Assembly: GCA_018824115.1 (NCBI GenBank)
Contig: JAHJGY010000070.1
Location: 1,632 to 65,631 of the forward strand
Source of the DNA: Patescibacteria group bacterium
GTDB lineage: Bacteria > Patescibacteriota > 4484-211
Direction: 5' to 3'
DNA length: 64,000 nt
The notes under the pieces are model-generated. The model saw only the letters and a list, made by a program, of their open reading frames with translations, had not been told where the DNA came from and ran no database searches. The position numbers were made by a program, and so were the translations under genes. Positions within the stretch are counted from its first letter, which is position 1. Every line of letters starts with the position of its first letter. Positions 1 through 64,000 of the stretch are shown here, piece after piece.

Positions 1-846
1 TCCGTAAAGTATGGCGAGGAGCGAGAAGATAGTAAAGACTGTTCCTAAAAGCTGGAATTGTGAACGGGCATCAAATAGGGGCAGCCAATCATGATTGTAT
101 TTTACCGAGAACCCATTGGTAGCCATGAGGACTGCTTGTTGGTGAGCTCTAATGCCGTAAGGTGTTAGTAATGTGGCTAAGGCAGAAATAGTGACAATGA
201 AGATCAGGAATTGGTAAAGTTGTTTCTTTTTGGAGGCTGGGAGGAATGAGCGATAAATGTCAAAAAGCTGGAAAACGACAAGTAACGAAAAAAAACAAAA
301 ACCCAGGATAAACCCACCGTGAGCATTAGCCCAGATAACAAATAAGGGTGGAACAATCCAGAATAGCTTTAAGTTAGGCAGTTGCTTTTTGGGTCGATAT
401 TTCGTTTTTTCGTAAATATAGTAAAGGATAGTCAAGCCAAGAAAGGTGATACATTGGGTTCTTAAACCAACGACTTTATTGGCTAAAAGAGCAAAGAGAA
501 TAATGAGAAAGCAAGACTTTGTTGTTTTGAGCCTCTTTTTTGTTATCTGAGTAATTAGCCAAAAGCCAATGGTGACAATTAAGCTGTAAAATAGACTTAT
601 ACCCCAGAGCCCTGAGTATCGGTAAACAAGATACAGAAGAACTTCGGTAAGCCAACTGTGATAAACGTAAGGGTAATCAGGCATAGTGAAAGTGAAGATG
701 TCTTTTTGGGGGATTGTGTGATTCTCCCAAATATAATGGCCGGTAGCCAGGTGGAATCCAAAATCAGGATCAACAGCAACGCTGAGATAGAGAGTGATGG
801 TTAGAAGGAAAAAGATTGTGAGAAATAGCAAGTTCTTTTTTTTCAT
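1..846 (-). CDS. Polytopic membrane protein (GT-C-like / DUF2029-like glycosyltransferase fold?), partial; runs off the window start
   Basis: Manual translation of the minus strand from ATG (revcomp of 844-846) gives MKKKNLLFLTIFFLLTITLYLSVAVDPDF...WANAHGGF... with many hydrophobic segments and no in-frame stop before position 1. It is absent from the ORF track because it is open-ended. The listed 597..779(-) ORF is an out-of-frame overlap. Confidence 0.5.
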   Translation of the reverse strand, partial: MKKKNLLFLTIFFLLTITLYLSVAVDPDFGFHLATGHYIWENHTIPQKDIFTFTMPDYPYVYHSWLTEVLLYLVYRYSGLWGISLFYSLIVTIGFWLITQITKKRLKTTKSCFLIILFALLANKVVGLRTQCITFLGLTILYYIYEKTKYRPKKQLPNLKLFWIVPPLFVIWANAHGGFILGFCFFSLLVVFQLFDIYRSFLPASKKKQLYQFLIFIVTISALATLLTPYGIRAHQQAVLMATNGFSVKYNHDWLPLFDARSQFQLLGTVFTIFSLLAILYG

Positions 847-1140
847 TTTCAACAAAAACCAGTAGTTATTAATGAGAATCCACTCGGAAACTGTTTTCGT
901 TTTTGTACCAAACTAAGAAATCCTTCACTAAACTCGTAAACTCCTCTTCGCTACGCTCGTCGTCAAACAGTACGAGTTCTTCACGCTCAGGATTTCTAGT
1001 TCGGAGCCCCGCCGCCGGCGGGCAGGCGCAAAAACTCAAAATGTTTCTTTGTCGGATTCTCACTAAACTGCTTTTAGGTTTTGATCTCATTTAAATTGTA
1101 ACACGTCAAGTGTGGGTTGGGGTGATACAATAAGGTTATC

Positions 1141-2937
1141 ATGGCTAATGATGCCGAAAGGGTCAAAGAGGCAGTTGATATTGTTTCTTTCGTGAATAAG
1201 TATGTTCCTTTAAAACAGGCAGGCCGGAGTTTCAAGGGCTCATGTCCTTTTCATGAGGAAACAAACCCATCCTTTACCGTATCTCCAGAACGGCAGGCCT
1301 GGTATTGCTTTGGTTGTAATCGTGGAGGGGATGTAATTTCCTTTTTAATGGAGAAAGAAGGTTTAGATTTTGTAGAAGCGTTAAAGATTCTGGCTCAACA
1401 GGCGGGGGTGCAGTTGACACAGTCATTTAGCAAGGAAAGTGTAACGGAAAAAGAACGTCTATTAGAGTTAATGAACTTAACTACCCGTTTCTGTCATCAC
1501 TTGCTGGTTAATCATACTGTTGGTGAGAACGCTTTGAAATACTTGCGCCGGAGAGGGGTGAGCGATGAGGCAATTGAAAAGTTCAATTTAGGTTACGCTC
1601 CTCGTTCTTGGCAAGCAACAAGTAAATTTTTGTTAAAACGTGGGTTTAGATTGAGTGAATTAAATGAGGCGGGGATAGTAATTGATAGGGGGCCTGGCAA
1701 GGGTTGGTACGATCGTTTTCGGGGAAGGATAATGTTTCCTTTGCGAGATCATCTGGGACGAGTGCTTGGATTTAGTGGGCGGGCTTTGTTAGAAACACAG
1801 ACGCCAAAATATCTTAATTCTCCAGTGACGTTGTTATTTAAAAAAAACAAGTTCCTTTTTGGCCTGTGTGAGGGGAAAGAGATAATTCGGGCAAAAGGTG
1901 AAGTAATTCTAGTGGAAGGGAACCTGGATATCATTACCGCCCATCAGCATCAGTATGGGAATGTGGTGGCAACCTTGGGTACTGGATTAACTGATGAACA
2001 AGTATCTCTTTTGAAGCGGTTTGCTCAGAAATTCTTTATTTGCTTTGATGCGGATGAAGCGGGAAGAAAGGCTACTTTGAGGGCACTAGAAGTTGCCCAG
2101 TTTCAGGGAATAGACTTGAAAGTTGTTCGGTTGGAAGGGGGTCAGGATTTAGATCAGGTTCTAAGAGATGATGCTCCTTTATTTAAAAAAAGTTTGGCCG
2201 CGGCGCAGAATGCTTTTGATTATTTAGTTGCTCAAGGTAAAGGAGAATATGATGTGAGTCAGCCCGAGGGAAAGTCTCAGTTGTTGCGTTTTGTTTTTCC
2301 GTTTATTAATAAAACGGCTGCGGAGGTGGTGAAAAGGTCGTATATTACTTTGCTAAGTGAGGAGCTGAACATCGAGGAGGCAGTGGTTCTGGCTGACCTG
2401 AATACGCTGCAGCAACAAGCAGGTGTAAGACAAGAAGAGGGTGCAGTAACTGGAAGGACTAAACTAATGACTGCTCAAAAGGGTCGCTACGAAGTTGTTT
2501 GTGAGAATTTACTATCTTTGATTATTGAAACGCCACCAGTAGTTTGGCGAGATGAAGAATTTTACCAGCTTATGAAAAGCATACCTGATGAGTTCTGGGT
2601 TTTACCAGCACACCAGGGTATTTGGCGGGTAATTAGCGGGCAACTTAAGGAAACACCGAGATTGGATGTGGATGCTCTGTCCGAACAGTTACTAGCTTTA
2701 GAAAAGAAAATTCTCAACTTGCTAGTTATGAAAAGCCTTGCTAAAATAGACAGCAGTAATGCCTTTTGGAGCCAGTTAATTGCTGCGGTTATGGAATTCA
2801 AAAGGGCATTTTTGAAGAAGAGAATTGCCGAGTTTTCAGCGAAAATCAAGGAAGCGGAGAATCGAGGGGACAAAGGCACTGTAGCAGAATTAATGGGGAA
2901 GGTTCGTGAGTTCAGTGAGAAATTAAATGCCATCTAA
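1141..2937 (+). CDS. dnaG: DNA primase DnaG
   Basis: N-terminal CHC2 zinc finger ([11 protein letters not shown]...CFGC), TOPRIM (EGNLD), 598 aa; 11-nt overlap with the downstream rpoD gives the classic dnaG-rpoD arrangement. Confidence 0.9.
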
Positions 2938-4012
2938 AGCTGATACCCATAAAATAAAAAAGTTAGTTAAGTTAGGTAAACAGAAAGGTTATCTCACAAT
3001 CGAGGATATTCTGGTCATTTTCCCTAAGGCCGAGGAGGATATTGAAGTATTGGATCATTTGTATCAAGTATTGCTGGAGGAAAGTATTGATCTACTGGAT
3101 ACCCAAGGCAAATCTGAGGACGAAGAACTGGAAGAGTCTAAGCTGGTTAAGGATTTAGAAAAGGTGGCTACGGTTTCCGCGCGGGTGAAAACAGATTCTA
3201 TACGTATGTACCTTTCCGAGATTGGTAAAGTGCCTTTATTGGTTAAAGAGGAGGAAGTGGATTTGGCAAAGAGGGTAGAAGGGGGAGAGAAGGCTGCAGT
3301 AGAGAAGTTAATTCGATCAAATCTTCGCCTAGTTGTTTCGTTGGCGAAGAAATATCTGGGTCGAGGGTTAAGTATGCTGGATTTAATCCAAGAGGGAAAT
3401 ATTGGATTAATGAAGGCGGTATATAAATATGATTGGCGACGCGGGTTTAAATTTTCTACCTATGCTACTTGGTGGATTCGTCAGGCAATTACTCGGGCAA
3501 TTGCCGATCAGGCACGGACAATCCGAATTCCTGTCCATATGGTGGAGACGAAAAATAAGTATTTTAGAACCGCACGTCGCTTAGCTCAGGAATTAGGTCG
3601 TGAACCAGATCCAGGAGAAGTTGCCGAAGAAATGGGTATTCCCGAAGAGAAGGCCTATCAGATTATTCGCATTGCTCAAGAGCCATTGTCTCTAGAGAAG
3701 CCGGTGGGAGAAGAAGAGGATTCTAAATTAGGAGATTTTCTGGAAGATAAACTGGTTATGTCGCCTGACGAAGCGGCATCCCAGGAACTATTAAAAGACC
3801 ACCTCGGCCAGGTGTTAGATAGTTTGCCTCCTCGAGAGCGAAAGGTGTTAAGCTTGCGTTTTGGTCTAGAAACTGGAAGACAGAGGACATTAGAGGAAGT
3901 AGGACGTATGTTTGGTGTAACACGAGAAAGGATAAGGCAGATAGAAGCGAAAGCATTGCGTAAACTTCGTCATCCGACGCGGGCGAAGAAGCTAAAGGAT
4001 TACTTGGGTTAG
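2927..4012 (+). CDS. rpoD: RNA polymerase sigma-70 family factor (compact primary-like sigma, lacks region 1.1)
   Basis: Region 2 ([18 protein letters not shown]...[13 protein letters not shown]), region 3 and region 4 (LSLRFGL...TLEEVG...[18 protein letters not shown]) are all recognisable. Confidence 0.9.
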
Positions 4013-4539
4013 ATATTATACACAGAGGTGGACGTGGAGGGCGTGGGTTGGAAGACCAGTGAGTTGCGAACGGTAAAACAAGCTTCTTCTATGGAGCACT
4101 GCTTGATGGCCACGATTTCCGACGCAATTAGAGAAATTGCCAAGGTGTAGAGTCGTCTTTTAGACAAAGAGAGGCTTTTTCCTTCTTGTTGGCGGTAAAT
4201 TTTTTCATAGAACAGAAATTTAATGATGTTGAGAACATTAGTGGGATCGGTTAAGTTGATCTCCTGTGGGATCTTTGCAGTCCGCAGGAAATCTTGTTGA
4301 TCTCCCAGGAGTGGTTCTTTAAGAATTTCGAGCAGAGTGATAATTTTGTCCACAGGTAATGGCAGGCGCAATCCAACAGTGTTAGCGGTATCAACGGGGA
4401 TTTTTATGATGATCTCCTCCAGAAGAGGATTGATGACATAGCAGGTTTTCTTTTGATCGCAGATTAAAATATGAGCGAGATCGATAATTTCTCCCGCACC
4501 GAATCGAGGATGAATCACATATTGGCCTACGGAAAACAT
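4009..4539 (-). CDS. CarD/CdnL family RNAP-interacting transcription regulator
   Basis: N-terminal [17 protein letters not shown] matches the CarD_CdnL_TRCF RNAP-interaction domain signature; about 176 aa. Confidence 0.7.
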
Positions 4540-4797
4540 AGTTCAAGTTTACCTTATTATAGCAAGAACTTTAAGTTTTTACAATCACCGGATTTGTGTG
4601 GTATGATTCAGCTAAGTAGGGCCCGGATTCGAGTTGGTTATTCTGACTTGAACCCACCTTGTTTTTATTGAGCCCGCCCAAAATCGCCCCCGGCGATATT
4701 GTGGCGGACTAATCCCGCCCGCCTCGCTACGCGAAGCGTTGCGGGCAGGTCGGCGCAACCCCGCTTAGCGGGGGCGCTCATTGAGGGGGTGATTTAT

Positions 4798-5010
4798 ATG
4801 ACGGTGAAGATTATTGAATTAGTTGGGACTTCTCCGGAGAATTTTGGCGAAGCGGTTGAGAATGCAGTCGAAAGGGCTTCGAGAACAATCCGCAATATTT
4901 CTGGTGTTGATATTATAAAATTTTCGGCTAAGACCGAGAAAGGTAAGATTGTTGAGTATCGAGCGAATGTTAAAATTGCTTTTACGGTGGAGGACGGAGA
5001 GGGAGTGTAA
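4798..5010 (+). CDS. Dodecin-family small flavin-binding protein (~70 aa)
   Basis: MTVKIIELVGTSPENFGEAVENAVERAS...; size and motif are typical of dodecin. Start placed at the internal ATG preceded by gagggggtga (SD). The ORF-track start at 4699 falls in a GC-rich non-coding leader. Confidence 0.65.
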   Translation: MTVKIIELVGTSPENFGEAVENAVERASRTIRNISGVDIIKFSAKTEKGKIVEYRANVKIAFTVEDGEGV

Positions 5011-5055
5011 TTTGTAAGAAGCTAACTAGCTAATGAAGCTAATAAGCTTTGTATC

Positions 5056-6012
5056 ATGTTTGATATTGTTTCTATTGGCCACGCCACAGTCGATTTTTTT
5101 CTGGAGCTTGACCCTAAGATGGCGCCATTGATGTGGTCGGAAAAAAAGAAGGAATCCTTTGTTTGTTTAGATTTTGACGATAAAACCCCGGTTAAAAAGA
5201 CAAGTTGGTCTCTAGGTGGTAATGCGGTAAACAGCGGGATTGGGTTGTGTCGTTTAGGTGTTAATATAGCTCTGGTTTCGGAAGTGGGGCAAGATGAGTG
5301 GGGAGATTTAGTACGTCGGGTACTGCTAGAGGAGAAGCTGAAGCTGGATTATTTTAGGATTAATCCGGGACAGGTGACTGATTTGTCTGTGATCCTAATA
5401 CTTAAGGGTGAGCGGACGATCCTTGCTTATCACTACCCGCGTGATTATTGGTTTCCTGAAGAGTTTCCCAAAACAAAATGGATTTATCTAACCTCGCTGG
5501 GGAAGAAATTTCCCGCCTTTCATGACCAACTGATTCTCTTGTTGGAACAGACGGATATTCGGCTGGCTTATAATCCGGGGATGCATGAGTTATTAGTCGG
5601 AAGAGAGGCGAGTAGCAAGATAATTAAAAGATCCGAAGTATTGCTGGTAAATCGAGAGGAGGCAGGAGAATTAGTTGGCCAGAGGCCCTCGCAGGTGAAT
5701 GAGCAGTTATTGATTGACTTGCGTAATTTGGGGCCGGAGATAGTGGTAATTACAGACGGGAAAGATGGAAGCTTTGCCTACGATGGTAATAAGTTTTACC
5801 AACAAGGAGTTTGTTCGGCTGAACGAGTCGAAATGACTGGAGCCGGAGATTCTTTCTCGGCTGGGTTTCTAGCAGCCCTCACTCACGATAAGGGCATTAC
5901 GGAAGCGCTCAAGTGGGGAACAGTTAATAGCGCCTCGGTAATAGGTTTTGTTGGTTCTACGGAAGGGCTTCTTACGCTTGATGTTCTAGAAGAGAGAGTA
6001 AGTAGGTTATAG
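5056..6012 (+). CDS. PfkB-family carbohydrate kinase (ribokinase-like)
   Basis: C-terminal TGAGDSF anion-hole motif and the N-terminal GG dipeptide region; 318 aa. Confidence 0.8.
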   Translation: MFDIVSIGHATVDFFLELDPKMAPLMWSEKKKESFVCLDFDDKTPVKKTSWSLGGNAVNSGIGLCRLGVNIALVSEVGQDEWGDLVRRVLLEEKLKLDYFRINPGQVTDLSVILILKGERTILAYHYPRDYWFPEEFPKTKWIYLTSLGKKFPAFHDQLILLLEQTDIRLAYNPGMHELLVGREASSKIIKRSEVLLVNREEAGELVGQRPSQVNEQLLIDLRNLGPEIVVITDGKDGSFAYDGNKFYQQGVCSAERVEMTGAGDSFSAGFLAALTHDKGITEALKWGTVNSASVIGFVGSTEGLLTLDVLEERVSRL

Positions 6013-6246
6013 TATTTATTTCCTAAGAGTATAATTGTGCACACGTGAACCTTCTAGACGAGACCTTTTCCTTGCCGTAATTTGTGTAATCATGTTTTCA
6101 CGTTTCATAACGTCCTCTCCCCTTGTCTGCCGCCATTGCCTTTCGTGGTGCTAATTATGGCGTTTTAGTTATTGTATTTATGCGCTGATCCAGGCCGATG
6201 ATACGCCCAATCCCTGTTAGATAAGTAAAAACATCGCCCAATCACA

Positions 6247-6275
6247 TTGCAAGGCCCATAGGAATTGGTTATAAT
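6247..6275 (+). promoter_or_regulatory. Sigma-70-like promoter (TTGCAA-17 nt-TATAAT) for the GC-rich beta-helix gene; ~215 nt leader
   Basis: TTGCAA at 6247-6252, TATAAT at 6270-6275, with 17-nt spacing. Confidence 0.4.
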
Positions 6276-6490
6276 ATAGGTACAGAAAGTTTCTCTAGGC
6301 TTTCTGTTTTGGCACGTTAACAATCCTAGCTTTTCCAACCGGGAACTCGCGAAGAGTATTAATGGGGTCTAAGCTCCAAACTCTAAGTGAGAGGAGAATT
6401 GGGTTGATATTTTGTAGTTAGGTTTAGCTGGACCATTTAGTTTTTCCGTTTGGCGGGCACTGCCCGCCCCTAATCTCTGAGGAGGTAAGA

Positions 6491-8245
6491 ATGAGCAAGA
6501 ATCATACTTGGCTGGCCATTGGGCTGGCAGTAGCTCTCCTTGTTTGTCTGGCCGTGACTGTTACGGCCCAAACGAATGAGGGTGTCGTGGCATCGTGTTT
6601 GGTGCGCGTGGGTGAAGTGGACTATACCAACGTGCAGGATGCTGTGGACGCAGCCCGGCCGGGCGATGTAGTTAAAGTCGCCGGTTATTGTGCCGGGTCT
6701 GGGGTGTCAACCCAGTATTACATTACGGTTGACACTATGTTCCCCGAGCAGGAGGCAGTGGTTCTGCGGGCGTCCCCTGCAGTCCAAGTTATTAGAGGGC
6801 AAGGAGGGCGATTCAAGACCCTGTTTGCCGAGTCTGGGGTCGAGGTAAGTCATGCGGTAGTGATCGCCAAGTCCATTACCATCCGTGGCGGTTACGACCC
6901 GTCGGACTGGGAACAGTCCGACCCCGATGTCCACCCGGCCACGATAGATGCTGGGGGCGAAGCCTACGGCATTTACGTTACCGACGGTAACGTTGTCGTG
7001 GAGAATCTCCGGGTGACCGGTGGTTATGGGTGGAACGGCGCGGGAATGCGGGTTGAGGGCTGGTCCGCGAACTTGGTGATGAGCAACTGCGTGATTTTCG
7101 ATAACCATGCCCATTACGACGGCGGCGGACTGTACATCCTGGAAGATGATGAGGCTGAGTTGATCGGTAATACCATCTACTCCAACACCGCTGGCTACAG
7201 TGGCGGTGGGATGTCTCTCGTTCGGTCCAACGCTATGGTGATCAGTAACACCATCCGCTATAACCGTGCTGGCAATGGCGGTGGCGGGCTTGAGATGTGG
7301 TACAGCGATGCCGTGCTCCGCGGCAACGAGATCTTTTCTAACACATCTCTTGCTGATGGGGGAGGGGTGCTTCTCTACAATAGTGATGCTTTAGTGGAGG
7401 GTAATCGTATCCAGGGGAACGTTGCCGACCCCACGGAGTATGGGAAGGGTGGTGGCCTGGACCTATATGGTAGCGATGCCACCCTGCGTGGGAACGCGAT
7501 CGTTTCCAACGTTGCCTGGCTTGCAGGCGCTCTATACGTCTACGATAGTGTACCTGTATTCGAAAACAATTACCTTTGCAACCAGGCGACGATCACAACC
7601 TCCCATGAGACGTATCCCCACTGGCTTGTCCCGGTTGCCCTTGAACTTTCCCCGCTGACCGAGACAATCCTGGCGGGCAACAGCCAAGCCTATAGCGCAC
7701 GGGCTTTGGGTATCCATGACAACACCTGGTGCGCACGTGGAGTCGCCTACTCCACACCTGCAGAAGCAGGTGGCGTCTGGGAGAACGACATCTACGTTTC
7801 CGAAAATGCCGGGACCTGGACGGTCATCGGCAAGTACGAGGAGGTGAGCGGTTACGCCGAGCTGGTTGTGAAACCAATCCCCACCCACCTCGTCTACCTG
7901 CCGCTGGTGGCCCGGAACTATGAGGGACCTAGACTCGAGGCGGATCCGACTAGCCTCGAGTTTGTAGTTTCGGCAGCGGAGACGGAGGAGGCGGATGTGA
8001 CACTCCGCAATGTGGGGTCTGAGCTATTGGAGATTTGGCTCAGGAATAAGGAGGAAATCCCCGCCTGGTTTGATATAGATGCTCCGGGCACGACCTTGAT
8101 CCTGCCCGGAAGTTGGACGACCATGCAGGTTAGAGTTGATTCTGCCGGTATGGAAGTTGGCGAGTATAGATACACGCTTGCCATTGAGTCCAACGGGGGT
8201 AATGCGAGTGTCGCAGTGACGATGATTGTCGTCGCGACGCCCTAA
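6491..8245 (+). CDS. Secreted right-handed parallel beta-helix repeat protein (pectate-lyase-fold / adhesin-like)
   Basis: N-terminal signal peptide (MSKNHTWLAIGLAVALLVCLAVTVTAQ). Many repeats of the G-N-x-I/V-x-x-N pattern (GNTIYSNTAGYSGGG, SNTIRYNRAGNGGGG, GNEIFSNTSLADGGG, GNRIQGNV...). The gene is visibly much more GC-rich than its neighbours. Confidence 0.75.
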   Translation: MSKNHTWLAIGLAVALLVCLAVTVTAQTNEGVVASCLVRVGEVDYTNVQDAVDAARPGDVVKVAGYCAGSGVSTQYYITVDTMFPEQEAVVLRASPAVQVIRGQGGRFKTLFAESGVEVSHAVVIAKSITIRGGYDPSDWEQSDPDVHPATIDAGGEAYGIYVTDGNVVVENLRVTGGYGWNGAGMRVEGWSANLVMSNCVIFDNHAHYDGGGLYILEDDEAELIGNTIYSNTAGYSGGGMSLVRSNAMVISNTIRYNRAGNGGGGLEMWYSDAVLRGNEIFSNTSLADGGGVLLYNSDALVEGNRIQGNVADPTEYGKGGGLDLYGSDATLRGNAIVSNVAWLAGALYVYDSVPVFENNYLCNQATITTSHETYPHWLVPVALELSPLTETILAGNSQAYSARALGIHDNTWCARGVAYSTPAEAGGVWENDIYVSENAGTWTVIGKYEEVSGYAELVVKPIPTHLVYLPLVARNYEGPRLEADPTSLEFVVSAAETEEADVTLRNVGSELLEIWLRNKEEIPAWFDIDAPGTTLILPGSWTTMQVRVDSAGMEVGEYRYTLAIESNGGNASVAVTMIVVATP

Positions 8246-8260
8246 TCTCCAGTTAGCTTA

Positions 8261-8288
8261 GGAACAGGGGTTTCCCGGCCCCTGTTCC
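8261..8288 (+). terminator. Hairpin ggaacagggg-tttcccggc-ccctgttcc downstream of the beta-helix gene
   Basis: Perfect 10-bp inverted repeat. Confidence 0.4.
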
Positions 8289-8305
8289 CCAGAAACAAAC
8301 ATTAA

Positions 8306-8376
8306 GGCCCCGGAGGGGCCGCCGACAAAATGTCAGAACTAACGACATCGGCGGCCCCTTACCCGGGGCCTTTTGT
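8306..8376 (+). terminator. Strong nested GC hairpin followed by a T-run (rho-independent terminator)
   Basis: Outer stem ggccccgg...ccggggcc and inner stem ggccgccga...tcggcggcc, followed by ttttgtt. Confidence 0.6.
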
Positions 8377-8512
8377 TATTTACGGGTCCCCTTCTGGCCG
8401 TGGTAGCTCCGGGTGCTTCATGAGGGGTTTGTTTCTCTCTGGGTGGTGTGAGGGAGCGGCTATTTAACCCGGTTGTTGCCAGTAGGTTTCGGGCTGTGTT
8501 AACCTAATAAGA

Positions 8513-9658
8513 GTGAATAATAAACTTTGGCGCGCAGTTTCTTTACAAATAGGTACAATTATTGGGGCAGGCATTTTTGGACTGCCTTACGCTATTGCCC
8601 ACGCAGGTTTGCCTTTGGGTGTTTTCTATTTGGTTTTTCTGACAATAATTAGTTTGTTGGTAAATCTCGCTTATGCCGAGGTTATTTTGCGGACCCCGGG
8701 AGATCACCAGTTAACCGGCTATAGCCGGTTATATTTGCGGAGGGCCGGTACGGTTTTGGGCTCAATGGCCTTAATGGCAGGTTCGTATGGAGCGCTCTTA
8801 GCTTACACGGCTCAGATGGGTAAGTTTGCCAGCCTTTTGTCCTCAACACTAAACACAGATTTCTTCTTTAGTTTAGCTATTTTTTCTTTTGCCGTGTTGG
8901 CGGTGGTTTCGGGTTTAAAACGGATTTCTCAGTTGGAATCGCTCATTGTTCCGGGGATTATCACCGTGGTTTTTTTGGTTATTATTTTGGGTTTAAAAGA
9001 ATTTGAATTTGGAAATATCCCTTTGGGCTTTAATGATTTGGGGGCGGCAATTACCCCTTATGGCGTGATATTCTTTGCCCTTAGCGGCACTTCGGTGATA
9101 CCAGAGGTAGAGGAGGTACTGCGCGATAAGCGTCAGTTGATGAAGAAAGCGATGTTATTGGGAACGCTAGTTCCCGCTGTAATTTATCTGGTTTTTACGT
9201 TAGTGATTATTGGTATTTCGGGGGCGGCCACTTCGGCAGATGCTGTGAGTGGGTTACAACCGTTCTTACCACTATTTATTATTAAAATCGGTGCCTTATT
9301 AGGTTTGTTAACTATGTTTTCTTCTTTCTTAACCCTGAGTTATGTATTAAAGGAGATGTTTTATCGCGATTTTGGTTTAAATACTTCTTTAGCATGGCTG
9401 CTTAGTTTCGGGCCGCCATTGGCTTTATTTCTTTTGGGAACTCGCGGCTTTATTAGGATTCTGGAAGTTAGCGGGAGTTTAATGGGCGGCTTAACAGGAA
9501 TAATTATCATGCAGCTTTTCCTGCAAGCCAAGAAAGAAGGCCAACGAGAGTCGCCTTTAGATTTATCTTTACCACATTGGGTCATTGTTTTAATTTGTTT
9601 GGTGTTTGTTGGGGGGATGGCGTATGAGGTGATACCGATGATTGTTCGGTTGTTGTGA
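8513..9658 (+). CDS. Amino-acid permease (HAAAP/aromatic amino acid:H+ symporter-like)
   Basis: About 11 predicted TM segments; the N-terminus GTIIGAGIFGLPYAIAHAGL is typical of Tyr/Trp-specific permeases. Confidence 0.75.
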   Translation: MNNKLWRAVSLQIGTIIGAGIFGLPYAIAHAGLPLGVFYLVFLTIISLLVNLAYAEVILRTPGDHQLTGYSRLYLRRAGTVLGSMALMAGSYGALLAYTAQMGKFASLLSSTLNTDFFFSLAIFSFAVLAVVSGLKRISQLESLIVPGIITVVFLVIILGLKEFEFGNIPLGFNDLGAAITPYGVIFFALSGTSVIPEVEEVLRDKRQLMKKAMLLGTLVPAVIYLVFTLVIIGISGAATSADAVSGLQPFLPLFIIKIGALLGLLTMFSSFLTLSYVLKEMFYRDFGLNTSLAWLLSFGPPLALFLLGTRGFIRILEVSGSLMGGLTGIIIMQLFLQAKKEGQRESPLDLSLPHWVIVLICLVFVGGMAYEVIPMIVRLL

Positions 9659-9710
9659 ATTTAATAAAGCTCTAACTCGTTTAATTTGACCAGCGCAACA
9701 ACACATATCT

Positions 9711-10367
9711 ATGTTTCTTGTTCAACCTTATGGTTTAATTATTCTCACGGCCGTTGTTCTTGGTTATTCTTTGTTTCGACGCCGTGTTAGTTCTCTTTCT
9801 ATTACTCCTAAACAACAGGAGACGCTGTTGCTGTTTGTTTTAGTATTTGGACTAGTTGGTGCTCGTTTATACCATGTACTTACCGAGTATTATCGCTACC
9901 AAGGTAATTGGATACAAGTTTTGTGGTGGTGGAAAGGAGGGCTAGGTATCTATGGGGCCGTGTTAGGGGCAATTGCAGCCGGAGCTATTTTTTCGCGAAG
10001 AAACCAAATTTCCCTGCTTCTACTTTTAGATGCCGCAGTACCCTGTCTTTTGCTGGGGCAATCGGTAGGCCGTTTGGCGAATGTAATTAATGAGGAGTTA
10101 CTGCCTTTTGCCTGGTACGATGCGCTTTTATGCCTTTTTCTGTCTGCGGGCATTATTCTTTTGGAGGGGTACTTTCGTTTTAGGCTGGGTTCAGGGAAAG
10201 TAACAGCGGGGTATTTGATAGGTTATGGCACTGGTCGATTTTTTCTTGAGATGTTTAGGGTGCCGCGGTTGTGGCTGGGGTTAGTTAGTTTTACTCAGCT
10301 TGTCAGTTTGATGTTTGTTTTGGTTGGGATATATCTTTTTAAACATCTTGACAGAATATTTAATTAG
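9711..10367 (+). CDS. lgt: Prolipoprotein diacylglyceryl transferase
   Basis: Lgt signature G-x-R-x-x-N-x-x-N-x-E (VGRLANVINEEL) and the GGLGIYGAVLGAI segment; polytopic. Confidence 0.8.
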   Translation: MFLVQPYGLIILTAVVLGYSLFRRRVSSLSITPKQQETLLLFVLVFGLVGARLYHVLTEYYRYQGNWIQVLWWWKGGLGIYGAVLGAIAAGAIFSRRNQISLLLLLDAAVPCLLLGQSVGRLANVINEELLPFAWYDALLCLFLSAGIILLEGYFRFRLGSGKVTAGYLIGYGTGRFFLEMFRVPRLWLGLVSFTQLVSLMFVLVGIYLFKHLDRIFN

Positions 10368-10524
10368 CCATATAATGTGCGCGTTATCTTTCAGTATTTA
10401 TCCGCCTCAGTTATTGCTTATCCCTTAACTTAAGCCGTCTGTGTGGGCTGGGTGTGGTTTGCGTTTGATTAGGAGATGTAGTAAGCTCTCTTTGTTAAAC
10501 GTGATGAGTTTTGGAGGTTAGAGT

Positions 10525-10992
10525 ATGACAAAAGACGAAGTAAAAAATCTAGTTACCCCGCAGGGACTAGCAAAACTTAAAGAGGAATACGAGAGATTAA
10601 CGAAAGCTGAGCGGCCGAAGTTGTTAAAAGAAGTGAGCGAGTTGCGGTCGATGGGAGACTTGAAAGAGAATGCGGCTTTTCATTATGCACGTAAACAACA
10701 AGCAATTTTAGATGGTCGGATTCTGGACTTGGAACTGATTATTAGGACGGCAGTAGTAAAGGAGAAAACAGATTCAACTATTGTTCATTTAGGCTCGCAT
10801 GTTACGGTGGAGTTTGAGGATGAGCAGCAAGGGTATATTATTGTTGGTGAAAGTGAGGCAAATTTTTTGGAAGGGAAGATCTCAGCTTCTTCGCCTTTGG
10901 GCAAGATGTTATTTGGCAAGGTGATAGGTGATGAGGTGATCGTTGAGGCTCCTGCAGGGGAGATGAAGTATAAAGTTGTGAAGATAGAATAA
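10525..10992 (+). CDS. greA: Transcription elongation factor GreA (copy 1)
   Basis: Coiled-coil N-terminal domain with acidic tip (GDLKENAAFHYARKQQ) plus a C-terminal FKBP-like domain; 155 aa. Confidence 0.85.
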   Translation: MTKDEVKNLVTPQGLAKLKEEYERLTKAERPKLLKEVSELRSMGDLKENAAFHYARKQQAILDGRILDLELIIRTAVVKEKTDSTIVHLGSHVTVEFEDEQQGYIIVGESEANFLEGKISASSPLGKMLFGKVIGDEVIVEAPAGEMKYKVVKIE

Positions 10993-10993
10993 T

Positions 10994-11449
10994 ATGAAAA
11001 GTCATATATTTACCCCGGAGGGGTATGAACAATTGAAGAAAGAATATCAATCATTGGTTGGTGGACAGCGTCCAGTAGCTTTGGAGGAACTGAAGGAAGC
11101 GCGAGGTATGGGAAGTTTGGAAGATAACTTGCAGTACGAGATTGCTAAAGAGAAACTAGAAATAATTGATGCCAGGATCGTTGAAATTGAGGAGTTGCTA
11201 CGTCAAGGTAATGTTCAGAAGGTGAGGAAGCACGGTACTGTTGATGTGGGGTCTCAGGTGACCGTGGAGATAGAAGGAGGAAGTGAGGTTTTTGTTATTG
11301 TTAATCCTTACGAGATTGATCCATTGACGGGTAAAATTTCTTACGAGTCTCCAGTTGGCAAGGCATTAATGAAGCGCAAACCAGGAGATAAAGTCATGGT
11401 TACTCTGCCTCATAACACGTTAGAATTTGTGATTGTTAAGGTTGACTAA
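10994..11449 (+). CDS. GreA-family transcript cleavage factor (copy 2, tandem paralog)
   Basis: Same architecture (GSLEDNLQYEIAKEKL, acidic tip retained); starts 2 nt after the copy 1 stop. Confidence 0.8.
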   Translation: MKSHIFTPEGYEQLKKEYQSLVGGQRPVALEELKEARGMGSLEDNLQYEIAKEKLEIIDARIVEIEELLRQGNVQKVRKHGTVDVGSQVTVEIEGGSEVFVIVNPYEIDPLTGKISYESPVGKALMKRKPGDKVMVTLPHNTLEFVIVKVD

Positions 11450-11536
11450 TTATAATCTCAGGTTCAATCCTAAGACAAAAACTGGTTAGTTACGTATTTT
11501 TTGACTTCTTTGTTCTCTTATTGTTAAAATTGCTTC

Positions 11537-13021
11537 ATGGCAGAACCTATTGCCGAGCTAAAAAAAGTGCGTCTAGATAAGTTGGCTAAACTTCGCGAGA
11601 AGGGCATTGAACCATTCCCGGCAGGGTGGGAGCTGCTTAAGCAGCGGGTTAAGACAGTGCAGTGTGGGGATTTGTCACAGGATCAAAAGGTGGTTGTTAC
11701 GGGTCGGGTTATGGGATGGCGGGCTCATGGCAAGTTAATATTTGCCGATTTGCGTGACGATAGCGGGGAAATTCAGATTTGCTTTAGGGAAGATGTTCTG
11801 TCCTCATCACAACTTGAAGTTGTTGAATTATTTGATTTAGGTGATTTCCTGGGAGTTCACGGGGAGCTCTTCCAGACAAAAACAGGGGAGTTAACTGTTC
11901 TAGTAAGAGAATTTAAGCTGTTGAGTAAGTCTTTACGGCCGTTACCGTCGGAGTGGTATGGATTAGAGGATAAAGAGGTTCGTTATCGACAGAGATACGT
12001 TGACTTGATTTTAAATCCTGATGTTAAAGATGTGTTTATGGTGCGGACAGAAGTTCTAAGTGAGATGCGGCGCATTTTGGACGAGGAAGATTTTCTGGAG
12101 GTAGAAACTCCCATTTTGCAACCGGTGTATGGGGGGGCCTCCGCAAAACCGTTTACTACTCATCATCATGCGCTGGATATTGATCTTTTCTTGAGAATTT
12201 CGAATGAGTTGTACCTTAAAAGATTGATTGTTGGTGGCTTTGAAAAGGTGTATGAGGTGTCTAAAGATTTTCGTAACGAGGGCATGGATCGTCAGCATAA
12301 TCCCGAGTTTACACAAATCGAGTTTTATTGGGCATACGCTGATTATGATGAGTTAATGCAGTTTACGGAAAAAATGATCGGGAGAGTGTTGAATAAAGTG
12401 ATGGGCAGTACCGTGATTACTTTTCAGGAGCAAGAGCTGGATTTTTCGGCGCCGATTCCGCGTGTTTCCTTTTATGATTTAGTGAGACAGTGTATAGGAA
12501 TTGATTTAGGGCAGGTTAATAGTGAGAAGAAATTGCTCAAAGAGATTAAAGTGCGTAAATTAGCCTTGGATCTGAGCGGCACAGCTGGTTACGGAGTATT
12601 AGTGGATAAATTGTACAAAGAGTTTTGCCGTCCCAAAGTAATTCAACCCACTTTTCTGGTCGATTATCCTTACGAAACAATGCCTTTGGCCAAGAGAAAA
12701 AAGGAAGAACCAGCTAAAATTGCCTGTTTCCAACTTCTAGCCGCAGGATTTGAACTTATCAAGGCTTATAACGAGCTTAATGATCCGATCGACCAACGGG
12801 AGCGTTGGGAGGAAATGGAAAGACTTGCACAGGAAGGATTAGAGGAGCATGAGGTAGTTGACGAGGACTATCTTCGAGCTTTAGAGTATGCGATGCCGCC
12901 GACAGCTGGCTGGGGAATGGGGATTGACCGGTTTGTAGCGTTGATAACTAATCGTTCTTCGTTAAAGGAAGTTATATTATTCCCGACCATGCGTCCCGAG
13001 AATTTTAAAAGCAGCGGTTAG
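11537..13021 (+). CDS. lysS: Lysyl-tRNA synthetase, class II
   Basis: OB-fold N-terminus, class II motifs (FRNEG, GGFEKVYE), and the C-terminal GMGIDRFVALITN. Confidence 0.9.
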   Translation: MAEPIAELKKVRLDKLAKLREKGIEPFPAGWELLKQRVKTVQCGDLSQDQKVVVTGRVMGWRAHGKLIFADLRDDSGEIQICFREDVLSSSQLEVVELFDLGDFLGVHGELFQTKTGELTVLVREFKLLSKSLRPLPSEWYGLEDKEVRYRQRYVDLILNPDVKDVFMVRTEVLSEMRRILDEEDFLEVETPILQPVYGGASAKPFTTHHHALDIDLFLRISNELYLKRLIVGGFEKVYEVSKDFRNEGMDRQHNPEFTQIEFYWAYADYDELMQFTEKMIGRVLNKVMGSTVITFQEQELDFSAPIPRVSFYDLVRQCIGIDLGQVNSEKKLLKEIKVRKLALDLSGTAGYGVLVDKLYKEFCRPKVIQPTFLVDYPYETMPLAKRKKEEPAKIACFQLLAAGFELIKAYNELNDPIDQRERWEEMERLAQEGLEEHEVVDEDYLRALEYAMPPTAGWGMGIDRFVALITNRSSLKEVILFPTMRPENFKSSG

Positions 13022-13112
13022 AACTTCCTGGCGTTGTGTAATTGCAACGACCTCTTATAAACACCGGACCTCTCTGCTAGCGTTATGCAACACGGGTACT
13101 AGTGTTAATAGT

Positions 13113-14135
13113 TTGAATATGTCGATATGTGTTTTCTCCCCGAGAAATAAAAGAGAGTTAATCTGTTTACTGGGAGGCCTTTTGGTTGTTATCTGCATGA
13201 TCGTCGCATTTTTTCTTATTGGGAATCCTCCACCTGCGGATGAAATTACTTGGGGAGTTAATTTTTCTCAAAAACATGCAGAGAATTTTGGGTTTAACTG
13301 GCAAGAAGTTTACTTGGCTTTTTTAGATGATCTGGGAGTAAATGACATCCGAGTGGCTACCTATTGGGATTTAATAGAGGACCAGAACGGAGAGTTTGTT
13401 TGGGATGATTTGGATTGGATAGTAGAGCAAACGGAGGAAAGGGAGGTTAACCTTATTCTGGCCGTGGGGATGAAAACATTAAGGTGGCCGGAATGTCATT
13501 TACCGGAGTGGGCACAGGGTTTAGGTAGGGAAGAACAACAGAGAGAAATCTTAGAATTAATTAGAGAGTTGGTGATGAGGTATAGGAATTCTTCGGCTTT
13601 AAAATATTGGCAGGTGGAAAATGAACCGTTCTTTCCCTATGGTTCTTGTCCTTGGGTTGACCGGTCGTTTTTACAGCGGGAGATTGATCTAGTGAGGACA
13701 CTGGATTCCGAACACAGAGTGCTAATTACCGATTCGGGGGAAGGGTCTTTTTGGATTTCTGCGGCGAAGATGGGTGATCTGGTTGGAACAACAATGTATA
13801 AGAAAGTATGGTTTAGGCAAGCCCGGATGTATTTTTCTTACCCCTTTCCGCCAGTTTTTTATTGGCGGAAAGCTTGGTTGGTGGAAAGACTATTTGGAGA
13901 TGAAGTAATTTGCGTTGAATTGCAAGCTGAGCCTTGGGGACCGTTGTTGATTTATGATTTATCAATGGAAGAGCAGAAAAAGACGATGAATATTGAGCAA
14001 TTCCACCGGATCGTTAATTTTGCAAGGTCGGTGGGGTTTAAAGAAAATTATTTCTGGGGAGCCGAGTGGTGGTATTGGTTAAGGGAAAACCGGAACGATT
14101 CGCAGATCTGGGATTCTGCGAAACTATTGTTCTAA
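13113..14135 (+). CDS. Membrane-anchored clan GH-A glycoside hydrolase (TIM-barrel, cellulase/mannanase-like)
   Basis: N-terminal TM; the WQVENEPFF catalytic NEP motif is typical of GH-A (GH5/GH113-like). Confidence 0.6.
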   Translation: MNMSICVFSPRNKRELICLLGGLLVVICMIVAFFLIGNPPPADEITWGVNFSQKHAENFGFNWQEVYLAFLDDLGVNDIRVATYWDLIEDQNGEFVWDDLDWIVEQTEEREVNLILAVGMKTLRWPECHLPEWAQGLGREEQQREILELIRELVMRYRNSSALKYWQVENEPFFPYGSCPWVDRSFLQREIDLVRTLDSEHRVLITDSGEGSFWISAAKMGDLVGTTMYKKVWFRQARMYFSYPFPPVFYWRKAWLVERLFGDEVICVELQAEPWGPLLIYDLSMEEQKKTMNIEQFHRIVNFARSVGFKENYFWGAEWWYWLRENRNDSQIWDSAKLLF

Positions 14136-15488
14136 TACTATCCGGGCTAATCCAGCGGCAATACCTTCGAAAACATTGTGGTAGATAATATTGCTTGTCG
14201 GAAAGAGAGCAGCTAATCTTCTTTGCACGATGGGTGTATAAGAAGTTCCGCCAGTACAGATAACTGTGTTGATGTTGTTTGGGTCAATTTTAGAATTTCC
14301 CAAAAGGGCTTTGATGGTTTTCTCGATTGCTTCTATTTGGGGACGGATTAGTTCCTCGAATTCTTTTCTGGTCAGTGGGATTTCTAAGTTGATGTCATGC
14401 CGATGAAAGGAAATTGAAGTTTCCTTATTTTGTGACAGTGTGACTTTTGCTTTTTCAATCGCTTCGAAAAGTTCAAATCCAAGATCGTGATCTATTAGAC
14501 TGATAAGGTTATTTATTAATTCGGGATTTTTAGATTGATGTTTGATTTCTACCAGGAAGTTTCTCAGCTCCGGAGATTTCAGTGCTTGGATTTCATACCA
14601 TTTTCGCAAACTGTGTTTAAGTCCAGAGGGCATGGTTAGGCTTTTGGGGCCGAAGGTAATTTCTGTTCCAAAATAGGGACTCACCTTACCGAACATGATT
14701 AGCTCGTTAAAAAGGTCCCCTCCAATTGAGAGGCCATCGGTCGCGACAATATTTACGGTTGCGTTCTCTTGTTGTATTAGACAGAAATCTAGAGTCCCTC
14801 CGCCGAAATCGAAAACCAGAATTGTTTTGTCAGACAACGGAGTTTGGGTTTTAAGGTAATCGTAGGCGGCACCGACAGGTTCAGGGATGAAGTTGATTAT
14901 TTTAAATCCAGCTAATTCAGCAGCGTGTTCCATTCGGTTTTGAATATCAAGGTCGTCAGTATTGTTTCCGTAGTGTACCGGACGTCCAAGGATTACCTCT
15001 TTGATATCCTTGCCAAGATGCTGGTCGGCGGTATGTTTCATCTCGCCTAAGATTGTGGCAATTAGTTCTTCAAGTGAGAAGATTTCCCCAAAAAGATTCA
15101 CTTGTTGATTAAACCCTTCCCTTAGCGAAGTTTTGAGGGCTTGAATTAATTGGCCAGGCTTATTGATGTCTTCGCGATAGGTGATATCGGTTTCATAGTA
15201 AAAGAATCCGCCGTGGGGGTTGGGGATAGGGATAGTTGCTTTTTGTCCGGTGTCAAAAACTTTAAAGCGTGCTGGCTTTCTGTTTCTGCTATCTTTTAAA
15301 TAATTGTTGATAGCTAGGCTGCCTACGAACTTTTCCTGATTCTTCTTGCGAATATAAAGCAGAGAACGGAGTATCCGGTCCTTGTCATTTCCGAAAGGAT
15401 CAGCGGGGATAACTTCGACCCGGTCGGAATTTTCTTTCTTTACTGCAATAACAGAGTTAGTTGTTCCAAAGTCTAAGCCGTAGTGCAT
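14124..15488 (-). CDS. Hsp70-like actin-fold ATPase, nucleotide-binding domain only (YegD-like)
   Basis: MHYGLDFGTTNSVIAV (phosphate-1), DFGGGTLDF (phosphate-2), TGGTSYTPIV (adenosine motif); 454 aa, with no substrate-binding domain. Confidence 0.7.
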   Translation of the reverse strand: MHYGLDFGTTNSVIAVKKENSDRVEVIPADPFGNDKDRILRSLLYIRKKNQEKFVGSLAINNYLKDSRNRKPARFKVFDTGQKATIPIPNPHGGFFYYETDITYREDINKPGQLIQALKTSLREGFNQQVNLFGEIFSLEELIATILGEMKHTADQHLGKDIKEVILGRPVHYGNNTDDLDIQNRMEHAAELAGFKIINFIPEPVGAAYDYLKTQTPLSDKTILVFDFGGGTLDFCLIQQENATVNIVATDGLSIGGDLFNELIMFGKVSPYFGTEITFGPKSLTMPSGLKHSLRKWYEIQALKSPELRNFLVEIKHQSKNPELINNLISLIDHDLGFELFEAIEKAKVTLSQNKETSISFHRHDINLEIPLTRKEFEELIRPQIEAIEKTIKALLGNSKIDPNNINTVICTGGTSYTPIVQRRLAALFPTSNIIYHNVFEGIAAGLARIVLEQ

Positions 15489-15571
15489 AGCAATTAAAAA
15501 ACCCCCATCATCCTACCTTAGTATTAGTAGTTACTTGCTGTCAAGATCAGTTATTTGCTAGAATGTGATTA

Positions 15572-15784
15572 ATGGCGGCCGATCAGAACGAGACGACACC
15601 AGTGCTAAAATTTGAGTATGTTAATTGGAAAAGTGAAAGGGCTGTAAGAAATATAAGGCCGGTTAAAGTTTGGTTTGGGAGTACTAAATGGCACCCCGTA
15701 GAGCAGTGGTTACTGAAAGCATTTGATCTTGATAAACAAGCTGAACGGGATTTTTCGTTAAAAGAGATTGTAAAATTCTTGTGA
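15572..15784 (+). CDS. Hypothetical small protein (70 aa)
   Basis: ORF with a TAGAAT-like -10 element upstream; no recognisable family. Confidence 0.35.
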   Translation: MAADQNETTPVLKFEYVNWKSERAVRNIRPVKVWFGSTKWHPVEQWLLKAFDLDKQAERDFSLKEIVKFL

Positions 15785-15785
15785 G

Positions 15786-16499
15786 TTGTGTTATAAATGG
15801 GTATACATGCTCGAAGAACAGGCAGATAAACCACAACTGACAGTAGAGGGACAAGAAGCCGTTTCGGATGTAACTACTGGTAGCGTACAGCAGGGCGAAA
15901 CAATGGACGAGAAGCAAGAAGTAAAGGAAGAAAAAAAGAAGAAAGAACCAGTTTTCGAGAAACCAAAAGTGCTGTTAAGCTGGGACGCTCCTGCGCGTGA
16001 ATTTGTTCCAAGAACACCATCTTTCTTTATTGTCCTGTTTATTATAACGGCCGCCCTAACTTTGGTTTTAGTGTTAATCTCGGAATATGTCTTGGCTTTA
16101 GTTGTGGCGGGCGTTGGATTTGTTATCTTTGCAATGAATCGATTTGAGCCATTTCTTAGTCGGTATGAATTACTGAATACAGGAATCCGTGTTCAGGGAC
16201 GTGAATACAGATGGCTCCATTTATGGTCTTTTTGTGTTGCCGAAAGAGAGCCATTCTCAGTTTTGTATATAAAAACGAACATAGCCTATCCAGAGGAACT
16301 GGTTATACTTTTCCCAAAGGAACAAAAAGAAGTAATTGAGGCAGAGTTATTAAATCATCTGGAGTATGAAGAGTTTAAACCAAGAGATGCGGTTGGTTAT
16401 TTAAGCGAGGTGGTAGAAGAGTTCCCTTTTGATCCTGATGCCCCAGTTCCTCGTGCAGTACGGTCGTTATTTAAGCGAACCCCAAAGCAAAGCAAGTAA
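15786..16499 (+). CDS. Hypothetical membrane-anchored protein (acidic N-terminus, 2 TM hairpin, C-terminal acidic domain)
   Basis: ORF containing the TM hairpin FFIVLFIITAALTLVLVLISEYVLALVVAGVGFVIFA; the true start may be the internal M (MLEEQ). Confidence 0.4.
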   Translation: MCYKWVYMLEEQADKPQLTVEGQEAVSDVTTGSVQQGETMDEKQEVKEEKKKKEPVFEKPKVLLSWDAPAREFVPRTPSFFIVLFIITAALTLVLVLISEYVLALVVAGVGFVIFAMNRFEPFLSRYELLNTGIRVQGREYRWLHLWSFCVAEREPFSVLYIKTNIAYPEELVILFPKEQKEVIEAELLNHLEYEEFKPRDAVGYLSEVVEEFPFDPDAPVPRAVRSLFKRTPKQSK

Positions 16500-16554
16500 T
16501 CATTAGTTTGCCCACAGTTTTGGTATAATAAAAATTGAATTTGTCCTTTATTAA

Positions 16555-16644
16555 GGAGGGGTGGCTGAGTGGCCCAAAGCGGCGGTTTGCTAAACCGTGA
16601 CGGTTAACATCCGTCCGTGGGTTCAAATCCCACCCCCTCCGCCA
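16555..16644 (+). tRNA. tRNA-Ser (anticodon GCU), type II with long variable arm, encoded CCA
   Basis: Acceptor GGAGGGG/CCCCTCC, anticodon loop tTGCTAa, long variable arm GTGACGGTTAACATCCGTCCG, T-loop GGTTCAAATCC, 3' GCCA. Confidence 0.85.
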
Positions 16645-16742
16645 TTTCGGGTTGGAAAATAGCCAAAGAACCTGAAAAAATTTCTGCTCGCCCGCTCGCC
16701 TCTGGAGGGAACTTCATTTTGTAAGGGCAAAAGAAATTCTTT

Positions 16743-17360
16743 ATGCAACAAAGATCTACTAAACTCAAACATTATTTTCTTAGGGAGATTAATCCAGTCA
16801 TCCGTTTTTTGATAATTTCGGATACGGTCCTTGTTGGTGCCGCCGGACTTCTTGGGCCTATTTTTGCGCTTTTTATTGGAGAATTTATTCAAGGTAGTGA
16901 CGAAGCTGTTGTTGGTATTGCGGCCGGAATCTATCTCTTTTCAAAAAGTATTCTCCAAATTCCAGTTGCACATCTCATAGACAGGATACGGGGAGAAAAA
17001 GACGATTTCTGGCTCATGTTTATTTTTACAATTTTTATTGCTATCGTCCCCCTCCTTTATCTCGTAATCAGTACACCCATGCAACTTTATATTGTTCAGT
17101 TCATCCTTGGTTTCTTCAATGCATTTGTATTCCCGACATATATGGCGATATTTACGCGTCATATCGATAAAGATAAGGAGGGAACGGAATGGGGTATTTA
17201 TTTTACGCTTACTGATGTAGCTAGTGCAACCCTTGCCGTAATCGGTGGATATGTAGCAGTTTCCGCTGGTTTTCCAGTTCTTGTCATTGCAGTTGTTGTG
17301 CTGTCCCTAGTTGGCGCTTTGTTGTTGTGGCCAATTAAGCCGTACATTAAAACAAAATGA
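16743..17360 (+). CDS. MFS-like 6-TM protein (half-size; possible truncated transporter)
   Basis: 205 aa with about 6 TM segments resembling one MFS domain; no partner half is detectable upstream. Confidence 0.45.
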   Translation: MQQRSTKLKHYFLREINPVIRFLIISDTVLVGAAGLLGPIFALFIGEFIQGSDEAVVGIAAGIYLFSKSILQIPVAHLIDRIRGEKDDFWLMFIFTIFIAIVPLLYLVISTPMQLYIVQFILGFFNAFVFPTYMAIFTRHIDKDKEGTEWGIYFTLTDVASATLAVIGGYVAVSAGFPVLVIAVVVLSLVGALLLWPIKPYIKTK

Positions 17361-17379
17361 TAAAAGGAACTCCATTCTG

Positions 17380-18381
17380 TTAACGAATGGAGTTTTCTTC
17401 AGAGGCCTGGGTAGTGCCCGGTGGTTCCACCGCAAGGTAGTCTTCTTCGGTTTCGGGCTCAATCTTATGAGCTAGTGGAACTCGCGGTACTGACTCGATT
17501 GCTTTTTCTTCGGGAATAACAACCGGGGCTTCAGTTGGAGGTTCTACGGGACCTGTCTCCGGTGGTGATTCGGGGAGACGGATAGTCTCTTGTTTAATTG
17601 GGCGCTGGGCAAGGAAGTCAGCTGCGGTTTGCATGGCCTTTTCCCATTGAGCATCCTTATCTAATAATAGGGCACTGAATTTTAGTAAACGCGGGGACAC
17701 ATTTTCCCTCATTGTTTTGGTTTTTTCCATTACCCCTGTAAGGAGCAGAGAGGCAATAAGTGCGTTGAGGGGGGTTTCTAGCAACTTGATGATGTCATAG
17801 GCCAATTGCGCTTTTGTTTCAGACGAGGGGTCGATGAGGTTGATGCGGCCAAACATGGTATTATCTTCGCCGTTATCAATGTTAACAATTAATGTCTCTT
17901 CAATGGCCTGAGGATATTGTTCGGTGACTTTGCCAAGATTTTTCAGCGATGAAGCTCCGATACAGAGAATTAAGTCGTAATCTAACCCAGTGTAGTTAAT
18001 ATCAATCTGATCTTTGGAAAGAGTGGCCGAATAGGGGGTAAGATAGATATCGAATACGCCTTCTCGGTTTTCGTAATTAATATTTTCTACCGGCGTTGAA
18101 CCATAATTGATTGAGATACGCAGGCTTCTAGGCTCGATCGATTCTGAAATTTGTGTAGACTCCGGTATATTTTTTAAGAGGGTTAGGTTTAAATCTTCCG
18201 CAAGTAGTGCAACCTCTTTTCCTCTAGTTTCAAGAGCTTGACCCAGAGCAAGCATTGCTGTAACTTTATCTAGAGAATGTTCTGTGCCGGAAACGATCAG
18301 GATCTTCTGAGCTGATTCCAGAACTTCTTTTAATTGTTGTTTATCAACTACTTGCTGAGCCACGCCCCGAATATACAGCAT
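17380..18381 (-). CDS. DHH-family NrnA-like protein with degenerate catalytic motifs plus a Pro/Glu-rich C-terminal tail
   Basis: Overall DHH/DHHA1-like layout and its position downstream of infB. Motif III reads NIDNGEDNTMFG where NrnA has IDHHxSN, so DHH has become NGE. Motif I reads SGTEHSLDK. Confidence 0.5.
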   Translation of the reverse strand: MLYIRGVAQQVVDKQQLKEVLESAQKILIVSGTEHSLDKVTAMLALGQALETRGKEVALLAEDLNLTLLKNIPESTQISESIEPRSLRISINYGSTPVENINYENREGVFDIYLTPYSATLSKDQIDINYTGLDYDLILCIGASSLKNLGKVTEQYPQAIEETLIVNIDNGEDNTMFGRINLIDPSSETKAQLAYDIIKLLETPLNALIASLLLTGVMEKTKTMRENVSPRLLKFSALLLDKDAQWEKAMQTAADFLAQRPIKQETIRLPESPPETGPVEPPTEAPVVIPEEKAIESVPRVPLAHKIEPETEEDYLAVEPPGTTQASEENSIR

Positions 18382-18383
18382 TT

Positions 18384-19967
18384 CTATGGGACTGTCAAGC
18401 TAAAGCCGGCTGTTAATTTGGCCTCTTCTACGCATTCAATTAAATCGGCTTCTTGGAGTTCTATTTCCGGAGAAATAATTATGCCGCATTCTTCTCCCTT
18501 TGGCACTTTGGAAATTGTCTTCTTCTCTTGACGCAGGGAGACAACTTTGCCTTCGGCAACCTGCTCTTTTCCTCGCCATACGCGAATCTGTCTGTTTACA
18601 GTGATGATTCCTTCATTTACATGACATCCGGCTACAGTGCTGCCGTCGGAAAGGATAAAAACTTTTCGAATTTTCGCCAGACCAGCCCTGATTATCTCAC
18701 CCTCTTTTTCTTTGCCGGAGATAATTTTTTCAAGATCCTCGAGTAGCTTATAAATAAGGGAGTAAGTTTTTGCTGAGAGCTTGTTCTGTTTTATTAATTG
18801 TTGAGAAATTGAGTCAATTTTAACATCGAATCCGATAATAATGGCGTTGCTGCTTTGAGCGAGAAGGGCATCAGCTTCAGAAATATCGCCGAGTCCTTCA
18901 TGAAGGAATTGCAGGTGCACCGTAGTTGTTGAAAGATGTTCCAGGGCATGATGGATAGCGTCAAGAGAACCATCTGTGTTTGCTTTGAGAATCAGTCTTA
19001 ATAATTTGATGTGATCTTCTGTGTCTTCGCTAACGTTTTGCAAGAGAGGAGAAGGTTCTATGGATCGAGTGTAAGTAATGAGCTGAATTTTGGCTTGTTG
19101 TTCGTTTTCCACAGTAACAAATTGTGTTCCCGCTTTAACAGTTTCCTTTAAGCCGAGAACTTCTGCTGGCATTCCCGGACCAACTTCTTTTAATGGTTTA
19201 CCCTGCCAGTCCCATGCCCCTTTAATGCGGCCGTAGCTTTGGCCAGCAATTATAAACTGACCTAGTCTAAGTATTCCTTGTTTTACAATCACTGTTGCCA
19301 TTGGGCCGCGGCGAGCGTTCATGACAGATTCAATTAAAATTCCTTTCGGTTGTGCCCGGAGATCTGCTTGCAATTCCTCGAGTTCAGCGACTAAATGAAT
19401 CATTTCTAGTAATTCCTTAATACCATGGCCGGTTTTGGCCGAGCATTCAACACTGACAATTTTTCCGCCCCAGTCTTCGAGTAAGACACCATGTTCAGTT
19501 AATTGCTGTTTTACCCGATCGACATTGTTAGTGGATAAATCTATCTTATTTATCGCCACGATCATTGGTACGTTCGCAGCTTTAATGTGATTAATAGCCT
19601 CGATAGTTTGTGGCTTAACACCATCATCCGCGGCAATGACTAGAATGGCGATGTTAGCTGTTTGGCCGCCCCGAGCACGCATTGCGGTGAAAGCTTCGTG
19701 GCCGGGAGTGTCGATAAAGGTAATGCCCTCGACGTGGTAAGCTCCTATGGATTGGGTAATACCGCCTATTTCCTTCTGCTGGATATGAGATTGACGAATG
19801 TAATCAAGGAGACTTGTTTTGCCGTGGTCTACGTGACCAAGGAAGCAAACGATAGGCGGCGGAACAACTATTGATGGGTTTTGAGCTGGGAGATCAGTTG
19901 TTCGGGGTCGATCTTTTGACGAAAGGCTTTGTTTAGTTTTTTTCTTTCGAGAGCTTTTTTTAGACAT
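18384..19967 (-). CDS. infB: Translation initiation factor IF-2 (compact, 527 aa)
   Basis: G-domain [24 protein letters not shown]; C-terminal beta-barrels. Confidence 0.9.
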
Positions 19968-20143
19968 ATTAGATCACAGACATAAGTACCTCTTCCCGGC
20001 ATGTTGTGATTTTCGTCGATAACAAGATGGTTATCTGGTAGCATGGCCAGGCGCGCCAAGTTTTCTTTCTTGTCTATTATCTGGCAACCAATACACGTTC
20101 TTAGTGACACTTCCAGGTCGTTACTCTTTCTTCTAGCGGTCAT
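19868..20143 (-). CDS. YlxR/DUF448 family RNA-binding protein
   Basis: RTCIGCQ...GRGTYVC motif; sits between nusA and infB as in the canonical operon. Confidence 0.75.
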   Translation of the reverse strand: MTARRKSNDLEVSLRTCIGCQIIDKKENLARLAMLPDNHLVIDENHNMPGRGTYVCDLICLKKALERKKLNKAFRQKIDPEQLISQLKTHQ

Positions 20144-20145
20144 CT

Positions 20146-21285
20146 TTATGATTCATTAGCAGCCCGATAATCTTTAAGAGCTTTGATGGTTTGAGAGCCA
20201 ATACCCTTCATGGCTAACAGATCTTCCTCGCTCATTTTTGTTGCTTGCGCTAGTGTTAATCCAGAACGTTCGAGTTTTCCTGCCAGGGCTGGCGGAATAG
20301 TGGTTGCTTGTTCTGCAGCCAATTTAACTCCGGGAGCTGTTTGTGCTATGCTGTGAATGTCGATCCGGTATCCGGTAAGTTTCGCTGCTAAACGAGCGTT
20401 TTGGCCTTCCTTGCCAATTGCCAATGAAACTTGGTCATCGGGGACTTTGATAAGTGCGGATCCTTCTTTTTCATTAATTTCGATGTGCGAGACTTCGGCA
20501 GGAGAAAGGGCGGCAGAGACGAATTTCTCTGGTTCACTGTTCCAAAGGATAACGTCAATTCGTTCTCCGTTTAATTCATCGGTAATTGCCTGAATGCGAA
20601 CCCCGCGTTGACCTACGCAGGATCCTACGGCATCGACTCCCTCTTGAATCGAAGTAACAGCTATCTTAGATCGATGGCCTGGTTCGCGGGCAACGGCCTT
20701 AATCTCGATTGCTTTAGAAGCAACTTCAGGGATTTCTTGTTCGAGCAAACCAGTTAATAGTTCGCTTGCGGAACGCGAGGTAATAATTTGGTAGCGGCTG
20801 GATTGCTGATTGATTTCTTTGACATAAAGACGTAAGCGTTGATTATGACGGTAGTTTTCAGTGGGCACCTGCCCTGATCTGGGTAGTAATCCAGTTGTGC
20901 GGCCTAGGTCTACAACCCAATCAGACCCTTCACGGCGTTGGAGCATTCCCGAAATAACGGTGCCGATCCTGGCTTGAAACTCGTCGATTATGGCTTCCTT
21001 TTCGGCCTCGCGGACTCCTTGGAGAATAACCTGTTTCGCTGTTTGAGCGGCAATACGGCCAAATCCGGGAGGGGTAATGTCTTGACCTTCCTGTACAACG
21101 GTAACCGCACCGTTTTCTTTGTCGATCTGAATTTCAATATCTTCTTCGGCCCCGCTATAATCTTTTCGATACGCTGCGCGGATTGCGTGTTTAAGTGTTT
21201 CGAACACCGAATCTGGGTCAATTCCCCTTTCGGAACAGACTTGGTTAACTGCGGCCATAAATTCCGAACGAATCATGCTGGTCAT
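20146..21285 (-). CDS. nusA: Transcription termination/antitermination factor NusA
   Basis: N-terminal domain, S1 domain and KH domains (GSCVGQRGVRIQAI...). The C-terminal GIGSQTIKAL helix-hairpin-helix is present. Confidence 0.9.
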   Translation of the reverse strand: MTSMIRSEFMAAVNQVCSERGIDPDSVFETLKHAIRAAYRKDYSGAEEDIEIQIDKENGAVTVVQEGQDITPPGFGRIAAQTAKQVILQGVREAEKEAIIDEFQARIGTVISGMLQRREGSDWVVDLGRTTGLLPRSGQVPTENYRHNQRLRLYVKEINQQSSRYQIITSRSASELLTGLLEQEIPEVASKAIEIKAVAREPGHRSKIAVTSIQEGVDAVGSCVGQRGVRIQAITDELNGERIDVILWNSEPEKFVSAALSPAEVSHIEINEKEGSALIKVPDDQVSLAIGKEGQNARLAAKLTGYRIDIHSIAQTAPGVKLAAEQATTIPPALAGKLERSGLTLAQATKMSEEDLLAMKGIGSQTIKALKDYRAANES

Positions 21286-21313
21286 TATATCACTGTAAAT
21301 AGGGGTTTACAAA

Positions 21314-21868
21314 CTAATGCTTGGATAGTGACTCTAGAAGAGGGAGGCTGATGTTAATTAATTGCTGAATTTCATTGGGGGTTAATTTTGAGTCGTAGTC
21401 GACAATGTCACACAGGTTAATTACCTTTTGAATTGCTTCGAAGACTGGTTCGGCAATAATCTTTTTATAATTCAGATGAACTGCCAACCTTAAGGCATCG
21501 GATGGTTGGATCTGCTCATCCTTAGGCAATTTATCGGTCTGTAGTTTGGCCAATTCCCAACGCAGCTTTTCTTTTATTTGGGCGGTGGTGAAAAATGGGC
21601 CTCGCTTGTCATCGGTAATCTCAGTGGAATCGGAGCTGTCTTTACCGGTAATTTTCTTTACTGCGTCTTTGGCTGCGCGCAAGGAGCGTTTGAAAGAGAA
21701 AAGGTAGCTAATTGATCCACTGGATATGGTTGGCAGGATAGCCAGGAGGAAGAGAAATGCCAAGAGGCTTAAAGTATATTTATCAACCCGGATTTGATCT
21801 GGGAAAAAAGTGTACCCCAACAGGTAAACCAGGGTGATAAGGCTGAGGAGGAATTCTAGCTTAATCAT
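21314..21868 (-). CDS. Hypothetical membrane protein
   Basis: ORF containing two hydrophobic TM segments. Confidence 0.4.
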   Translation of the reverse strand: MIKLEFLLSLITLVYLLGYTFFPDQIRVDKYTLSLLAFLFLLAILPTISSGSISYLFSFKRSLRAAKDAVKKITGKDSSDSTEITDDKRGPFFTTAQIKEKLRWELAKLQTDKLPKDEQIQPSDALRLAVHLNYKKIIAEPVFEAIQKVINLCDIVDYDSKLTPNEIQQLINISLPLLESLSKH

Positions 21869-22127
21869 GTTTACAAGTTTTTCCTATTGCTTATCGTATT
21901 TGTTTGCGATAGCAGTTCGTCGTTCTTCAAGGGCTTCTCTCTGATCGGGCGGGAAAAACTGCAGGGCTTCATCTTGCATTGCCCGGAGTTCAGCAATCCT
22001 CGTATCCTTGTTGGGTTTCTTGAGGCATTGCCATCAAAAGCGGTTTTGTATTTCTATAATTCATAATAGCGAATGTTGATTAGAGATGTCAATGGAGCGT
22101 GTTGATGGGACTTGTTTTCGTTGTACG

Positions 22128-22670
22128 TCAGTTTTGATACAGAAAGAGAGGGTGTTGCGTGGAGGTGTCTTTTTTGCTTACTTTCCAACCAGGGATAGGA
22201 TAGCGAGCGGTGATGATGCGTGCTCCTGGCGGTAGTTCTTGTTTAAGTTTGGGCTTTAGTTTTTCCAGTAGATTTTTGGTTAAGTAAAGGACAACAACCG
22301 TGGCGTTTTTTAGGTCCGATTTAAACAGGTCTTTGTTAAGGATAGTAATATTGTGTTTAAATTTCCTGGTAGACATTTTTGCCTTTAAGTATGGCCATGG
22401 GCTAATTTCATATCCCAGGGCTTTCTGGACACCAAAGTTTTTGACGGCAGTGATAAGTAATCGCCCATCGCCGCAGCCAAGATCGTAGACAATGTCTTGA
22501 GAACTAACACCAGCGAGCTCCATCATTTTCCGGCCCACTTCGCGAGATAGTGGGACAAAGGGTGCGCCGTGATGACTGGAGATGAGGTCGGAGGTGAGGT
22601 TAAGAATAAGCCAGGTTGTGGTGGCGAGAGCGAGGAGGGCAATTGTGATGAGAAGGAAGATTATGAGCAT
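22128..22670 (-). CDS. Small membrane-anchored class I SAM-dependent methyltransferase
   Basis: N-terminal TM; motif I VYDLGCGDGRL. Confidence 0.6.
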   Translation of the reverse strand: MLIIFLLITIALLALATTTWLILNLTSDLISSHHGAPFVPLSREVGRKMMELAGVSSQDIVYDLGCGDGRLLITAVKNFGVQKALGYEISPWPYLKAKMSTRKFKHNITILNKDLFKSDLKNATVVVLYLTKNLLEKLKPKLKQELPPGARIITARYPIPGWKVSKKDTSTQHPLFLYQN

Positions 22671-22676
22671 AGATCT

Positions 22677-25646
22677 TTAAATTTGTACCTTATACGCCGG
22701 GCACAATAGTTGATATGAACAGTATTGGCACATTAAACCAATATTGGGTGTAAAGTTGCCTTGTCTTATTTCTTTAACGAGTTCCCCGATTTTCGTTTTG
22801 GTAGTCTGTAGATCATCAGAGTTTCTGGTGGTGGTCAATTTAATGCTTTCTTCGAGAAAAATGAAACTTAGTTTCTGCTTCTCTGGAGGGGTGTTAAGAA
22901 TGTTTGGATCAGCCGCGGCAAGGGAATAGATGCCTAGCTGGAGGTCTTTATCAATTTCTTTTTGTTTTTTTGCTTTTCCCGTTTTGTAGTCGATAATTTC
23001 GATTGTTCCATCTGCTAATTTGTCTACCCGGTCAATCCTGCCAGTGATTTTAATACCACCGATTTTAATTGAAAACGGAAACTCTATCTTATTGACTATT
23101 TGTTTGGGCGAGTAGTGGTTTTGGCAGAAGGTTTTAAGCATCTTTATGCCGGCTTTTTTCTGCCGTGCTTCGTGTTCTTTTGCTTGGTAACCTTCGCTGA
23201 TCCAGTAGGTTTCCAGCAGTTCTTTGAGGGCTTTAAACGCCGAGCTTTGGGAGCTTTTAAAGCTCGACGTTTCTTGCATATGACGCCGATAGAACTCGGC
23301 CAAAGTTCGGTGCATGGATTCCCCAAACGAGAGTGGTGATGTGGGAGGCGTAGGGATTCCGAGTATGTGTTTGTATTTATACTGCTGTGGGCAAACGGAA
23401 TAAGTGTTAATTTGTGAGTAGGATAGTCTGGAGATTCTATGTGTGAGTGGTTTTCCGGCCGGTTCCGCAGCTGGTGTTTCTGGTTGATACCATTTAAACA
23501 GCGAGGTCTGTTGTTGGGTTTTGTTAATGATCCGAAAGGGCTCTAAATTTTCTCCGAGAGTCTCGGTAATAAAAGGGGAGAGTCGTTTGGGACGTTTATT
23601 TTGGTGATAGAATTTAGCTCCACTAAAATATAATTTCTTTTGTGCTCGAGTTATACCGACGTAAAACAAACGACGTTCTTCTGCGATGTGAGGGTTGCTA
23701 CTAGGAAGGGGTTCCTTAATTAGTTGATCGGGGACTGGTATTTGATCTTTGCGTTCACGTGTGGGGAATCGGTCGGTAACGAGGTTAACCATAAAAACGA
23801 CTGGGAATTCTAAGCCCTTTGCCGAGTGGAAGGTAAGAATATTGACGGCGTTGTTATCGCGCCAGTCAATTTCGCTGGCAAGCGGGGATTCGCCCTGGTC
23901 GATAATAAAGCTGAGATATTCAACAAAATGATAGACGTTACTTTCTGGATTTTGTATTTCAAACTTCTTAGCGACATCAAAGAATTTAGAAATGTTTTGG
24001 ATTTCTCGCTGATGCTGTGGTGATTGTGGGTCTTGGTAAGAAACTAATAGGCCGGTGTCCTTCAGGAAGTAATAAAGGATTTGCCCGGGTAGTTCTTGGG
24101 GCACGAGTTTTAAATGCCTGTGAATCATTGAGATGAACTTGCTGATTTTCTGATAAGTGTCTTGTTTTAGATTGGCGATTTCTCTGATGTTTTCCAGTGT
24201 TTCAAATAGGCTAAGATTTTTCTGTTTTGCGTGGCTGATCATGAATGCGATGTCCCGGGTATTTACATTAAAGTGTGTTTTGGTCAACACTCTGTACATG
24301 GCGATGTCGTCTTTAATGTTAGACAGGATTGTTAGGTAGGCAATTAGATCTTTAATTTCCGGTTGGTGAAAAAGCTGGCCCGGGCCAAGAAATTGATAAG
24401 GCAGGCCAGCCTGACTTAATGCTTGAAGGAAGGGGAAAGCATGATTATTGGCTCGGACCAATATTGCAAAGTCTTGATAGCGCAGGCCGTTATTATTCTT
24501 AGTTAATCTCTGGATTTCGCCGATCACGCTTTCTGCTTCTTCCTCTACTTTCTCTTCCCAAATGAGGGTGATGTCGGAACCGTCTCGTTTTGGGACCGCC
24601 CGGAGTTTCTTGTCGATTCTTTCTTGGGTTTCTAATCGATCTGGGTTGTTGTGTTGGATGAAGTGGTAAGCTCGATCTAGTATTATTTGCGGTGACCGAT
24701 AGTTGCGGATCAAGCTAACCAGGCTTGAATTTGGGAAGTGTTTTTGGAAGCTGAGGACATTATAGATTGCCGCTCCCCGCCAGCGGTAAATGCTTTGATC
24801 GTCGTCGCAAACTGCAGTGATATTCTGATCGTCTCCTGCTAGCAGTACGGCGATCTCGTTTTGGATATAGTTGGTATCCTGGAATTCGTCAACAAGGACG
24901 TGTTTAAACTGTTTCTGATATTTGACTAAGATGTTCGAGCGAGTCTTAAAGAGTTTTAGAGTGTAATAGAGGAGATCGGCGAAGTCCATTACACTGTGTT
25001 GGATTTTTAATTCTTGGTATTTCTTATACGCTGTTGCCAGTTCCTCTAACCTCTCAATTTGCAGCCTTTCCTCATTATTCTGGCTACCGGTTTCTGGTTC
25101 TGCGTTCTGGGCTACAGTTTTCCGGTTCTTGAGGCTCCTGATGTATTTCGAGTATTCCTCCGGTGTGATATTTTCGTTTCTCAGTCGACTAAAATGGGTG
25201 ATTAATCCCGAGATGAATTTGGCGGGGTTACCGAGGGGTCGATAGTATTGTAGGTTGAACTCGAATATATGTTTTTTTATAAAGAGATAGTTTTCGGCCT
25301 GGCTTAATATTCGGAAAACGGGGTCGAGGCCGATATGGATAGCTTCTTGGCGCAAGACTCGTTCACAGAAGGAATGGAAAGTAGAAATCCAGGTTTGTAC
25401 ATAACCAATGGGCAAGGCAATGTCTACTCTTTCTTCCATCTCCTGCGCTGCCTTTTCTGTAAAAGTTAAGGCGAGTATTTCTGAGGGTTTGGCACTTTTT
25501 TGTTCGATGAGCCATTTGATGCGTTCGGTGATTACGGTGGTTTTCCCGGTTCCTGCGCCAGCAATGATGAGGAGAGGGCGCTGAGAATGAGTGATGGCAG
25601 CATGCTGTTCGGGGTTGAGTTTAAACTTAGCTTTATCGTCGTGCAT
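22677..25646 (-). CDS. UvrD/PcrA-like helicase fused to a C-terminal PD-(D/E)XK nuclease with a Cys cluster (AddA/Cas4-like helicase-nuclease)
   Basis: Walker A GAGTGKTT; UvrD motifs (VDEFQDTN, helicase C-terminus). C-terminal GRIDRVD...DYKTG and QYCSYQLLCP Fe-S-type cysteines. Confidence 0.85.
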   Translation of the reverse strand: MHDDKAKFKLNPEQHAAITHSQRPLLIIAGAGTGKTTVITERIKWLIEQKSAKPSEILALTFTEKAAQEMEERVDIALPIGYVQTWISTFHSFCERVLRQEAIHIGLDPVFRILSQAENYLFIKKHIFEFNLQYYRPLGNPAKFISGLITHFSRLRNENITPEEYSKYIRSLKNRKTVAQNAEPETGSQNNEERLQIERLEELATAYKKYQELKIQHSVMDFADLLYYTLKLFKTRSNILVKYQKQFKHVLVDEFQDTNYIQNEIAVLLAGDDQNITAVCDDDQSIYRWRGAAIYNVLSFQKHFPNSSLVSLIRNYRSPQIILDRAYHFIQHNNPDRLETQERIDKKLRAVPKRDGSDITLIWEEKVEEEAESVIGEIQRLTKNNNGLRYQDFAILVRANNHAFPFLQALSQAGLPYQFLGPGQLFHQPEIKDLIAYLTILSNIKDDIAMYRVLTKTHFNVNTRDIAFMISHAKQKNLSLFETLENIREIANLKQDTYQKISKFISMIHRHLKLVPQELPGQILYYFLKDTGLLVSYQDPQSPQHQREIQNISKFFDVAKKFEIQNPESNVYHFVEYLSFIIDQGESPLASEIDWRDNNAVNILTFHSAKGLEFPVVFMVNLVTDRFPTRERKDQIPVPDQLIKEPLPSSNPHIAEERRLFYVGITRAQKKLYFSGAKFYHQNKRPKRLSPFITETLGENLEPFRIINKTQQQTSLFKWYQPETPAAEPAGKPLTHRISRLSYSQINTYSVCPQQYKYKHILGIPTPPTSPLSFGESMHRTLAEFYRRHMQETSSFKSSQSSAFKALKELLETYWISEGYQAKEHEARQKKAGIKMLKTFCQNHYSPKQIVNKIEFPFSIKIGGIKITGRIDRVDKLADGTIEIIDYKTGKAKKQKEIDKDLQLGIYSLAAADPNILNTPPEKQKLSFIFLEESIKLTTTRNSDDLQTTKTKIGELVKEIRQGNFTPNIGLMCQYCSYQLLCPAYKVQI

Positions 25647-25668
25647 AGGACATGCCTATTATACACAA

Positions 25669-25706
25669 CAAAGAACAACCCCGACCCAAGGTCGGGGTTG
25701 TTCTTT
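25669..25706 (-). terminator. Perfect palindromic hairpin (aacaaccccgacc-ttgg-gtcggggttgtt) flanked by T/A runs; terminator after hup, possibly bidirectional
   Basis: Inverted repeat read directly from the sequence. Confidence 0.5.
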
Positions 25707-25799
25707 ATCAGTAACCTTTGACCTGCAAGTCTTAGATAGTGGCTAGTGTTCTCACCTAATTGATAATCCACTTCCACTGGGACTGCGTGTCAGATTAAA

Positions 25800-26072
25800 T
25801 TACCGAACAATGTCTTTCAAAGCTGTACCAGCTCGGAAAGCAGGTGTGTTCTGAGCAGGGATGTGGAGAGGTTCTCCAGTCTGTGGGTTCCTGCCCATTC
25901 TAGCGGCTCGGCGTCGAACTAGGAAAGTCCCAAAACCGGTAACGGTCACTTTGTCTCCGCGAGCCAGAGCTTCACCAATAAGCTCAATAACAGCATTTAC
26001 TGCGTTGGCACCAGCCGATTTGGTCAAACTAGTACGTTCGGCAACTTGTTCAATTAATTCTGTCTTAGTCAT
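25800..26072 (-). CDS. hup: HU-family DNA-binding protein
   Basis: 90 aa; GFGTF...RNPQTGE arm motif. Confidence 0.85.
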   Translation of the reverse strand: MTKTELIEQVAERTSLTKSAGANAVNAVIELIGEALARGDKVTVTGFGTFLVRRRAARMGRNPQTGEPLHIPAQNTPAFRAGTALKDIVR

Positions 26073-26327
26073 TTACTCTCACCCCCTCTCGATGAAGCCA
26101 CGGCAGCAATTACTGCCGGATAGGCTGAAGTCCGCTGAATCCGCGATCTAAAGTCGGGAATAAGCAGGCCTGATGAGAAAAATTGATCCTATTGTTAAGG
26201 GCTTGGGTAGGTTTTGAGGCGATTGCTGTATGTGTAAATGAGGAGGTTAGCAGGTGATTCATTTTAGTTTCTAAATAAAGCAATTCTCTTATATCAGAAG
26301 CATAGGATTCTGTCAAGGGGTTTACGC

Positions 26328-27143
26328 CTATGTAACAACATCTTCCAAAATGATATCGTTGCGAGTGATCGAGTCGCTCGCGTTTCTGCTTTTAATGTTA
26401 ACCAATACAGATTGAAAAACAGTTCTCCCATTTTTGACCCACTCAAATCGCTGAGGGCGAGGATAGCGGTAAAGGTTCCAGATGATTTCTTTCTTTACAC
26501 CAAGGACAGAGTTTAATGGACCTGCCATGCCCACATCGGTAACGTAGGCGGTTCCAGCCGGCAGGATTCTAGCGTCAGCTGTTGGTATATGTGTGTGTGT
26601 GCCGACAAACATAGAGGCCTTACCGTCGGTGTAGAGGCCAAGGGCTAGTTTCTCCGAAGTGGATTCGGCATGAAAGTCGATAACGATAGCGGCCAGTGAC
26701 TCTTCGGCGTAAGTTTGTAATATGTTGTCTATTGTTTCGTAGGGGCAGTGAGTGGTTTGGCTAACATTAGGGTTGAAGAAGGTTTTTCCGAGAAGGTTTA
26801 TTAGCAGGACTTGTTGGCCTTGCGGGGTTTGGGTGATTGATACTCCTCGACCAGGAGTAGTGCAGGGGTAATTGGCGGGTCGGAGTAATCGGAAGTTTTC
26901 GTCTTGCAGTAGGCTTTCCCAGTTTTCTTGACGAAAGATATGGTTGCCACTGGTGAAGTAGTCAACTCCGGCATCGAGCATTTCGTAGAGAGTGTTTTCG
27001 GTTACTCCTCGACCCCCGGCAAGATTCTCGGCATTGGCAAAAGCCAGATCAATCCCTTCTTGCCTTTTTAACCCTGGAAGGACTTTTTTAATTGCTTCAC
27101 GGCCCAGTTTGCTAACGATGTCCCCGATAAATAGGATTTTCAT
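26328..27143 (-). CDS. ymdB: YmdB-like 2',3'-cyclic-nucleotide phosphodiesterase (TIGR00282 metallophosphoesterase)
   Basis: MKILFIGDIV...GNHIF...; lies downstream of rny as in Bacillus. Confidence 0.8.
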   Translation of the reverse strand: MKILFIGDIVSKLGREAIKKVLPGLKRQEGIDLAFANAENLAGGRGVTENTLYEMLDAGVDYFTSGNHIFRQENWESLLQDENFRLLRPANYPCTTPGRGVSITQTPQGQQVLLINLLGKTFFNPNVSQTTHCPYETIDNILQTYAEESLAAIVIDFHAESTSEKLALGLYTDGKASMFVGTHTHIPTADARILPAGTAYVTDVGMAGPLNSVLGVKKEIIWNLYRYPRPQRFEWVKNGRTVFQSVLVNIKSRNASDSITRNDIILEDVVT

Positions 27144-27172
27144 TATTATTTAGTGAGAATTATGTTTCGGAC

Positions 27173-28393
27173 TTATTCCACTTGCGCGGTGGCGTATGCG
27201 GCAGTTCTAGTTTCGCGGATAACGTTTACCTTAATTTGACCAGGGAAATTCTTCATTTGACGGTGGATTTTTAAAGAGAGTTCGTGGGCGAGGTTTACCA
27301 TCTCACTTTCCATAATTTCTTCGGGCTTAACAATCACGCGAACTTCTCGGCCAGCCGAGATGGCGTAGGCATCTTTTACTCCGGTGAAAGACTTGGCGAT
27401 GTTCTCGAGTTCTCTAACGCGGTTTACGTAAGCTTCGTAGTCTTCACGCCTGGCACCAGGGCGCATTCCTGAAATGGTGTCGGCGAGGTAGACAATGATT
27501 GCTTCGAGATTGGGAAATTCGCCGGTGTGATGTCCTTCAAAAGTTTGGACGATTTCCTCTTCAATGCCATGACGTCGCGCAATATCGGCTCCTACTTTGT
27601 CATGAGATCCTTCTACCTCCGCCGTGACAGCTTTACCGAGGTCGTGAAGAAGACAGGCTTTTTTTATTAATTCCAGGTTGGCTCCAAGTTCGGCCGCAAG
27701 TGCTTTACCAATGTTCACTACTTCTAGTGTGTGTTCAATCATATTTTGTCCGTATGAGGTTCTGAATTTGAATCGGCCGAGGAGATTGGTGATGTCTTCT
27801 GGGAGATCAATTACACCTGCTCGATACGCTAATTCTTCACCAGCTTCCTTAATTGTGTTCTGAGTTTCTCCTTTAACCTGGTTTACAATTTCCTCGATTC
27901 GGGCAGGTTGGATACGGCCGTCGGCAATTAGGCGTTTTAAAGATTGCGTGGCCACTTCCCGTCGTACGGGATCAAAGGAAGAAATGGTAACCATTTCCGG
28001 CGTTTCGTCGATAACAAGGTTAACACCGGTTGCGGTTTCAAAGGCTTTGATATTGCGTCCTTCTTTGCCAATAATCCGACCCTTCATCTCTTCGTCCGGA
28101 AGTTTTACCGTGGCACTTGTCATTTCCGCAACGTGGTCGGTGGCGATTCTTTGCAGAGTGGAGAGCAGGAGTTCGCGGCTTTTTTTCTCGGATTCTTCCT
28201 CCAGCTGTTTTTCCATCTTACGGATACGGATTGCTTTGTCTTCGGCAAGATCTTTGTCTAGCTCGGATAAAAGGAGCTCTTTTGCCCGTTCCTGGGAAAC
28301 TTTCGCGAGCTCTGCAAGGCGCTCTTTGTATTGGTCTTGGAGTTGTTTAAGTGTTTGCTTTTCTTGCTGGAGATGGTCTTGGTCGGTGTTCAT
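27173..28393 (-). CDS. rny: Ribonuclease Y (KH + HD domains), no N-terminal transmembrane helix
   Basis: KH domain GRIIGKEGRNIKAFE; HD domain LLHDLGK...; start chosen at the internal M (MNTDQDH), because the 5'-extended ORF would overlap recX by 80 nt. Confidence 0.8.
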   Translation of the reverse strand: MNTDQDHLQQEKQTLKQLQDQYKERLAELAKVSQERAKELLLSELDKDLAEDKAIRIRKMEKQLEEESEKKSRELLLSTLQRIATDHVAEMTSATVKLPDEEMKGRIIGKEGRNIKAFETATGVNLVIDETPEMVTISSFDPVRREVATQSLKRLIADGRIQPARIEEIVNQVKGETQNTIKEAGEELAYRAGVIDLPEDITNLLGRFKFRTSYGQNMIEHTLEVVNIGKALAAELGANLELIKKACLLHDLGKAVTAEVEGSHDKVGADIARRHGIEEEIVQTFEGHHTGEFPNLEAIIVYLADTISGMRPGARREDYEAYVNRVRELENIAKSFTGVKDAYAISAGREVRVIVKPEEIMESEMVNLAHELSLKIHRQMKNFPGQIKVNVIRETRTAAYATAQVE

Positions 28394-28403
28394 AATTGCG
28401 GTC

Positions 28404-29105
28404 TCAATTCCTTTGTGCGCTTCCCATCTTCGCATTGTACCGCTCTTTCGCCAGTTGGTCAACCGCTTGTTTGGCGGTATCAAACGAAAAACCGCGACTA
28501 GCTAAGTAGCGTACAGCTTTTGCTTGATACTGTCTATGATCTAAATCTTGCCGAGATAACAGGCGGTGGTGTTGCAGGGCGGCGAGAGCAAGGCTAACTT
28601 CCGTGGTATTGCCCTCTGCACCGAGGGTTTTTTCGATAATATCATCGGCAACACCCTTTTGCTTGAGTTCGGATCGTATTGCCCAGACACCCTTTGGTTT
28701 ACGGCCGGTTTGTCGTTGTTCTAACCACCACTGCCCAAAACTGGTATCGTTAATTAAATCCAGCTCTTCTAATTGAGTTAGCGTTTTTTCGATAATTTGG
28801 ATTTCTTCCTCATGGGTTTGATAAAGTTGTTTTTGTTGGCTGGTTTTTTTCTTAAGATATTGAGAGACTTCTTTTCTTGATCGGGGGCGGTATTCTAGAT
28901 ACCGGAAGGCTAATTCTAGCAACTTGTCTTTTTTTTCGTACGTTAATAGTTGTTCTAATTGGTCTGGAGAAAGTTCTTGTCCGGCTTGATATTTTTTCTC
29001 GATTAAAGTGTTTTCGTTGACACTGGCGATGTATTTCCCATTAACGAATAGATTGTAGCGATGAAGGTTGCGCTTTTGCTGTTTGATGGCGGTGATTGTA
29101 GACAA
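28404..29105 (-). CDS. recX: Recombination regulator RecX
   Basis: Three-helix repeat architecture; located immediately downstream of recA. Confidence 0.75.
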   Translation of the reverse strand: MSTITAIKQQKRNLHRYNLFVNGKYIASVNENTLIEKKYQAGQELSPDQLEQLLTYEKKDKLLELAFRYLEYRPRSRKEVSQYLKKKTSQQKQLYQTHEEEIQIIEKTLTQLEELDLINDTSFGQWWLEQRQTGRKPKGVWAIRSELKQKGVADDIIEKTLGAEGNTTEVSLALAALQHHRLLSRQDLDHRQYQAKAVRYLASRGFSFDTAKQAVDQLAKERYNAKMGSAQRN

Positions 29106-29119
29106 ATTAGCTGTAAAAT

Positions 29120-30130
29120 TTATTTAGGCGGGGGAGCTTGTACTTGGTTCCTATTCAGAATTGCTTGTTTGATTTCCTCCGATATCTTAGGATTTTCTTT
29201 TAAGAATAGCCTCGCGGCTTCTTTCCCCTGGCCTATTTTTTGATCTTGATAAGAATACCAAGCACCAGATTTGTCGACAATGCCCAATTCGGATCCTAGA
29301 TCAAGTAAGCTCCCTTCCTGTGATATTCCTTCGTTAAACATGACATCGAACTCGGCTGTTCTAAAGGGTGGAGCGACTTTATTCTTGACAATTTTTGTGC
29401 GTACGCGGGAACCGATAACTTCCTCGCCTTGTTTAAGAGACTGGATGCGCCTGATGTCTATCCTAACCGAGGAGTAGAATTTGAGGGCGCGGCCGCCTGG
29501 GGTTACTTCCGGATTGCCAAACATAATCCCGATTTTCATTCTTAATTGGTTGGTGAAAATGACAGCAGTGTTGGATTTGTTGATTGCGCCTGCTAATTTT
29601 CTTAATGCTTGTGACATTAACCTTGCCTGTAGGCCGATATGGTGGTCCCCCATTTCTCCTTCGATTTCTGCTCGGGGGACTAATGCGGCCACTGAATCGA
29701 TGGCAACGACATCGATTCCGCCCGATCTAACCAGTGTTTCGACGATTTCCAGGGCTTGTTCGCCAGAATCTGGTTGCGATAATAATAGTTCGTCGATGTT
29801 AACACCAATGTTGCGGGAATATGTTGGGTCTAGGGCGTGTTCGGCATCAACGATGGCGGCTATACCTCCTTGTTTCTGCGCTTCGGCAACGATGTGCTGG
29901 ATTAATGTGCTTTTTCCAGAGGCTTCTGGGCCAAAAATCTCGGTAATTCGTCCACGCGGGATTCCTCCAACTCCCAGAGCGAGATCTAAAGCAATACATC
30001 CGGTAGGGATAATGGAAATACCCTCGGCGATGCTTTCCTGCCCTAACCGCATAATTGATCCTTTACCGAACTGCTTTTCAATTTGCTCAATGGCCAGTTT
30101 AACAGCCTCCGATTTTTGATCTTTGGGCAT
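29120..30130 (-). CDS. recA: Recombinase RecA
   Basis: Walker [11 protein letters not shown]; the highly conserved RecA core ([31 protein letters not shown]). Confidence 0.95.
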
Positions 30131-30265
30131 ACCTGAATAATACCATAAAGGGGATAATTTGTGGGAGGGGTAGGGGTGGATTAGTTTGTTCTTTCGGGTT
30201 TCCTGATTTGCAATTCTAGATTACAAATTAAGCTTCCCTATATTTACGGTATAATAAGTTTTGTA

Positions 30266-30688
30266 ATGTTAGAGATTAAGAAGGCACTTACAATTTTCTG
30301 TGATGGTGGGGCGAGGGGAAATCCAGGGCCGGGAGGGATTGGAGTTGTTGTTTACCGGGACGGTGTATTGATCGACAGCATCAGTAAGTTTGTTGGGAAA
30401 AAAGTAACTAACAATCAGGCAGAGTATTTGGCGGTGATTGAGTCACTGCGGAAAGCGAAGGAACTGCAAGCGGGGAGTATTAAAGTTTTGGTTGATTCAC
30501 AATTGGCCCAAAGACAGCTGACGGGAATTTATAAAGTGAAGAACGCTTTATTGCGCGAGTTATGGCAAAAGGTTAAAGATCTCGAGACCGAATTTAAAGA
30601 AGTGAAGTTTGAGTTTGTGCCGCGGGAGAGCAATAAAGAGGCGGACCGGCTTGTTAATGAGGTTTTGGATGCCAAGCTGGGAAAATGA
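30266..30688 (+). CDS. rnhA: Ribonuclease HI
   Basis: DGGARGNPGPGG...AEYLAV...ESNKEAD catalytic DEDD residues. Confidence 0.85.
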   Translation: MLEIKKALTIFCDGGARGNPGPGGIGVVVYRDGVLIDSISKFVGKKVTNNQAEYLAVIESLRKAKELQAGSIKVLVDSQLAQRQLTGIYKVKNALLRELWQKVKDLETEFKEVKFEFVPRESNKEADRLVNEVLDAKLGK

Positions 30689-30737
30689 TTATTCTCACCA
30701 TCCCGCAGAAGGCATATGTGGTAAAATTTATTTGACT

Positions 30738-31355
30738 ATGGAATTAAAAGATTTTCTTGCCCCTTTCTGCAAGCGTTGGAAGCCCGTTCTTCTTGTTCCA
30801 TTTACCTTGGGAGTGCTTGCCTATATATGCAGTAGCTATCTTCCACTAAAGTACCAGGCTTCGGCAACAATTTATGTTCAGAGAACTCCCGAGCAAAGTC
30901 AGGGAGAGTTCTTTACCTACGAAGGATACTATGCTTATAAGGCGGCTCAAGAGTATGCCGATACGATTACCGGATTTTTAGAGAGTCCAGATATTATCCG
31001 GCAGGCGGGGTTGATAGTTTGGGAATCAGTTTCTGAAGATAGGCAGCGGCAATTGCAAAATTCTGTCAGTGCGACGAAAGTTGCTCCACAACTTGTTCAG
31101 GTGGTAGTTACGTTTGGCAGTACCGACGAGGCAAAACAGATATTAACTGCCTTGGTCCAAGCTGTTGATACAAGTACGAAATCACTGAACCAGCTTGGTG
31201 GTGGTGAGACTAAGATTGGCTTGTTAACTGAGGGGCTATTGACGGAAACGGTTAGGCCACGGCGATTGTTAAATGCATTAGTTGCTGCCGGTGCCGGAAT
31301 TATTATAGTTTGTGTTTGGGTTTGGCTGAGAGAGTATGTTATTTCGGCTAACTGA
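30738..31355 (+). CDS. Wzz-like polysaccharide chain-length-determinant family protein (N- and C-terminal TM)
   Basis: Topology: TM, about 150 aa extracytoplasmic segment, then TM; start placed at the internal ATG (MELKDF) to avoid overlap with rnhA. Confidence 0.45.
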   Translation: MELKDFLAPFCKRWKPVLLVPFTLGVLAYICSSYLPLKYQASATIYVQRTPEQSQGEFFTYEGYYAYKAAQEYADTITGFLESPDIIRQAGLIVWESVSEDRQRQLQNSVSATKVAPQLVQVVVTFGSTDEAKQILTALVQAVDTSTKSLNQLGGGETKIGLLTEGLLTETVRPRRLLNALVAAGAGIIIVCVWVWLREYVISAN

Positions 31356-31421
31356 AAACTCTTCACTACGCCCTGTCTGACGGGGTTACGCTCGAGTTTT
31401 CTGAGCCTCATTAAACTGCCC

Positions 31422-34400
31422 ATGGAAAATACGATAAGGTCCGAAATAAATTTTTCTACTGCAAGTGTTTTAATTGCCGGAGTTGGTAATTTTGTTGGCT
31501 ATCATTTAGCCGATTCGTTGTTAACCTCTGATGTCCGCGTTATTGGAATTGATAATTTTATTACTGGATCCGAAGGTCTAGTACAGGGTCTCTGCCGCAA
31601 TCCGAGATTCAGTTTTTTCCAAGCAGATATTAACCAGCCCCTCCCCGCCGCCTTGTATAAAGAGGAGGTATCTCATGTTATCCATTTAGCCAACATTGAA
31701 ACTTGTACGAGCCAGGGACATCTACAATTGAATGAGTTGCTTTCCAATTCGTTTGGCGTTAAGAATCTACTTGACTTTAGTATAGATAAAAAGGCGCCGT
31801 TTGTGTTTACATCTACGATTGATATTTACCAGGGTTTAGCATCTTCGACCAGCTTAAGCCACTACTTTAACGGTGAGGGTATGGCGAATAAGCTCACGTA
31901 CGCGGAAGCGAAGCGTTATGCCGAGAGTCTGTGTCAGGAATATGTCCAATTGTATGGTGCTGATGTTCGTGTTGCCCGATTATCCGAAGTTTACGGTCCA
32001 TGGATGAGGCTGGATCGAGGGACTGCTTTTAGTGAACTTTTGCGCCCGGCACTGTTAGGAGAGGACTTAGTGGTTTTGACGAGTGGTACCTCAAATTATT
32101 ACCTTACTTATGTTAGCGATGTTGTGTATGGATTGGTGAAGTTAATTTTTGCTCAGTCGGATTTGGTAAAGCAAGGAATTTTCTATTTTGTTAACCCTCA
32201 GGAGGTTAACCTGGTAGACATTGCACATACTCTTGTGCGTCTATCTGCTAAGGGCAAGGTACGGATTGAGGGGATAGTGAAGGAAGGGATTGCTTTCCCT
32301 TCGTCGCGAGTGGATTTGTCGCGTAGTCAACACGATTTATACTGGGGTGCGAAGGTAAATCTTGAGGAGGGGCTTGGATTGACCTTGGCTTATTTCCGTG
32401 ATTATCCAGATTTACGGTCGGTCGATAGTTTTTCTGTGCCCCAGAAGATGGCGGCCAGTAGTTCGACCGAAACCCAAAGGGATTATATGCAGTACCAGGC
32501 GGCTAAAGAAGTAGTAGAAGATAGACTTGAACAGCCCGAGATACAGCCTAGTGATGTAGGAGGGGCATTACCGCAACCGCCAGTTAAGGACAGGATTATG
32601 TTTGGCCTAAAGTCGATGATTGAGAAGGAGCGTACGGATGTTGATGATGATAGTAAAACATCTGTGCCGGGTACGGAAAAGGAAGCGGGAAAAGATAAGG
32701 GGGCGCGGGGATGGCTTGCTTTGAAGCGTCAGGAAGAAGTTGTTCCGGGGAGTGGTTCTTCTCTGGATGTGCCGCAGGAAAGCCTAAGCAGTGTTCATAT
32801 ATCGTATCGCAAGAAAAAATGGAAGGGCATAGCCCTTGTTGTTAGCGCGATTCTAATTCTATTCAGTTTCGTGCTGCTACCCTTAATTAAACCATTTTTC
32901 TGGGGCTGGCAGAGTTTGCGGGAAGTAAGAGCGTTACAGCAATCACTTCTGGAAGGAAATCTTGAAGTGAGTGCAGGGCGGTTAGGTGTTTTACAGAAGG
33001 ACATTGCCCTTTTTGATCGGAGTCTTTCGAGTGTCGAATGGTTTTGTCGTCTAATGGGTAAACAGCCAATCTGTGAGTCGTTACACAAATTACTGTCGGT
33101 TGCATCTTTCGCTGGTGAAGGCGGAGATGTGTTGATCCAGGCCCTGCAGGAAGGAGAGTTACTATTCGCAGCAATCCAGTCAGCGTCGCCAGCATTGGGA
33201 GGGGAAGAATCGGCGATTTCAGAGAAAGTACAGTCTTCGACCAAAAAAATATTGGTCGATTTTGAATCTGCGCAAAAGCGGTTTTCGCTGGCAAGGGCGG
33301 AGCTGAGTTCAGTGGATGCTGTAGTGCTTCCATCTAGCCTTAGTGGATATAAGATAAGGGGGGAAGAAATGCTTACAGAAATAAGTAGCTATTTGTCTCA
33401 GGCAGAGGCATTGTTCGAATACTTGCCTCAATTGTTAGGGATTCCGCAACAACAAAGTTATTTTGTTTTGCTTCAAAACAGTAGTGAACTGCGAGCCACA
33501 GGGGGTTTTATTGGTAGTTACGCCACTTTTACCTTTGAACAGGGCAAGTTGATGGAATTAAAGGTGGATGATATTTATAATCCGGATGGTCAGTTGCAAG
33601 ATACAGAGCCGGCCCCGAAGCCGATAAAGGATAATTTTAAAGTGGAGAATCTTGGTATTCGTGATGCTAATTGGTGGCCACATTTTCCAACTAGTGCGCA
33701 GAAAATAATTGATCTCTATCAGCAAGCGGTTGGAGAAGAAGTAGATTTGGTAGTCGGTCTTAATCTGTACACGATTGGCCAGTTGCTAGATAAAGTTGGT
33801 CCGGTTAACTTGGCTGATTACCAAGAGACTATTTCGGGGGAAAACTTGTTCGAAAAGGCAGAACTATATAGTGAGGTTGGGTTTCAGCCCGGCTCCGATC
33901 AGAAAAAAAGCTTTCTGACAGCTTTATCCCAGGACTTAATAGCCAAACTCCTTCAGGCAGACAATACCCAATGTGCTTCCGCGCTGGGGGTATTGTTGGA
34001 GAATCTTGAGGACGGGAGTGTGATGTTGTATTCCTCTTCCGAGGATTTACAAACAGTGTTTAATCAATTGGGTTGGAGTGGGCGTATAGCGGCGGTTGAA
34101 AAAGAGGAAGACTATATTGCCGTAGTGGATTCCAACGTTGGCGGTAATAAGGCAAACTTTTGGATTGAGCGGTCGACAGATTATCGTTTAGACGTGGATC
34201 GTGATGGTAATCTGACGGGCGTTTTGACTATTTCCTGGGTGCATCGGGGTGACTCTGGTACCTGGCCGGGCGGGGATTACAAAAATTATCTACGAGTGTA
34301 TGTGCCAGAGTACGCGGTGTTTATTGAAGCAGCCGGTTTTGCTGGTGAAGTTGAGAAATATACGGAGTTCAATAAGAAGGTGTTTGGAGCTATAGTAGAT

Positions 34401-34664
34401 GTCCCGGTTAACTCAACTAAAGAGGTTATTTTAAAGTACAGTTTACCCTGGGAAATTGGATTTTCGAAGAAAACGGGTTACCGGCTTACAGTTAAAAATC
34501 AGCCAGGCATTATGGGTGAATCGTTTAATTTAATCATAAACTTGCCCGTATTTCTTAAAGGGAAGAGTGTGAATGGAGGGTTAATTGATGCAGATAATAA
34601 TCGTGTTGTCTGGGAAACAATACTAGACGGAACAAAAACTATGGGGTTGGAAGTGGATCGGTGA
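31422..34664 (+). CDS. Fusion protein: N-terminal NAD-dependent epimerase/dehydratase (SDR) + TM + C-terminal DUF4012-like extracytoplasmic domain
   Basis: Rossmann GVGNFVG motif with SDR-like catalytic YxxxK (YAEAK); mid-protein TM segment IALVVSAILILFSFVLLPLI; long C-terminal domain. Confidence 0.65.
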   Translation: MENTIRSEINFSTASVLIAGVGNFVGYHLADSLLTSDVRVIGIDNFITGSEGLVQGLCRNPRFSFFQADINQPLPAALYKEEVSHVIHLANIETCTSQGHLQLNELLSNSFGVKNLLDFSIDKKAPFVFTSTIDIYQGLASSTSLSHYFNGEGMANKLTYAEAKRYAESLCQEYVQLYGADVRVARLSEVYGPWMRLDRGTAFSELLRPALLGEDLVVLTSGTSNYYLTYVSDVVYGLVKLIFAQSDLVKQGIFYFVNPQEVNLVDIAHTLVRLSAKGKVRIEGIVKEGIAFPSSRVDLSRSQHDLYWGAKVNLEEGLGLTLAYFRDYPDLRSVDSFSVPQKMAASSSTETQRDYMQYQAAKEVVEDRLEQPEIQPSDVGGALPQPPVKDRIMFGLKSMIEKERTDVDDDSKTSVPGTEKEAGKDKGARGWLALKRQEEVVPGSGSSLDVPQESLSSVHISYRKKKWKGIALVVSAILILFSFVLLPLIKPFFWGWQSLREVRALQQSLLEGNLEVSAGRLGVLQKDIALFDRSLSSVEWFCRLMGKQPICESLHKLLSVASFAGEGGDVLIQALQEGELLFAAIQSASPALGGEESAISEKVQSSTKKILVDFESAQKRFSLARAELSSVDAVVLPSSLSGYKIRGEEMLTEISSYLSQAEALFEYLPQLLGIPQQQSYFVLLQNSSELRATGGFIGSYATFTFEQGKLMELKVDDIYNPDGQLQDTEPAPKPIKDNFKVENLGIRDANWWPHFPTSAQKIIDLYQQAVGEEVDLVVGLNLYTIGQLLDKVGPVNLADYQETISGENLFEKAELYSEVGFQPGSDQKKSFLTALSQDLIAKLLQADNTQCASALGVLLENLEDGSVMLYSSSEDLQTVFNQLGWSGRIAAVEKEEDYIAVVDSNVGGNKANFWIERSTDYRLDVDRDGNLTGVLTISWVHRGDSGTWPGGDYKNYLRVYVPEYAVFIEAAGFAGEVEKYTEFNKKVFGAIVDVPVNSTKEVILKYSLPWEIGFSKKTGYRLTVKNQPGIMGESFNLIINLPVFLKGKSVNGGLIDADNNRVVWETILDGTKTMGLEVDR

Positions 34665-34755
34665 GGATCGGTGTCTTTAGCCCCGAACAGTTACTACATA
34701 ACCTACCTGTCTTTTCCCGTTGGTATTTTGAGGTACAATACTTAGGAGCGAGCTT

Positions 34756-35862
34756 ATGAATTATCTTAAAGAATATCCAATAAAGGGCAAGGTGTTGGAG
34801 TTTCCGGTCTTTTTCCCCGATGCCACAAGGGCAGTGATCAGAAGTATAGACACGCATGATTTAAGGCGGACAGGCGTTGAAGGGGTGGTGGTGAATACCT
34901 ATCATCTAATGGCTCAGCCGGGAACGACAGTAATAGAACAACTGGGTGGGGTAAAGTTGTTAATGAATTGGGATGGCTGGGTAGCTTCGGATTCTGGTGG
35001 TTTCCAAATAATGTCGTTAATTCAGCGGAACAGGTCGATAGGAAGCATTACTGACAGAGGGGTTGTTTTTCATCGGGGGACAAGGAAGAAAAAGAAATAT
35101 GTATTTACGCCGGAAAAATCGATTGAAGTGCAGTTTAGTTTAGGAGCAGATATCTTGGTATGTCTGGATGATTTCACGGACCCGCGTGCTAAAGAAGACG
35201 AGATAGAGATTAGTGTAAAACGAACAATCGAGTGGGGGAAAAGATGTAAAGATGAGTTTTTAAAGCAAGTGGCGCAGCGGAAACTGGATAATGCCAGTCG
35301 CCCGATACTGATTGGCGTAATCCAAGGTGGTGATAACAAGGCAATGCGGGAAAAGTGTGCACGGGGATTATTGGAGATAGGATTTGACGGTTACGGGTTC
35401 GGCGGCTGGCCGCTAGATAAAGATGGTAATTTGGATGTGGAGATAGCCAGTTTTACGGCCTCGTTGTCACCAGAAAACCTGCCCCGTTTTGCTCTGGGTG
35501 TTGGTAGCCCGCAGAATATACTGGAGTGCTTTCGTTTTGGCTACAATATTTTTGATTGCGTTTTACCTACCCGCGATGCGCGACACCGGCGCTTGTACGT
35601 TTTTTCTGAGGATCCGGAAAAAGTTGATATTTTGAGCCTAAAGCGGCTTCATAGCTACCTGTATATTCTTCGTGAAAAGTATGTTCGTGACAATAGTCCG
35701 ATTAGTGAGCATTGTGATTGTTATACTTGCCAAAATTATTCTCGGGCTTACCTACATCACTTGTTCCGTATTGAAGATTCACTGTCCTGGAGGTTGGCCA
35801 CTATTCATAACCTACGTATGTATACGAGGTTAATTGAGATGCTGAGAGGGATGATTACCTAG
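34756..35862 (+). CDS. tgt: Queuine tRNA-ribosyltransferase
   Basis: The first of the paired catalytic aspartates (D-x-x-...-D) is seen here as DSGGFQ (DSGGFQIMS); Zn site CDCYTC...H. Confidence 0.85.
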   Translation: MNYLKEYPIKGKVLEFPVFFPDATRAVIRSIDTHDLRRTGVEGVVVNTYHLMAQPGTTVIEQLGGVKLLMNWDGWVASDSGGFQIMSLIQRNRSIGSITDRGVVFHRGTRKKKKYVFTPEKSIEVQFSLGADILVCLDDFTDPRAKEDEIEISVKRTIEWGKRCKDEFLKQVAQRKLDNASRPILIGVIQGGDNKAMREKCARGLLEIGFDGYGFGGWPLDKDGNLDVEIASFTASLSPENLPRFALGVGSPQNILECFRFGYNIFDCVLPTRDARHRRLYVFSEDPEKVDILSLKRLHSYLYILREKYVRDNSPISEHCDCYTCQNYSRAYLHHLFRIEDSLSWRLATIHNLRMYTRLIEMLRGMIT

Positions 35863-36988
35863 TGCGTCCTTCAATAAGATCGGGCTGGAAAATTTTTTGG
35901 CGCGTGTAGTCTATCCCGCGGTAAAAGTAATAGAGTGGAGATAAAGGCAGATCAAGACAACCGATATAGCTAACTCGCTTTCCACTAAAACCTTTCTTAA
36001 ATAATGTGTGTCCGCTCCAAGCGTGTTTGGGGTTGTCGGTGGGAGCAATTCCCCAGAGGTCATATTCTTTAACATTCTCTCGTTTTAAAGATTGCATGAT
36101 TTCCCATTGTAGAATATAGGGGGCATATAAGTTCTTTGTTTCTGGGCTTATATCAGAAGCTCCCCACAGGTAACAACCCATATTTTGTGTTTTAAGAATA
36201 GCGGCGGCGGCAATAACCCTAGAGCCGGCAGGAAAGCTATCAACAAGCACTGAGGGGAGTTCGCTCTGTTGTCTTTTGATTTGCGGGGGGAGGAAAGAGA
36301 GATAAAGTTCAGCTTGCTTACTTGGCGCCATCAGTTGGAAGACTTTTTCGAATTGTCTCCAAGATCTCGGCGAGAAACCTTTTTCTGCCGTTTGTTGATA
36401 TTTCTCGTAGAATATTTTCCATAGTTCTTTGTTTTTTCCTTGATCTTTGATTACCCTTACACCTTCACGGGCGGCGCGGCGGATGCCATAACGGGTATCT
36501 TTATCCATATGGTAAATAAGGTCTTCTAGTTTTTGGGTTAAATCGATTATTGAAGTATGGGAAGGTTGAATAGATTTAAAATAGGGATGTAGTGACAGGG
36601 GGCCGGTAACTGATAACTGGTAACTGGAATCAATTTGGGGTTCTATGCGGCAGAATAATGTTCGCGAAGAAGAATATTTTTCTTTGATATATTCGAGTAA
36701 GTTTTTTAGGATGGTGGGTGCTTTTGGATCTTGCCAATTTAGTACTGGCCCTCGGGGACAGTAAAGCATTGAGAGTCCGAATGGTAAAGTTCGTTTGAGA
36801 ATTTGTGCTCCAGCGACGAGTTTTTTACGGTAAAAGACTCCTAAGTGAATGGGCTGCCAAACAACTGATGTTTTAACTTCTCCCCATTCCCAGAGTTGTA
36901 AGGGACTGTTGTAAGGATGGTGACTAATAAATTTATTCCACGCGATTTTGGAGTTAGTTGAGAGTGATTTAACTTGGTAAATTGACAT
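35855..36988 (-). CDS. FemAB-family peptidoglycan interpeptide-bridge aminoacyltransferase
   Basis: 377 aa; GNAT-like duplicated fold characteristic of FemX/FemAB; overlaps tgt by 8 nt. Confidence 0.65.
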   Translation of the reverse strand: MSIYQVKSLSTNSKIAWNKFISHHPYNSPLQLWEWGEVKTSVVWQPIHLGVFYRKKLVAGAQILKRTLPFGLSMLYCPRGPVLNWQDPKAPTILKNLLEYIKEKYSSSRTLFCRIEPQIDSSYQLSVTGPLSLHPYFKSIQPSHTSIIDLTQKLEDLIYHMDKDTRYGIRRAAREGVRVIKDQGKNKELWKIFYEKYQQTAEKGFSPRSWRQFEKVFQLMAPSKQAELYLSFLPPQIKRQQSELPSVLVDSFPAGSRVIAAAAILKTQNMGCYLWGASDISPETKNLYAPYILQWEIMQSLKRENVKEYDLWGIAPTDNPKHAWSGHTLFKKGFSGKRVSYIGCLDLPLSPLYYFYRGIDYTRQKIFQPDLIEGRTR

Positions 36989-37123
36989 TAGTGCTCGAGA
37001 GATTACTATATTATATCAGCCGGGCCATTAACTGCTTCTCGGGGTTTGAAAAAACCCTCTCTTCTGTGGTAGAATATGAATGGTTTAGGGCTTTGTTGGG
37101 CTTAAATATTGGAAAAGTGGGTT

Positions 37124-37546
37124 TGTTGAGGTGGGAGAGAGGTCTATCGCCCCGACCTTTGGGTCGTGGGAGGAAAGTCCAGACTACATAAGGCAGGGTG
37201 GGCGCTGCAAGGCGTTCGTGGTAACACCGAGTGGGCTAATCCCGAAAGGGAAAAGTCATCTTGAGGGAAACAACCTTCAGGAAGAGCCACAGTGACGTAA
37301 CTAATTTCTAAGTCCTTGTGATATGAAATTAGAGTGAAACGTGCAATCCTCCCTGTAGCAACTTCCGGATGGCACGAGCTCTCGACTTTAAGTCTGCCAG
37401 TCGGCAGACAGGTCGGAGGAGAGGTCGCCTGCCGAGTGCCGAAGACGAAGGCATTAGATAGATGATAGACAGTCTCGACTTTAGGCCTGCCCGTCGGCAG
37501 GCAGGTCGGGATAAACAGAATCTGGCTTACTCCTCTCCCATCATAA
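37124..37546 (+). ncRNA. rnpB: RNase P RNA, bacterial type A
   Basis: P4 5' strand GGGAGGAAAGTCCAGAC...ATAAGGCAGGGTG; 3' conserved ACAGAATCTGGCTTA; P1 pairing between tgaggtgggagagagg and ctcctctcccatca. Confidence 0.8.
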
Positions 37547-37692
37547 CAAGCCCATATTGATTCGAACTCGTAGGGAAATGAAGGAGCTGTTCCTCCAGAT
37601 GGCCTCTTGCTAGTTAATGAAGGGACCGTCCTCCCACAGAGCTATCTTGACCTAATACAGAGCCGTACTAGGGGTGGCCCTTAACGAAAAAA

Positions 37693-37707
37693 TGTTACAA
37701 TAGAAGC
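37693..37707 (+). promoter_or_regulatory. Extended -10 promoter (TGt-TACAAT) ending 6 nt before the ATG, giving a probably leaderless mRNA
   Basis: aaTGtTACAATagaagcATG; no SD sequence. Confidence 0.35.
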
Positions 37708-38196
37708 ATGTCAGTGCACTTCTACCCAAAACTTTTCGACTCCAAACAATTCGAAGATCAAAAAGAGCGTAAAGACAATTTATATGAGCTGGTTATGGAA
37801 TGTACCGACGAGAATTTTGATTTTAATATTGATGACTCGTTCACCGCATTAGCCTACTATCCATCAGCAGACGTACCAGCAAATTTTGCTACTGTTTTGT
37901 CTGAGCAATTAGAACTAGATCTCATTGATCTTGATGATGATTCCCAGCTTGAAGAAGTAAGTAAAACGATCGAAATACTTAACAAAATCGGGTCTGTGGA
38001 AAAGACAAACTTAGATTGGGAAACTTATGAACCATATATTGGATTTATAACACTAGAAGAAAGCATTACCCTCAAGGGTTTTCTCGAGAAATATAATTTT
38101 GATGATGACGTAATTAACAATTATAAACATTTTATGTTGGAGATTTTACGTAAAGCTATTGAAAAGAATAAGGGGATTATTATTCTAGCATTTTAA
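37708..38196 (+). CDS. Hypothetical highly acidic protein (162 aa, D/E-rich)
   Basis: ORF; about a quarter of residues are Asp/Glu; no recognisable family. Confidence 0.5.
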   Translation: MSVHFYPKLFDSKQFEDQKERKDNLYELVMECTDENFDFNIDDSFTALAYYPSADVPANFATVLSEQLELDLIDLDDDSQLEEVSKTIEILNKIGSVEKTNLDWETYEPYIGFITLEESITLKGFLEKYNFDDDVINNYKHFMLEILRKAIEKNKGIIILAF

Positions 38197-38352
38197 TCCA
38201 GCTTCCTATACTTTTTACTTTGTAGAGTACACCCTATCTAAGTTTTCTAAGGACGGATGTTCTAAAAACCCATTAATGAAAGGACGATCCTTCCGTCCTC
38301 CGTTCCCCCATTCAACGCGGCGAGCCCAGGATTTGCCGTCACATGGCCCTTG

Positions 38353-40611
38353 TCAAACACTAGGTGTTTGGTTAACAAATTCTTTGAGGTATCTACCTGT
38401 ATGGGAGTTGTTACTATTACAAATATCCTCTGGTGTTCCTTGCGCAACAATTCGACCACCTTTATCTCCACCCCCTGGCCCTAAGTCAATAATCCAGTCC
38501 GCTTGCCGGATTACGTCTAAGTTGTGTTCAACAATAAGTACTGTGTTGCCATTATCCACTAACTTATTTAATAGCCTCATTAATTTATCGAGATCTGCGA
38601 AGTGGAGACCCGAAGTTGGTTCATCTAGAATATAAAACTCATTTTCCTTCTGAAGCCTACTTGCAAGTTTAAGTCTTTGAGACTCGCCACCCGAAAGGGT
38701 GTCTAAGGTTTGTCCCATTTCAATATAATCGAGCCCAACATTAATTAATAAGTCCATTGCGTCTATAATTTTTTTGTCTTCAAAAAATCCCTTTACTTCC
38801 CGTGCCGTCATTTCTAAGATTTGTGCGATGTTTCTACCCTTATGTCTGTATCTGAGAACTTTTTCTTTATATCTAGTGCCGCCACACTTGTCACAGCGTA
38901 TCTTCACATTACCTAAAAAGTTCATATCCATGTTAATGTAGCCAACACCCTTGCAATTCGCACATCCACCCTTTGAGTTAAAACTAAATAAACCTACGCT
39001 CATATTCGTACTTTTGGCAAATATTTTTCTTATTTCATCAAATGCACCAATATATGTGGCAATGCAACCCCTTTTGGTGTTGCCAATTTGCTTTTGATCC
39101 ATAGCCGTTATCCTTTCACCGTGTTGAGCAATAATTTCTTCAACCAAAGAGCTTTTACCCGACCCTGATACTCCAGTTAGTGCTACCAATACTCCGCAGG
39201 GGATTTTCACATTCAGATTTTTCAGGTTGTGCTTTGTTGCGTTGACAATTTTTAAATGATCTATGGGTGTTCTAACTTTATCTTTTAAATCCTTTCTTTC
39301 ACTATTTACTAAATACTTTGCTGTTACGGATTTAGGGTTGTTGACAATCTCATTTAGTACTCCTTGAGCAATAACCCTTCCCCCCTCCTTGCCGCCCCCG
39401 GGTCCAATTTCAACAATGTGATCCGAGCTTTTTATTATTGCCTCATCATGTTCAACCACCAATATCGTGTTGCTGTTCTTGCATAAACTTTTTAAATTAT
39501 TAACCACCCCAGCGACATCTTTGGGGTGAAGGCCGGCCGTAGGTTCATCCAACACATAAATAGTTTCAATTAAATCACAACCTAACTGTCTTGCCATTTT
39601 TACTCGCTGTGCTTCTCCTCCCGATAAAGTATCTGCCGATCGGTTAAGAGATAAATATCCGACACCTGCGTTAACAAGATGTTCTAATTGCTCTGTTAAA
39701 CGAGGCTTTATTACCTCGGCATGGGGATGACCTACATTCTTTATAAATTCTAAGCAGTCAGTTAATGGCATATTTGCAACCTCACCAATACTTTTGCCAT
39801 TTACCCTTACCGATAATGCTTGGGCGTTGAGCTTTCCACCCTTACAAGCGGGGCAGTCAATAAAGTCAAAATATTTTAAATCACTTTTGGAGGGGCCCCG
39901 ATGCACCTTAGTGTTTCTGTGCATTATCCGATAAACAATTCCCTGGTATGTCCACTTATTTACTATAAATGCGCCCTGGCTATCCAACAAAACCGGTTTG
40001 GCATTTAACAACTTATCAAGTTCTTCTTGGCAATAATCTTTTATCTTTTTATCCATGTCAAAGTAACCACTTGATCCGATGATGCTCCACTGTCGTCCGC
40101 CTACGTACCACTCACCAGGTTTCAATGCTCCTTCATTTAAACTCTTATTTACATCAAGTATCTTATCTAGATTTACTTCAACAGATCTTCCTAATCCCTT
40201 ACATTGTGGACATGCTCCAAATGGATGATTAAAGGAGAAGTAGGTTGAATCCATCGTAGGTAAACCCACCCTAGAGAAGAGTAGCCTCAAATAGTTATAA
40301 CTTTCGGTCAATGTCCCAACTGTTGATCGGGGATTACTGCGAACTCTGGCTTGGCTAATTTTTACAGTTGATGAAATTCCAGATATTGAATCGATATCTG
40401 GCTTGTTATTTTTGCTTAGATATCTTCTGGCATAAGTACTTAATGACTCGAAATACTGCCTTTCGCTTTCACGGGCAATAATGTCGAAGGCTATTGTTGA
40501 CTTGCCGGAACCCGACACGCCCACAAAACAGACAACCCGGTTTCTAGGGATAACGACATCAATGTTTTTCAGGTTGTTCTCTCTGGCCCCTTTAATATTA
40601 ATAGTGTTCAT
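38353..40611 (-). CDS. UvrA-like tandem ABC ATPase lacking the UvrB-binding domain (UvrA class II/III; DrrC/UvrA2-like)
   Basis: Two Walker A motifs (GVSGSGKST, GVSGSGKSS), two LSGGE signatures, and Zn modules (FSFNHPFGACPQCKGLG, CANCKGVG, CDKCGG). The ~140-aa segment found in canonical UvrA between RLLF(A/S)RVG and the FSFN zinc module is absent; 752 aa. Confidence 0.85.
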   Translation of the reverse strand: MNTINIKGARENNLKNIDVVIPRNRVVCFVGVSGSGKSTIAFDIIARESERQYFESLSTYARRYLSKNNKPDIDSISGISSTVKISQARVRSNPRSTVGTLTESYNYLRLLFSRVGLPTMDSTYFSFNHPFGACPQCKGLGRSVEVNLDKILDVNKSLNEGALKPGEWYVGGRQWSIIGSSGYFDMDKKIKDYCQEELDKLLNAKPVLLDSQGAFIVNKWTYQGIVYRIMHRNTKVHRGPSKSDLKYFDFIDCPACKGGKLNAQALSVRVNGKSIGEVANMPLTDCLEFIKNVGHPHAEVIKPRLTEQLEHLVNAGVGYLSLNRSADTLSGGEAQRVKMARQLGCDLIETIYVLDEPTAGLHPKDVAGVVNNLKSLCKNSNTILVVEHDEAIIKSSDHIVEIGPGGGKEGGRVIAQGVLNEIVNNPKSVTAKYLVNSERKDLKDKVRTPIDHLKIVNATKHNLKNLNVKIPCGVLVALTGVSGSGKSSLVEEIIAQHGERITAMDQKQIGNTKRGCIATYIGAFDEIRKIFAKSTNMSVGLFSFNSKGGCANCKGVGYINMDMNFLGNVKIRCDKCGGTRYKEKVLRYRHKGRNIAQILEMTAREVKGFFEDKKIIDAMDLLINVGLDYIEMGQTLDTLSGGESQRLKLASRLQKENEFYILDEPTSGLHFADLDKLMRLLNKLVDNGNTVLIVEHNLDVIRQADWIIDLGPGGGDKGGRIVAQGTPEDICNSNNSHTGRYLKEFVNQTPSV

Positions 40612-40675
40612 AAGATTGACATTTCTCTACCACGGGACTATAATAAGCTATTACGTTACGTCATAGTCAAGTATC
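40612..40675. promoter_or_regulatory. Overlapping divergent promoters: plus-strand TTGACA-17-TATAAT for the MerR gene; minus-strand TTGACT-19-TATTAT (MerR-type long spacer) for the UvrA-like gene, with an imperfect dyad CTATTACGT-T-ACGTCATAG in the spacer
   Basis: Coordinates read directly: TTGACA 40616-40621, TATAAT 40639-40644; minus-strand -10 at 40640-40645, -35 at 40665-40670, spacer 40646-40664 (19 nt). Confidence 0.5.
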
Positions 40676-41473
40676 ATGAATAATTACTTAACAGCGGGTG
40701 AATTAGCCAAGCTTGCAAGTACCACTAAGCGAACTATTCTCTTTTATGATGAGAAAAACATTCTTGAACCCGTGGAAGTTAATAATAAGGGTTATAGATA
40801 TTATTTAGAAGATCAGGTGCTTGACTACCAAAAAATACTTCTCCTTACTACCCTAGGTGTTTCATTGGATGAAATTAGGCTTCATCTCAAAAATAAGGGT
40901 AATCTGACTCAACTCTTTAACGAAAAAAAATCTCAAATAAGAAATCAAATAAAGAAGCTTGAATTTAATTTAGATAGTCTCGAGAAATTCTCAAACAACA
41001 TAAATAACAATGGGACAATGGTCAACCCGGAAATAAAGACAATTGAACCATTTGATGTTTATTACATTGAAAAAATCGGACCCTACGTTAAAATCGCGGA
41101 GTACTGCAAAGAGTTTATCGAGATGTTTGATAATAGGGGGAAAGAGTTTACAACTCTAGCCATCTTTGAGAACCCTACCTATCAACCCAAGAAAAGCAAG
41201 ATTAAAATTGGAGCGCTTGTAAAAAAGGACATGAAGATAGGTGAGAAACATAAAGATACTGTTAAACGCATGACTTTTAGCCCCGGAAAAGTTATAACCC
41301 ACACCTACAATGGTTCAGGAAGTTTACTTTCCTTATTCTGGAAAGAACTTGAAAAATACTGCATGATAAAAAAAATAAAAATTAGAAAAGATGTTCCTGA
41401 TTTTGAAATATACCGCAAAGTCAGCGAAGATCCAGTGGAGCAGTTTTTTGAAATTTATCTTCCTATCCGTTAA
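40676..41473 (+). CDS. MerR-family transcriptional regulator with C-terminal GyrI-like effector-binding domain (BmrR-like)
   Basis: N-terminal MerR HTH (LTAGELAKLASTTKRTILFYDEKNIL), coiled-coil linker, and a C-terminal GyrI-like domain ending ...PDFEIYRKV...EIYLPI. Confidence 0.8.
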   Translation: MNNYLTAGELAKLASTTKRTILFYDEKNILEPVEVNNKGYRYYLEDQVLDYQKILLLTTLGVSLDEIRLHLKNKGNLTQLFNEKKSQIRNQIKKLEFNLDSLEKFSNNINNNGTMVNPEIKTIEPFDVYYIEKIGPYVKIAEYCKEFIEMFDNRGKEFTTLAIFENPTYQPKKSKIKIGALVKKDMKIGEKHKDTVKRMTFSPGKVITHTYNGSGSLLSLFWKELEKYCMIKKIKIRKDVPDFEIYRKVSEDPVEQFFEIYLPIR

Positions 41474-41634
41474 TTTATTTTTATGGCCCGCCCGCCTTCA
41501 TGTAAATCCGAGACTTGCCAGTTCCCAAAGTCGTCTTGCGAACTGGCCAAGTAAGATTGGCTTCCTTATTGCACCAATTTAAATTAGTGAAAATAGGACT
41601 TTCCAGGTCATCGATGCTAAAGTATACTGTTGTT

Positions 41635-42369
41635 ATGCAGACTAGGAGGGCTCCAGAATCAAACCCGCCAGAAACCGAGTCCTGGGGTGAGATACAGCAA
41701 CGGGCGGAGTCGCAATTGGAGGACCTTGGTTTGGGTTGGGAAGACCTGATAGGTAATGTATTAGATGTTGGTTCGGGAGAGTCTTTTATTACAAAGGCGG
41801 CCCGGGAACAAGGTATAGATACCGAGGTTACATCCCTTGATATTGATCCACGGCGAGGTGAATGGTCTCCATTGCCAGGCGAGATACGCCAACGATCTGT
41901 ACAAGCCGACGCACTTGAGATGCCCTTTGCCGATGAGTCATTTGATCTTGTTGTGGCACGAGGATCAGTTGGATTTCTAGGTATACCCGAAGCAATACGT
42001 GTCCTACGCCCAGGTGGTGAGTTGCGTATCTATCCACTAAGCACAGGAGTAGTGGAACAGTGGATGATGTTTTATTATTTGCATGAGGTGCAAGGTGAAT
42101 CTCAAGAAGATGTAATGGATAAGATGCAAGCTCTTAGTTCTTCGTACAATGAGGAGTTGGGGGCTTACTCTTTAGAATATACGGCCTTGCGTGATGAGGC
42201 GCTCGAAAGTCTGTCGAAAGATCAAAAATTAGAAGTAATACAGATGGTAGTAGATACGTTATCGGACAGATATGGTCTTTCATTAACTCATATTGTCCGT
42301 GAACCGGATGCCAGAGAGCCAAAGGCAATACTATGTTATACCAAGCCTGATCTGTTCCGTGAATTTTGA
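41635..42369 (+). CDS. Class I SAM-dependent methyltransferase (Methyltransf_11-like)
   Basis: Motif I VLDVGSGES; ALEMPFADESFDLVV. Start chosen at the ATG 6 nt downstream of a TATACT -10 (leaderless-like). The ORF-track start at 41515 lies inside a hairpin that is probably the MerR-gene terminator. Confidence 0.6.
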   Translation: MQTRRAPESNPPETESWGEIQQRAESQLEDLGLGWEDLIGNVLDVGSGESFITKAAREQGIDTEVTSLDIDPRRGEWSPLPGEIRQRSVQADALEMPFADESFDLVVARGSVGFLGIPEAIRVLRPGGELRIYPLSTGVVEQWMMFYYLHEVQGESQEDVMDKMQALSSSYNEELGAYSLEYTALRDEALESLSKDQKLEVIQMVVDTLSDRYGLSLTHIVREPDAREPKAILCYTKPDLFREF

Positions 42370-42436
42370 GGCGTCTTAAAATGCCGGGTGTTTAAAAACT
42401 GGTTGAATTCGACAGTGTTTTGGTAGAATAATAAAT

Positions 42437-42679
42437 ATGGAGATAGGAAAGATTACAAAGAACTTTGCTGACGACTTTTGTAATTTGGTTTGGAAAAAGC
42501 TCGGCAAGGTAGGAGTAGAAGGAATTGGGATTACCGGCAGTTATGCCCGAGGCGATTATTCAAAAGCTCGTCCAGATATAAACTTCGCGCTTTTCATTGA
42601 TAAGAGTACGCCAGAATTGCTTCTTGAAATTGGGAAAATAACCTCAAGTCTTAATATGAAGTATTCTCTTCAGTTATAG
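42437..42679 (+). pseudogene. Truncated MNT-like nucleotidyltransferase domain (80 aa, DxD to DIN, no HEPN partner); probable gene remnant
   Basis: GITGSYARGDYSKARPDINFALF contains the GS...D-x-D NTase motif with the second Asp replaced. The ORF ends after about 80 aa, against about 100-130 aa for intact MNT. Confidence 0.4.
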
Positions 42680-42786
42680 GGCCAGAATAGATACTTTCGC
42701 GGCGTTGGTGTAAAAGTAGTATTAAGGTGTGAGAATGGGTAAAAGATTGCTTATAAAACGCAATTGGGCTATCATGGACTTATCTC

Positions 42787-44340
42787 ATGTTAGCTAAGAT
42801 ATACTCCGGTACCATACTCGGCCTAGAAGGGAAGCGGGTGGATGTGGAAGTTGACTTAGCCAAGAAAGGATTCCCCTCGTTTAAGATTGTTGGTTTACCC
42901 GATAAGGCGGTGAATGAAGCGCGGGATCGGGTTCGGAGCGCAATAATAAACTCCAAAGCTGATTTCCCTAAATATCGTTTGACTGTGAATTTAGCTCCTG
43001 CTGATTTGCCTAAAGAGGGCAGCGCTTTTGATTTGCCGATTGCACTAGGGATATTAATTGCGTCGGGGCAATTACCGCTTTCCGCCGAGCTTGAAAAGAG
43101 CGTTTTTTGGGGTGAGCTATCTTTAGAAGGCGATTTGCGTTCCATCACCGGAGCCCTTCCGCTTACTCTCTGGGCCAGAGAAGCTGGATTCGAACAGGTG
43201 TTTCTGCCGGCGGTTAATGCTCCAGAAGCAGCGGTAGTTAAAGGGATAAAGGTGATGCCGATAAATTCTCTAAGGGAGTTGTTCTACCACCTTGGAGATG
43301 TGAAGCCGATTGAACCTCACGATCCGGTAGATGTTCAGAGTTTTGCTAACAAATTAAGGGACTCTGAGTTTGACTTGGCAGATATAAGTGGGCAGGAGCA
43401 AGCTAAAAGAGCGTTAATAATTGCTGCCGCGGGTGGGCATAACCTTTTTATGATGGGGCCTCCCGGAGCAGGGAAAACACTACTAGCGCGCGCTTTGCCG
43501 TCAATTCTTCCCTCTTTAACTGAGGAGGAAATGCTAGAGGCAACCCAGATTTATTCGGTATCGGGAAATCTACCCCACGGTGAAGCGCTAATATTACAAA
43601 GACCATTTAGAACTCCACATCATACCACTTCCAGAATTGGTCTTATTGGTGGTGGCAGCCGTCCGAAGCCAGGGGAGATCTCACTGGCCCATCGAGGAGT
43701 GTTATTTCTGGATGAATTCGCTGAGTTCCCACGGCATGTATTGGAGAGTTTAAGGCAGCCGATGGAGGATGGAAAAGTTACTGTAAGCCGTGCGCTCACT
43801 TCGACAACTTTTCCGGCGCAGTTCATGCTGGTAGCAGCGTCTAATCCTTGTTACTGTGGGTATTTAGGGAGTCAGCGGGGCGTTTGTCGATGCACTTCGT
43901 ATCAAGTTGACCGTTATCAAAAGAGAGTTAGTGGCCCAATGCTTGATCGTTTTGATCTTTATCTAACAGTGCCGGAGGTAGAGCGGGAAAAGTTGAGTCA
44001 GGCGTTAACCGAAGGGCGCGGGCGGCAGACGTTGACTTCGGCAGTTGCCAGAGAACAAGTACAGCTGGCGCGTGATTTACAAAAAAAGAGGTTCAGTAAT
44101 GGTCCGAGTTTAGTCTGTAATGCTAATATTGGGCCAAAAGAAATAAGGGTTTATTGTGAACCTGATAATCAGGGGCGCGAATTGTTAAAGCAGGCATATG
44201 CTCGTTTTAGACTAACAGCGCGTGGTTATCACAAGGTTTTAAAAGTAGCACGAACAATCGCGGACCTAAACGGTTCATCGGAAATTGCACCGGAGTGTAT
44301 TAGTGAGGCATTATGTTACCGGCGGAGAGGTTGGGGTTGA
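42787..44340 (+). CDS. comM: YifB/ComM family Mg-chelatase-like AAA+ ATPase
   Basis: N-terminal Lon-like domain, Walker A GPPGAGKT, and the C-terminal Cys cluster CYCGYLGSQRGVCRC. Confidence 0.85.
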   Translation: MLAKIYSGTILGLEGKRVDVEVDLAKKGFPSFKIVGLPDKAVNEARDRVRSAIINSKADFPKYRLTVNLAPADLPKEGSAFDLPIALGILIASGQLPLSAELEKSVFWGELSLEGDLRSITGALPLTLWAREAGFEQVFLPAVNAPEAAVVKGIKVMPINSLRELFYHLGDVKPIEPHDPVDVQSFANKLRDSEFDLADISGQEQAKRALIIAAAGGHNLFMMGPPGAGKTLLARALPSILPSLTEEEMLEATQIYSVSGNLPHGEALILQRPFRTPHHTTSRIGLIGGGSRPKPGEISLAHRGVLFLDEFAEFPRHVLESLRQPMEDGKVTVSRALTSTTFPAQFMLVAASNPCYCGYLGSQRGVCRCTSYQVDRYQKRVSGPMLDRFDLYLTVPEVEREKLSQALTEGRGRQTLTSAVAREQVQLARDLQKKRFSNGPSLVCNANIGPKEIRVYCEPDNQGRELLKQAYARFRLTARGYHKVLKVARTIADLNGSSEIAPECISEALCYRRRGWG

Positions 44341-44390
44341 TTATCTTTTAGTGTTTGCGGTATAGTTGGGAGGGAGGACAGATTTTAATT

Positions 44391-44948
44391 ATGCCTGAGG
44401 AAAGGAAAGAGTTACCCAATGAGATACAGCTTTTGCCACCTGAGGAAATTGAGAGGCGAAAGACGGTAGCAGAACGTTATCTGCGGGTTGTGTCTGGAGT
44501 GAGTATATTCCTTGTTGTTGTGCAAATTATTGCCTTGACAACGATAATTATTAAGGCAAATGCAGAGAGGGATCTCCACCGAAAGGCTCAGGCATTGGAG
44601 CTAGTAATTGGGGAGCTGGAATCGTATTCGGAAACAGAGAGACAATTACGCCTTCTTGGGGAGAATGTGAAGCTTATCGAAGAGTTGCGGAAAGCAAATA
44701 ATGTAACACCAGAGCTCTTGAGCGCTATTGAGCAGTCATTACCCGTTGATATTTATCTGGATAGCATCCAACTGGGTGATGTTTTAAACATTCGTGGGCA
44801 AACTTATAACTATCTGTCTGTTTTCCGTTTCCTGAATCGATTACAAGAACAAGAGCAGGTTGACGAGGCGTTACTAGCGGGGTTAACGAGGAAAAGTGCA
44901 GGCGGAGCAGTCGAGTTTGCAATTACATTTAAGCTAGTTAAAGACTAG
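44391..44948 (+). CDS. PilN-like type IV pilus assembly protein (bitopic)
   Basis: Short cytoplasmic N-terminus, a single TM (VSGVSIFLVVVQIIALTTIII), a coiled coil, and a periplasmic ferredoxin-like fold. Confidence 0.5.
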   Translation: MPEERKELPNEIQLLPPEEIERRKTVAERYLRVVSGVSIFLVVVQIIALTTIIIKANAERDLHRKAQALELVIGELESYSETERQLRLLGENVKLIEELRKANNVTPELLSAIEQSLPVDIYLDSIQLGDVLNIRGQTYNYLSVFRFLNRLQEQEQVDEALLAGLTRKSAGGAVEFAITFKLVKD

Positions 44949-44959
44949 CTTGGCAAGAT

Positions 44960-45535
44960 ATGGTTAATGTAAACGGATTTAGACATAAGTCATGGAAGGG
45001 CTGGCTGAGTATTAGTTTAAGGATAGTCTTGGCATTGGTGCTCTTGTTGTTTGTAGTGTACCCAAATATTCGACGCGTTTTGGAAGTAAGTGGGTTAGCT
45101 GAGGAAATTGTTGAGGAAAAAGAAGCCTTGGAGTATAAACTGGACCGCATAAAATTACTCGGAGATAAATATCCGACTTATTCTGAGTTGCTGGATATAA
45201 GTGAACAGTATTTACCGGGCGAGCCGTTAGTATTAGGGGTAGTGACTAACCTGATTGCTGACGCAACGAATAGTGAGCTTTCCTTAGAAGACTTTCGCTA
45301 TGATGCTACTGCCCCGGTCTATCAGAGAAAAGACGTCGAAAATTCGATAACAGAAGGGGTAAAGTCGATGATCTTTTCGGTTACGGGTGATGGTAGTTAT
45401 CCAGAGTTTAAGTCATTTCTAGTTGGCATGGAGGAGGAACGTAGAGAGATTCAGCTTACTGATCTAAGGTTAAGGAAAGGAGAGTCCGGCGAATCACTGA
45501 TCTTTGGTATTACCGGGCGATTTTTTTGGAAATGA
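44960..45535 (+). CDS. PilO-like type IV pilus assembly protein (bitopic)
   Basis: A single TM (WLSISLRIVLALVLLLFVV), a coiled coil, then a periplasmic domain. Confidence 0.5.
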   Translation: MVNVNGFRHKSWKGWLSISLRIVLALVLLLFVVYPNIRRVLEVSGLAEEIVEEKEALEYKLDRIKLLGDKYPTYSELLDISEQYLPGEPLVLGVVTNLIADATNSELSLEDFRYDATAPVYQRKDVENSITEGVKSMIFSVTGDGSYPEFKSFLVGMEEERREIQLTDLRLRKGESGESLIFGITGRFFWK

Positions 45536-45747
45536 AAAAACTGGCGATTTTGTCCAAGATACTATCTCTCACGATAATTTTATTACTTGTTGTAATAGTG
45601 GTACTTTGGGGACAGCAGTGGTGGTTATTACGCGATGGTTCGGGGGTGCCTCGGCGAGCGACAACTAGACAACTGGAGTTGTTTAACGTTGAACTAGGTG
45701 GGCAGGTATTGGAAGAGTGGGTCTCCCCAACGCCGCAGCAAGAGTAA
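45526..45747 (+). CDS. Small single-TM protein (73 aa), possibly a PilP-like / pilus-operon member
   Basis: ORF overlapping the pilO-like stop by 10 nt; single TM. Confidence 0.3.
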   Translation: MEMKKLAILSKILSLTIILLLVVIVVLWGQQWWLLRDGSGVPRRATTRQLELFNVELGGQVLEEWVSPTPQQE

Positions 45748-45993
45748 AGCAGAGATCACAATAATCGTAAGCAAGAGGCTTCTTTTAAAGTCATTAGATA
45801 AAAAACTTGGATCGTAGTTTTCCCACCCGCTTTTTGTTTCTTTAGAGAGCCTTTGACCAGACTCAGCGTCGCGAGCAGGTTCTTGGGATTCCGATTTCTT
45901 CGGCGACAGGTTGTTGAGTTGTGATTTAAGCTTTTCAATTCGCTGTTTTAGGTAAATATTCTCTTGGCGGAAGTCTTTTTTCTTTTTGGTCAT
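45694..45993 (-). CDS. Small coiled-coil protein with a C-terminal TM anchor (99 aa)
   Basis: ORF; QENIYLKQRIEKLKSQLNNL coiled coil; C-terminal LLLTIIVISALLLL. Confidence 0.3.
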   Translation of the reverse strand: MTKKKKDFRQENIYLKQRIEKLKSQLNNLSPKKSESQEPARDAESGQRLSKETKSGWENYDPSFLSNDFKRSLLLTIIVISALLLLRRWGDPLFQYLPT

Positions 45994-47486
45994 TCTTGTT
46001 TTACTTCAATTTTGATTGTTATCCGTGAGATACGATGTGGTAGTCTCTGTAATAAACTGGGTAATTGTGGCCAGAGATCGACTTTGTACCCACTAATCCT
46101 CTCAAGATTACGGATATAAGTTTCTGCCTGACTGGGATTTAAAGACTTGAGAGAAGTTTTGATCTCTTCTTGATTAATTTGAGGAATAACCGTTGCGCGG
46201 ATAGTGCCTATAAGAGATATTTTACCTTTCTCACTTACATTAATTGCTTCTACTGTTACAGTGCTGTCATTGTTTGGGAGAGTGAATCCTTGTGGAATGT
46301 TTGCGGTGAGGTTTTTCATTAAGAGAGCTTCAATATTCGAGCGGTCGAAGGTGGTGGCCGATGACTTGACACTTATAGTGGCGGTGAACTCCTCGGTTTC
46401 AGATTCTACTTGGTGACTATAGCTGGATTCTAGAATTCTATCCATAACGGTTTCAGTTAACAGTTGCTGGTTCTCATCTAAGTTGTTTCGCAGATTCTCT
46501 GCGTTTTTTGTTGAAATTTGTGCGGCTAACTCGTCACGTGCTTGGTTTTGATCAGCTGCGGTAACAATTGTTAGTTTTGTTGTTAATCCACCAGTGAAAT
46601 CGTTTTCACTAACAGCAGTCACTTTGTCAGTGGTATAGCTGTCGACGCCAAAGCTGGTTGTTTGAGGGAGGTTGAATGCTTCTCCAATTTCGGTGGCGAT
46701 CACACTTATATTCTCGGTGATGCCCCAATTATATTGAACCCCTCGGTCGAGGAAAACTTCATCTCTCGGGGCAATAGTTGCCTCTTCCAGTAGAGTAAAA
46801 CTTAGTGTTGTGCCGGCTTCGGTAGTGTGACTAACTACTGTTCCGATTTTAAGTGAAACAGCTGCAGGAGTCATATTAACTAAAGTGATATTTCCCGTTG
46901 CTTTTTCGCCAGTGATTTTTTCTCCGGTTGCTTTGAATTCTCTACTCTGGGTGTCCTGAGCTTCAACTGCTGTGCCGGGGATTTTTAAATTATTGTAGTC
47001 AACTTCGGCAATTTGGGGATCAACAGTAACACTCTCCTGTTGATTTAATTCCGATTCTTGGACATATAAAGTAACGGTAGCCCGAGGAAGGTAGTAATAA
47101 ACAAAGGCAATGGCAGAGAGAAAGAAGGCAGCAAAGCCTGCTGTGGAGATTAAGAATATTCTCAGCGGGGTGAAGCGTTTCTTTTGTTTTAAATTACGAG
47201 CAGACTTTTCTGGTTGGCGTGTTAAACGCTCCTTAACTGCGCTCAGTGTTGTTGCGGGTGAGGATGGAGTAGGATCCGTGCCGGGCGAGGGATCTTGACT
47301 ACTTCTGACCTGGACAGTTTTTCCCTGTTTTGCCGCCCAATACCTTATGATTTCTTCGTTGATAGGCGATTGGGTAGCTTCGGAATTTGTCTCGAGGATA
47401 ATGTTAAGCTCGGTAGAATCCTCTTGGGTTATTCTTTCTAATATTAGGGCTAGGTTGTCTTGTTCAGTAAAAGTTAGGTCGGTCAT
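45990..47486 (-). CDS. Hypothetical bitopic protein (acidic cytoplasmic N-terminus, Pro/Ser linker, TM, ~360-aa extracytoplasmic domain)
   Basis: 498-aa ORF immediately downstream of the FtsA/PilM-like gene; TM segment FLISTAGFAAFFLSAIAFVYYYL. Confidence 0.5.
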   Translation of the reverse strand: MTDLTFTEQDNLALILERITQEDSTELNIILETNSEATQSPINEEIIRYWAAKQGKTVQVRSSQDPSPGTDPTPSSPATTLSAVKERLTRQPEKSARNLKQKKRFTPLRIFLISTAGFAAFFLSAIAFVYYYLPRATVTLYVQESELNQQESVTVDPQIAEVDYNNLKIPGTAVEAQDTQSREFKATGEKITGEKATGNITLVNMTPAAVSLKIGTVVSHTTEAGTTLSFTLLEEATIAPRDEVFLDRGVQYNWGITENISVIATEIGEAFNLPQTTSFGVDSYTTDKVTAVSENDFTGGLTTKLTIVTAADQNQARDELAAQISTKNAENLRNNLDENQQLLTETVMDRILESSYSHQVESETEEFTATISVKSSATTFDRSNIEALLMKNLTANIPQGFTLPNNDSTVTVEAINVSEKGKISLIGTIRATVIPQINQEEIKTSLKSLNPSQAETYIRNLERISGYKVDLWPQLPSLLQRLPHRISRITIKIEVKQE

Positions 47487-47546
47487 TTTAATGAGGCTCC
47501 CCGCTAAGCGGGGTTAGCCGAATTAACCCCGAGCTTGTCGAGGGGT

Positions 47547-48773
47547 TTAATAAACTTCCGTTGATCCCAGAGCTGCACTTACTAACGAAACAAATGCCGG
47601 CTCATTGATTTTACTAATTTCCCCACTTATGTTTGGTATTTCAGAAAGTTCAAGGAACCTTGGTTTTGGGAATGTGCTAAAGGATAAGTTTTTAGTCCAT
47701 GGATAAGCAATAAACGCCGATTTTAAATTTGGGATTTGTAATCCACCGCCATAGATAAAAAAGTTTTCCGGAAAACTTGAGGAGTAATTCATTTGTTTTA
47801 AACACGCGGCAATACCAGTCATTAAGATATCCAACCACGGTTGTGTTAAGCGATCCACTCCTTGTTGTTTCTCATCATTCAGTTTTCTTTGACTCGCGGC
47901 AATCTTAAGATTGTCAGCATTATCGAAATTGAGGTCAAGGTGTCTCATTAGATTCCAGGTGAAATGGTAGCCTCCCCAGTTAAAAGTGTAGCCGCCAAGG
48001 ATTTCACCTTCACTGAATAACGCTACTTCGGTTAGTTTGCCACCGATATCTATTAAGATCCCTCTTGCAAATTCATCTTTCAGGAAGTTTAGTGGGGCAA
48101 AAATAGGGTCTCTGATTTGTGATATTCGTAAACCAAGGGTGTCACCCAGTTGAGATAGGGTTTTATGTGTTTCTTGAAGACAGAAAGTCTCCTTTAATGA
48201 GATTTTGAGTTCTTCACCTCCGAAATCAATAGGCGAGGAAAGTTTTTTTCCATCTAGTCGGAATTCTATTGCCTCGGTACTGAGGCGTTGAAGGCTTTCT
48301 GGTGGGGCCCGGAAGAGCTGAGAAGCTTTAATGAGTGAACGCTCGGCTGTACGCTCTTCGATTTTCCGGAAAATTTTGTTGAGTTCGGACTCTGTCACAG
48401 GGGTTTCTACTTCGGCGCGTTGCAGTTTAATTTTTGTGTTTACGGTTTTAGTGAAACCCCCGGCTAGAAGAGTCGTTTGTTGTGGCATAATACTAGCTTC
48501 CAAATTTGCCTTTTCGATCGCCAGGGAACAAGCCTCCAAAACGGCATCAGGTTGTTGGATTTTGGAACCAAGGAAGCTAGCTTGCCCGTGCCTTTGTTGG
48601 CTGAGTGCGAGAACTTCTATCTTGGGGGTGTTACTGAAGGTAGGGTCGCCTGGTTCGGGGTCATTTAAAAGACGGAAGATGCCAGCCTTGACGGTGGTTG
48701 TCCCTAAGTCTAGCATCATGAAGGGCTCTGGTTGGCGTGGTTTAAATAATTTAGAGAGAATAGGTAGCTTCAT
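47547..48773 (-). CDS. Actin-like ATPase of the FtsA/PilM family
   Basis: MLDLGTTTVKAGIF (phosphate-1), IDIGGKLTEVALF (phosphate-2), IYGGGLQIPNL (adenosine motif). Confidence 0.6.
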   Translation of the reverse strand: MKLPILSKLFKPRQPEPFMMLDLGTTTVKAGIFRLLNDPEPGDPTFSNTPKIEVLALSQQRHGQASFLGSKIQQPDAVLEACSLAIEKANLEASIMPQQTTLLAGGFTKTVNTKIKLQRAEVETPVTESELNKIFRKIEERTAERSLIKASQLFRAPPESLQRLSTEAIEFRLDGKKLSSPIDFGGEELKISLKETFCLQETHKTLSQLGDTLGLRISQIRDPIFAPLNFLKDEFARGILIDIGGKLTEVALFSEGEILGGYTFNWGGYHFTWNLMRHLDLNFDNADNLKIAASQRKLNDEKQQGVDRLTQPWLDILMTGIAACLKQMNYSSSFPENFFIYGGGLQIPNLKSAFIAYPWTKNLSFSTFPKPRFLELSEIPNISGEISKINEPAFVSLVSAALGSTEVY

Positions 48774-50569
48774 TTTTTCTCCAGTGTTGCCTTTATCCTT
48801 CTTATTCCTTTCCCAACACTTTCTTCTTTAATAATTTTAAAATACCCTAATTCTGATGTATTAGCAACATGGGGTCCGCCACAGAGCTCTTTAGAAAAGT
48901 TATTAATTTTGTACATCGTCACCTGGTCAACTTCTTTGTATTTGTCTCTAAATAAAGCAATAGCTCCTTGCTTAACTGCCTCGTGGAATGTAGTTTCCAC
49001 TTTTGTTACCGAGAGGCCTTTTTGGATTTGCTGGTTAACAATTTTTTCTACTTTACGAATTTCTTTCGGGTCAAGTTTGCGATCAAAAGTAAAGTCGAAT
49101 CTCAATCGCTCTGGTACTAGGCTCTGACCAGCTTGTTTTACTTGACTACCGAGTACTTCTGTTAAAGCCTGGTGCATTAGGTGAGTTGCGGTATGCAGGG
49201 GTGCGATTTCTTCATTAGCGTATTCTTGCACTTTGCCGAATTTGCCTTCGGCTCCCTTGCGTGATAGGTCCTGGTGTTTTTTGTAGGCAGCTTGATAAGA
49301 TTCTTTGTCAATAATAATACCGTGGTTTTCAGCAATTTCTTTCTGTGTTTCTAGCGGCACGCCATAGGTGGCTTCGATGTCAAAGGCTATTTCACCGGGG
49401 AAGACCGCCGCTTTTCCTTTGCCCTGCCCAACGATAGTGGCTAAGCTTGCTTCGAGAACACCTAACCCTTTTTTAAGGGTCTTAAGGAAGTTTTCATGCT
49501 CGTTTTGTAGTACTGCAATAATATCTTGATCCTTGATTTCCGGGTAGAAAGACCCGTAGATGTTGGTGATTGATTGATGCAGTCGTTCGTAGAGATCTTC
49601 TAGCTTAATCTTTAAAAAGATCTGATGGGTAATTGCCCTGCGGATAAGTCGCCGTAAAATGTAACCTTCTCGTTTGTTCGATGGTACAACTCCGTCACCG
49701 ATGAGGAAAAAAGCGGCCCGTAAATGATCGGCGACGATTCTTACCGAACGGGTTTGCGCTGTGGTTAAAGAATCGATATTAAGCGTGGATGTGATTTCCG
49801 TGATTAAGGGTGAGAAGAGATCGGTCTCGTAGTTACTCTCCTTACTTTGTAAAACTGCGGCAAAACGTTCTAAGCCGGCCCCAGTGTCAACACTGAGAAA
49901 GGGAAGCTCCTCGAATTCGGTTTCGCTTTTACGATTATATTGCATAAAAACACCTGCGTTCCAAATTTCGTAGAAGCGGCCACATTCACAATTCGGATTG
50001 CATTCTATTCCGCAGGAATATTTTACTCCTCGATCGTACAAGACTTCGGTGCAGGGTCCACAGGGGCCAGTTGGCCCAGAGACCCAGAGATTTTCGGAGG
50101 CGGGGAGTTTAAGGATATGTTCGTCAGGTATTCCGATGGACTTCCAGTGGCTGATGGTTTCGGTATCGGCCGGAATGTAGTCATCGCCGGCAAAAACAGT
50201 GGCGTATAGTTTGTCTGGTTCGAGGTTAAACCCTTCCTGCGAAGTGAGCAGTTCCCAGGCGAGTTCAACCGCCATCTTTTTACCGTAATCTCCAATCGAC
50301 CAACTGCCAAACATTTCAAAAAAGGTATGGTGGTGAGGATCACCAACGCATTCAATGTCCTCTGTACGGACACACTTTTGAATGTTGGTTAATCGGGGGT
50401 GCGGCGGTTTTTCTTCGCCGGTGAAGTAGGGTTTAATTGGCGCCATGCCGGAGTTAACTAGGAGTAGCGTTGGGTCGTTTTTGGCTACCAAATTGGCCGA
50501 ACCAATATTTTGGTGATTATGCTTTTCGAAAAATTCAATAAAGCGTTTGCGGATTTCTGTGTGTGTCAT
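48770..50569 (-). CDS. alaS: Alanyl-tRNA synthetase (compact, 599 aa; catalytic and editing cores present, C-Ala domain absent)
   Basis: N-terminus FFEKHNH...NDPTLLLVNSGM...HHTFFEM; editing-domain HTATHLMHQAL and CGGPH zinc motifs. Confidence 0.9.
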   Translation of the reverse strand: MTHTEIRKRFIEFFEKHNHQNIGSANLVAKNDPTLLLVNSGMAPIKPYFTGEEKPPHPRLTNIQKCVRTEDIECVGDPHHHTFFEMFGSWSIGDYGKKMAVELAWELLTSQEGFNLEPDKLYATVFAGDDYIPADTETISHWKSIGIPDEHILKLPASENLWVSGPTGPCGPCTEVLYDRGVKYSCGIECNPNCECGRFYEIWNAGVFMQYNRKSETEFEELPFLSVDTGAGLERFAAVLQSKESNYETDLFSPLITEITSTLNIDSLTTAQTRSVRIVADHLRAAFFLIGDGVVPSNKREGYILRRLIRRAITHQIFLKIKLEDLYERLHQSITNIYGSFYPEIKDQDIIAVLQNEHENFLKTLKKGLGVLEASLATIVGQGKGKAAVFPGEIAFDIEATYGVPLETQKEIAENHGIIIDKESYQAAYKKHQDLSRKGAEGKFGKVQEYANEEIAPLHTATHLMHQALTEVLGSQVKQAGQSLVPERLRFDFTFDRKLDPKEIRKVEKIVNQQIQKGLSVTKVETTFHEAVKQGAIALFRDKYKEVDQVTMYKINNFSKELCGGPHVANTSELGYFKIIKEESVGKGIRRIKATLEKK

Positions 50570-50667
50570 TCAATGAGGCTCAAAAATTGCGAGTGTAGCG
50601 AAGCAATTTTAGTTAGCCGAATTAATCCGCCTAAATATGCCGTAGGCATTTTTGGCGTGATGATGTC

Positions 50668-50696
50668 ATTATACAAAGGGAATCGCAATGTTACAA
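50668..50696 (-). promoter_or_regulatory. alaS promoter (minus strand TTGTAA-17-TATAAT), ~95 nt leader
   Basis: Read on the reverse complement: ttgtaacattgcgattccctttgtataat. Confidence 0.4.
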
Positions 50697-50879
50697 GGAG
50701 AAAATAATGAAAAAGGTGGTATTTGGGGTTTTGGGAAGTGCGAAATGCGGGGCTAGGTGTCGGAAAATCGCTGATGCTGGCGCCCGCCTATTTTTGATTC
50801 TTTAAAAAGAATTTTGAGGCGGGCCGCTTGCTTTGCAGGAAAAGTAGTGCGGTAGAAGTTATTTTTCTGCAAAGCTTAA

Positions 50880-51590
50880 GTGAGTGGGATTAGTTGTGAT
50901 CCCAGCTCCTTTTTTCAAGCTTGCCTGCCAAGTCGGCAGGCTTGCCCGCCGGATTGGCGGGCAATGCTCGGTACCGGTTGGTGCCGAGGTTTGTTCTCCC
51001 ACCGCAGTATTGATGGGAGAAGAGTTGATAAGGAAGTTCATGAGGTCGGAGCTTTGACATGCCCACCTCGAGGGTTCCTTAGCCCTTTACGCCAGTCCGT
51101 CACCACAGGCCTTTTAAGGCGTTACCTGCGGTCCCAGGTCCTTGGGGAAGTCAGGTCCATTCCGATAATTATCGGAATCCCGCCCCGTTAGGGCGAGTCT
51201 TCCCAGAACAGCATTCCTGAGTTTGTCGTGGTTCCCCGATCTACAATCGAGGGCTGTTCCCACACCACTATTGCTAACGCCTCCTTTTGGACTTTAGGAG
51301 TACGCCCTGCGGCTAAGTGATGCCGTCACATTTTGCTCTCACGAGCGAGCTGTGGCCAGCTCTTGGTTCTGGAGATGTTGTCCCTTACGGAGCCTATTGG
51401 CTCCGTCCTTCACTACAAACAAGCCCAAAGGACTTGCTGGAAGGAAGGGATTCCCTTAGCTCCGAAAGGGGCTGCTACCCGGGCCCACCATGGGCTCGAC
51501 AGGATGCAGTCTTTTTGAGATTTTGGCTTGCGTTCATCCCGATTCGCGGGATACGCCTTACCCCGAATCCCACGGGGCTACAAATGTTCT
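50880..51590. ncRNA. Candidate large structured non-coding RNA (~700 nt, GC-rich, hairpin-dense, no ORF); identity unknown
   Basis: A series of perfect hairpins (gcctgcc-aagtc-ggcaggc; ttgcccgcc-gga-ttggcgggcaa; ttccgataat/tatcggaa; tctccca...tgggaga; ggagcc-tatt-ggctcc); only short GC-biased ORFs without an SD sequence. Confidence 0.3.
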
Positions 51591-51885
51591 AAAAGAAACC
51601 GGAGAATATGACTAGCCATATTCCGGCGATCGCCAGGATGCATCCGGCGAGTATGAGTACCCTCCGGAGTTTACGTCCCTGGCGCAGATGGTGGAATCCT
51701 CGATCCTCAAATCCTAGAGAGATTCCCTCATCGATCGCTGCCTTTAGGCCTAGGACTAGTCCTAAGCCTAACAGGGCGAGCCCGCCACCGGCGGCGATAC
51801 CGAGTTCTTGGTTGTCGGTGACAGCTGTTATCAGCGCCCCGGCGATTAGGCCGAGGATCAGCCAAAGAGCCGCTAGCTTAGACAT
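51589..51885 (-). CDS. Small membrane protein (2-3 TM, Gly/Ala/Leu-rich), GC-rich
   Basis: ORF; start trimmed to the internal M (MSKLAALWLILG) to give an 8-nt overlap with the upstream CSD gene. Confidence 0.45.
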   Translation of the reverse strand: MSKLAALWLILGLIAGALITAVTDNQELGIAAGGGLALLGLGLVLGLKAAIDEGISLGFEDRGFHHLRQGRKLRRVLILAGCILAIAGIWLVIFSGFF

Positions 51886-52558
51886 CGTTACCTCCCTTGA
51901 AAAGCACTTCGAGTGCCCGCTCGACCCAGAGGTCGATGTTGCGGACATCTAGCCTTTCTTTCCCCCCTAGAATTACTGGGGGATAGGGTTTTCCGTCATC
52001 GACCACTCGCCACGGGGCGGGGTACTCGGCGGGGTGGAAGAACCAGTAAGCGGCGCCGTTTTCCAGGACGCGCTCATCAGTTCTCCAGATTTCCCCAGAC
52101 TTGGCCGTCCAAGCCGTGCTTCCGACGGGGTATGGCTTGGCTGCCACCCAATGATCTCCTTTGCGGAAAATGAGATAGTCGTCATTTTCCATCATAAGCT
52201 CCCACCCGCGGTGAGCAAAAGCTGCCTTGATACCTTTGACAATTTCTTCTTCTCCGAGAGCGAGGGCGATTTCACTAGCTCTGTGGGGTGGGACCTCGAT
52301 AGTTCCGTTTGCATCACGGGGGAGGTTTCTCGGCCTCACATTGTGAGCAACGGCCCCATTCCGGCCATGGCCAACTGTGAAGGTCACTTGCGTGCCCTTC
52401 AGGTTATCTTCGGCGACAATTGCTCGCACACCACCGATGTGGTGGTGGTTTACGAAGATATCGGGCCCATCATCTTGGCTGATGAACCCGTAACCGGATT
52501 TGCCCCGGCGGTCGGGGCGGTCCCTTGTGAAAAAAACCTTAATGGTTCCGGTAGGCAT
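51878..52558 (-). CDS. Cold-shock-domain fusion protein (N-terminal CSD + ~160-aa uncharacterised C-terminal domain), GC-rich
   Basis: GTIKVFFTRDRPDRRGKSGYGFISQDDGPDIFVNHHHI resembles the CspA RNP1/RNP2 fold (KGFGFI...VFVH). Confidence 0.65.
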   Translation of the reverse strand: MPTGTIKVFFTRDRPDRRGKSGYGFISQDDGPDIFVNHHHIGGVRAIVAEDNLKGTQVTFTVGHGRNGAVAHNVRPRNLPRDANGTIEVPPHRASEIALALGEEEIVKGIKAAFAHRGWELMMENDDYLIFRKGDHWVAAKPYPVGSTAWTAKSGEIWRTDERVLENGAAYWFFHPAEYPAPWRVVDDGKPYPPVILGGKERLDVRNIDLWVERALEVLFKGGNDV

Positions 52559-53153
52559 CTTGCACCTCCTTTTTAGGTGTGGCGGCGGTTCCGAGCTGCC
52601 AACTTGGAAGATGCCAACGCCGCGATTGGTTTTCCCTGCGCAAGGCAGATAAGTGCAGAGAAAACGTTAACCAGTAAAAACTAAGGACTTATCGTCCACC
52701 TCCTTTCCCTGCCTCTGGCAGGACTAAAAAAAACAAATACGCCCCACGATTGGGGAGTAAAAGAAAAGCAATGTCAAATGTCAAAACGGCATTACTTCTC
52801 ATCTACTCCTCAATACTAGAGGGTATACGCAAGAAGGGGGGCTGTTCTTTGTTGATGGTATTAACGTGCAAAGCTCCACGTAACTACCTAAAGTATAGCA
52901 TAAAACTATCGGATTGCAAGTTGAATAAGCTTATAGGGGGCTGATGTGGAGGCGATTAGTTAGTAGGGGCGATTTGCTTTCACCCTGCGTAAAGGTCAGT
53001 GAGGGGACTTTTTATGATACGGCGCGGTATAAATTCCGCTACTACACCAACTGAATTGGGTATGTCTAAAGAGTTCTATCCGACTGTTTTTTCTATAAAT
53101 CCTTTAATTAGAGCGGTTTTCTCGGGGCGGGTAGTAGCTAAGGGTGCTAGTTC

Positions 53154-53504
53154 TTAAATCCCCCTAAAGAAACGGAGCTTTTTGGAAGGGGGTTTCGATT
53201 TTTTGGTTGTTGCGCCTGCTTTTTCCTCCGGTTTTATTTCGGCAGGCGTGTCTTCGGCGGTTTCTGGTTCTGCAGCTATTTGTGAGGCTTTATCCCAAGA
53301 TGCTTTTAGATTATTAGCAACCTTCTGTGATTCTTGCAGGACTTTATCAAAGTCCTTCTTGAATTTTTCCCCTTTGGACTTAAGCTGGTGGCGCAGTTTT
53401 TTGCCGGTTTGGGGCATATACAGCAGTACTGCGGCCGCACCCACTGCACCGCCAATTAAGGTCCCTAAAAGAAAACCTTTAAATGAGGATCTATTATTTC
53501 TCAT
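53154..53504 (-). CDS. YtxH-like small membrane-anchored protein
   Basis: N-terminal TM GFLLGTLIGGAVGAAAVLLY followed by a charged helical region. Confidence 0.5.
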   Translation of the reverse strand: MRNNRSSFKGFLLGTLIGGAVGAAAVLLYMPQTGKKLRHQLKSKGEKFKKDFDKVLQESQKVANNLKASWDKASQIAAEPETAEDTPAEIKPEEKAGATTKKSKPPSKKLRFFRGI

Positions 53505-53520
53505 GTTTTACTACTTACTA

Positions 53521-53814
53521 TTACTCAGTTTCCTCTTCAAATTCTTCACTTCCCTTGAAAAGCTGCCAGAGGCTTTTCCCGATGGCCACAATTGAGAGGG
53601 TCCCTTTTAGTTTTTCTAGTAGATCGCCGAATTGTTCCGCTCCGCTGGCAACACCACCGGTGACTTTTTCAAAGTCATCAAGAATAAGACTGAGCTTTTT
53701 TAGGTTTTGCCGGATATCTCTTAGCAGGAAGAAAATCTGTACCCCGATGATCGTTAGGGTGGTACCAAGAAGGAGGATCATTATTACGAGAAGGATTTGG
53801 GCAGTTGATTCCAT
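53521..53814 (-). CDS. DUF948-like small membrane-anchored stress protein
   Basis: N-terminal TM ILLVIMILLLGTTLTIIGVQIFFLL followed by a helical domain. Confidence 0.45.
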   Translation of the reverse strand: MESTAQILLVIMILLLGTTLTIIGVQIFFLLRDIRQNLKKLSLILDDFEKVTGGVASGAEQFGDLLEKLKGTLSIVAIGKSLWQLFKGSEEFEEETE

Positions 53815-53924
53815 TCAATGACCCCGATGTCACTTCGGGGGAACTAATCCGCCACAACCCCGCCTGTCAAGGGACGAAGGTGGACGGGCGACTAAGGGAA
53901 ATCTAACATATTAATATAAACGGG

Positions 53925-54563
53925 TCAAGGTTGAGAATTGACTACTTCTACCTGCCTGGTTACGGTGACTTCTTTTCCTACTTTACTGCGCGCCGTAATT
54001 GTAAGATGGTTGATACCAGGGTCGAGTCCGATAACTACAGCAAATGATCCTTGGGCTGAGACTTTTGATTCCTGGCCGTTAATATAGATTTTGGCTTCCG
54101 GGTCGGTTTTCCCTGTTATTTCAATGTAATCCTGGTATATTGTTGTCTGAGCGGCTGGCGAGGTTACAACTAAGAGTGGTTTTCCTACGTAATTGCGATA
54201 CTGCCAAAAGAGGAAAGTTAAAAAAATTAGAATTGCCAGAGAAATAAAAGCTCCAATGATAATATTCGGCGTTAATGAGAAAGAAAACTTTTTTAGTGGT
54301 TGTGGCGGCGTTGAAGATTGAATTTTTTGCTGGCGGTATTCTCGGCGGAAGAGGGCTAGGGCTCTTTGTTCGTTGATTTCCAGTAAATTGGCGTAGCTCT
54401 TAATTACGCCTTTTATATATACTTCGGCAGGCAGGTTATTGTAATCACTTTCCTCGATTGATTTAGCGAAAGAGGAGCTAATATTGAGTCGTTCGGCTGT
54501 TCCTTCTAAGGTTAAATTTTTACTCTGGCGTGTTTCTTTGAAGAGTTGGCCAACTGTTTTCAT
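53925..54563 (-). CDS. RodZ-like cytoskeleton protein (HTH + TM + C-terminal DUF4115-like)
   Basis: N-terminal HTH (GQLFKETRQSKNLTLEGTAERLNIS), a single TM, and a C-terminal beta domain. Confidence 0.6.
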   Translation of the reverse strand: MKTVGQLFKETRQSKNLTLEGTAERLNISSSFAKSIEESDYNNLPAEVYIKGVIKSYANLLEINEQRALALFRREYRQQKIQSSTPPQPLKKFSFSLTPNIIIGAFISLAILIFLTFLFWQYRNYVGKPLLVVTSPAAQTTIYQDYIEITGKTDPEAKIYINGQESKVSAQGSFAVVIGLDPGINHLTITARSKVGKEVTVTRQVEVVNSQP

Positions 54564-56830
54564 AGGGCGGGATTTTGCACATCAGCAGTCGGCCCCTTAA
54601 GGTATTCTTGGGCCCTTATGGCGAAGACTTCTCGAGGCTTTGAACCATCTTTGGTACTAACAATTCTGGCTTCCTCTAATTCGTCCAGGAGACGGGCGGC
54701 GCGGGCGTAACCGATACTTAGACGTCGCTGAAGCAAGGAAGCCGAAGCTCGTTTGTGATTAAGAATTATTCTAACGGCCTCTTTGAACAGAGGGTCTTTG
54801 TCATCATCGACAACTGCAGAAGTAATGATTTGGCTTTCGGGTTGTCTAAGAGTATCCTCGTCCGAGACGGAGATGTCTGGAGAGTAGTTCGCGTTTTCCG
54901 TACGGATGAAGTTTAATAGATCCCTAATTTCTTTTGGTGAAACAAATACGCCTTGGATACGAATTGGTTTAGCTCGATCCGGCGGCAAATAGAGCATGTC
55001 ACCCCGCCCGAGTAGTTTTTCTGCTCCGGTAGAATCGATAATTACGCGGGAGTCAGTATTTGATGAAACATTAAGAGCAATACGGGCGGGAATATTAGCT
55101 TTAATTAACCCGGTGAGGACATCAACGCTTGGCCTTTGAGTGGAGAGAACAAGATGGATGCCTGTAGCTCGTGACATCTGGGCAATTCGGCAAATAAGAC
55201 GTTCGACTTCGTTGGCGGCTAGAGCCATGATATCCGCCAGCTCATCGACGATAATAATGACGTAAGGAATTTTGCTGTCTTTATTAGCCTGGTTGTACGT
55301 GTCGATGTCCCGAACCCTTGCTTTCTGAAGTTTTTCATATCGCTTTTCCATTTCCGCCACGGACCATTTGAGTGCTGGGACAACTTTGTCGGCTTGTGTA
55401 ATAACCGGGGTGAGTAAATGTGGGATATCATCGTACTGGGTTAGTTCTACGCGTTTTGGGTCAACGAGGATAAGTTTTAGTTCCTGGGGTGAGTTTTTAA
55501 ATAATAGGGTGCTGACAAAAGTGTGTAGTAGAACGGATTTACCGCTACCTGTGGCGCCGGCAATAAGTACATGCGGCCATTTAGTAATGTTAGCAACAAT
55601 TGTTTTTCCAGCCACGTCAAGTCCAAGGGGCAGAGTTAAATTAGAACTAGATTTTTGCATTGGCCCCGAGGTGAGAACGGAGCTTAGAGAGACAGTAGCA
55701 GCCGATTTGTTTGGAACTTCTACCCCAATTAGCGATCTCCCAGGTATTGGAGCTTCAATACGTACTGTTCCGGTTGTGGTTGCCAGAGCCAAGGCTAAGT
55801 CGTTTTGCAGGGCGATAACACGCGAGACTTTTGTTCCTTCGGCTAGGTCGAGCGCATATTGAGTGACGGTAGGTCCCAGGTTAACTTCTGCGACCCCAGC
55901 TTCAATACCAAAACTTTTAAGAGTTTGTCTGATAATCAGTGCATTTTCCTCAATATCTCCTCGGTCTACGGTTGTATCCTGAATGTCGCTAAGCAGAGAG
56001 GTTGGTGGATATTGCCAATCGTTCAAAAGTGCTGCACTTGAGCGGTCTGATTCCAAAACGGGATCTTTTGGGAGATTGCTTGCGGGTTCAGTTGTTCCAG
56101 CAGTTTCCTCCTCGATTGTAATTTCTTCAATTGGCCTTGTTGTTTCCAGATGACTTTTTCTCGTGGGGGTTTTGGGCTGGATAGTTTTGATATTTTTACC
56201 TAGGCCGCCGTTAATCTTTATATTGTCAATTGCGGCTTCTTTGTTGGAGATGTCTATGGATTCAGCTGCGTGCTGAGAGCGGCGTTGTTTAAGGTTTTCC
56301 TCCCATTGATCAATAAGGTTTGCTTTAAACCAAGCAGTTAAAGTTTTGCTGGCGTTCATACCGATGGATATGATTTTTTCCCATGGTGAGCTGGTGATGA
56401 TCTGGAAAGAGATGATAATTGTTACCAGAAGAATAAGAAAAGTGCCGATGGGGGTGAATAACTGGTTTAGATTATTGACGAGTAGAGCTCCCAGCGTACC
56501 TCCACCTGTGGGAGAGATGAGCGCGGTGATACCTAGCAAGCTGAGGAGAGTTAACGATGATCCAATAAGAAAACGCAGGTTAGGTGACACTTCTTTAAAA
56601 CCTAGGAAGTAGAATCCAGTAAGGATAGAAAGGAAGGGGAAAAAAAGTATACCCCAGCCCCAAAAATCTTTAAGCTGCTGAGAAAAACCGTTTAGAATTG
56701 ACCGAGTGAGGCCAAAAATGGAAAAGATGGAAATGATGCCCAGAATAATTAAACCAATAGCAAGGATTGTTAGGGGTTCTGGCTTGTTGAGTTTGAATTT
56801 CGATCGTCGGCGCCGTTTTCGTCTGGCCAT
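54560..56830 (-). CDS. ftsK: DNA translocase FtsK/SpoIIIE
   Basis: N-terminal 4-TM domain; motor Walker A GATGSGKS; C-terminal gamma (winged-helix) domain. Confidence 0.85.
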   Translation of the reverse strand: MARRKRRRRSKFKLNKPEPLTILAIGLIILGIISIFSIFGLTRSILNGFSQQLKDFWGWGILFFPFLSILTGFYFLGFKEVSPNLRFLIGSSLTLLSLLGITALISPTGGGTLGALLVNNLNQLFTPIGTFLILLVTIIISFQIITSSPWEKIISIGMNASKTLTAWFKANLIDQWEENLKQRRSQHAAESIDISNKEAAIDNIKINGGLGKNIKTIQPKTPTRKSHLETTRPIEEITIEEETAGTTEPASNLPKDPVLESDRSSAALLNDWQYPPTSLLSDIQDTTVDRGDIEENALIIRQTLKSFGIEAGVAEVNLGPTVTQYALDLAEGTKVSRVIALQNDLALALATTTGTVRIEAPIPGRSLIGVEVPNKSAATVSLSSVLTSGPMQKSSSNLTLPLGLDVAGKTIVANITKWPHVLIAGATGSGKSVLLHTFVSTLLFKNSPQELKLILVDPKRVELTQYDDIPHLLTPVITQADKVVPALKWSVAEMEKRYEKLQKARVRDIDTYNQANKDSKIPYVIIIVDELADIMALAANEVERLICRIAQMSRATGIHLVLSTQRPSVDVLTGLIKANIPARIALNVSSNTDSRVIIDSTGAEKLLGRGDMLYLPPDRAKPIRIQGVFVSPKEIRDLLNFIRTENANYSPDISVSDEDTLRQPESQIITSAVVDDDKDPLFKEAVRIILNHKRASASLLQRRLSIGYARAARLLDELEEARIVSTKDGSKPREVFAIRAQEYLKGPTADVQNPAL

Positions 56831-56864
56831 GCTAGCATTATAGCAAATCGTGGTGGAGGGGAAG

Positions 56865-57827
56865 CTACATTTCCTCGAAGCCTAGATCAAGCAGCTTTAT
56901 CGCTGCAAGATTTCGGTAAGTAGCTCCGAGAACGATGGCTATGATCCTTCTGTTGTTTTTCGTTGCCGTAGCAATTAGGCAAGAGCCTGCTTCTTCGGTA
57001 TTACCGGGCTTGACGCCGTCGATGCCCTCATAAGCAAGCATTAGATCGTTAAAATTTCCGAAAAAAAGATATTTGTGATTCTCGGTGTGAGGGATTTCGT
57101 ATTGCCGAGAGGCTACAATCTGGTTGACCACAGGGTAACGCGTTAAGACGTAGTGAGAGAGAATTGCTAGGTCGTAGGCTGTTGAGTAGTTGTTTGAGCT
57201 ATCTAACCCCGAAGCATTAGCAAAGTGAGTGTTATTAAGACCGAGACTCTTGGCTTTGCGATTCATCCAGTATACGAATTGGTCTTCGGTTCCTGCAAGT
57301 CCGATAGCGAGTGTCTTGGCGGCGTCATTACCGGATGGGAGAAGCAATCCGTAAAGGAGTTCTTCTACGGAATAGATTTCTGTTGGTGTGACACCCATTA
57401 TGCTGGAGTCGGGAGGGAGTTCAGTAGCTTCGGGAGGAACGGTAATTGAGGTGTTTAAAGACGAATGGTCCAAAGTAACAGCCGCGGTCATTATTTTTGT
57501 TAAACTGGCAATTGGTAGTTGTTTGTGTGGGTTGAGAGAGTAGTGCACTGCCTGAGTATTGAAATCTATACTGAGCGCAGAACTAATTGCCTGCTGGAAG
57601 ATGTTAGCATCATTGACCGATGAGTGGTTTTCGATTTGTGGATTCCATAGATACCGGTAGGCCGGCTCGATGGATGAAATTCCCAATAGTTGAGAGTTGT
57701 GAGTTGTAGTGATCAACCAGGCGTACCTAAACAACCAAATCCAACAGCCGATTCCAATTAATAGAATTAGTCTGTATATAGGGCTGGGTTTTTGCTTGCT
57801 CTTAGTAATTAGACTCGATTGGAGCAC
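56865..57827 (-). CDS. D-alanyl-D-alanine carboxypeptidase (PBP5/DacA-like, S11 peptidase)
   Basis: SxxK (SLTKIMT), SGN (PSGNDAA) and KTG-like (KPGNTEEAG) motifs. Confidence 0.8.
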   Translation of the reverse strand: MLQSSLITKSKQKPSPIYRLILLIGIGCWIWLFRYAWLITTTHNSQLLGISSIEPAYRYLWNPQIENHSSVNDANIFQQAISSALSIDFNTQAVHYSLNPHKQLPIASLTKIMTAAVTLDHSSLNTSITVPPEATELPPDSSIMGVTPTEIYSVEELLYGLLLPSGNDAAKTLAIGLAGTEDQFVYWMNRKAKSLGLNNTHFANASGLDSSNNYSTAYDLAILSHYVLTRYPVVNQIVASRQYEIPHTENHKYLFFGNFNDLMLAYEGIDGVKPGNTEEAGSCLIATATKNNRRIIAIVLGATYRNLAAIKLLDLGFEEM

Positions 57828-57933
57828 TGTAATATTAAAACATAATTATGCAAATTGCATTTCATTTTTCTTTAAACCGGGGTTGTCATTCACGCTCTTG
57901 TCTGCTATAATGAGCCACGCTTTTGTCTAAAGT

Positions 57934-58155
57934 ATGGTTAGTAAAGAGAAAAAAATAGAGGATGTTGGGCAAGTGATAGAGAGCTTGCCCGATGTATTTT
58001 TTAAAGTAAAATTGGAGTCGGGGGAGGAAGTTCTTGCGCACGGTTCGGGTAAGATACGGAAGTACAGAATTCGCATCTTAGTTGGCGATCGTGTTAAAGT
58101 AGAGCGGTCCTCTTATGATTTGGCTCGAGGACGAATAGTATATAGATTTAAGTGA
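57934..58155 (+). CDS. infA: Translation initiation factor IF-1
   Basis: S1-like OB fold; [19 protein letters not shown]. Confidence 0.9.
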
Positions 58156-58220
58156 GGGGTGTGTTATCTTGTTCTCCTTGTCCTGTCGGTACTCCTAGGA
58201 GATCCAATTGCTGGAAGATT

Positions 58221-58337
58221 ATGAAAGTTAGATCCTCGGTGAAAACATTTTGTGAGAGTTGCAAGATAGTCAGGCGCGCGCGAGTGTTGTACGTGATCTG
58301 TAAGCGAAATCCAAAGCATAAACAGAGACAAGGATGA
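58221..58337 (+). CDS. rpmJ: Ribosomal protein L36
   Basis: [28 protein letters not shown]...; 38 aa; start placed at the internal ATG of the ORF-track entry. Confidence 0.85.
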
Positions 58338-58440
58338 AAAGATAGCTGCTTAGCTTCATTAGCTTTTTAGAGATGGTAAGATATGCGGTTGAGAGACCTG
58401 ACGGTCTAATAAGCTAACGAAGCTAATAAGCTAGTTTGTA

Positions 58441-58839
58441 ATGGCCAGAGTTAGTGGGGTTGATATCCCGGATGACAAGAGAATAATTTACGCATTGACC
58501 TATATTTATGGTGTCGGTTTGTCCCGGGCTAGACAAATTGTTAAGCAGGTGCGGATCGAACCGTCAGTTCAAGTTAAGGATTTGGACGGAAATGACCTAT
58601 CCCGGTTAAGCCGTTTTATTGAGAATAACTATCGGGCGGAAGGTGAGTTGCGGATGCAAATAAGAGATAATATCCGGCGATTACAGGCGATTGGTACATA
58701 CCGAGGTTCGAGACATAAAAAGAAATTACCTGCTCGTGGTCAAAGGACTAGGCATAATGCGCGTACGGTAAAACAGCGTAAACGAGTAACGGTAGGAGGG
58801 CTTTCGGCTAAGAAGAAAGCGGCACGGTCTAAAACGTAA
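58441..58839 (+). CDS. rpsM: Ribosomal protein S13
   Basis: ARVSGVDIPDDKRI...GVGLSRA. Confidence 0.9.
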   Translation: MARVSGVDIPDDKRIIYALTYIYGVGLSRARQIVKQVRIEPSVQVKDLDGNDLSRLSRFIENNYRAEGELRMQIRDNIRRLQAIGTYRGSRHKKKLPARGQRTRHNARTVKQRKRVTVGGLSAKKKAARSKT

Positions 58840-58971
58840 ATTATTAGCTTTTAACTGATACTTCCGAACTAGACCTTTGCAGCTCGGTATAGGTGATTAT
58901 TTAATCTATTGAGAAGGCAAATATTGTTAAGCTAGCTTCAAAGAAGCTAATTAGCTAGCAAGCTCTGAAAT

Positions 58972-59391
58972 ATGTCTGCAAAAGCTAAAACGAGAACCAA
59001 GGCTACGGCTAAGGTTAAGGTTAAGAAGAAAAAAAAGAAAATAATTCCTCAGCAGGCGCAGGTTCATGTGAGGGCGAGTTACAATAATACGGTTGTTAAT
59101 ATTACCGATCGTGAAGGTAATGTGATTATCCAAGGTAGTGCTGGAACGGCTGGGTTTAAAGGGACGAGAAAATCAACACCGTATGCGGCAACAGTTGCGG
59201 CGGAGAGAGTAGCCAGGGATGCTGTTGGATTAGGAGTTAAAAGTGTTGATGTATTAGTTAAGGGGCCGGGATTTGGTCGCGAATCTGCTATACGAGCGAT
59301 TAAATCTGCTGGGTTGAAAATTACTTCAATATCTGATGTAACGCCGATTCCCCATAATGGATGTCGGCCGAAGAAGAAAAGGAGAGTGTAG
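58972..59391 (+). CDS. rpsK: Ribosomal protein S11
   Basis: Lys-rich N-terminus, then [16 protein letters not shown]...TPYAA. Confidence 0.9.
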
Positions 59392-59459
59392 GAATTTACA
59401 AAGAAAGGAATTACCTTATTTTTGAAAATTAGAAAATTGTAAATTCGGAAATTATTGTT

Positions 59460-60086
59460 ATGGCTAGATATACTGGACCAAAATGCAAATTGTGTCGTCG
59501 TGAAGGCAAGAAACTCTTTCTTAAAGGGAAAAAATGTGATTTGGTAAAGTGCTTAATTGAAAAGAAGGGCGCTGTTCCTCCAGGGGAATTGCCTAAGCGC
59601 CGTCGTCCTAGAGTGACTGATTACGGGCGAAGATTAAGAGAAAAACAACGAATAAAACGAACCTATGGAGTATTGGAATCACAATTTAGACGATATTTAA
59701 GTGAGGTTGATCGCAGTGATGGGGACTTTGGGTTATCATTGATGAGGTTATTGGAATCGCGGCTAGATAATGTTATCCGTAGATTGGGGTATACCTGGTC
59801 GCTAAATACTGCACGCCAGTTAGTTAGGCATGGCCATATTTTGGTTAATGGCGAAAAAGTTGACATCCCTTCATATAATATTAAAGAGGGTCAAGTAATA
59901 AGTTTGACCCCAGAAGCACGTAAGTTATTAATAGTTCAACAAGCTTTAAGTGAGATTCCTACCGAGGATATCCCATCCTGGTTAGTTAGAAAGGGAGACG
60001 TTGGTAAAGTTGGGCGGCTTCCGGACAAGGATGATTTTGCTGAAGATTTTGACTTTGGTTTAATTCTAGAGTTCTATTCTCGATAA
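59460..60086 (+). CDS. rpsD: Ribosomal protein S4
   Basis: MARYTGPKCKLCRREG...; S4 domain. Confidence 0.9.
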   Translation: MARYTGPKCKLCRREGKKLFLKGKKCDLVKCLIEKKGAVPPGELPKRRRPRVTDYGRRLREKQRIKRTYGVLESQFRRYLSEVDRSDGDFGLSLMRLLESRLDNVIRRLGYTWSLNTARQLVRHGHILVNGEKVDIPSYNIKEGQVISLTPEARKLLIVQQALSEIPTEDIPSWLVRKGDVGKVGRLPDKDDFAEDFDFGLILEFYSR

Positions 60087-60089
60087 ACA

Positions 60090-61022
60090 ATGCCATTATT
60101 TGATCCAGAGATTAAAATTGAAAAAGAGACAGATACAGAGGCGATCCTATTGGTTGGACCACTTGAGCGAGGTTTAGGCCACACAGTAGGTAATAGTTTG
60201 CGTCGGGTAATGCTCTCGTACTTATCAGGAGCTGCAGTTACTGAGATGAGAATCGGGGAGGTGCCGCATGAGTTTTCCACGATTAAAGGCGTTAAAGAGG
60301 ATGTTATCGAACTAATGTTGAATGTGAAGAGGGTTAATTTTAAAATGGACTCTTTAAAACCGCTGATTGTGACAATAGAGGCTGAGGGTGTTGGGAAAGT
60401 TAAGGCGGGAGACCTGAAATGTCCTGCCGGGTTAGAGATTTTGAATAAGGACCTCGTGTTAGCAAATCTTACGGATAAAAAGGCAAAGTTAAGGATGGAA
60501 TTAAAAGTTGAGAATGGGCGAGGTTACGCATTGGTGGATCAGCAGCAAGCGAAAGTTGGGGTGATCCTTATTGACGCGGATTTTAGTCCAGTTCGAAAAG
60601 TGGCGTATCGAGTAGAACCAGTGCGTAAAGGGCGAGTTAGCGGTTTAGATCAGGTAGTATTTGAAATTGTCACCGATGGTTCGACTACCCCGAGAGACGC
60701 GTTGCGTCAGGCGGCAGCGGTTTTGGAAGAGCACTTCAGTTTGCTTAAGGAAGGGGCGGAGGTTCAGGTAACATGGGATGAGACGCAAGAAGTTAAAAAG
60801 GAAGTAGAAGTGGTATCTTCCCCGCCCCTAGAGTATTTAGAAGAATTGAATTTACCAACAAGATTGCTTAATGCCTTGAAAGAGGCGGGGGTTCAGACAT
60901 TAGAAGATATAGATCGAGTTGGGGAAGAAGGTTTATTAAAAATTAAGAACGTTGGCCCTAAAAGTATTAGCTTAATCTCGAAAGCTAGAGAGACTAGAAC
61001 AGAGAAGTCTGTTGGTCAGTAA
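60090..61022 (+). CDS. rpoA: DNA-directed RNA polymerase alpha subunit
   Basis: N-terminal domain (GHTVGNSLRRVMLS) and C-terminal domain (LNLPTRLLNALKEAGVQTLEDI). Confidence 0.9.
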   Translation: MPLFDPEIKIEKETDTEAILLVGPLERGLGHTVGNSLRRVMLSYLSGAAVTEMRIGEVPHEFSTIKGVKEDVIELMLNVKRVNFKMDSLKPLIVTIEAEGVGKVKAGDLKCPAGLEILNKDLVLANLTDKKAKLRMELKVENGRGYALVDQQQAKVGVILIDADFSPVRKVAYRVEPVRKGRVSGLDQVVFEIVTDGSTTPRDALRQAAAVLEEHFSLLKEGAEVQVTWDETQEVKKEVEVVSSPPLEYLEELNLPTRLLNALKEAGVQTLEDIDRVGEEGLLKIKNVGPKSISLISKARETRTEKSVGQ

Positions 61023-61040
61023 TCAGCCTTTGGTGGAAAA

Positions 61041-61409
61041 ATGCGTAAAAGAAGAAAGGGGAAGAAATTTTCACGTGAGCAAGGGCATCGACGGGCGCTA
61101 TTTAGAAGTCTTGCATTGGGGTTTTTTCTACATGAAGAGATTAAAACGACTCTTTCTAGAGCGAAAGCATTACGTCCTTTTGTAGAGAAGATTATTACGA
61201 GAGCTAAACGTGGTCGCCCTAGTGATGCTGTTGCTCTGCGGCAATTGTTTCCTCGACCTGACATTGTAAAAAAATTAGTTCAAGAAATTGGACCGCGGTT
61301 TAAGAACCGGGCGGGTGGTTATACCCGTGTTCTAAAGCTGGGGCCGAGACGTGGAGACGGAGTGGAAATGGCGATTATCCAGATGGTGAACGAGGAAGAG
61401 AAATCCTAA
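61041..61409 (+). CDS. rplQ: Ribosomal protein L17
   Basis: Position in the alpha operon; GHRRALFRSLA...TTLSRAK. Confidence 0.9.
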   Translation: MRKRRKGKKFSREQGHRRALFRSLALGFFLHEEIKTTLSRAKALRPFVEKIITRAKRGRPSDAVALRQLFPRPDIVKKLVQEIGPRFKNRAGGYTRVLKLGPRRGDGVEMAIIQMVNEEEKS

Positions 61410-61435
61410 ATTCGAATTTCGACTTTATATACGTT

Positions 61436-61864
61436 ATGTTTGACAAAAATATTAAACCTAATGAGATACAACGCGAGTGGTTCATTATTGATGCTAGTGA
61501 GGAAATACTAGGCCGAATGTCCACGCATATTGCTGATATCCTCCGCGGAAAACACAGGCCTTACTTTAGTCCTCAGTGGGATATGGGTGATTATGTGATT
61601 GTGGTTAATGCGGAAAAAGTAAAGTTAACGGGGAAAAAGGATAAACTAAAGATGTACTACCGGCATACGGGATATCCCGGCGGGTTTCGCGAGGAGACAG
61701 CGGGAAAAATGCGGGCGAGGAAGCCTGAGAGAATGGTGCAACTGGCAGTAAAGCGGATGCTTCCAAAGAATCGTTTATCTAGACAGATTATAAAGAAGAT
61801 GTTTGTCTATGCTGGATCGGAGCATCCACATGGAGCACAACAGCCAAAGGAATTGAAGTTCTAA
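61436..61864 (+). CDS. rplM: Ribosomal protein L13
   Basis: REWFIIDASEEILGRMST.IA..LRGKH. Confidence 0.9.
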   Translation: MFDKNIKPNEIQREWFIIDASEEILGRMSTHIADILRGKHRPYFSPQWDMGDYVIVVNAEKVKLTGKKDKLKMYYRHTGYPGGFREETAGKMRARKPERMVQLAVKRMLPKNRLSRQIIKKMFVYAGSEHPHGAQQPKELKF

Positions 61865-61873
61865 GTTGGAAGA

Positions 61874-62284
61874 GTGTTTGTAATTATGCCTAAATCAGAA
61901 GTTGTTTGGACATCAGGAGGGAGAAAAACATCTGGAGCCCGGATTAAATTATCCAAGGGGAAGGGTTTGTTTGTTATCAACGATCTTCTGTTCGAGGAAT
62001 ATTACCCATTAGAAGTTGACCGCACCCTTTTATGCGAACCACTGGTAATTGTCGGATTAGAGGCGAAAGACTTTGATATTTCGTTAAAGGTTAGGGGCGG
62101 TGGAAAAAAATCGCAGCGCGATGCCTGCCGGCACGCCTTGGCCCGCGCTTTAGAAAAATACGACCCGGAATTAAGAAAACAACTTAAATCGGCTGGGTTT
62201 TTAACACGTGACGCACGGATGGTAGAGCGAAAAAAGTATGGGTTAAGGAAAGCTCGCCGTGCCCCTCAATTCTCCAAACGGTAA
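61874..62284 (+). CDS. rpsI: Ribosomal protein S9
   Basis: C-terminal [29 protein letters not shown]. Confidence 0.9.
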   Translation: [136 protein letters not shown]

Positions 62285-62400
62285 ATTGGTTACGCGAACA
62301 GATGTAACCTTAACAGCCGCTTTACCACTACAGGTCGGCGCCCCTAAGGACGGTCCTTTTTTTACCTTGTTTTAAGCTTCGTGATATACTTTTCTAAAGT

Positions 62401-62976
62401 TTGCTTAGTATGCCTAGAGTGTCTAGTAGTATCCACAAGTTAAATGCCGCAGTTGAATGGGTTCGTTCTCAGGAGGCTCCCCGTCAGAAAGTTCCTGTAT
62501 ATATTACTGTCCCACGGGAAGTTCTCCCACACGTTCTTGAAAATGGCTTGCGTGTTGGGAATAACCAAATGGCGAGTAAAGATCCGGAACTTCAAGATTT
62601 ATTCGAGCGAATTGCGCGGGAGATGAAAATTGATCTCGATAGAACAAGCTGTGTATATGCCTACCCAAACAAGAGGGATCAAGAAAATAGCCACTGGCAT
62701 GATGATGGAAATAGGGTTTTATTAGAAGTGGCCGTGGATCCATCGAAACCCATGTTGGTTACCGATGGTGAAATATACGCTAAAGCTCTCGCTTGTGCAC
62801 TTGGTAGTCATCACCAAAAGGGAACACCCGAAAGTTGGGCGCGGGAATATTGGAAGCGTGCGGTATCTATGCGAGAATATTTAGAGCAGACTGCACAAGG
62901 GAATTTACTTTTCGAATCGCCGGAACTTCTTATACCTTTTGATATTAGCCCAGAATCAATTAAGGTGATCCATTAA
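62401..62976 (+). CDS. Hypothetical protein (191 aa)
   Basis: ORF; no recognisable family. Confidence 0.45.
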   Translation: MLSMPRVSSSIHKLNAAVEWVRSQEAPRQKVPVYITVPREVLPHVLENGLRVGNNQMASKDPELQDLFERIAREMKIDLDRTSCVYAYPNKRDQENSHWHDDGNRVLLEVAVDPSKPMLVTDGEIYAKALACALGSHHQKGTPESWAREYWKRAVSMREYLEQTAQGNLLFESPELLIPFDISPESIKVIH

Positions 62977-63111
62977 TAGATGCAAAGAGCTTGGTACACT
63001 TCCAAGATAGAATCCATTCTTAATTTAGCCCAAGGATAGGGAGTAGGTTGTTTACAAACATTGATTACTAATAGAATACCTGTATAATTTAATTAGGAAG
63101 GAGTGATTAAT

Positions 63112-63222
63112 ATGGTCAAAGGAAGAGATCGAGTCGGCAAAGCCGAAAAGAAAAAATCACAACTATCCATTAAAGAGAAAAGGCAAAAGAAGAAAGAAAA
63201 AAAGTTGGAAAGAGCTTCTTAA
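63112..63222 (+). CDS. Candidate small highly basic peptide (36 aa, MVKGRDRVGKAEKKKSQLSIKEKRQKKKEKKLERAS)
   Basis: ATG preceded by aggaaggagtgattaat (SD) and a TATAAT element; below the ORF-track size cut-off. Confidence 0.3.
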   Translation: MVKGRDRVGKAEKKKSQLSIKEKRQKKKEKKLERAS

Positions 63223-63292
63223 CACCAGAGAACGAAACTACTTAATTACACCTCGGGTCGAGTACTCTTGGTCGGCACGCCTCACATCGCCC

Positions 63293-63412
63293 CTTTATTA
63301 ACAATTCAGCCCTACTCATCACCAGCCAGCCAACCAGCCCTATAGCTTGAATATTTCCCCGCATTATGTTACAATTCTGCCGATTTAAGCGTTTCGCTTT
63401 ATTCGCGCGGCA
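63293..63412 (+). repeat. Promoter/leader repeat, copy A (-35 TTGAAT, extended -10 TGtTACAAT, ~70 nt leader with hairpin gcggcagaggccgctgc)
   Basis: About 75-80% identical by manual alignment to 63889-64000: ttcagccCtactCatca...gccctatagcttgaAtatttccc...attatgTtacaat... Confidence 0.6.
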
Positions 63413-63444
63413 GAGGCCGCTGCACACAAAAAGGAGGAATCGAA

Positions 63445-63753
63445 ATGGCAGTCTCGGTGCTTTTCAGTACGGTAGGGCACCTTGATGAGGGTCTTTTGGG
63501 GGCCGTAGAGATCAAGCTCTATAGCTGGGGTGTCCCTTTTGGCCCTGAAATGGATAAGGCCATGCGGATCGTGCGCGAGCACGTCGCGACCTGTAAATTG
63601 GTCGTCACCGTCCATGTGGGCGGCGAGGTCCCGCAGTCGCAGTATGACCAAGTGTCATCGATCACGGACCGCGTGACCGTCTACCACATGTTAGGCGGGG
63701 ATCTCTGGTTCGTGAGTCTCGCATGTGATGAGGCGTTTTTGCCCGAGGACTGA
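63445..63753 (+). CDS. Hypothetical small protein (102 aa), GC-rich
   Basis: ORF preceded by AAGGAGG at the correct spacing; no family recognised. Confidence 0.5.
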   Translation: MAVSVLFSTVGHLDEGLLGAVEIKLYSWGVPFGPEMDKAMRIVREHVATCKLVVTVHVGGEVPQSQYDQVSSITDRVTVYHMLGGDLWFVSLACDEAFLPED

Positions 63754-63777
63754 CACTCATCACGCACACCTAGATTC

Positions 63778-63810
63778 GGGGGGGCGCTTGCCCCCCCGAT
63801 TTGTCCTTTC
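63778..63810 (+). terminator. Rho-independent terminator (GGGGGGGC-gctt-GCCCCCCC followed by a T-rich tract)
   Basis: Perfect 8-bp G/C stem followed by gatttgtcctttctttctt. Confidence 0.6.
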
Positions 63811-63888
63811 TTTCTTCGACTTACCTATAGAACTATAACTTTTTCCAAATCTGTGTATAGCTTCGATTGCAAAGTCAGCTCATTTCCC

Positions 63889-64000
63889 CCATATTTACCA
63901 TTCAGCCTTACTTATCATTACCAACCAGTTAGGCCTATAGCTTGATTATTTCCCTGTATTATGCTACAATATTACTAGTTTAGACGTTTTGTTTTATTCG
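63889..64000 (+). repeat. Promoter/leader repeat, copy B (extended -10 TGcTACAAT); the downstream gene lies beyond the window
   Basis: Aligns to copy A across about 110 nt. Confidence 0.55.

Follow-up and report, generated by a model that had tools for sequence, protein, structure and literature searches.

Which genes occupy the interval from the RNase P RNA gene to comM in this Patescibacteria group bacterium, and did they arrive together? The first-pass annotation of the window (the 64,000-nucleotide stretch of contig JAHJGY010000070.1 analysed here) placed five accessory genes there and read them as one AT-rich patch, acquired horizontally and then partly decayed. The five open reading frames are as described, and the accessory character of the interval is upheld. 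The interval itself is a variable slot in a CPR3-like lineage, and its five genes have separate histories and do not make up one island. Taken as a whole, the locus is probably best explained as such a slot, holding a putatively ligand-inducible merR-uvrA2 cassette, unrelated neighbours and a truncated native nucleotidyltransferase. The features are as follows.

37131..37545, + strand: rnpB, bacterial type A RNase P RNA (Rfam RF00010), left landmark
37708..38196, + strand: acidic protein, 162 aa, rare family; convergent with uvrA2 and outside the cassette
38353..40611, - strand: uvrA2, 752-aa class II UvrA (DrrC/Ecm16/DrUvrA2-like), apparently intact (TIGR00630, 775.7 bits)
40616..40644, + strand: predicted merR promoter, TTGACA-17-TATAAT, 12/12 consensus match
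40640..40670, - strand: predicted MerR-dependent uvrA2 promoter, read directly from the sequence
40676..41473, + strand: merR-type regulator, 265 aa, MerR helix-turn-helix (PF13411) and C-terminal GyrI-like ligand-binding domain (PF06445)
41635..42369, + strand: class I SAM-dependent methyltransferase, 244 aa (PF08241, 48.3 bits)
42437..42679, + strand: truncated nucleotidyltransferase gene, 5' end only (about codons 1-78); parent protein ~290 aa, HEPN-like domain fused
42787..44340, + strand: comM/yifB, Mg-chelatase-like AAA ATPase (TIGR00368, 571.4 bits), right landmark

The rnpB-comM interval and its composition

The rnpB gene matches RF00010 over the full model (positions 1-367; 76.8 bits, E 2.8e-23), but was missed by a default Rfam scan, for which the gathering score is 100. 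It carries a 37-nt hairpin insert twice (37380-37416 and 37473-37509), and the two copies fold at -22.8 kcal/mol (z -4.5) and -27 kcal/mol (z -5.1). On the other side, collinearity with the relative L007 picks up again at comM. Near-identical assemblies from two other samples have the same arrangement at 99.97-99.98% nucleotide identity, and it is therefore not an assembly artefact.

The closest relatives are distant from the window (ComM identity <=68%) and rearranged. Are rnpB and comM neighbours elsewhere, as one would expect of an insertion between them? In L170 they are not adjacent: an intact 295-aa nucleotidyltransferase, PRTase_3 and a 206-aa open reading frame lie between them, in that order and within a span of 2.9 kb, and the interval in the window is 2.4 kb longer. 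The merR-uvrA2 cassette is absent from this homologous interval, and was likewise not found in the comM region of L007. A search around the interval turned up neither an integrase nor a tRNA, and no direct repeats of note at its flanks; for integrase and repeats this agrees with the earlier reading. Integrase-borne islands at small-RNA genes are similar in having accessory genes beside a stable RNA gene and a local shift in composition; they differ in that here there is no integrase, att-like direct repeat or tRNA, and the genes have separate origins.

The compositional contrast is real, with a GC content of 0.335 for the acidic protein gene, 0.398 for uvrA2 and 0.338 for merR against 0.447 for the remainder of the window; the methyltransferase gene, as had been noted, is different (0.456), and the 80-aa open reading frame stands at 0.387. 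The AT-rich block has sharp edges, at ~37700-41470. The drop is mainly at codon positions 1 and 2 (second-position GC, or GC2, is 0.22 in the acidic protein and 0.25 in the regulator). Synonymous third-position GC is moderately low across the five genes (z -2.4, -3.6, -2.1, -1.9 and -0.9, in order), and several native genes are also at z -2 to -2.8. Under the host table, the synonymous-codon likelihoods of all five genes are normal (z -1.2 to +1.3; +0.8 and +0.1 for the merR-uvrA2 pair), compared with z -7.2 and -4.5 for the truly foreign-looking high-GC genes of the window. Thus, of the deviations in GC and codon usage that acquisition might produce, the former is present and the latter is not: codon preference in all five genes is host-like, as good a fit as in native genes, and much of the AT-richness of the block is amino-acid composition.

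The merR-uvrA2 cassette

The UvrA paralogue aligns with 2r6f in two segments, residues 1-120 with 21-140 and residues 119-747 with 279-957. Residues 141-278 of 2r6f have no counterpart, and with them go the UvrB-binding domain and zinc module 1. The Walker A, LSGGE and Walker B motifs each occur twice, and CxxC four times. Class II UvrA proteins (DrrC, Ecm16, D. radiodurans UvrA2) have the same plan: about 750 aa with two ABC ATPase modules, the insertion domain and zinc modules 2 and 3, but neither zinc module 1 nor a UvrB-binding domain (PMC10192343). DrrC provides daunorubicin resistance in Streptomyces peucetius and Ecm16 echinomycin resistance; both also lack the UvrB-binding domain, and Ecm16 was shown to act independently of UvrB (PMC10192343; PMC10413001). 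By analogy with these two proteins, UvrA2 would recognise drug-loaded DNA and then clear or shield it by means of ATP, without excision. There are differences, however. Unlike the DrrC/Ecm16 group, UvrA2 is encoded outside an antibiotic biosynthetic cluster, and it is under the predicted control of a dedicated MerR/GyrI sensor. It scores higher against canonical, class I UvrA (651 bits) than against Ecm16 (571) or D. radiodurans UvrA2 (529). It belongs to a CPR-specific clade, and no plasmid-borne class II UvrA is more than 45% identical to it. In two other genomes, glyoxalase/bleomycin-resistance-like genes come after uvrA2.

Both domains of the regulator score above cut-off (46.6 bits for PF13411 and 37.8 bits for PF06445), and its closest solved structures are EcmrR (6xl5) and BmrR. 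On sequence grounds the protein has the BmrR/EcmrR architecture. BmrR of B. subtilis and EcmrR of E. coli, multidrug-sensing MerR activators, share its domain order and are of similar length (268-284 aa compared with 265 aa), but they resemble it in sequence only over the helix-turn-helix and coiled-coil region (E about 5e-7). They also differ in target, an efflux pump in their case and a predicted DNA-protection ATPase here.

The predicted uvrA2 promoter consists of a -35 element TTGACT (40670-40665), a 19-nt spacer and a -10 element TATTAT (40645-40640). The predicted operator is an imperfect 21-bp dyad, ACTATGACGT-A-ACGTAATAGC, at 40667-40647. Six other loci keep both hexamers, the spacing of 19 nt and the dyad; the dyad consensus, ACTATAACGT-A-ACGTTATAGT, forms an inverted repeat that is perfect (10-1-10), the promoter consensus is TTGACT-19 nt-TAT(A/T)(A/T)T, and 31 columns are invariant over the seven loci. 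A TGTCAA element directly upstream of uvrA2 is kept in five of the seven. The predicted merR promoter is the sole 12/12 consensus match within 36900-43000, and its -10 element overlaps that of uvrA2, back to back. This divergent overlap of the regulator's own promoter is unlike BmrR and EcmrR. It is found in the mer operons of Tn21 and Tn501.

How might the pair work? BmrR and EcmrR act at promoters with a 19-bp spacer and a dyad operator inside it, as at uvrA2, and the mechanism for spacers of 19-20 bp is described in PMC8113463. By analogy, a dimer of the regulator would bind the 21-bp dyad that lies within the spacer, over-long at 19 bp, and merR's own consensus promoter would be read divergently from the overlapping -10 elements. 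With a planar or cationic xenobiotic in its GyrI-like domain, the regulator would then untwist the spacer and switch on uvrA2. We infer that the cassette is ligand-inducible and drug-sensing; the theme of drug sensing and resistance proposed earlier fits the MerR/GyrI and UvrA-paralogue pair.

The two genes form a self-contained cassette, conserved in many genomes of the CPR. Six other CPR contigs carry it, each time between unrelated flanks. The divergent pair, with a 63-86 bp spacer, is found in L166/L167, L168, L169, L174 and L175/L176, the regulator being 272 aa in L169 and 265 aa in the others; in L177 the contig ends within the regulator gene. DNA homology of the interval to other genomes spans 38380-41466, ending at both cassette gene ends.

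Neighbouring genes and the nucleotidyltransferase fragment

The acidic protein (pI 4.24; Asp/Glu 35/162) has no Pfam or NCBIfam match, and its nearest homologue is in an unrelated context with no cassette alongside. It may come from a low-GC source, like the cassette. The methyltransferase is a rare accessory gene of host-like GC, also outside the cassette. Its start at ATG 41635 gives 244 aa, and an alternative TTG at 41515 gives 284 aa. The only real homologue, P0123 (38% identity), is in an unrelated, accessory-looking context of small open reading frames and a toxin-antitoxin-like gene pair; in the PDB there are weak matches to small-molecule O-methyltransferases and MitM (E about 3e-4).

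The 80-aa open reading frame had been seen as the decayed remnant of an MNT-type nucleotidyltransferase that lacks its HEPN partner. It is indeed a truncated gene: the NTP_transf_2 match is weak (20.8 bits against a cut-off of 21), but the product is 58-72% identical to the N-termini of P0124-P0129 (288-295 aa), and region 42458-42668 has 78% nucleotide identity to L170. Homology to the full-length family stops at ~42668, and tblastn found no C-terminal remnant in the window. No partner gene is missing, as full-length relatives are single ~290-aa proteins with a HEPN-like C-terminal half of their own (predicted, at moderate confidence, in a full-length model; pLDDT 70), and not two genes as in MNT-HEPN toxin-antitoxin pairs. 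In every family member the second catalytic Asp is Asn ('PDINF'), a difference also from ANT-type nucleotidyltransferases (KNTase/ANT(4'), AAD(9), LinB); this 'DIN' motif is the normal state of the family and hence not decay.

Was the gene decayed cargo? Full-length relatives are on the higher-GC contigs L170 (0.469) and L171 (0.503), which share neighbouring genes with the window, and since the intact gene lies in the rnpB-comM interval of L170, the open reading frame is a lineage-native gene truncated in place. Imported toxin-antitoxin debris was rejected on this ground. A rearrangement now abutting comM would have inverted the gene and cut it at ~42668; a sequencing error is unlikely, as assemblies from three different samples agree.

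Origin and role of the cassette

A single acquired island of all five genes, partly decaying and with the nucleotidyltransferase as leftover toxin-antitoxin cargo, is very unlikely. The genes are contiguous and none is core, synonymous-site GC is below expectation in all five, and the interval is longer than in L170. Yet homology to other genomes is limited to uvrA2 and merR, the few homologues of the acidic protein and methyltransferase are in unrelated contexts, the nucleotidyltransferase family is native to the L170 interval with relatives on higher-GC contigs, a sharp GC step falls at 41470 within the proposed island, and integrase and repeats are lacking. Horizontal acquisition stays plausible for the AT-rich part, but only uvrA2 and merR travel together. 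Phylogenetic incongruence, a further expectation, is absent at the phylum level: close UvrA2 homologues (64-81% identity) are all CPR/Patescibacteria, and the best outside CPR reach <=45%. Any transfer was therefore within CPR; by the same token, vertical descent with many losses is possible.

Could there have been no transfer, the pair being an old vertical one of the CPR Microgenomates group, repeatedly lost and shuffled by rearrangement, its AT-richness reflecting Lys/Asn/Ile-rich proteins? We regard this as rather unlikely, though by no means far-fetched. The pair's codon preference is host-like and close homologues all CPR; regulator GC2 stays within 0.25-0.30 whatever the host, and overall the gene is everywhere 2-7 GC points below its host; rearrangement is extensive even among the nearest relatives, and mobility genes and repeats are absent. 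Against it, the cassette has 77% nucleotide identity to its copy in L166, a 35%-GC organism (81% and 76% for the proteins), and core genes have 65.6-72.5% to the closest relative, L007. This excess makes transfer within CPR likely, although the low-GC cassette contigs share no gene with the window by which the relatedness of the hosts could be gauged. Core proteins have <=75% identity to the nearest available relative (RecA, RNase Y), a short HU (84%) excepted. Hosts of the closest cassette copies have a GC of 0.35-0.39, which the cassette here (0.34 and 0.40) matches; CPR3-like relatives are at 0.43-0.50 and the window host at 0.447, and the cassette matches neither. At no other locus compared does the cassette fall so far below its host in GC, the deficit here being roughly twice the usual; in L175, too, third codon positions of the cassette are 12 points below host GC, which would be expected of a module moving from genome to genome. 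A CPR lineage of lower GC is the most likely source of the cassette, a conclusion we consider moderately supported.

As to role, UvrA2 might be a general or back-up DNA-damage sensor or serve DNA in another way, with the MerR protein answering oxidation, an endogenous metabolite or the like and not an external drug. By sequence, UvrA2 resembles canonical UvrA more than it does Ecm16 or DrUvrA2, class II UvrAs in other phyla adjoin MarR, YafY or no regulator, and no biosynthetic cluster is nearby. The proposal is nonetheless doubtful: a UvrA2 without the UvrB-binding domain cannot pass lesions to UvrB (PMC10192343), the GyrI-like MerR proteins with known ligands (BmrR, EcmrR, BrlR) sense drug-like aromatic compounds, and in two other genomes genes of the bleomycin-resistance fold lie beside the cassette. 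That uvrA2, merR and the methyltransferase make up a reduced MADS-like (methylation-associated) anti-phage system is extremely improbable and was rejected. PADLOC mad3 (E 7.8e-79) and mad8 do match UvrA2, mad1 the regulator and mad2 the methyltransferase, but these profiles derive from HHpred alignments of PDB homologues and are thus generic for ABC ATPases, helix-turn-helix proteins and methyltransferases; the authors treat MAD1-5 as accessory owing to false positives and require MAD6, MAD7 and MAD8 (10.1101/2023.03.30.534895). A separate MAD6, MAD7 or MAD8 gene is absent here, and the methyltransferase is unlinked to the cassette in every other cassette genome.

The contents of the rnpB-comM slot, with the drug-sensing cassette that we favour among them, are built from known kinds of parts.

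The rnpB-comM interval and its composition

The five open reading frames that the first-pass annotation placed between rnpB and comM are present, and they are accessory genes. The region is a mosaic variable slot, however, and not the single decaying island that had been proposed, as DNA homology of the cassette formed by two of the genes (uvrA2 and merR) ends at the cassette's own gene ends. The genes and their landmarks are, in order:

37131-37545: rnpB, RNase P RNA gene
first slot gene: acidic protein of 162 aa, GC 0.335
second slot gene: uvrA2, UvrA paralog, minus strand, GC 0.398
third slot gene: merR, MerR/GyrI regulator, plus strand, GC 0.338
fourth slot gene: SAM methyltransferase, GC 0.456
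fifth slot gene, 42437-42679: 80-aa open reading frame, GC 0.387
42787-44340: comM, the right landmark

The rest of the window has a GC of 0.447, and the AT-rich block begins and ends abruptly, near 37700 and 41470. A per-gene codon test conditioned on the amino-acid sequence was applied. Synonymous codon choice of the five genes is as close to the host table as that of native genes (z -1.2 to +1.3), and their synonymous third-position GC shows a modest and consistent shortfall (z -2.4, -3.6, -2.1, -1.9 and -0.9). The AT-richness is thus real, and most of it is contributed by codon positions 1 and 2. The compositional contrast reported earlier therefore stands as an AT-rich block of acidic-protein, UvrA and regulator genes, but does not extend to codon preference. 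The case for foreign origin is far stronger for a 584-aa beta-helix/NosD-like protein at 6491-8245 (GC 0.567, codon z -7.2, synonymous third-position GC z +9.8) than for any of the slot genes. A high-GC block (~0.55) at 50570-53150 is extra relative to the otherwise collinear contig L007 of a distant relative, and contains a gene for a 226-aa cold-shock-domain protein (51878-52558, codon z -4.5). A short open reading frame at 63445-63753 has a GC of 0.573, a third-position GC of 0.709 and no Pfam match.

The rnpB gene matches RF00010 along the full model, including the conserved core (positions 1-367, E 2.8e-23, 76.8 bits), and is a type A RNase P RNA. Because of three long insertions its score falls below the gathering score of 100, and so it is missed by a default Rfam scan. 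The rnpB ortholog on L170, a contig from another distant relative, is likewise sub-threshold (10881-11291, 64.3 bits against 100). With two CPR rnpB genes under the gathering score, an essential gene would escape default annotation. Inside the window rnpB are two copies of a 37-nt hairpin (37380-37416 and 37473-37509) that are 89% identical, lie at different insertion points and are predicted to be stable (-22.8 and -27 kcal/mol, z -4.5 and -5.1); no further copies are found in the window, nor in the L170 ortholog.

The merR-uvrA2 cassette

The UvrA2 protein scores 775.7 bits to TIGR00630 and aligns along its length to the class I Bst UvrA (2r6f). Walker A (residues 31 and 480), LSGGE (329 and 639) and Walker B (352 and 660) motifs are intact, as are four CxxC motifs, with pairs at 134/253 and 550/573. 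This predicts a UvrA fold in which both ABC ATPase modules are complete. Residues 1-120 align to 21-140 of 2r6f and residues 119-747 to 279-957, so that ~138 residues are missing; the gap indicates loss of the UvrB-binding domain and zinc module 1. Residues 119-260 fall opposite the insertion-domain region of 2r6f, and this domain is retained together with zinc modules 2 and 3. Lack of the UvrB-binding domain is the defining feature of class II UvrAs (PMC10192343); the domain is likewise missing from DrrC, Ecm16 and Deinococcus radiodurans UvrA2, of which Ecm16 has been shown to confer drug resistance without UvrB (PMC10192343; PMC10413001). By its predicted domain make-up the window protein is a class II UvrA, although its pairwise bit scores are nearer class I: 651 to Bst UvrA, compared with 571 to Ecm16 (7sh1) and 529 to DrUvrA2 (2vf7). 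Its placement within class II is accordingly tentative.

Residues 6-73 of the divergently transcribed regulator match PF13411 (46.6 bits, cut-off 21.6) and residues 117-265 match PF06445 (37.8 bits, cut-off 26). Its top PDB matches are EcmrR and BmrR, multidrug sensors with a GyrI-like domain, and its predicted architecture is theirs: an N-terminal MerR winged helix-turn-helix and a C-terminal GyrI-like domain. Two promoters are predicted in the spacer between the genes:

40670-40640, uvrA2 strand: predicted uvrA2 promoter, -35 TTGACT (40670-40665), 19 nt, -10 TATTAT (40645-40640)
40616-40644, opposite strand, facing merR: predicted merR promoter, perfect TTGACA-17-TATAAT

The -10 element of the merR promoter overlaps that of uvrA2. 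A 21-bp dyad covers the uvrA2 -35 element and spacer, and comparison across loci gives it the consensus ACTATAACGT-A-ACGTTATAGT, a perfect 10-1-10 inverted repeat. All seven loci compared keep the hexamers, the 19-nt spacing and the dyad, with 31 invariant columns. A 19-20-bp spacer with the operator within it is described in PMC8113463 as the signature of MerR-family activation by DNA distortion. Judged by its spacing and by the dyad operator inside it, the uvrA2 promoter would be of this MerR-sensor type.

How widespread is this pair? The cassette is found on at least seven distinct CPR contigs, counting the window. UvrA2 homologs at 64-81% identity are all from CPR/Patescibacteria, the named ones being labeled Roizman-, Beckwith-, Gottesman- and Amesbacteria, Parcubacteria and Microgenomates. 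In five of six distinct contexts a MerR/GyrI-like gene of 265-272 aa lies divergently upstream of uvrA2 across a gap of 63-86 bp; in the sixth, on contig L177, the upstream gene is interrupted by the contig end. The flanking genes differ in all six contexts, and the regulator and UvrA2 identities drop in parallel between loci (76%/81%, 68%/77% and 38%/70%). DNA homology to the cassette-bearing contig L166 (77%) spans 38380-41466, exactly the two genes and their spacer. Plasmid-borne class II UvrAs in other phyla (at most 45% identical) have other regulators as neighbors: MarR in Clostridium and YafY in Staphylococcus, whereas the Listeria gene has no such neighbor. A full-text literature search of partial coverage returned no description of a MerR/GyrI-UvrA2 pairing. 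The cassette is a new wiring of two known families that is conserved, and probably mobile, within CPR.

Genes of the glyoxalase/bleomycin-resistance fold (PF00903) are located just downstream of uvrA2, on the same strand, on other cassette contigs (L166, 5474-6258; L167, 3286-3693; L169, 5888-6286), and may represent an optional third component. Their presence after uvrA2 in two other genomes fits a theme of defense against DNA-damaging drugs.

The remaining slot genes and the nucleotidyltransferase fragment

The acidic protein lies outside the cassette. Only seven relatives of similar length occur among 1.84 billion representatives, and three more matches, to proteins of 615-1278 aa aligned in 6-10 short stretches, are taken to be acidic low-complexity matches. 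Its nearest homolog is in an unrelated context on a contig of 35.7% GC; its predicted model is confident, with weak fold matches only. The methyltransferase has one real homolog (38% identity), situated among small open reading frames and a toxin-antitoxin-like gene pair, and its PDB matches, to small-molecule O-methyltransferases, are weak.

The 80-aa open reading frame was searched together with the methyltransferase as one joined query, and the matches separated cleanly by length and coverage. It matches the first ~78 residues of six proteins of 288-295 aa at 58-72% identity. The first-pass annotation had described an MNT remnant lacking its HEPN partner. That the gene is truncated is borne out; the missing partner is not, since the six relatives are single proteins in which the HEPN-like part is their own C-terminal half. 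Accordingly, the arrangement of an MNT-HEPN toxin-antitoxin pair, a stand-alone MNT of ~100-140 aa beside a separate HEPN gene, is not present, and no HEPN family was found among the called neighbor genes with a Pfam match on the four contigs L170-L173. The motif GSYARGDYSKARPDINF is nearly unchanged in the full-length proteins and the Asn of 'PDIN' is invariant in all, and therefore 'DIN' is the normal family state and not decay. Pol-beta-type nucleotidyltransferases (NTP_transf_2 superfamily) usually have a second catalytic Asp at the position where this family shows Asn. The full-length proteins (P0124-P0129, e.g. L170 10001-10888) constitute an unannotated family of ~290 aa, a nucleotidyltransferase fused to a HEPN-like domain, with 'RPDINF' invariant and with Pfam recognizing the N-terminal domain only. 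The 80-aa open reading frame deserves a pseudogene-fragment flag naming this family as parent.

How did the fragment arise? A near-identical contig (Patescibacteria MAG GCA_018814785.1, JAHIZE010000040.1; 99.98% identity to the window) is available, and gene order is the same in assemblies from two other samples (99.97-99.98%). The closest other organisms by ComM, searched in species-representative genomes and JGI metagenomes, are CPR3-like MAGs at just 67-68% protein identity, so synteny comparison is limited to distant relatives (contigs L007, L008 and L170). The window is collinear with L007 (CPR3 bacterium 4484_211) from 21314 to 53814, except for 50570-53150 and for 30689-42786, a 12.1-kb segment holding a Wzz-like gene, an epimerase-DUF4012 gene, tgt, femAB, rnpB and the five slot genes. 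On L007 an RNase H gene immediately precedes comM, and a first reading was that the 12.1 kb had been inserted between the two. L170 (ComM 58% identical) counters this reading: within 2.9 kb it carries comM(-), a 206-aa open reading frame(+), PRTase_3(+), the intact 295-aa gene(+) and rnpB(-). The rnpB-comM linkage, with a nucleotidyltransferase gene between, is thus old in the lineage, and L007 more likely lost the linkage by rearrangement. In the window the fragment is inverted, on the comM side, and cut at the point where L007 synteny resumes; the 3' remainder is absent beside rnpB and throughout the window. We infer that the cut gene is most simply explained by the interval having undergone an inversion or a deletion.

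Another contig, L171, which has neighboring genes in common with the window, carries an IS3-type transposase pair (HTH_Tnp_1 and rve, 5954-7158) ~3 kb upstream of an intact nucleotidyltransferase-HEPN gene, as well as Fic and AbiEii genes. Across the clade, the nucleotidyltransferase-HEPN neighborhood resembles a hot spot for accessory genes.

The earlier observation that integrase and flanking direct repeats are missing holds. No recombinase is present among the window open reading frames, a repeat search and a k-mer check (8-10-mers) detected no repeat joining the slot boundaries, and there is no tRNA at the slot, the sole window tRNA being at 16555. The slot does not have the integrase and the att repeats at a tRNA or small-RNA gene that mark an integrase-mediated genomic island. 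No hidden RNA elements were detected within the rnpB-comM interval at E up to 0.1.

A MADS anti-phage system was also considered, as PADLOC gave generic mad1, mad2 and mad3 matches on three adjacent genes and a mad8 match that is UvrA2 itself. MADS needs MAD6, MAD7 and MAD8 in an operon of ~8 genes (10.1101/2023.03.30.534895), and no separate MAD6, MAD7 or MAD8 gene is present at the slot; the candidate was rejected. On an ordinary UvrA paralog (E 7.8e-79), and on helix-turn-helix and methyltransferase proteins of generic type (38353-42369), the profiles give strong false positives, because they came from HHpred alignments of PDB homologs.

Origin and possible role of the cassette

Was the cassette acquired by transfer? 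Its best DNA match (77%) is on a contig of 35% GC, compared with 65.6-72.5% between window core genes and the nearest relative, L007. Its GC resembles that of the hosts of its closest copies (0.35-0.39), unlike the window genome or the CPR3-like relatives (0.43-0.50). None of the other six loci shows a GC deficit relative to its host as large as that in the window, which is -10.9 points for the regulator and -4.9 for UvrA2; the others differ by -1.6 to -6.6 and -0.9 to +2.7. Neither the homologous interval of L170 nor the comM region of L007 contains the cassette. Vertical descent would agree with the host-like codon preference, with the lack of mobility genes at the slot and with close cassette relatives that are exclusively CPR. 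On balance, the DNA match, the GC fit and deficit and the absence from both relatives lead us to lean towards transfer within CPR. An origin from a plasmid or phage was rejected: identity to plasmid UvrA2 proteins peaks at 45%, and a plasmid search with the regulator gave nothing at E 1e-10.

It is chiefly as self-resistance genes in antibiotic-producing Streptomyces that class II UvrAs have been recognized, and their mechanism has yet to be settled. In the window, such a protein is wired to a dedicated small-molecule sensor via a predicted, textbook MerR promoter. We tentatively suggest, as a possibility somewhat short of an even chance, that the merR(GyrI)-uvrA2 pair is a mobile, ligand-inducible anti-genotoxin cassette circulating among CPR, in which a BmrR-type switch has exchanged an efflux pump for a class II UvrA as its effector. 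Should this proposal be true, the sensor ligand would directly identify natural DNA-binding compounds that class II UvrAs counter in organisms other than antibiotic producers. By analogy with TipA and AlbA proteins, the GyrI-like domain might also bind or sequester the drug. The compact two-gene system of sensor, promoter and effector could serve to find drugs that trigger, and are countered by, class II UvrAs. CPR/Patescibacteria are ultra-small and host-attached and have, to our knowledge, almost no other inducible stress regulons. The cassette suggests that these genome-reduced bacteria invest in inducible DNA protection against chemical attack.

What the first reader, a model, noticed from the sequence alone, without database searches (positions are those of the whole stretch)
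38353..41473. Divergent MerR/GyrI-like sensor and a UvrB-binding-domain-less UvrA paralog: a candidate module for sensing and resisting DNA-binding xenobiotics in a reduced genome
The 752-aa minus-strand protein shows every hallmark of UvrA: two ABC modules with Walker A GVSGSGKST and GVSGSGKSS, two LSGGE signatures, and CxxC zinc modules. Compared with canonical UvrA (E. coli, recalled from memory), the segment between RLLFARVG and the FSFNxPxGACPxC zinc module that forms the UvrB-binding domain is absent. The overall length matches class II/III UvrA-like proteins such as DrrC and Ecm16, which act without UvrB and protect against intercalating or DNA-binding drugs. The divergently transcribed neighbour combines a MerR HTH with a C-terminal GyrI-like small-molecule-binding domain (...EIYLPI), the BmrR/TipA-type architecture of ligand-sensing activators. 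Pairing a ligand-sensing MerR with a non-NER UvrA paralog appears unusual, particularly in a streamlined genome, and would suggest inducible protection of DNA from a specific environmental or host-derived compound.
Basis: partly seen in the sequence, partly recalled or inferred. Interest (0 to 1): 0.72.

Follow-up and report, generated by a model that had tools for sequence, protein, structure and literature searches.

The report
Drug-sensor switch controlling a DNA-guarding ATPase
A tiny-genome groundwater bacterium, like many of its relatives, carries a conserved two-gene cassette in which a drug-sensing MerR-type switch appears to turn on a UvrA-like DNA-scanning ATPase that cannot work in normal excision repair, most likely to protect DNA from DNA-binding toxins.

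Summary
ORF 38353-40611 (-) encodes a 752-aa UvrA-family protein with both ABC modules and Zn modules 2 and 3. It lacks the roughly 140-residue UvrB-binding domain and Zn module 1, which is the class II UvrA architecture. ORF 40676-41473 (+) encodes a BmrR/EcmrR-type regulator: MerR HTH, long coiled coil, GyrI-like domain.

Three results are new. First, the pair is a conserved cassette in Microgenomates-type CPR bacteria. It was present in 11 of 13 independent loci, always divergent, and always with unrelated flanking genes. Second, the 64-bp intergenic region holds a textbook MerR-type promoter for the UvrA-like gene: TTGACT, a 19-nt spacer containing the dyad TATRACGT-N-ACGTWATA, then TATTAT. 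This promoter overlaps a perfect 17-nt-spacer promoter for the regulator. The 19-nt geometry was verified in 11 loci. Third, the dyad occurs only once in the 64-kb window.

The regulatory coupling is therefore strongly supported. The function, ligand-induced protection of DNA from a DNA-binding compound without UvrB or UvrC, is inferred by analogy with Ecm16 and DrrC.

A PADLOC match to the MADS defence system was shown to be non-specific. Whether the genome also has canonical uvrA, uvrB and uvrC could not be tested. No paper describing this pairing was found.

The parts
38353..40611 (-). Class II UvrA-like ATPase, 752 aa. It has two ABC modules, Zn modules 2 and 3, and an insertion domain. 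It has no UvrB-binding domain and no Zn module 1.
   Evidence: ORF; NCBIfam and Pfam; PDB alignments; alignment and tree; more than 120 CPR ortholog clusters at 64-81% identity; invariant catalytic motifs.
40249..40266 (-). Deletion junction (residues about 116-121, ...SRVGLP|TMDSTYFSFN...). In canonical UvrA, Zn module 1 and the UvrB-binding domain (about 140-155 aa) sit here.
   Evidence: query 120 joins to 2r6f chain residue 279. One search shows the same boundary in CPR and Firmicutes short UvrAs, while actinobacterial short forms keep about 27 more residues.
39856..40200 (-). Insertion domain (residues about 138-252), flanked by the Zn2 cysteines C134/C137 and C253/C256. It is the least conserved folded region of the protein.
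   Evidence: Aligned to the UvrA insertion domain. Mean pairwise identity is 61%, against 68-86% for the other folded regions. PF17755 is recorded for some orthologs but not for this protein.
40676..41473 (+). BmrR/EcmrR-type regulator, 265 aa: MerR HTH (residues 6-73), coiled-coil helix (77-112), GyrI-like ligand-binding domain (117-265).
   Evidence: Pfam; PDB sequence hits to EcmrR and BmrR; AF2 model at pLDDT 89.8; Foldseek hits to BrlR, BmrR, EcmrR, STM3175, CTR107, CtaZ and SbmC; 305 homologs, almost all about 265 aa and from CPR.
40640..40670 (-). MerR-type promoter of the UvrA-like gene: -35 TTGACT (40670..40665), 19-nt spacer (40664..40646), -10 TATTAT (40645..40640).
   Evidence: Read. 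The same geometry (-35, exactly 19 nt, TATTAT or TATAAT) is seen in L004, L006, L034-L038 and L041-L043.
40648..40666 (.). Operator dyad TATGACGT-A-ACGTAATA (family consensus TATAACGT-N-ACGTTATA), lying in the spacer and touching the -35.
   Evidence: Conserved columns. It is the only site in the 64-kb window, against 0.07 expected by chance. In the fetched loci it occurs only upstream of the regulator.
40616..40644 (+). Regulator's own promoter, TTGACA-17 nt-TATAAT. Its -10 overlaps the -10 of the UvrA-like promoter, and its predicted start region lies under the operator, which would give autorepression.
   Evidence: 12 of 12 consensus match. The -35 and -10 are conserved in the orthologous regions.

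Best explanation
This is a self-contained, ligand-inducible two-gene cassette. The BmrR-type regulator binds as a dimer to the dyad inside the 19-nt spacer of the UvrA-like promoter. Without ligand, it holds that promoter inactive and represses its own overlapping promoter. When a small molecule occupies the GyrI-like pocket, the regulator untwists and shortens the spacer, which is the MerR 'activation by distortion' mechanism, and switches on the UvrA-like gene. The ligand is probably a planar, hydrophobic or cationic DNA-binding compound. The UvrA-like product is a class II UvrA that cannot recruit UvrB (or Mfd). It scans duplex DNA as a dimer, preferentially binds drug-laden or distorted DNA through its insertion domain and Zn3 region, and uses ATP hydrolysis to dislodge or neutralise the compound, as proposed for Ecm16 and DrrC. 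What is shown here: the domain architectures, the missing UvrB-binding domain, the conserved pairing, the promoter and operator geometry, and the single operator site. What is inferred: ligand dependence, the identity of the ligand, and the drug-displacement activity.
For: Architecture: UvrA family with the UvrB-binding domain and Zn1 deleted; Walker, signature, Zn2 and Zn3 residues are invariant across 23 orthologs. Regulator: MerR_1 and GyrI-like both above Pfam cutoffs, a confident model, and top structural matches to the multidrug sensors BmrR, EcmrR and BrlR and the albicidin-binding STM3175. Coupling: divergent adjacency in 9 of 10 loci reached from the UvrA side and 2 of 3 reached from the regulator side, with different flanking genes in every locus; 23 identical 'longest contig' lengths are shared between the two top-120 homolog lists. 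Promoter: TTGACT-19 nt-TATTAT with a conserved dyad in 11 loci, and a perfect 17-nt-spacer promoter for the regulator. The dyad is unique in the window. MerR regulators with GyrI-like domains activate 19-bp-spacer promoters on drug binding (PMC8113463). Ecm16 protects against echinomycin without UvrA, B, C or D, and needs its ATPase and its insertion domain (PMC9328131; PMC10192343). Support for a xenobiotic role of the sensor: in L041 the same operator-promoter drives a short-chain dehydrogenase instead, and in L042 an MFS transporter follows the regulator. The GyrI-like domain (63-72% identity) and the insertion domain (61%) are well conserved across the clade, consistent with a shared ligand and substrate.
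Against: There is no experimental data for any member of this clade. The ligand is unknown and cannot be predicted from sequence. By raw score, the protein is closer to canonical UvrAs (651 bits) than to Ecm16 (571 bits) or D. radiodurans UvrA2 (529 bits). Its grouping with other short UvrAs rests on a simple NJ tree. No biosynthetic gene cluster or efflux gene accompanies the cassette in the window, so the source of any toxin is unknown. Class II UvrAs in non-producers have unclear roles (PMC9328131). The AF2 model of the UvrA-like protein is poor (pTM 0.40) and adds nothing. Promoter assignments assume sigma-70-like recognition in CPR bacteria.
Confidence: 0.6

Rival explanations
1. The cassette is a stress-inducible DNA-damage tolerance or repair module, not a drug-displacement one. 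The regulator senses a general signal, such as an electrophile, an oxidant or a metabolite. The UvrA-like protein recognises lesions and hands them to an unknown non-UvrB partner, or acts as a lesion-binding shield.
For: Class II UvrAs of D. radiodurans, P. putida and Xanthomonas contribute weakly to UV tolerance or mutagenesis (PMC9328131). The protein scores highest against canonical damage-sensing UvrAs. recA, recX and a UvrD/PD-(D/E)XK helicase-nuclease lie in the same window. The Ecm16 authors leave open the existence of conserved partner proteins.
Against: GyrI-like effector domains in MerR regulators are small-molecule, multidrug binders, not redox or metal sensors, and no cysteine-based metal or redox site is apparent. 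No candidate partner gene is conserved next to the cassette. In L041 and L042 the sensor is associated with an SDR and an MFS transporter, which are typical xenobiotic outputs.
Confidence: 0.25
2. It is the organism's ordinary NER UvrA, working with UvrB and UvrC despite its shortened form.
For: NCBI annotates it as 'excinuclease ABC subunit UvrA'. TIGR00630 is passed.
Against: The UvrB-binding domain and Zn1 are missing, and PF17760 is absent. The stricter equivalog PRK00349 is failed. Canonical CPR UvrAs are 930-950 aa and carry PF17760. Ecm16, which has the same architecture, cannot complement uvrA. No uvrB or uvrC is found in the window or in the 14-kb contexts of relatives. A housekeeping repair gene under a ligand-gated MerR promoter would be odd.
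Confidence: 0.03
3. It is a reduced MADS-like anti-phage defence module, with mad1 as regulator, mad2 as methyltransferase and mad3 as ATPase.
For: PADLOC hits: UvrA-like to mad3 at 263.9 bits, regulator to mad1 at 31.3 bits, neighbouring methyltransferase to mad2 at 35.7 bits.
Against: A canonical 944-aa UvrA hits mad3 even better, at 303.7 bits, so the match reflects family-level ATPase similarity. The mad1 and mad2 hits are weak and cover only a generic HTH and a generic SAM-methyltransferase segment. The methyltransferase is not conserved next to the cassette. MADS detection requires MAD6, MAD7 and MAD8 as mandatory components, and MAD1-5 are only accessory (preprint 10.1101/2023.03.30.534895). 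No MAD6 or MAD7 equivalents are present.
Confidence: 0.02
4. The regulator is itself the main resistance factor, sequestering the drug as AlbA and STM3175 do. On this view the UvrA-like gene is a secondary or unrelated neighbour.
For: The model matches the albicidin-binding MerR-like protein STM3175 and the drug-binding GyrI-like proteins CtaZ and CTR107. A GyrI-like hydrolase (lin2189) is also among the hits.
Against: The 19-nt-spacer promoter and its dyad point at the UvrA-like gene and are conserved with it. Sequestration and regulation are not mutually exclusive, so this complements the main model more than it replaces it.
Confidence: 0.1

Closest known systems
Class II(a) UvrA-like resistance proteins: Ecm16 (echinomycin), DrrC (daunorubicin), D. 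radiodurans UvrA2
   Same: Two-ABC UvrA fold. No UvrB-binding domain and no Zn module 1. The insertion domain and Zn2 and Zn3 are retained. Length is about 750-840 aa (PMC9328131; PMC10192343).
   Different: Only about 35-40% identical. It forms a separate CPR clade that is sister to Firmicutes short UvrAs, with a cleaner deletion boundary than the actinobacterial proteins. It is not inside a biosynthetic gene cluster. The organism is an ultra-small CPR bacterium, not an antibiotic producer. It is controlled by a dedicated divergent MerR/GyrI-like regulator, which is not described for Ecm16 or DrrC in the papers read.
BmrR (B. subtilis) and EcmrR (E. coli), multidrug-sensing MerR regulators
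   Same: MerR HTH, antiparallel coiled coil and GyrI-like ligand domain. The target promoter has a 19-bp spacer and a pseudo-palindrome between the -35 and -10 (PMC8113463; PMC7722741).
   Different: About 20% identity. The output gene is a DNA-binding UvrA-like ATPase rather than an efflux pump. The operator sequence (TATAACGT-N-ACGTTATA) is different. The ligand is unknown.
The merR/merT divergent promoter arrangement of Tn21 and Tn501
   Same: Regulator and target are transcribed divergently from overlapping promoters. The target has a 19-bp spacer with a dyad operator. The regulator's promoter overlaps the operator, which implies autorepression (PMC11049809 abstract).
   Different: The effector domain is a GyrI-like drug pocket rather than a Cys-based metal site, and the target is not a metal-detoxification operon.
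AlbA and STM3175, MerR-like albicidin resistance proteins
   Same: A MerR-type N-terminus fused to a drug-binding domain, responding to a DNA-targeting antibiotic. It is a structural hit.
   Different: AlbA and STM3175 neutralise the drug by binding it and regulate themselves. Here a separate effector gene is the conserved target.

Membership tests
Class II(a) UvrA (UvrA-like, UvrB-independent) | Two ABC ATPase modules with intact Walker A/B and signature motifs | tested here: met
   The motifs are read, ABC_tran and UvrA models match, and the motifs are invariant in 23 orthologs.
Class II(a) UvrA (UvrA-like, UvrB-independent) | Absence of the UvrB-binding domain | tested here: met
   One search shows a gap of about 138 residues relative to 2r6f. 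In one search there are 40 residues where canonical proteins have 180-195. PF17760 does not hit.
Class II(a) UvrA (UvrA-like, UvrB-independent) | Absence of Zn module 1 (definition quoted in PMC9328131) | tested here: met
   There is no CxxC after ...SRVGLP, whereas some canonical sequences (L011, L020) show ...HCPxC there. Only the Zn2 and Zn3 cysteine pairs are present.
Class II(a) UvrA (UvrA-like, UvrB-independent) | Insertion domain retained between the Zn2 cysteine pairs | tested here: met
   Residues about 138-252 align to the UvrA insertion domain. PF17755 is below threshold in this protein but is recorded in several orthologs.
Class II(a) UvrA (UvrA-like, UvrB-independent) | Groups phylogenetically with short UvrAs rather than with class I | tested here: inconclusive
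   An NJ tree groups the CPR, Firmicutes and actinobacterial short forms apart from six canonical UvrAs. The method is simple, and raw scores favour canonical UvrAs. Assignment to IIa or IIb in the sense of Marszalkowska 2013 was not determined.
Class II(a) UvrA (UvrA-like, UvrB-independent) | Confers resistance to a DNA-binding drug, dependent on its ATPase and independent of UvrB and UvrC | not testable with these tools
   This needs heterologous expression and MIC assays.
Producer self-resistance UvrA-like genes (DrrC/Ecm16 type) | Located in a biosynthetic gene cluster for a DNA-binding natural product | tested here: not met
   The flanks are RNase P RNA, FemAB, a methyltransferase and YifB in the window, and unrelated housekeeping or miscellaneous genes in the other loci. 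No PKS or NRPS genes are present.
Canonical (class I) UvrA of NER | UvrB-binding domain and Zn1 present; passes the equivalog cutoffs | tested here: not met
   The domain is missing. PRK00349 scores 804.7 against a cutoff of 1147. TIGR00630 is passed narrowly.
Canonical (class I) UvrA of NER | Co-occurrence with uvrB and uvrC in the genome | not testable with these tools
   None are found in the 64-kb window or in the fetched CPR loci L001-L038 (tblastn). The remaining contigs of GCA_018814785.1 could not be accessed.
BmrR-type MerR regulators (MerR HTH + GyrI-like) | N-terminal MerR winged HTH | tested here: met
   MerR_1 scores 46.6 bits and MerR scores 35.6 bits. PDB hits to EcmrR and BmrR cover residues 3-115.
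BmrR-type MerR regulators (MerR HTH + GyrI-like) | Long dimerisation helix followed by a GyrI-like effector domain | tested here: met
   The confident model has a helix at residues 77-112. GyrI-like scores 37.8 bits against a cutoff of 26. Foldseek matches BmrR, BrlR and EcmrR full-length, and CTR107, CtaZ and SbmC over the C-terminal domain.
BmrR-type MerR regulators (MerR HTH + GyrI-like) | Target promoter with a 19-20 bp spacer containing a (pseudo)palindromic operator | tested here: met
   TTGACT-19-TATTAT with the dyad is seen in the window and 10 other loci. The defining feature is taken from PMC8113463.
BmrR-type MerR regulators (MerR HTH + GyrI-like) | Ligand-dependent activation by DNA distortion | not testable with these tools
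   This needs EMSA, in vitro transcription or reporter assays.
MADS anti-phage system | MAD6, MAD7 and MAD8 mandatory components in one operon | tested here: not met
   Only mad1, mad2, mad3 and mad8 give hits, and all are domain-level. A canonical UvrA scores higher on mad3 and mad8. The requirement is stated in 10.1101/2023.03.30.534895.

The most novel reading that the evidence does not exclude
Microgenomates-type CPR bacteria may have kept, through extreme genome reduction, a dedicated sensor-effector cassette against one specific DNA-binding metabolite made by their hosts or neighbours. The class II UvrA could then be the only UvrA-family protein in genomes that have lost classical UvrABC repair. 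In that case the MerR/GyrI-like sensor is a ready-made biosensor whose inducer would reveal both the natural substrate of non-producer class II UvrAs and a chemical interaction that shapes the CPR episymbiotic lifestyle.
Probability: 0.25. Interest if true: 0.75.

Novelty: new variant of a known kind. Interest (0 to 1): 0.6.

Why it matters
The role of class II UvrA proteins outside antibiotic producers is an acknowledged open question (PMC9328131). In this clade, the gene is wired to a ligand-gated MerR/GyrI-like switch with a clean, conserved operator-promoter. That makes the question directly testable: identifying the inducer identifies the likely substrate. It also shows that ultra-reduced CPR genomes conserve a specific xenobiotic-response circuit, which hints at chemical pressure from DNA-binding metabolites in their habitats or from their hosts. 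The regulator and promoter pair could also serve as a compact biosensor for DNA-binding natural products.

Tried and rejected
1. MADS defence system. The PADLOC hits were rejected after the control showed that a canonical UvrA scores higher on mad3, and because the mandatory MAD6 and MAD7 are absent.

2. Structure of the UvrA-like protein. The AF2 model was poor (pLDDT 67, pTM 0.40). The Foldseek hits only reconfirm family membership, with RMSD around 31 Å, so the model was not used for domain arguments.

3. Canonical NER in the same lineage. tblastn with E. coli UvrB and UvrC and with a UvrB-binding domain found nothing in the window or the CPR loci. The third homolog search used a Patescibacterial canonical UvrA (L011) and returned only Moranbacteria/Parcubacteria-type proteins, with no contig matches to the cassette genomes. 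Literature searches were uninformative. The question stays open.

4. A metagenome scan with the regulator found no confirmed relatives.

5. Mobile-element hallmarks around the compositional island. No flanking att-like repeats or tRNA were found. The repeats that were found belong to an RNase P RNA.

6. MerR neighbours of non-CPR short UvrAs. There is only a short MerR-like ORF 2 kb away, behind another gene, in L007, and nothing in L008, L033, L009 or L010. The pairing therefore looks specific to CPR.

7. The repeat finder did not report the operator as an inverted repeat, because the arms of 8 nt are below its sensitivity. The dyad was read directly and by pattern search.


Full report
**Observation.** The quoted motifs are all present: GVSGSGKST and GVSGSGKSS, two LSGGE signatures, and four CxxC pairs. 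The window comes from NCBI assembly GCA_018814785.1, contig JAHIZE010000040.1, named 'Patescibacteria group bacterium'. The same gene order appears in two further independent assemblies.

**The UvrA-like protein.** NCBIfam places it in the UvrA family. TIGR00630 scores 775.7 bits against a cutoff of 729.8, but the protein fails the stricter PRK00349 model (804.7 against 1147). phmmer against PDB sequences aligns residues 1-120 to Geobacillus UvrA chain residues 21-140, and residues 119-747 to chain residues 279-957. About 138 residues are skipped, and these are the UvrB-binding domain with Zn module 1. Pfam PF17760, the UvrA interaction domain, gives no hit, although every canonical CPR UvrA carries it. 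In a MAFFT alignment, the CPR proteins and three Firmicutes short UvrAs share the same junction (...SR[VI]G[LFY]P | xxDSxxFSFN...). They have 40 residues where six canonical UvrAs have 180-195. Two actinobacterial short UvrAs keep about 27 extra residues. The insertion domain, between the Zn2 cysteines C134/C137 and C253/C256, is present by alignment. This is the class II(a) architecture as defined in PMC9328131 and seen in the Ecm16 crystal structure (PMC10192343). The AF2 model was too poor to add anything (pTM 0.40).

**The regulator.** Pfam MerR_1 (46.6 bits) and GyrI-like (37.8 bits, cutoff 26) both pass. The best PDB sequence hits are EcmrR and BmrR. The AF2 model is confident (pLDDT 89.8). 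It shows a winged HTH, a 36-residue helix (77-112) and a two-lobed beta/alpha domain. Foldseek returns BrlR, BmrR, EcmrR and the albicidin-resistance protein STM3175 over the full length. Over the C-terminal domain it returns the GyrI-like drug binders CTR107 (rhodamine), CtaZ (closthioamide) and SbmC.

**Distribution and linkage.** The short UvrA is not a one-off. More than 120 clusters of 740-755 aa at 64-81% identity were listed, from Roizman-, Beckwith-, Gottesman- and Amesbacteria and unnamed Patescibacteria. The regulator has 305 homologs. The top 120 are almost all 261-266 aa at 61-77% identity and come from the same lineages. Comparing the two lists, 23 'longest contig' lengths are identical, for example 75139, 709729, 307295, 164927, 86978 and 74871.

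Direct inspection confirms the linkage. From the UvrA side, the regulator is divergently adjacent in 9 of 10 loci: the window, L004, L006, L029 and L034-L038, but not L005. From the regulator side, a 742-743-aa UvrA-like gene is divergently adjacent in L042 and L043, but not in L041. Flanking genes differ in every locus. The window's methyltransferase and 162-aa ORF are not conserved. The conserved unit is therefore exactly two genes. Non-CPR short UvrAs from Clostridium, Bacilli, Arthrobacter and Paeniglutamicibacter lack such a neighbour.

**Promoter and operator.** Read in the UvrA direction, the intergenic region is TTGACT, then ATGACGTAACGTAATAGCT (19 nt), then TATTAT. The -35 is at 40670..40665 and the -10 at 40645..40640. 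The spacer holds the dyad TATGACGT-A-ACGTAATA, whose family consensus is TATAACGT-N-ACGTTATA. The same arrangement is found in L004, L006 and L034-L038 and in L041-L043: a TTGAnn -35, exactly 19 nt with the dyad, and TATTAT or TATAAT. In L029 the dyad and -10 are conserved, but I did not inspect its -35.

On the other strand, a perfect TTGACA-17-TATAAT (40616-40644) serves the regulator. Its -10 overlaps the other -10 by five bases, and its predicted start region lies under the dyad. The dyad pattern occurs once in the 64-kb window, against 0.07 expected. In all fetched loci it occurs only at this position.

A suboptimal 19-20-bp spacer with a pseudo-palindrome between the -35 and -10 is the defining target of MerR-family activators, including the GyrI-like multidrug sensors BmrR and EcmrR (PMC8113463; PMC7722741). 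Divergent overlapping promoters reproduce the merR/merT logic. This makes the regulatory link the best-supported part of the model.

**Function.** The effector role is inferred by analogy. Ecm16 binds echinomycin-loaded DNA more tightly than free DNA. It needs its ATPase and its own insertion domain, and it protects E. coli lacking UvrA, UvrB, UvrC or UvrD, but it cannot replace UvrA in UV repair. In the CPR family, the catalytic and zinc residues are invariant. The insertion domain is the least conserved folded part, at 61%, but that is far more conserved than the 32% between the Ecm16 and DrrC insertion domains. The GyrI-like domain is as conserved as the HTH. These patterns suggest a common ligand and substrate across the clade.

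Two natural variants support a xenobiotic-response role for the sensor. In L041 the UvrA-like gene is gone, but the same 19-nt-spacer operator-promoter now faces a short-chain dehydrogenase with a good ribosome-binding site. In L042 an MFS transporter follows the regulator.

**Rivals.** Plain NER is excluded by the missing UvrB-binding domain. The MADS reading, raised by PADLOC hits to mad3, mad1 and mad2, fails on two counts. A canonical UvrA scores higher on mad3 (303.7 against 263.9 bits), and MADS requires MAD6-8. A generic damage-tolerance role, with a different signal and an unknown partner, remains the main alternative at about 0.25.

**Unresolved.** I could not determine whether this genome also encodes canonical UvrA, UvrB and UvrC. 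None is found in the window or the CPR loci. Canonical UvrA exists in other CPR lineages such as Moranbacteria, but I could not reach the Microgenomates genomes.

**Composition.** The window shows a persistent plus-strand G excess whatever the gene direction: +0.230 ± 0.091 for 23 plus-strand genes and +0.116 ± 0.077 for 20 minus-strand genes. The UvrA-like gene stands at -0.181, about 3.9 SD away. The regulator and the 162-aa ORF have GC of about 0.34, against 0.44 ± 0.04. Together with the variable flanks, this suggests the cassette moves between or within CPR genomes. No integrase, tRNA or att-like repeats flank it here.

**Novelty.** Both components are known kinds. I found no paper combining UvrA, MerR and GyrI-like, and the class II UvrA papers I read do not mention such a regulator. 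I rate this a new variant of a known kind: a class II UvrA placed under a dedicated BmrR-type ligand sensor, conserved across a CPR clade.

Noticed in passing
window 37131-37545 (+): A divergent bacterial RNase P RNA lies in what looked like a 720-bp non-coding gap. RF00010 scores 76.8 bits, below the gathering score of 100, so the default Rfam scan missed it. The E-value is 2e-23 and the full model (1-367) is matched. Two 37-nt hairpin direct repeats that are 89% identical (37380-37416 and 37473-37509) sit as insertions inside it.
   Followed up: partly
window 1-64000; outlier at 37708-41473: The plus strand has a persistent G excess regardless of gene orientation, and cumulative skew rises monotonically. 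This resembles the strand G/C disparity reported for UBA1400 Microgenomates (PMC7143001). The cassette and the 162-aa ORF are compositional outliers in both skew and GC, suggesting recent acquisition or relocation.
   Followed up: partly
L041 4123-5801: The regulator ortholog P0145 keeps the TTGACA-19-TATTAT operator-promoter, but here it faces a short-chain dehydrogenase instead of a UvrA-like gene. An 83-aa ABC_tran fragment 1.1 kb away may be a remnant of the lost gene.
   Followed up: partly
L042 5001-7075: In a Shapirobacteria genome, an MFS transporter gene follows the regulator on the same strand, 48 bp downstream. This adds a BmrR/Bmr-like efflux output to the cassette.
   Followed up: no
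P0145 / L041: NCBI names this regulator's source 'Candidatus Bathyarchaeia archaeon' (846,852-bp contig). The neighbouring genes are the bacterial S6-SSB-S18 cluster and YchF. This points to a mislabelled or chimeric bin rather than an archaeal copy.
   Followed up: no
PADLOC model PDLC04135 (mad3): The mad3 profile scores canonical UvrA at 304 bits and all short UvrAs at 219-264 bits. Isolated mad3 hits are therefore false positives for MADS.
   Followed up: yes
window 6491-8245 (+) and 51878-52558 (-): There are two GC-rich outliers (GC 0.567 and 0.558, against about 0.44 for the window). The first encodes a beta-helix/NosD-like protein with an Ig-like domain. The second was not annotated.
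   Followed up: no
window 22677-25646 (-), 28404-30130 (-): DNA-repair genes lie nearby: a 989-aa UvrD-helicase/PD-(D/E)XK nuclease fusion, plus recA and recX. No uvrB or uvrC is found anywhere in the window.
   Followed up: partly
L005 3427-5787: This is the one CPR short-UvrA locus without the regulator. It is labelled Saccharibacteria, and the 701-aa ORF upstream begins with paired CxxC motifs and was not scanned against any family library. The UvrA-like ORF call there has a probable N-terminal over-extension.
   Followed up: no

Follow-up and report, generated by a model that had tools for sequence, protein, structure and literature searches.

In the mer operons of Tn501 and Tn21, the regulated promoter carries a 19-bp spacer between its -35 and -10 hexamers, a dyad lies within this spacer slightly towards the -35, and the regulator gene, which is transcribed away from its target, is autorepressed. 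The promoters of the mer operator-promoter region are divergent and partly overlapping (PMC11049809), and a MerR-type activated promoter is defined by a suboptimal spacer of 19-20 bp between -35 and -10 (PMC8113463). EcmrR and BmrR both activate promoters with a 19-bp spacer: they unpair the A:T in the middle of a pseudo-palindrome, kink the DNA there and under-twist the spacer such that it mimics a 17-bp promoter (PMC8113463). Promoter probes have been published for three further systems, reading TTGCACCTCACGTCACGTGAGGAGGC for tipA, TTGACCCTAACGTTGCGTGATTGTTT for mta and TTGACCCTCACGCCACGTCAGACCTG for skgA (PMC7762955). Neither the first zinc finger nor the UvrB-binding domain is present in UvrA proteins of class IIa, and Ecm16 confers resistance to echinomycin independently of the remaining proteins of excision repair; what class II UvrA proteins do in organisms other than antibiotic producers is poorly understood (PMC9328131). 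A limited literature search returned no report of MerR-type control of Ecm16, DrrC, UvrA2 or any class II UvrA, and an equally limited search for MerR regulators with a GyrI-like domain in this context returned no relevant paper.

The window analyzed here is a stretch of 64,000 nucleotides of Patescibacteria DNA, in which a gap of 64 bp (40612-40675) separates the ATG of a UvrA-like ORF on the minus strand from the ATG of a MerR-family ORF on the plus strand. Each of the two encoded proteins is 100% identical to an NCBI entry named as a Patescibacteria bacterium. An earlier, sequence-only reading of this gap had described two overlapping divergent promoters with an operator dyad, and direct reading confirmed its coordinates exactly. 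On the plus strand, TTGACA (40616-40621) and TATAAT (40639-40644) are separated by 17 nt and lead towards the MerR-like gene, with a predicted start near 40651. This putative regulator promoter matches the sigma-70-type consensus at 12/12 positions and ranked first in a consensus promoter scan. On the minus strand, TTGACT (40670-40665), a 19-nt spacer (40664-40646) and TATTAT (40645-40640) lead towards the UvrA-like gene, with a predicted start near 40633; this promoter is absent from the scan list because the scan allows no 19-nt spacers. As had also been proposed, the two -10 hexamers overlap on opposite strands, sharing 5 bp (40640-40644). By eye, no clear Shine-Dalgarno sequence was seen at either of the two window genes.

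The imperfect dyad that the same reading had placed inside the spacer, CTATTACGT-T-ACGTCATAG (40648-40666, no strand), is likewise present, with 8/9 positions complementary and its center at 40657, which is position 8 of the spacer and lies about 2 bp towards the -35. An inverted-repeat search seeded with 6 nt missed the dyad, since its longest exact arms measure 4+4 nt, and it was verified by eye and by script instead. Its core (40649-40665) proved to be a degenerate copy of a conserved family palindrome, TATAACGTnACGTTATA, with 2 mismatches; the departures fall at position 4 of both half-sites, a position that is variable family-wide. Counted from the predicted plus-strand start, the putative operator would extend from about -3 to about +16.

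We compared the frequency of these elements on both strands of the 64-kb window with 100 first-order Markov simulations. Promoters matching the consensus at 12/12 positions with a 17-nt spacer occurred twice against 0.01 expected, and the pattern TTGAC[AT]-N19-TATnAT occurred once (40670-40640) against 0.08 expected. Dyads of the 9-1-9 form with at most one mismatch numbered 15 against 7.6 expected, and the dyad on its own is therefore weak evidence. The occurrence of the three features at one place is far beyond chance.

Related loci were drawn from species-representative genomes. The regulator protein as a single query against the genome contigs returned no loci, and an alignment of 38 homologues was needed, which yielded 30 loci (29 complete); the named groups among them are Gottesman-, Ames-, Woese-, Roizman-, Beckwith-, Shapiro- and Dojkabacteria. 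Across the 30 loci the regulators are 52-70% identical to the window protein, and in 27 of the 29 complete loci a UvrA-like gene (58-69% identity) lies divergently upstream. The block TATAATAAnnTATaACGTnACGTtATAGTCAA, which runs from the -10 hexamers through the -35, is nearly invariant in all 30, and the bases flanking it drift. Within the block, the 17-bp palindrome TATAACGTnACGTTATA occurs just once at each locus, without mismatch in 9 and with at most 3 mismatches in 30/30, and its central base is A or T in 29/30. One locus (L005) carries a symmetric double change in the palindrome (TATTACGTAACGTAATA), as expected for a dimer site. The minus-strand -35 reads TTGAC[TA] in 30/30 loci, and a -10 stands exactly 19 bp from it in every case (TAT[TAG]AT in 28, TATAC[TC] in 2), so that the minus-strand promoter read at 40670-40640 keeps its suboptimal spacing in all 30 loci. 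Among the loci, the plus-strand -10 lies anywhere from 27 to 36 nt from the regulator ATG. Invariably (30/30), the putative operator lies directly upstream of a GyrI-type regulator gene, and in the 64-kb window we found no other close copy of it, the next best match having 4 mismatches. The sequence-only reading had taken the arrangement of the gap as support for control of the UvrA-like gene by the regulator; the recurrent pairing of the two genes, together with the fixed -35, spacer, -10 and palindrome, argues for such control.

Two complete loci are organized differently. In one (L003), the promoter faces an ORF that by eye is of the SDR type, followed by an 83-aa UvrA-like remnant; in the other (L015), the nearest minus-strand ORF resembles, by eye, a CDF-type transporter.

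A second sample was anchored on the operator. Metagenome contigs were scanned with TATWACGTWACGTYATWGTCAA, which comprises the operator and the -35 and contains no -10 information, giving at least 119 loci. Among the matches listed, TAnnnT stands exactly 19 bp from the -35 in 101/106 non-redundant loci, and 36 of the listed matches are loci of the divergon type. At 55 loci or more, a distant MerR homologue is found on the opposite side instead, as the gene that immediately follows the 19-bp promoter, and is often preceded by a GGAGG ribosome-binding site. A TipAS domain was found in 4/5 of the downstream MerR regulators tested, and these TipAS-bearing regulators would therefore be autoregulated genes of the TipA/Mta class; at TipAS-type loci, transcription begins downstream of the operator motif, which is not part of the transcript. 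A plus-strand TAnnnT overlapping the minus-strand -10 was present, among the matches listed, in 28/31 divergon loci versus 11/47 TipAS-type and 6/26 unclassified loci, and is therefore specific to the layout that needs rightward transcription of the regulator.

Promoter structure and start-codon spacing were also compared among 45 non-redundant divergons. A plus-strand -35 matching TTGACA at 5/6 positions or more was present in 31/45, of which 3 also carry a TGn extended -10. Of the 14 divergons without a plus-strand -35, TGn was found in 10 (versus 3/31 of those with one; Fisher 6e-5, kinship ignored). Judged from these sequences, the plus-strand -35 is dispensable, and a TGn extended -10 is usually present where it is absent. 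On the minus strand, the distance from the -10 to the UvrA-like ATG is bimodal, lying between 6 and 33 nt except at outlying loci with 80-184 nt: the ATG lies 6-10 nt past the -10 in 15/45 loci, which puts it on the expected start or a few nucleotides from it, 23-33 nt past the -10 in most others (the window included), and less than 6 nt from the -10 in no locus. This pattern is as expected if transcription starts about 7 nt past the minus-strand -10, and the UvrA-like mRNA is accordingly predicted to be leaderless or near-leaderless in about one third of divergons (15/45). We also considered a promoter for a leaderless regulator transcript, read through TATAGT in the right half-site, and rejected it: in the aligned loci, by eye, the distance to the ATG varies from about 4 to 12 nt or more, and neither a -35 nor a TGn accompanies the hexamer.

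The regulator gene (40676-41473, plus strand) encodes 265 aa with Pfam matches to MerR_1 (3.7e-12), MerR (7.9e-09) and GyrI-like (2.9e-09); a TipAS domain is absent by the same Pfam analysis. Among solved structures, EcmrR and BmrR come closest to it in sequence, with TipAN and MtaN next. In an AlphaFold2 model based on the 38 homologues (mean pLDDT 90), a winged helix-turn-helix is joined by a long helix that spans residues 77-112 to a C-terminal domain rich in beta structure, and a Foldseek search of the PDB with this model returned BrlR, BmrR and EcmrR (E = 1e-14) and the AlbA-like STM3175 as top matches. Among the domain-level Foldseek matches are proteins that bind rhodamine, TPP, closthioamide and a pyocyanin analogue. 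According to Pfam and the model, the regulator fits the BmrR/EcmrR/BrlR architecture of a MerR winged helix-turn-helix, a dimerization helix and a C-terminal GyrI-like domain. The sequence of the C-terminal domain had no alignable solved relative in the PDB, the domain being too diverged for a sequence comparison of ligand pockets, for instance at the buried glutamate of BmrR. More than 300 regulator homologues were found, all named sources being Patescibacteria, and the search for plasmid relatives gave only two weak N-terminal matches. The DNA-binding domain is overall no closer to TipAN/MtaN than to BmrR/EcmrR. By eye, an R-T pair in the recognition helix is common to the window protein (TTKRTILFYD) and the TipAS-type regulators (VSIRTLQYYD), the corresponding residues being K-A/K-T in BmrR/EcmrR; since the domain is not TipA-like overall, this R-T motif would be the only explanation for the likeness of the operators.

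The UvrA-like gene (38353-40611, minus strand) encodes, judging by the ORF and profile matches, a class II UvrA-like ATPase of 752 aa without a UvrB-binding domain. Its matches to UvrA profiles score 1e-233 or better, and the protein has two ABC ATPase modules and the UvrA fold, canonical UvrA measuring about 940 aa. The profile match jumps from query position of about 118 to position 262 (TIGR00630) or 279 (2r6f), and the UvrB-binding region, about 145-160 aa of canonical UvrA, is therefore missing; by eye, the first zinc-finger half is absent as well. Its relatives in the PDB include Ecm16 (7sh1) and D. radiodurans UvrA2 (2vf7), with E = 1e-157 to 1e-170, and some of its homologues are named 'daunorubicin resistance protein DrrC' at NCBI. 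Of the four largest other ORFs of the window, three (all but 48770-50569) were compared, and none of them is a UvrA; one of the three, the 989-aa ORF, is a UvrD/PcrA-like helicase.

Several observations suggest that the UvrA-like gene and the regulator gene form a self-contained cassette, which is probably mobile. Within 4 kb of the gene pair in 29 related loci, no homologue of the genes flanking the pair in the window was found, and only the UvrA-like and regulator genes recur in at least 5 of the 30 loci (4-kb flanks). The G+C content is 35-38% across 38000-41500 versus 42-50% in the adjoining few kilobases on each side. Past the UvrA-like gene comes a convergent ORF, and at the other end a terminator-like hairpin (41545-41562, plus strand) lies 72 nt past the regulator stop codon. 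It is this absence of shared synteny, drop in G+C, convergent ORF and hairpin on which the cassette reading rests; the hairpin, a weak match from a consensus scan only, further suggests that the regulator is monocistronic.

Together, these data make it probable that the gap is the control region of a two-gene module, combining an autorepressed promoter for the regulator with a ligand-activated 19-bp promoter for the UvrA-like gene. The consensus promoter with the 17-bp spacer would drive the gene for the MerR/GyrI-like regulator, and RNA polymerase could sit on either of the overlapping promoters but not on both at once. A regulator dimer would bind the palindrome (consensus TATAACGTnACGTTATA) that fills the 19-bp spacer, and because this operator would lie at the very start of the regulator transcript, the bound regulator should block its own promoter. 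Without ligand, the 19-bp promoter would be poorly used; with ligand, the dimer would distort the DNA and thereby switch on transcription of the gene for the class II UvrA. The UvrA-like protein, if it works as Ecm16 and DrrC do, might then clear intercalated drug from DNA without other excision repair. The most economical guess for the ligand is a planar or cationic DNA-binding toxin, because relatives of the sensor fold bind planar or cationic drugs and class IIa UvrA counters intercalators. We infer effector dependence, binding by the regulator, the start sites, activation through distorted DNA and what the UvrA-like protein does biochemically from sequence and from described relatives.

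It is improbable that the regulator acts as an autorepressor only, the UvrA-like gene being transcribed constitutively at a low level, be it from the 19-bp promoter or from a different one, without ligand-dependent activation. Such a reading would be in keeping with the operator lying downstream of the plus-strand -10, a classical position for a repressor, and could draw on an alternative minus-strand promoter match, ATGACG-16-TATAGT (40664-40637, 9/12). We rejected this alternative promoter, however, as its -10 (40642-40637) falls partly in unconserved sequence. Moreover, an operator serving as a roadblock gives no reason for the spacing of exactly 19 bp in 30/30 protein-anchored loci and in 101/106 of the operator-anchored loci among the matches listed, and all full-length structural relatives of the regulator are ligand-responsive activators.

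A slimmer chance still attaches to the palindrome being bound by another MerR protein encoded elsewhere, for example one of the TipAS type, with the GyrI-type regulator serving a different target. That TipAS-type MerR genes in many other contigs stand under the control of this operator-promoter, and that the DNA-binding domain of the window regulator is not especially TipA-like overall, would fit this arrangement. The placement of the operator directly upstream of a GyrI-type regulator gene in each of the 30 protein-selected loci speaks against it, as does its single copy both per retrieved locus (about 8 kb) and in the 64-kb window; in addition, it is only the UvrA-like and regulator genes that recur together.

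We regard it as very unlikely that the conserved block acts as RNA, namely as a 5'-leader hairpin of the regulator mRNA, although the palindrome would lie inside the regulator leader if plus-strand transcription starts near 40651. No Rfam family matched at E <= 1, and what is conserved is base identity, not pairing, beyond the symmetry expected of a dimer site. The distance of the motif is fixed with respect to the -35 and -10, not the start codon, and at TipAS-type loci the same motif lies outside the transcript, upstream of the start site. Lastly, the notion that the hexamers and the dyad are chance matches in AT-rich intergenic DNA with no regulatory role, which could appeal to the low local G+C (35-38%) and to a count of promoter-like matches in the 5-kb region close to that in shuffled sequence (14 vs 11.9 expected), is effectively refuted by conservation, the block being kept among loci whose proteins are only 52-70% identical while adjacent intergenic bases are not, and by the rarity of 12/12 matches, expected 0.01 times per window.

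The promoter mechanism proposed here for the two-gene module is an ordinary, well-known MerR switch, and since this mechanism is already well known, nothing new is learned about transcription; it is the target gene that is unusual. The value of the locus lies in the regulatory link, in which dozens of reduced genomes place a class II UvrA under a sensor of small molecules. The conservation of this wiring argues that the role of the UvrA-like protein in these organisms is inducible protection from a chemical rather than general repair. For finding the inducer, the regulator combined with the 31-bp operator-promoter and a reporter would provide a simple handle. As judged from the sequences compared, the use of one operator type by both TipAS and GyrI-like MerR regulators appears to be a clean example of sensor-domain swapping in which the pairing of DNA-binding domain and operator is conserved.

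More tentatively, and with less than even confidence, we propose that a 'genotoxin alarm' of two genes, mobile by horizontal transfer, is widespread in Patescibacteria, mainly in Microgenomates. In such a system, a chimeric MerR protein, combining the operator specificity of the TipA class with a BmrR-like GyrI sensor, might detect natural products of neighbors or hosts that intercalate into DNA or bind it in other ways, whereupon a UvrB-independent UvrA paralogue, translated from a leaderless mRNA in one third of lineages, would strip the drug from the DNA. If true, this would be the first described case of MerR-type control of a class II UvrA and would offer a tractable route to both the physiological inducer and the function of class II UvrA.

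Compared with the described systems, the gap resembles merR-merT of Tn501/Tn21 in its divergent overlapping promoters, its 19-bp spacer and a spacer dyad lying nearer the -35, as well as in a regulator gene that points away from the target and is predicted to be autorepressed. The two differ in the sensor, which in the window is a GyrI-like small-molecule domain and in mer a metal-binding cysteine site, and in the target, a UvrA-like ATPase here versus a metal detoxification operon there; the operator sequences are unrelated.

At the level of the operator, the likeness is to TipAL/ptipA, Mta and SkgA, whose probes TTGCACCTCACGTCACGTGAGG, TTGACCCTAACGTTGCGTGA and TTGACCCTCACGCCACGTCAG (PMC7762955) carry the operator in the same register. 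The minus strand of the window reads TTGACTATGACGTAACGTAATAGCT, and a core of the form ACG(T/C)-n-(A/G)CGT starts 4 nt past the -35 in tipA, mta, skgA and the window, with ACGTnACGT in both tipA and the window. Because this core and its register match those of the three probes, we assign the window operator to the TipA class, and the exact window-type operator indeed drives TipAS-domain regulators in other contigs. The window regulator, in contrast to the TipA class, has no TipAS domain, and it is transcribed from a second, overlapping promoter rather than from its own 19-bp promoter, the target being a separate gene; since it lacks both a TipAS domain and transcription of the regulator gene from the 19-bp promoter, the system as a whole is not of the TipA class.

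The protein, for its part, resembles BmrR, EcmrR and BrlR in domain architecture and fold, and the central palindrome base of the window family (A/T in 29/30) matches this group. Identity to these regulators is about 20%, however, the operator sequence is different, and their known targets are efflux pumps. The target of the window system instead resembles Ecm16, DrrC and UvrA2 in having no UvrB-binding domain. Whereas Ecm16 and DrrC belong to the antibiotic biosynthetic clusters of producers, the gene described here is part of a two-gene cassette carried by small Patescibacteria genomes.

The two-gene module, in which the MerR/GyrI-like regulator and the UvrA-like gene lie back to back around a shared control region, has a G+C content of 35–38% (window positions 38000–41500), as opposed to 42–50% in the adjoining few kilobases on both sides. 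No neighboring genes were common to the window's module and 29 related loci and, together with the low G+C content, this suggests that the module is a horizontally moved cassette. Two loci depart from the regulator/UvrA-like pairing. L003 (2617–3986) carries an SDR-like ORF opposite the 19-bp promoter (the minus-strand promoter with a 19-bp spacer that faces the UvrA-like gene), and a UvrA-like remnant of 83 aa lies beyond this ORF. In L015 (2956–3989), a CDF-transporter-like gene at a distance of approximately 115 nt is the nearest minus-strand ORF. The SDR and CDF assignments were made by eye.

Several species-representative records with this Patescibacteria-type cassette are labeled 'uncultured Gammaproteobacteria' or 'Bathyarchaeia archaeon', the non-Patescibacteria labels concerning L001, L003, L007, L012, L022, L024, L026 and L028. 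Mislabeling of these records is one possible explanation; spread of the cassette to organisms outside Patescibacteria is another.

In about one-third of the divergons, the UvrA-like ATG is only 6–10 nt downstream of the minus-strand −10 element (L006, L011, L012, L013, L017, L020, L023, L025, L028 and L029; approximately 3950–3980, upstream of the regulator), a distance from which a leaderless UvrA-like mRNA is predicted. The regulator promoter of the short-gap divergons is without a −35 element; in most of them, a TGn extended −10 takes its place. A clear Shine-Dalgarno sequence was found for neither gene of the window's pair (40612–40675). Several related loci (L001, L005, L021 and L027) have, 5′ of the UvrA-like ATG, a strong GGAGG that adjoins or overlaps the plus-strand −35 element on the opposite strand.

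Elsewhere in the window, the only other promoter with a 12/12 consensus match (TTGACA-17-TATAAT, 10348–10376) is located approximately 150 nt 5′ of a tandem pair of paralogous ORFs, each encoding about 150 aa (10525–10992 and 10994–11449; GreA-like by eye), with a 494-aa ORF, lysyl-tRNA synthetase-like by eye, on their 3′ side. A 989-aa UvrD/PcrA-like helicase is encoded on the minus strand (22677–25646); NCBIfam models of AddB- and Cas4-type nucleases match its C-terminal part. Three of the window's four largest other ORFs were checked for a canonical UvrA, and none was found.

Among metagenome loci retrieved via the operator and −35 element (L031–L149), the exact sequence TATWACGTWACGTYATWGTCAA, with a −10 element at 19 bp, also occurs upstream of TipAS-domain MerR genes, which are thereby predicted to be autoregulated. 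At least 55 contigs among the matches listed carry a TipAS-type MerR gene with this operator-promoter (for example L036, 7363–7428; L049; L074; L132), and their origins, where record names tell, are varied metagenomes (human-gut, fermentation, sediment). ABC-exporter-like ORFs, identified by eye, come next after some of these genes. MerR regulators with different sensor domains, TipAS among them, thus have one putative operator type in common.

Follow-up and report, generated by a model that had tools for sequence, protein, structure and literature searches.

The locus described here lies in a 64,000-nt stretch of DNA from a Patescibacteria group bacterium (GCA_018824115.1, JAHJGY010000070.1:1632-65631), referred to below as the window, and all positions are counted from its first nucleotide. 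On the minus strand the neighbourhood consists, in order, of ftsK, the gene of an HTH protein, a 97-aa ORF, ytxH, the gene of a cold-shock domain (CSD) protein, the gene of a 98-aa protein, a segment of 711 nt (50880-51590, here called the tail), alaS and an ftsA-like gene (Table 1). A first-pass annotation had placed the tail directly downstream of a minus-strand cassette of CSD and membrane-protein genes and upstream of the alaS promoter, and both the gene order and the promoter site agree with this. Among species representatives, the closest relatives of the AlaRS are those of a Patescibacteria MAG (74% identity) and of candidate division CPR3 bacterium 4484_211 (69%). For a streamlined CPR genome it is unusual to retain 0.7 kb of non-coding sequence just ahead of the essential gene for an aminoacyl-tRNA synthetase.

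Table 1. Features of the ytxH-alaS region, listed from the alaS side (window positions; strand left empty where none is assigned)
Feature	Position	Strand	Basis or remark
alaS	50569-48770	-	gene call
alaS promoter-like site, TTGTAA-17-TATAAT	50668..50696	-	~100 nt ahead of alaS, which starts at 50569
AT-rich nested hairpin outside the GC island	50779-50828		inverted repeat I2; between tail and alaS promoter
AT-rich 14-bp hairpin outside the GC island	50830-50875		between tail and alaS promoter
Stem-loop followed by T6	stem 50885-50904, T6 50910-50915	+	terminator scan and fold of 50770-50919
Four back-to-back stem-loops	50923-50941, 50942-50964, 50967-50988, 50994-51021		strongest structure signal, 50923..51021
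Perfect 8-bp palindromic hairpin, ATTCCGAT-AATT-ATCGGAAT	51159-51178		hairpin count
Hairpin CGCCC-CGTTA-GGGCG	51181-51195		adjoins the 51159-51178 hairpin
Middle hairpins	51347-51362, 51387-51406		hairpin listing
Middle hairpin with two G-U pairs	51418-51438	- only	hairpin listing
Hairpin AGCUCC-GAAA-GGGGCU, GNRA loop, U-G pair	51458-51473	+ only	hairpin listing
Hairpin ATCCCG-ATTCG-CGGGAT	51536..51552		~40 nt past the stop codon of the membrane-protein gene
98-aa orphan hydrophobic, membrane-type protein (by eye)	51589..51885	-	public gene call; second cassette gene
226-aa protein, N-terminal CSD and orphan C-terminal 130 aa	51878..52558	-	first cassette gene
Cassette 5' leader and right island edge	52559..52725	-	nhmmer, alignment A3, GC drop
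ytxH	53504-53154	-	gene call

The GC content climbs at ~50880 and drops at ~52725 (~52700-52750), which delimits a block of ~1.85 kb with 55-60% GC in a host of ~43% GC. The tail had been described as GC-rich against AT-rich flanks; this is correct for the left flank, but on the right the CSD and membrane-protein genes are equally GC-rich (0.55-0.60). Because these genes share the composition of the tail, high GC is here the mark of a foreign island and not of an RNA gene. A CPR3 relative (L004) keeps the order HTH protein, small ORF, ytxH and alaS with a ytxH-alaS gap of 583 nt, and nothing in this spacer resembles the island. The block is probably a recently acquired GC-rich cassette that a Patescibacterium of the CPR3 lineage carries between ytxH and alaS, and in which a leader, the CSD protein, the small membrane protein and the tail would follow one another on the minus strand. 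The island contains no replication initiator, integrase or transposase, and the best candidates for inverted or direct repeats framing it are 72-73% matches, within chance.

The window sequence matches contig JAHIZE010000040.1 of MAG GCA_018814785.1, which is also from a Patescibacteria group bacterium. Further copies are found on a JGI/ENA contig (L168/L174) that carries ytxH, the island and alaS, and on a Logan contig (L002) with the island, alaS and ftsA. All copies are 99.97-100% identical, with 0-1 nt difference over 3.6-5 kb; the lone difference is in the CSD gene (position 52405) and there is none in the tail. To judge from these sequences, the island appears to belong to one groundwater bacterial population only. 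The abrupt change in composition at both island edges would be expected if the GC-rich/AT-rich junction were an artefact of a chimeric contig, and the Logan contigs of three runs (SRR2544004, SRR6514274 and SRR27458548) all stop at 52566, the continuing contig beginning at 52590. The same arrangement was, however, assembled independently in the NCBI MAG, the JGI/ENA contig and the Logan contig at the identity given above, and since these assemblies agree a chimera, which we regard as very improbable indeed, is for practical purposes ruled out. The break at 52566-52590 instead indicates a branch of the assembly graph inside the conserved leader and Shine-Dalgarno region, and because three runs break at this one reproducible point, other genomic contexts in these communities probably share the leader sequence. 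The shared break also led us to reject the idea that the Logan contig represents a transcript.

The first gene of the cassette encodes a 226-aa protein with a Pfam match to CSD (4.8e-7). A search of a 5.8-billion-protein index with the whole protein returned only the protein itself, and exhaustive HMMER searches of 1.84 billion representatives found relatives for residues 1-96 (the CSD) only. The C-terminus had no explanatory match in PDB, Pfam, PADLOC or PHROG, and a single-sequence AlphaFold model of the protein (pLDDT 48) was too poor for a fold search. When JGI metagenomes were scanned with the N-terminus of the family, the same element and one truncated contig were recovered, while the corresponding scan of IMG/VR gave only generic cold-shock proteins. 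The N-terminal domain defines a sparse family (window 51878-52672; L083-L087, L169) with the consensus ...G-T-I-K-V-F-F-T-R-E-R-P...G-F-G-F-I...D-G-P-D-V-F-V-H..., followed by unrelated C-termini of 147-629 aa. One locus (L085) has two tandem CSD genes, one of them with a weak match to the S1/CSD-TOTE conflict system. Such a pattern is reminiscent of conflict or mobile modules that evolve fast, and this sparsely sampled CSD family, with its interchangeable C-termini and its structured leaders, which are conserved and in some cases repeated, may merit study as a mobile or conflict-system module. The ~110 nt upstream of the CSD ATG are conserved at the DNA level with L086, L085 and L169 (nhmmer, alignment A3). 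A CSD gene with a conserved leader common to the members of its family recalls the 5' UTRs of the cspA type, and CSD proteins act on structured RNA; the tail differs from leaders of this type in that it lies 3' of the operon. At E<=10, Rfam had no match to either the CSD leader (52559-52672) or the tail.

The second gene has strong GC3 periodicity, and a homologue search with its 98-aa product found only the protein itself. Palindromes also occur inside this ORF at 51620-51771: ATTCCGGCGATCGCCAGGAT (which contains GCGATCGC), GTACCCTCCGGAGTTTAC and TTAGGCCTAGGACTAGTCCTAAGCCTAA. Folding windows covering 51600-51824 have z-scores of -2.2 to -4.0, so that the hairpin tendency reaches into the coding part of the island.

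Structured non-coding DNA is also found beside other members of the CSD family, whose non-coding flanks have fold z-scores of -5.9 to -10.2. The most informative of these loci is L086 (GCA_964567975.1, CAZMOW010000104.1), an 8.5-kb contig of orphan genes, one of which encodes a protein with a Csx3-like (ring-nuclease) domain. It contains three copies of a leader module of 200-350 nt (2385-2728, 5521-5868 and 7757-8005; 76-94% identity). Two copies precede large orphan genes, one of them the 629-aa CSD-family member, and the third follows that CSD gene. Fold z-scores on the coding strand are negative along nearly the entire length of the contig. By analogy, hairpin-dense intergenic modules look like a property of the type of element from which the cassette came; the L086 modules have no sequence similarity to the 711-nt tail, and the likeness is one of architecture only. 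A 737-nt hairpin-rich tail in L086 was considered as a direct analogue and rejected, as it starts with the third copy of the leader module and its sequence is unlike that of the tail. The HIP1 motif (GCGATCGC) was likewise considered as a clue to a cyanobacterial donor and set aside; the island and L086 each have a single copy, which is no enrichment.

The tail had been judged to contain no convincing ORF, and this is borne out. There are stop codons in all six frames (3-12 per frame), and the longest ORFs, of 103 and 91 aa and both on the plus strand, have no Pfam match. Differences in GC between codon phases are 0.05-0.20 in the tail, compared with 0.25-0.37 in the neighbouring CSD and membrane-protein genes. 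A query with the six concatenated frame translations brought up no protein relative, but it is a weak test that also missed a called 60-aa ORF of its own sequence. An alternative genetic code was considered for the plus-strand frame that starts at 50880, which has 3 stops (2 TGA and 1 TAG), and rejected, since this frame lacks phase periodicity and its translation looks implausible. Neither phase bias, nor an open frame, nor protein similarity, within the reach of the weak six-frame query, marks the tail as a pseudogene or an unannotated gene.

The description of the tail as hairpin-dense is confirmed, and every inverted repeat that had been listed was found where it had been placed: these are the four back-to-back stem-loops, the hairpins at 51159-51178, 51181-51195 and 51387-51406, and cctcgagg (51067-51074), which is a bare 8-nt palindrome. 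We counted non-overlapping perfect Watson-Crick hairpins and compared them with dinucleotide shuffles. The tail has 8 with stems of at least 6 bp (1.46 expected), 5 with stems of at least 7 bp (0.36 expected) and 4 with stems of at least 8 bp (0.08 expected); in each class the observed count was matched by 0 of 500 shuffles. Among 711-nt tiles of the window the tail has the top hairpin density. The predicted minimum free energy (MFE) of the whole segment has a z-score of -4.3 on the plus strand and -7.3 on the minus strand (20 shuffles each), and z-scores of 150-nt windows reach -7.5 (at 50850-50999), compared with a mean of -0.11 (sd 1.14) in 74 windows of host background. The signal is unevenly distributed. 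Windows within 50775-51074 are the most extreme, at -5 to -7.6 on both strands, and those within 51075-51600 are moderate, at -1.1 to -3.7. The 150 nt from 50880 to 51029, which include the four back-to-back stem-loops, reach -8.2 on the minus and -6.0 on the plus strand (200 shuffles). The adjacent pair of AT-rich hairpins (50779..50875) has z-scores of -4.0 (minus) and -5.7 (plus).

These counts bear on one account of the tail, namely that it is functionless carried-over DNA, either a third gene that has decayed or intergenic sequence of the donor, whose hairpins would be terminators or leaders from the donor and would serve no purpose in the present host. The island is a singleton and its genes are orphans, contigs of the donor type have hairpin-dense intergenic and even structured coding regions, and a recent arrival, which is to be presumed as CPR genomes normally purge such DNA, is in keeping with the unameliorated GC. 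A decayed gene, however, might be expected to leave some codon-phase signal or protein similarity; the former does not exceed 0.20 and the six-frame query, a weak test, gave none of the latter. Moreover, a more than 5-fold excess of hairpins is unexplained unless they were functional in the donor. We consider this account unlikely, though one to be reckoned with.

As for the shape of the structure, ~70% of the MFE pairs predicted in the tail are local, with a span of 40 nt or less, which makes the structure a string of separate hairpins. The sole long-range pair of arms (51115-51130 with 51545-51560; 13 of 16 matches, 81% complementary) is by our estimate within chance for 700 nt. The tail is thus predicted to be a chain of at least 12 independent stem-loops, mostly perfect Watson-Crick, rather than one globally folded RNA. 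A choice of strand from G-U as opposed to C-A pairs was attempted and dropped because individual hairpins disagree and the global MFEs are nearly equal (-295 kcal/mol for the plus and -300 for the minus strand). Pairing at 50885, 50967 and 51458 favours the plus strand (in the 50967-50988 stem, for example, a U-G wobble on the plus strand is a C-A mismatch on the minus strand), but pairing in the hairpin at 51418 favours the minus strand. The share of G-U pairs is 12% and 9% on the two strands, with similar z-scores, and each strand of the tail has a GNRA-capped stem.

The tail had been put forward as a large structured RNA of unknown class. Part of this description stands, as the structure potential is strong and there is no coding signal; no named class was matched. 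The search of Rfam with Infernal cmscan that had been recommended as a check was carried out and assigned no family to 50880-51590. At the gathering score, the sole Rfam 15 match in the whole window is a tRNA-Ser (16555-16641), and with the threshold relaxed to E<=10 the region 50500-53000 gave only chance matches to miRNA, lncRNA and RybB-terminator models, all far below the gathering score. ARAGORN reported nothing in the tail. The Rfam and ARAGORN results agree with the earlier impression that RNase P, tmRNA, SRP, 6S and T-box RNAs are not represented in the tail. The suggested kinship to GOLLD, ROOL, OLE or HEARO finds no support: these families and raiA are included in Rfam, and neither they at the gathering score or at E<=10, nor raiA, nor any remaining Rfam 15 family has a covariance-model match to the tail. 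A group II intron was rejected, as the plus strand begins with GUGAG rather than GUGYG and none of the intron models reached E<=10. Two relatives (L003 and L004) likewise have no T-box or other Rfam family at E<=0.01. Nor does the tail look like an integron attC site; the island has no integrase and GTTAGGG (51187-51193) misfits, by eye, the GTTRRRY core.

Homologues of the tail were also sought at the nucleotide level. There was no blastn match among 50,697 phage and 72,556 plasmid records, and nhmmer and blastn searches of 180 fetched loci returned only the tail itself. Four exact-pattern scans of IMG/VR gave only isolated chance matches of 18-22 nt; one of these is an exact match to the 18-mer of the 51159-51178 hairpin, which has no similarity in its flanks. 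With blastn, the 711 nt match only themselves and their own palindromes within the window. A REP/BIME or MITE-like repeat is therefore rejected, there being no second copy in the 64 kb and no terminal repeats.

A new large structured ncRNA, co-transcribed with the cassette or processed from its transcript and working with the CSD protein, is thus a reading with points on both sides. The z-scores are negative across the whole 711 nt, the segment is free of ORFs and of coding periodicity, it follows directly on the gene of an RNA/ssDNA-binding OB-fold protein, and GNRA-capped stems are available on either strand. It is common for large bacterial ncRNAs, GOLLD and ROOL among them, to be carried by mobile or prophage DNA, and carriage on an island of this kind counts in favour of the reading. 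Like GOLLD, ROOL, HEARO and OLE, which are 300-800 nt long and have functions that are unknown or only recently found, the tail is ORF-free, has a GC content above that of its host and sits on what is, as often with these RNAs, acquired DNA. Those RNAs differ in that their cores contain multi-way junctions, are conserved and covary across many genomes, whereas the tail has neither a covariance-model match nor homologues in the collections searched, and its structure consists mainly of local perfect hairpins whose antisense folds equally well. No promoter is predicted for the tail itself, L004 lacks the segment at the syntenic site, and the GC-richness is a property of the whole acquired island. 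Taken together we find a discrete RNA of this kind distinctly unlikely. A stronger form of the proposal, in which the tail founds a new class of ~700-nt RNAs carried on small mobile conflict-type cassettes and functionally paired with a variant CSD protein whose C-terminus evolves fast, we consider improbable; its corollary, that the tail seems unique on account of poor sampling of CPR-associated elements in deep groundwater, is improbable to the same degree. The only other copies of the tail are essentially identical and, as far as their sequences tell, come from the same population, and they offer no covariation in favour of a new class. Were the tail to prove a discrete RNA that works with the CSD protein, microbial dark matter would have yielded a new RNA-protein system.

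A role at the level of DNA must also be weighed, since the two strands are indistinguishable and such a role is equally compatible with the sequence. The hairpins would then be a relic or a working part of a small mobile replicon, such as a single-strand origin, a packaging signal or a recombination site, with the CSD/OB-fold protein as its ssDNA-binding partner. The stems are nearly all perfect Watson-Crick palindromes of equal stability on both strands, and the island is foreign and missing in a relative. The CSD fold binds ssDNA, which also counts in favour of this proposal, as does the existence of hairpin arrays of similar size in the intergenic region of filamentous phages and the single-strand origins (sso) of plasmids. 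The resemblance to filamentous-phage and rolling-circle systems has two parts, in that their non-coding arrays of imperfect palindromes measure a few hundred nt and adjoin the gene of an OB-fold ssDNA-binding protein and genes of small membrane proteins. Here, however, no replication initiator or assembly gene accompanies the array, there is no integrase or transposase, repeats at the island ends do not exceed chance, and the phage and plasmid records searched contain nothing similar. We would place a DNA-level function on the unlikely side, though well within consideration.

Transcription signals were examined in the tail and around it. Neither strand has a predicted sigma-70-like promoter in the tail or next to it, and between 51589 and alaS the minus strand has no hairpin followed by a U-tract. 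This includes the hairpin nearest to the membrane-protein gene (51536..51552), which has no U-tract after it on this strand. The terminator-like nested hairpin that had been reported between the tail and alaS does exist (50779-50828), but it too lacks a U-tract on the minus strand. The sole canonical terminator-like site of the area is on the plus strand, at 50885-50915, and weaker plus-strand sites were returned by the terminator scan at 50967-50988 and 51347-51362. Since no minus-strand intrinsic terminator follows the membrane-protein gene, read-through is probable, and on the simplest reading the cassette transcript would run into the tail; and since no minus-strand hairpin has a U-tract, any terminator function on that strand must be non-canonical.

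A small plus-strand ORF lies in the same area, divergent from alaS: 32 aa (50707-50805, MKKVVFGVLGSAKCGARCRKIADAGARLFLIL), with a strong Shine-Dalgarno sequence (AAGGAG) 6 nt before it. Three hairpins and the terminator at 50885-50915 lie downstream of this ORF, and no plus-strand promoter is predicted for it within 50695-50915.

The window contains a second GC-rich island (6400-8512; 56-60% GC), which encodes a 584-aa secreted protein with right-handed beta-helix and Ig-like features (6491-8245). Its GC-rich tail (8246-8512) has a z-score of -4.8 and closes with a long nested hairpin and, after it, a T-rich run. In this genome, the combination of high GC, absence of ORFs and dense hairpins would therefore be a mark of horizontally acquired islands and not of RNA genes. 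If the tail studied here is merely a hairpin array on acquired DNA, its main value is this caution.

The tail is real as a feature and statistically striking, and it is best classed as a non-coding tail, rich in hairpins, that belongs to a singleton cassette of horizontal origin. As to what it does, our tentative preference, held with somewhat less than even confidence, is for a donor-derived intergenic or 3' hairpin array that would be read through from the cassette operon and would act in RNA stability, termination or insulation. The hairpin excess and the fold z-scores, far beyond shuffles and host background, argue for such an array, as do the structured flanks of other CSD-family genes and the hairpin tail of the second island. 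We infer transcription of the tail, the strand used and its stabilising or insulating role. In the transcript, the hairpins may form barriers to 3'-to-5' exonucleases in the manner of intercistronic hairpins of the REP/BIME type, and they may also be pause sites or sites of U-tract-less termination. The outcome would be that the cassette mRNA is stabilised and the essential alaS gene is insulated and retains its own promoter. The densest predicted cluster (50775-51030) sits exactly at the boundary of the tail with alaS and abuts the alaS promoter, and with the plus-strand terminator it contains, it could serve as a terminator zone for both directions. Among the points against the hairpin array, ~700 nt far exceeds what termination or stabilisation would require, all the more so in a CPR genome that is streamlined, and the z-scores of 51075-51600 are only moderate.

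REP/BIME arrays of enterobacteria provide the nearest parallel to an array of this kind. They too are clusters of stable stem-loops in untranslated DNA 3' of an operon, without a U-tract and foldable from both strands, and hairpins of the REP/BIME type are thought to block 3' exonucleases and to modulate read-through. REP elements, however, belong to a family that recurs hundreds of times per genome, whereas every hairpin of the tail is unique in the window and the tail, at 700 nt, is far longer.

Some structured sequence was also seen outside the island. Just beyond its right edge, on the minus strand, a promoter-like sequence with an extended TG (TTGCAA-16-TATACT, 52919..52892) is followed by ~160 nt at whose end stands a clean hairpin with a T8 terminator; the terminator hairpin is at 52755..52742 and its T-run extends to ~52727. 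The segment 52727-52919 has minus-strand z-scores of -4.4 to -6.2, and its sole Rfam match is a chance terminator match to RybB. A 37-aa hydrophobic small ORF (MRSNAVLTFDIAFLLLPNRGAYLFFLVLPEAGKGGGR) is found on the same strand at 52802-52689, and the motif TTGACATTTGACATT occurs both in this segment and in the ytxH-alaS spacer of L004 (1370-1403). Candidate identities for the segment are a small RNA, a leader and the gene of a small protein, and it may also be the ancestral leader of alaS. The strongest structural outlier of the host background is at 13800-13950 (z of about -5), where a perfect hairpin, CTTTCCGCCAGTTTTTTATTGGCGGAAAG, lies within a 340-aa ORF (13113-14135).
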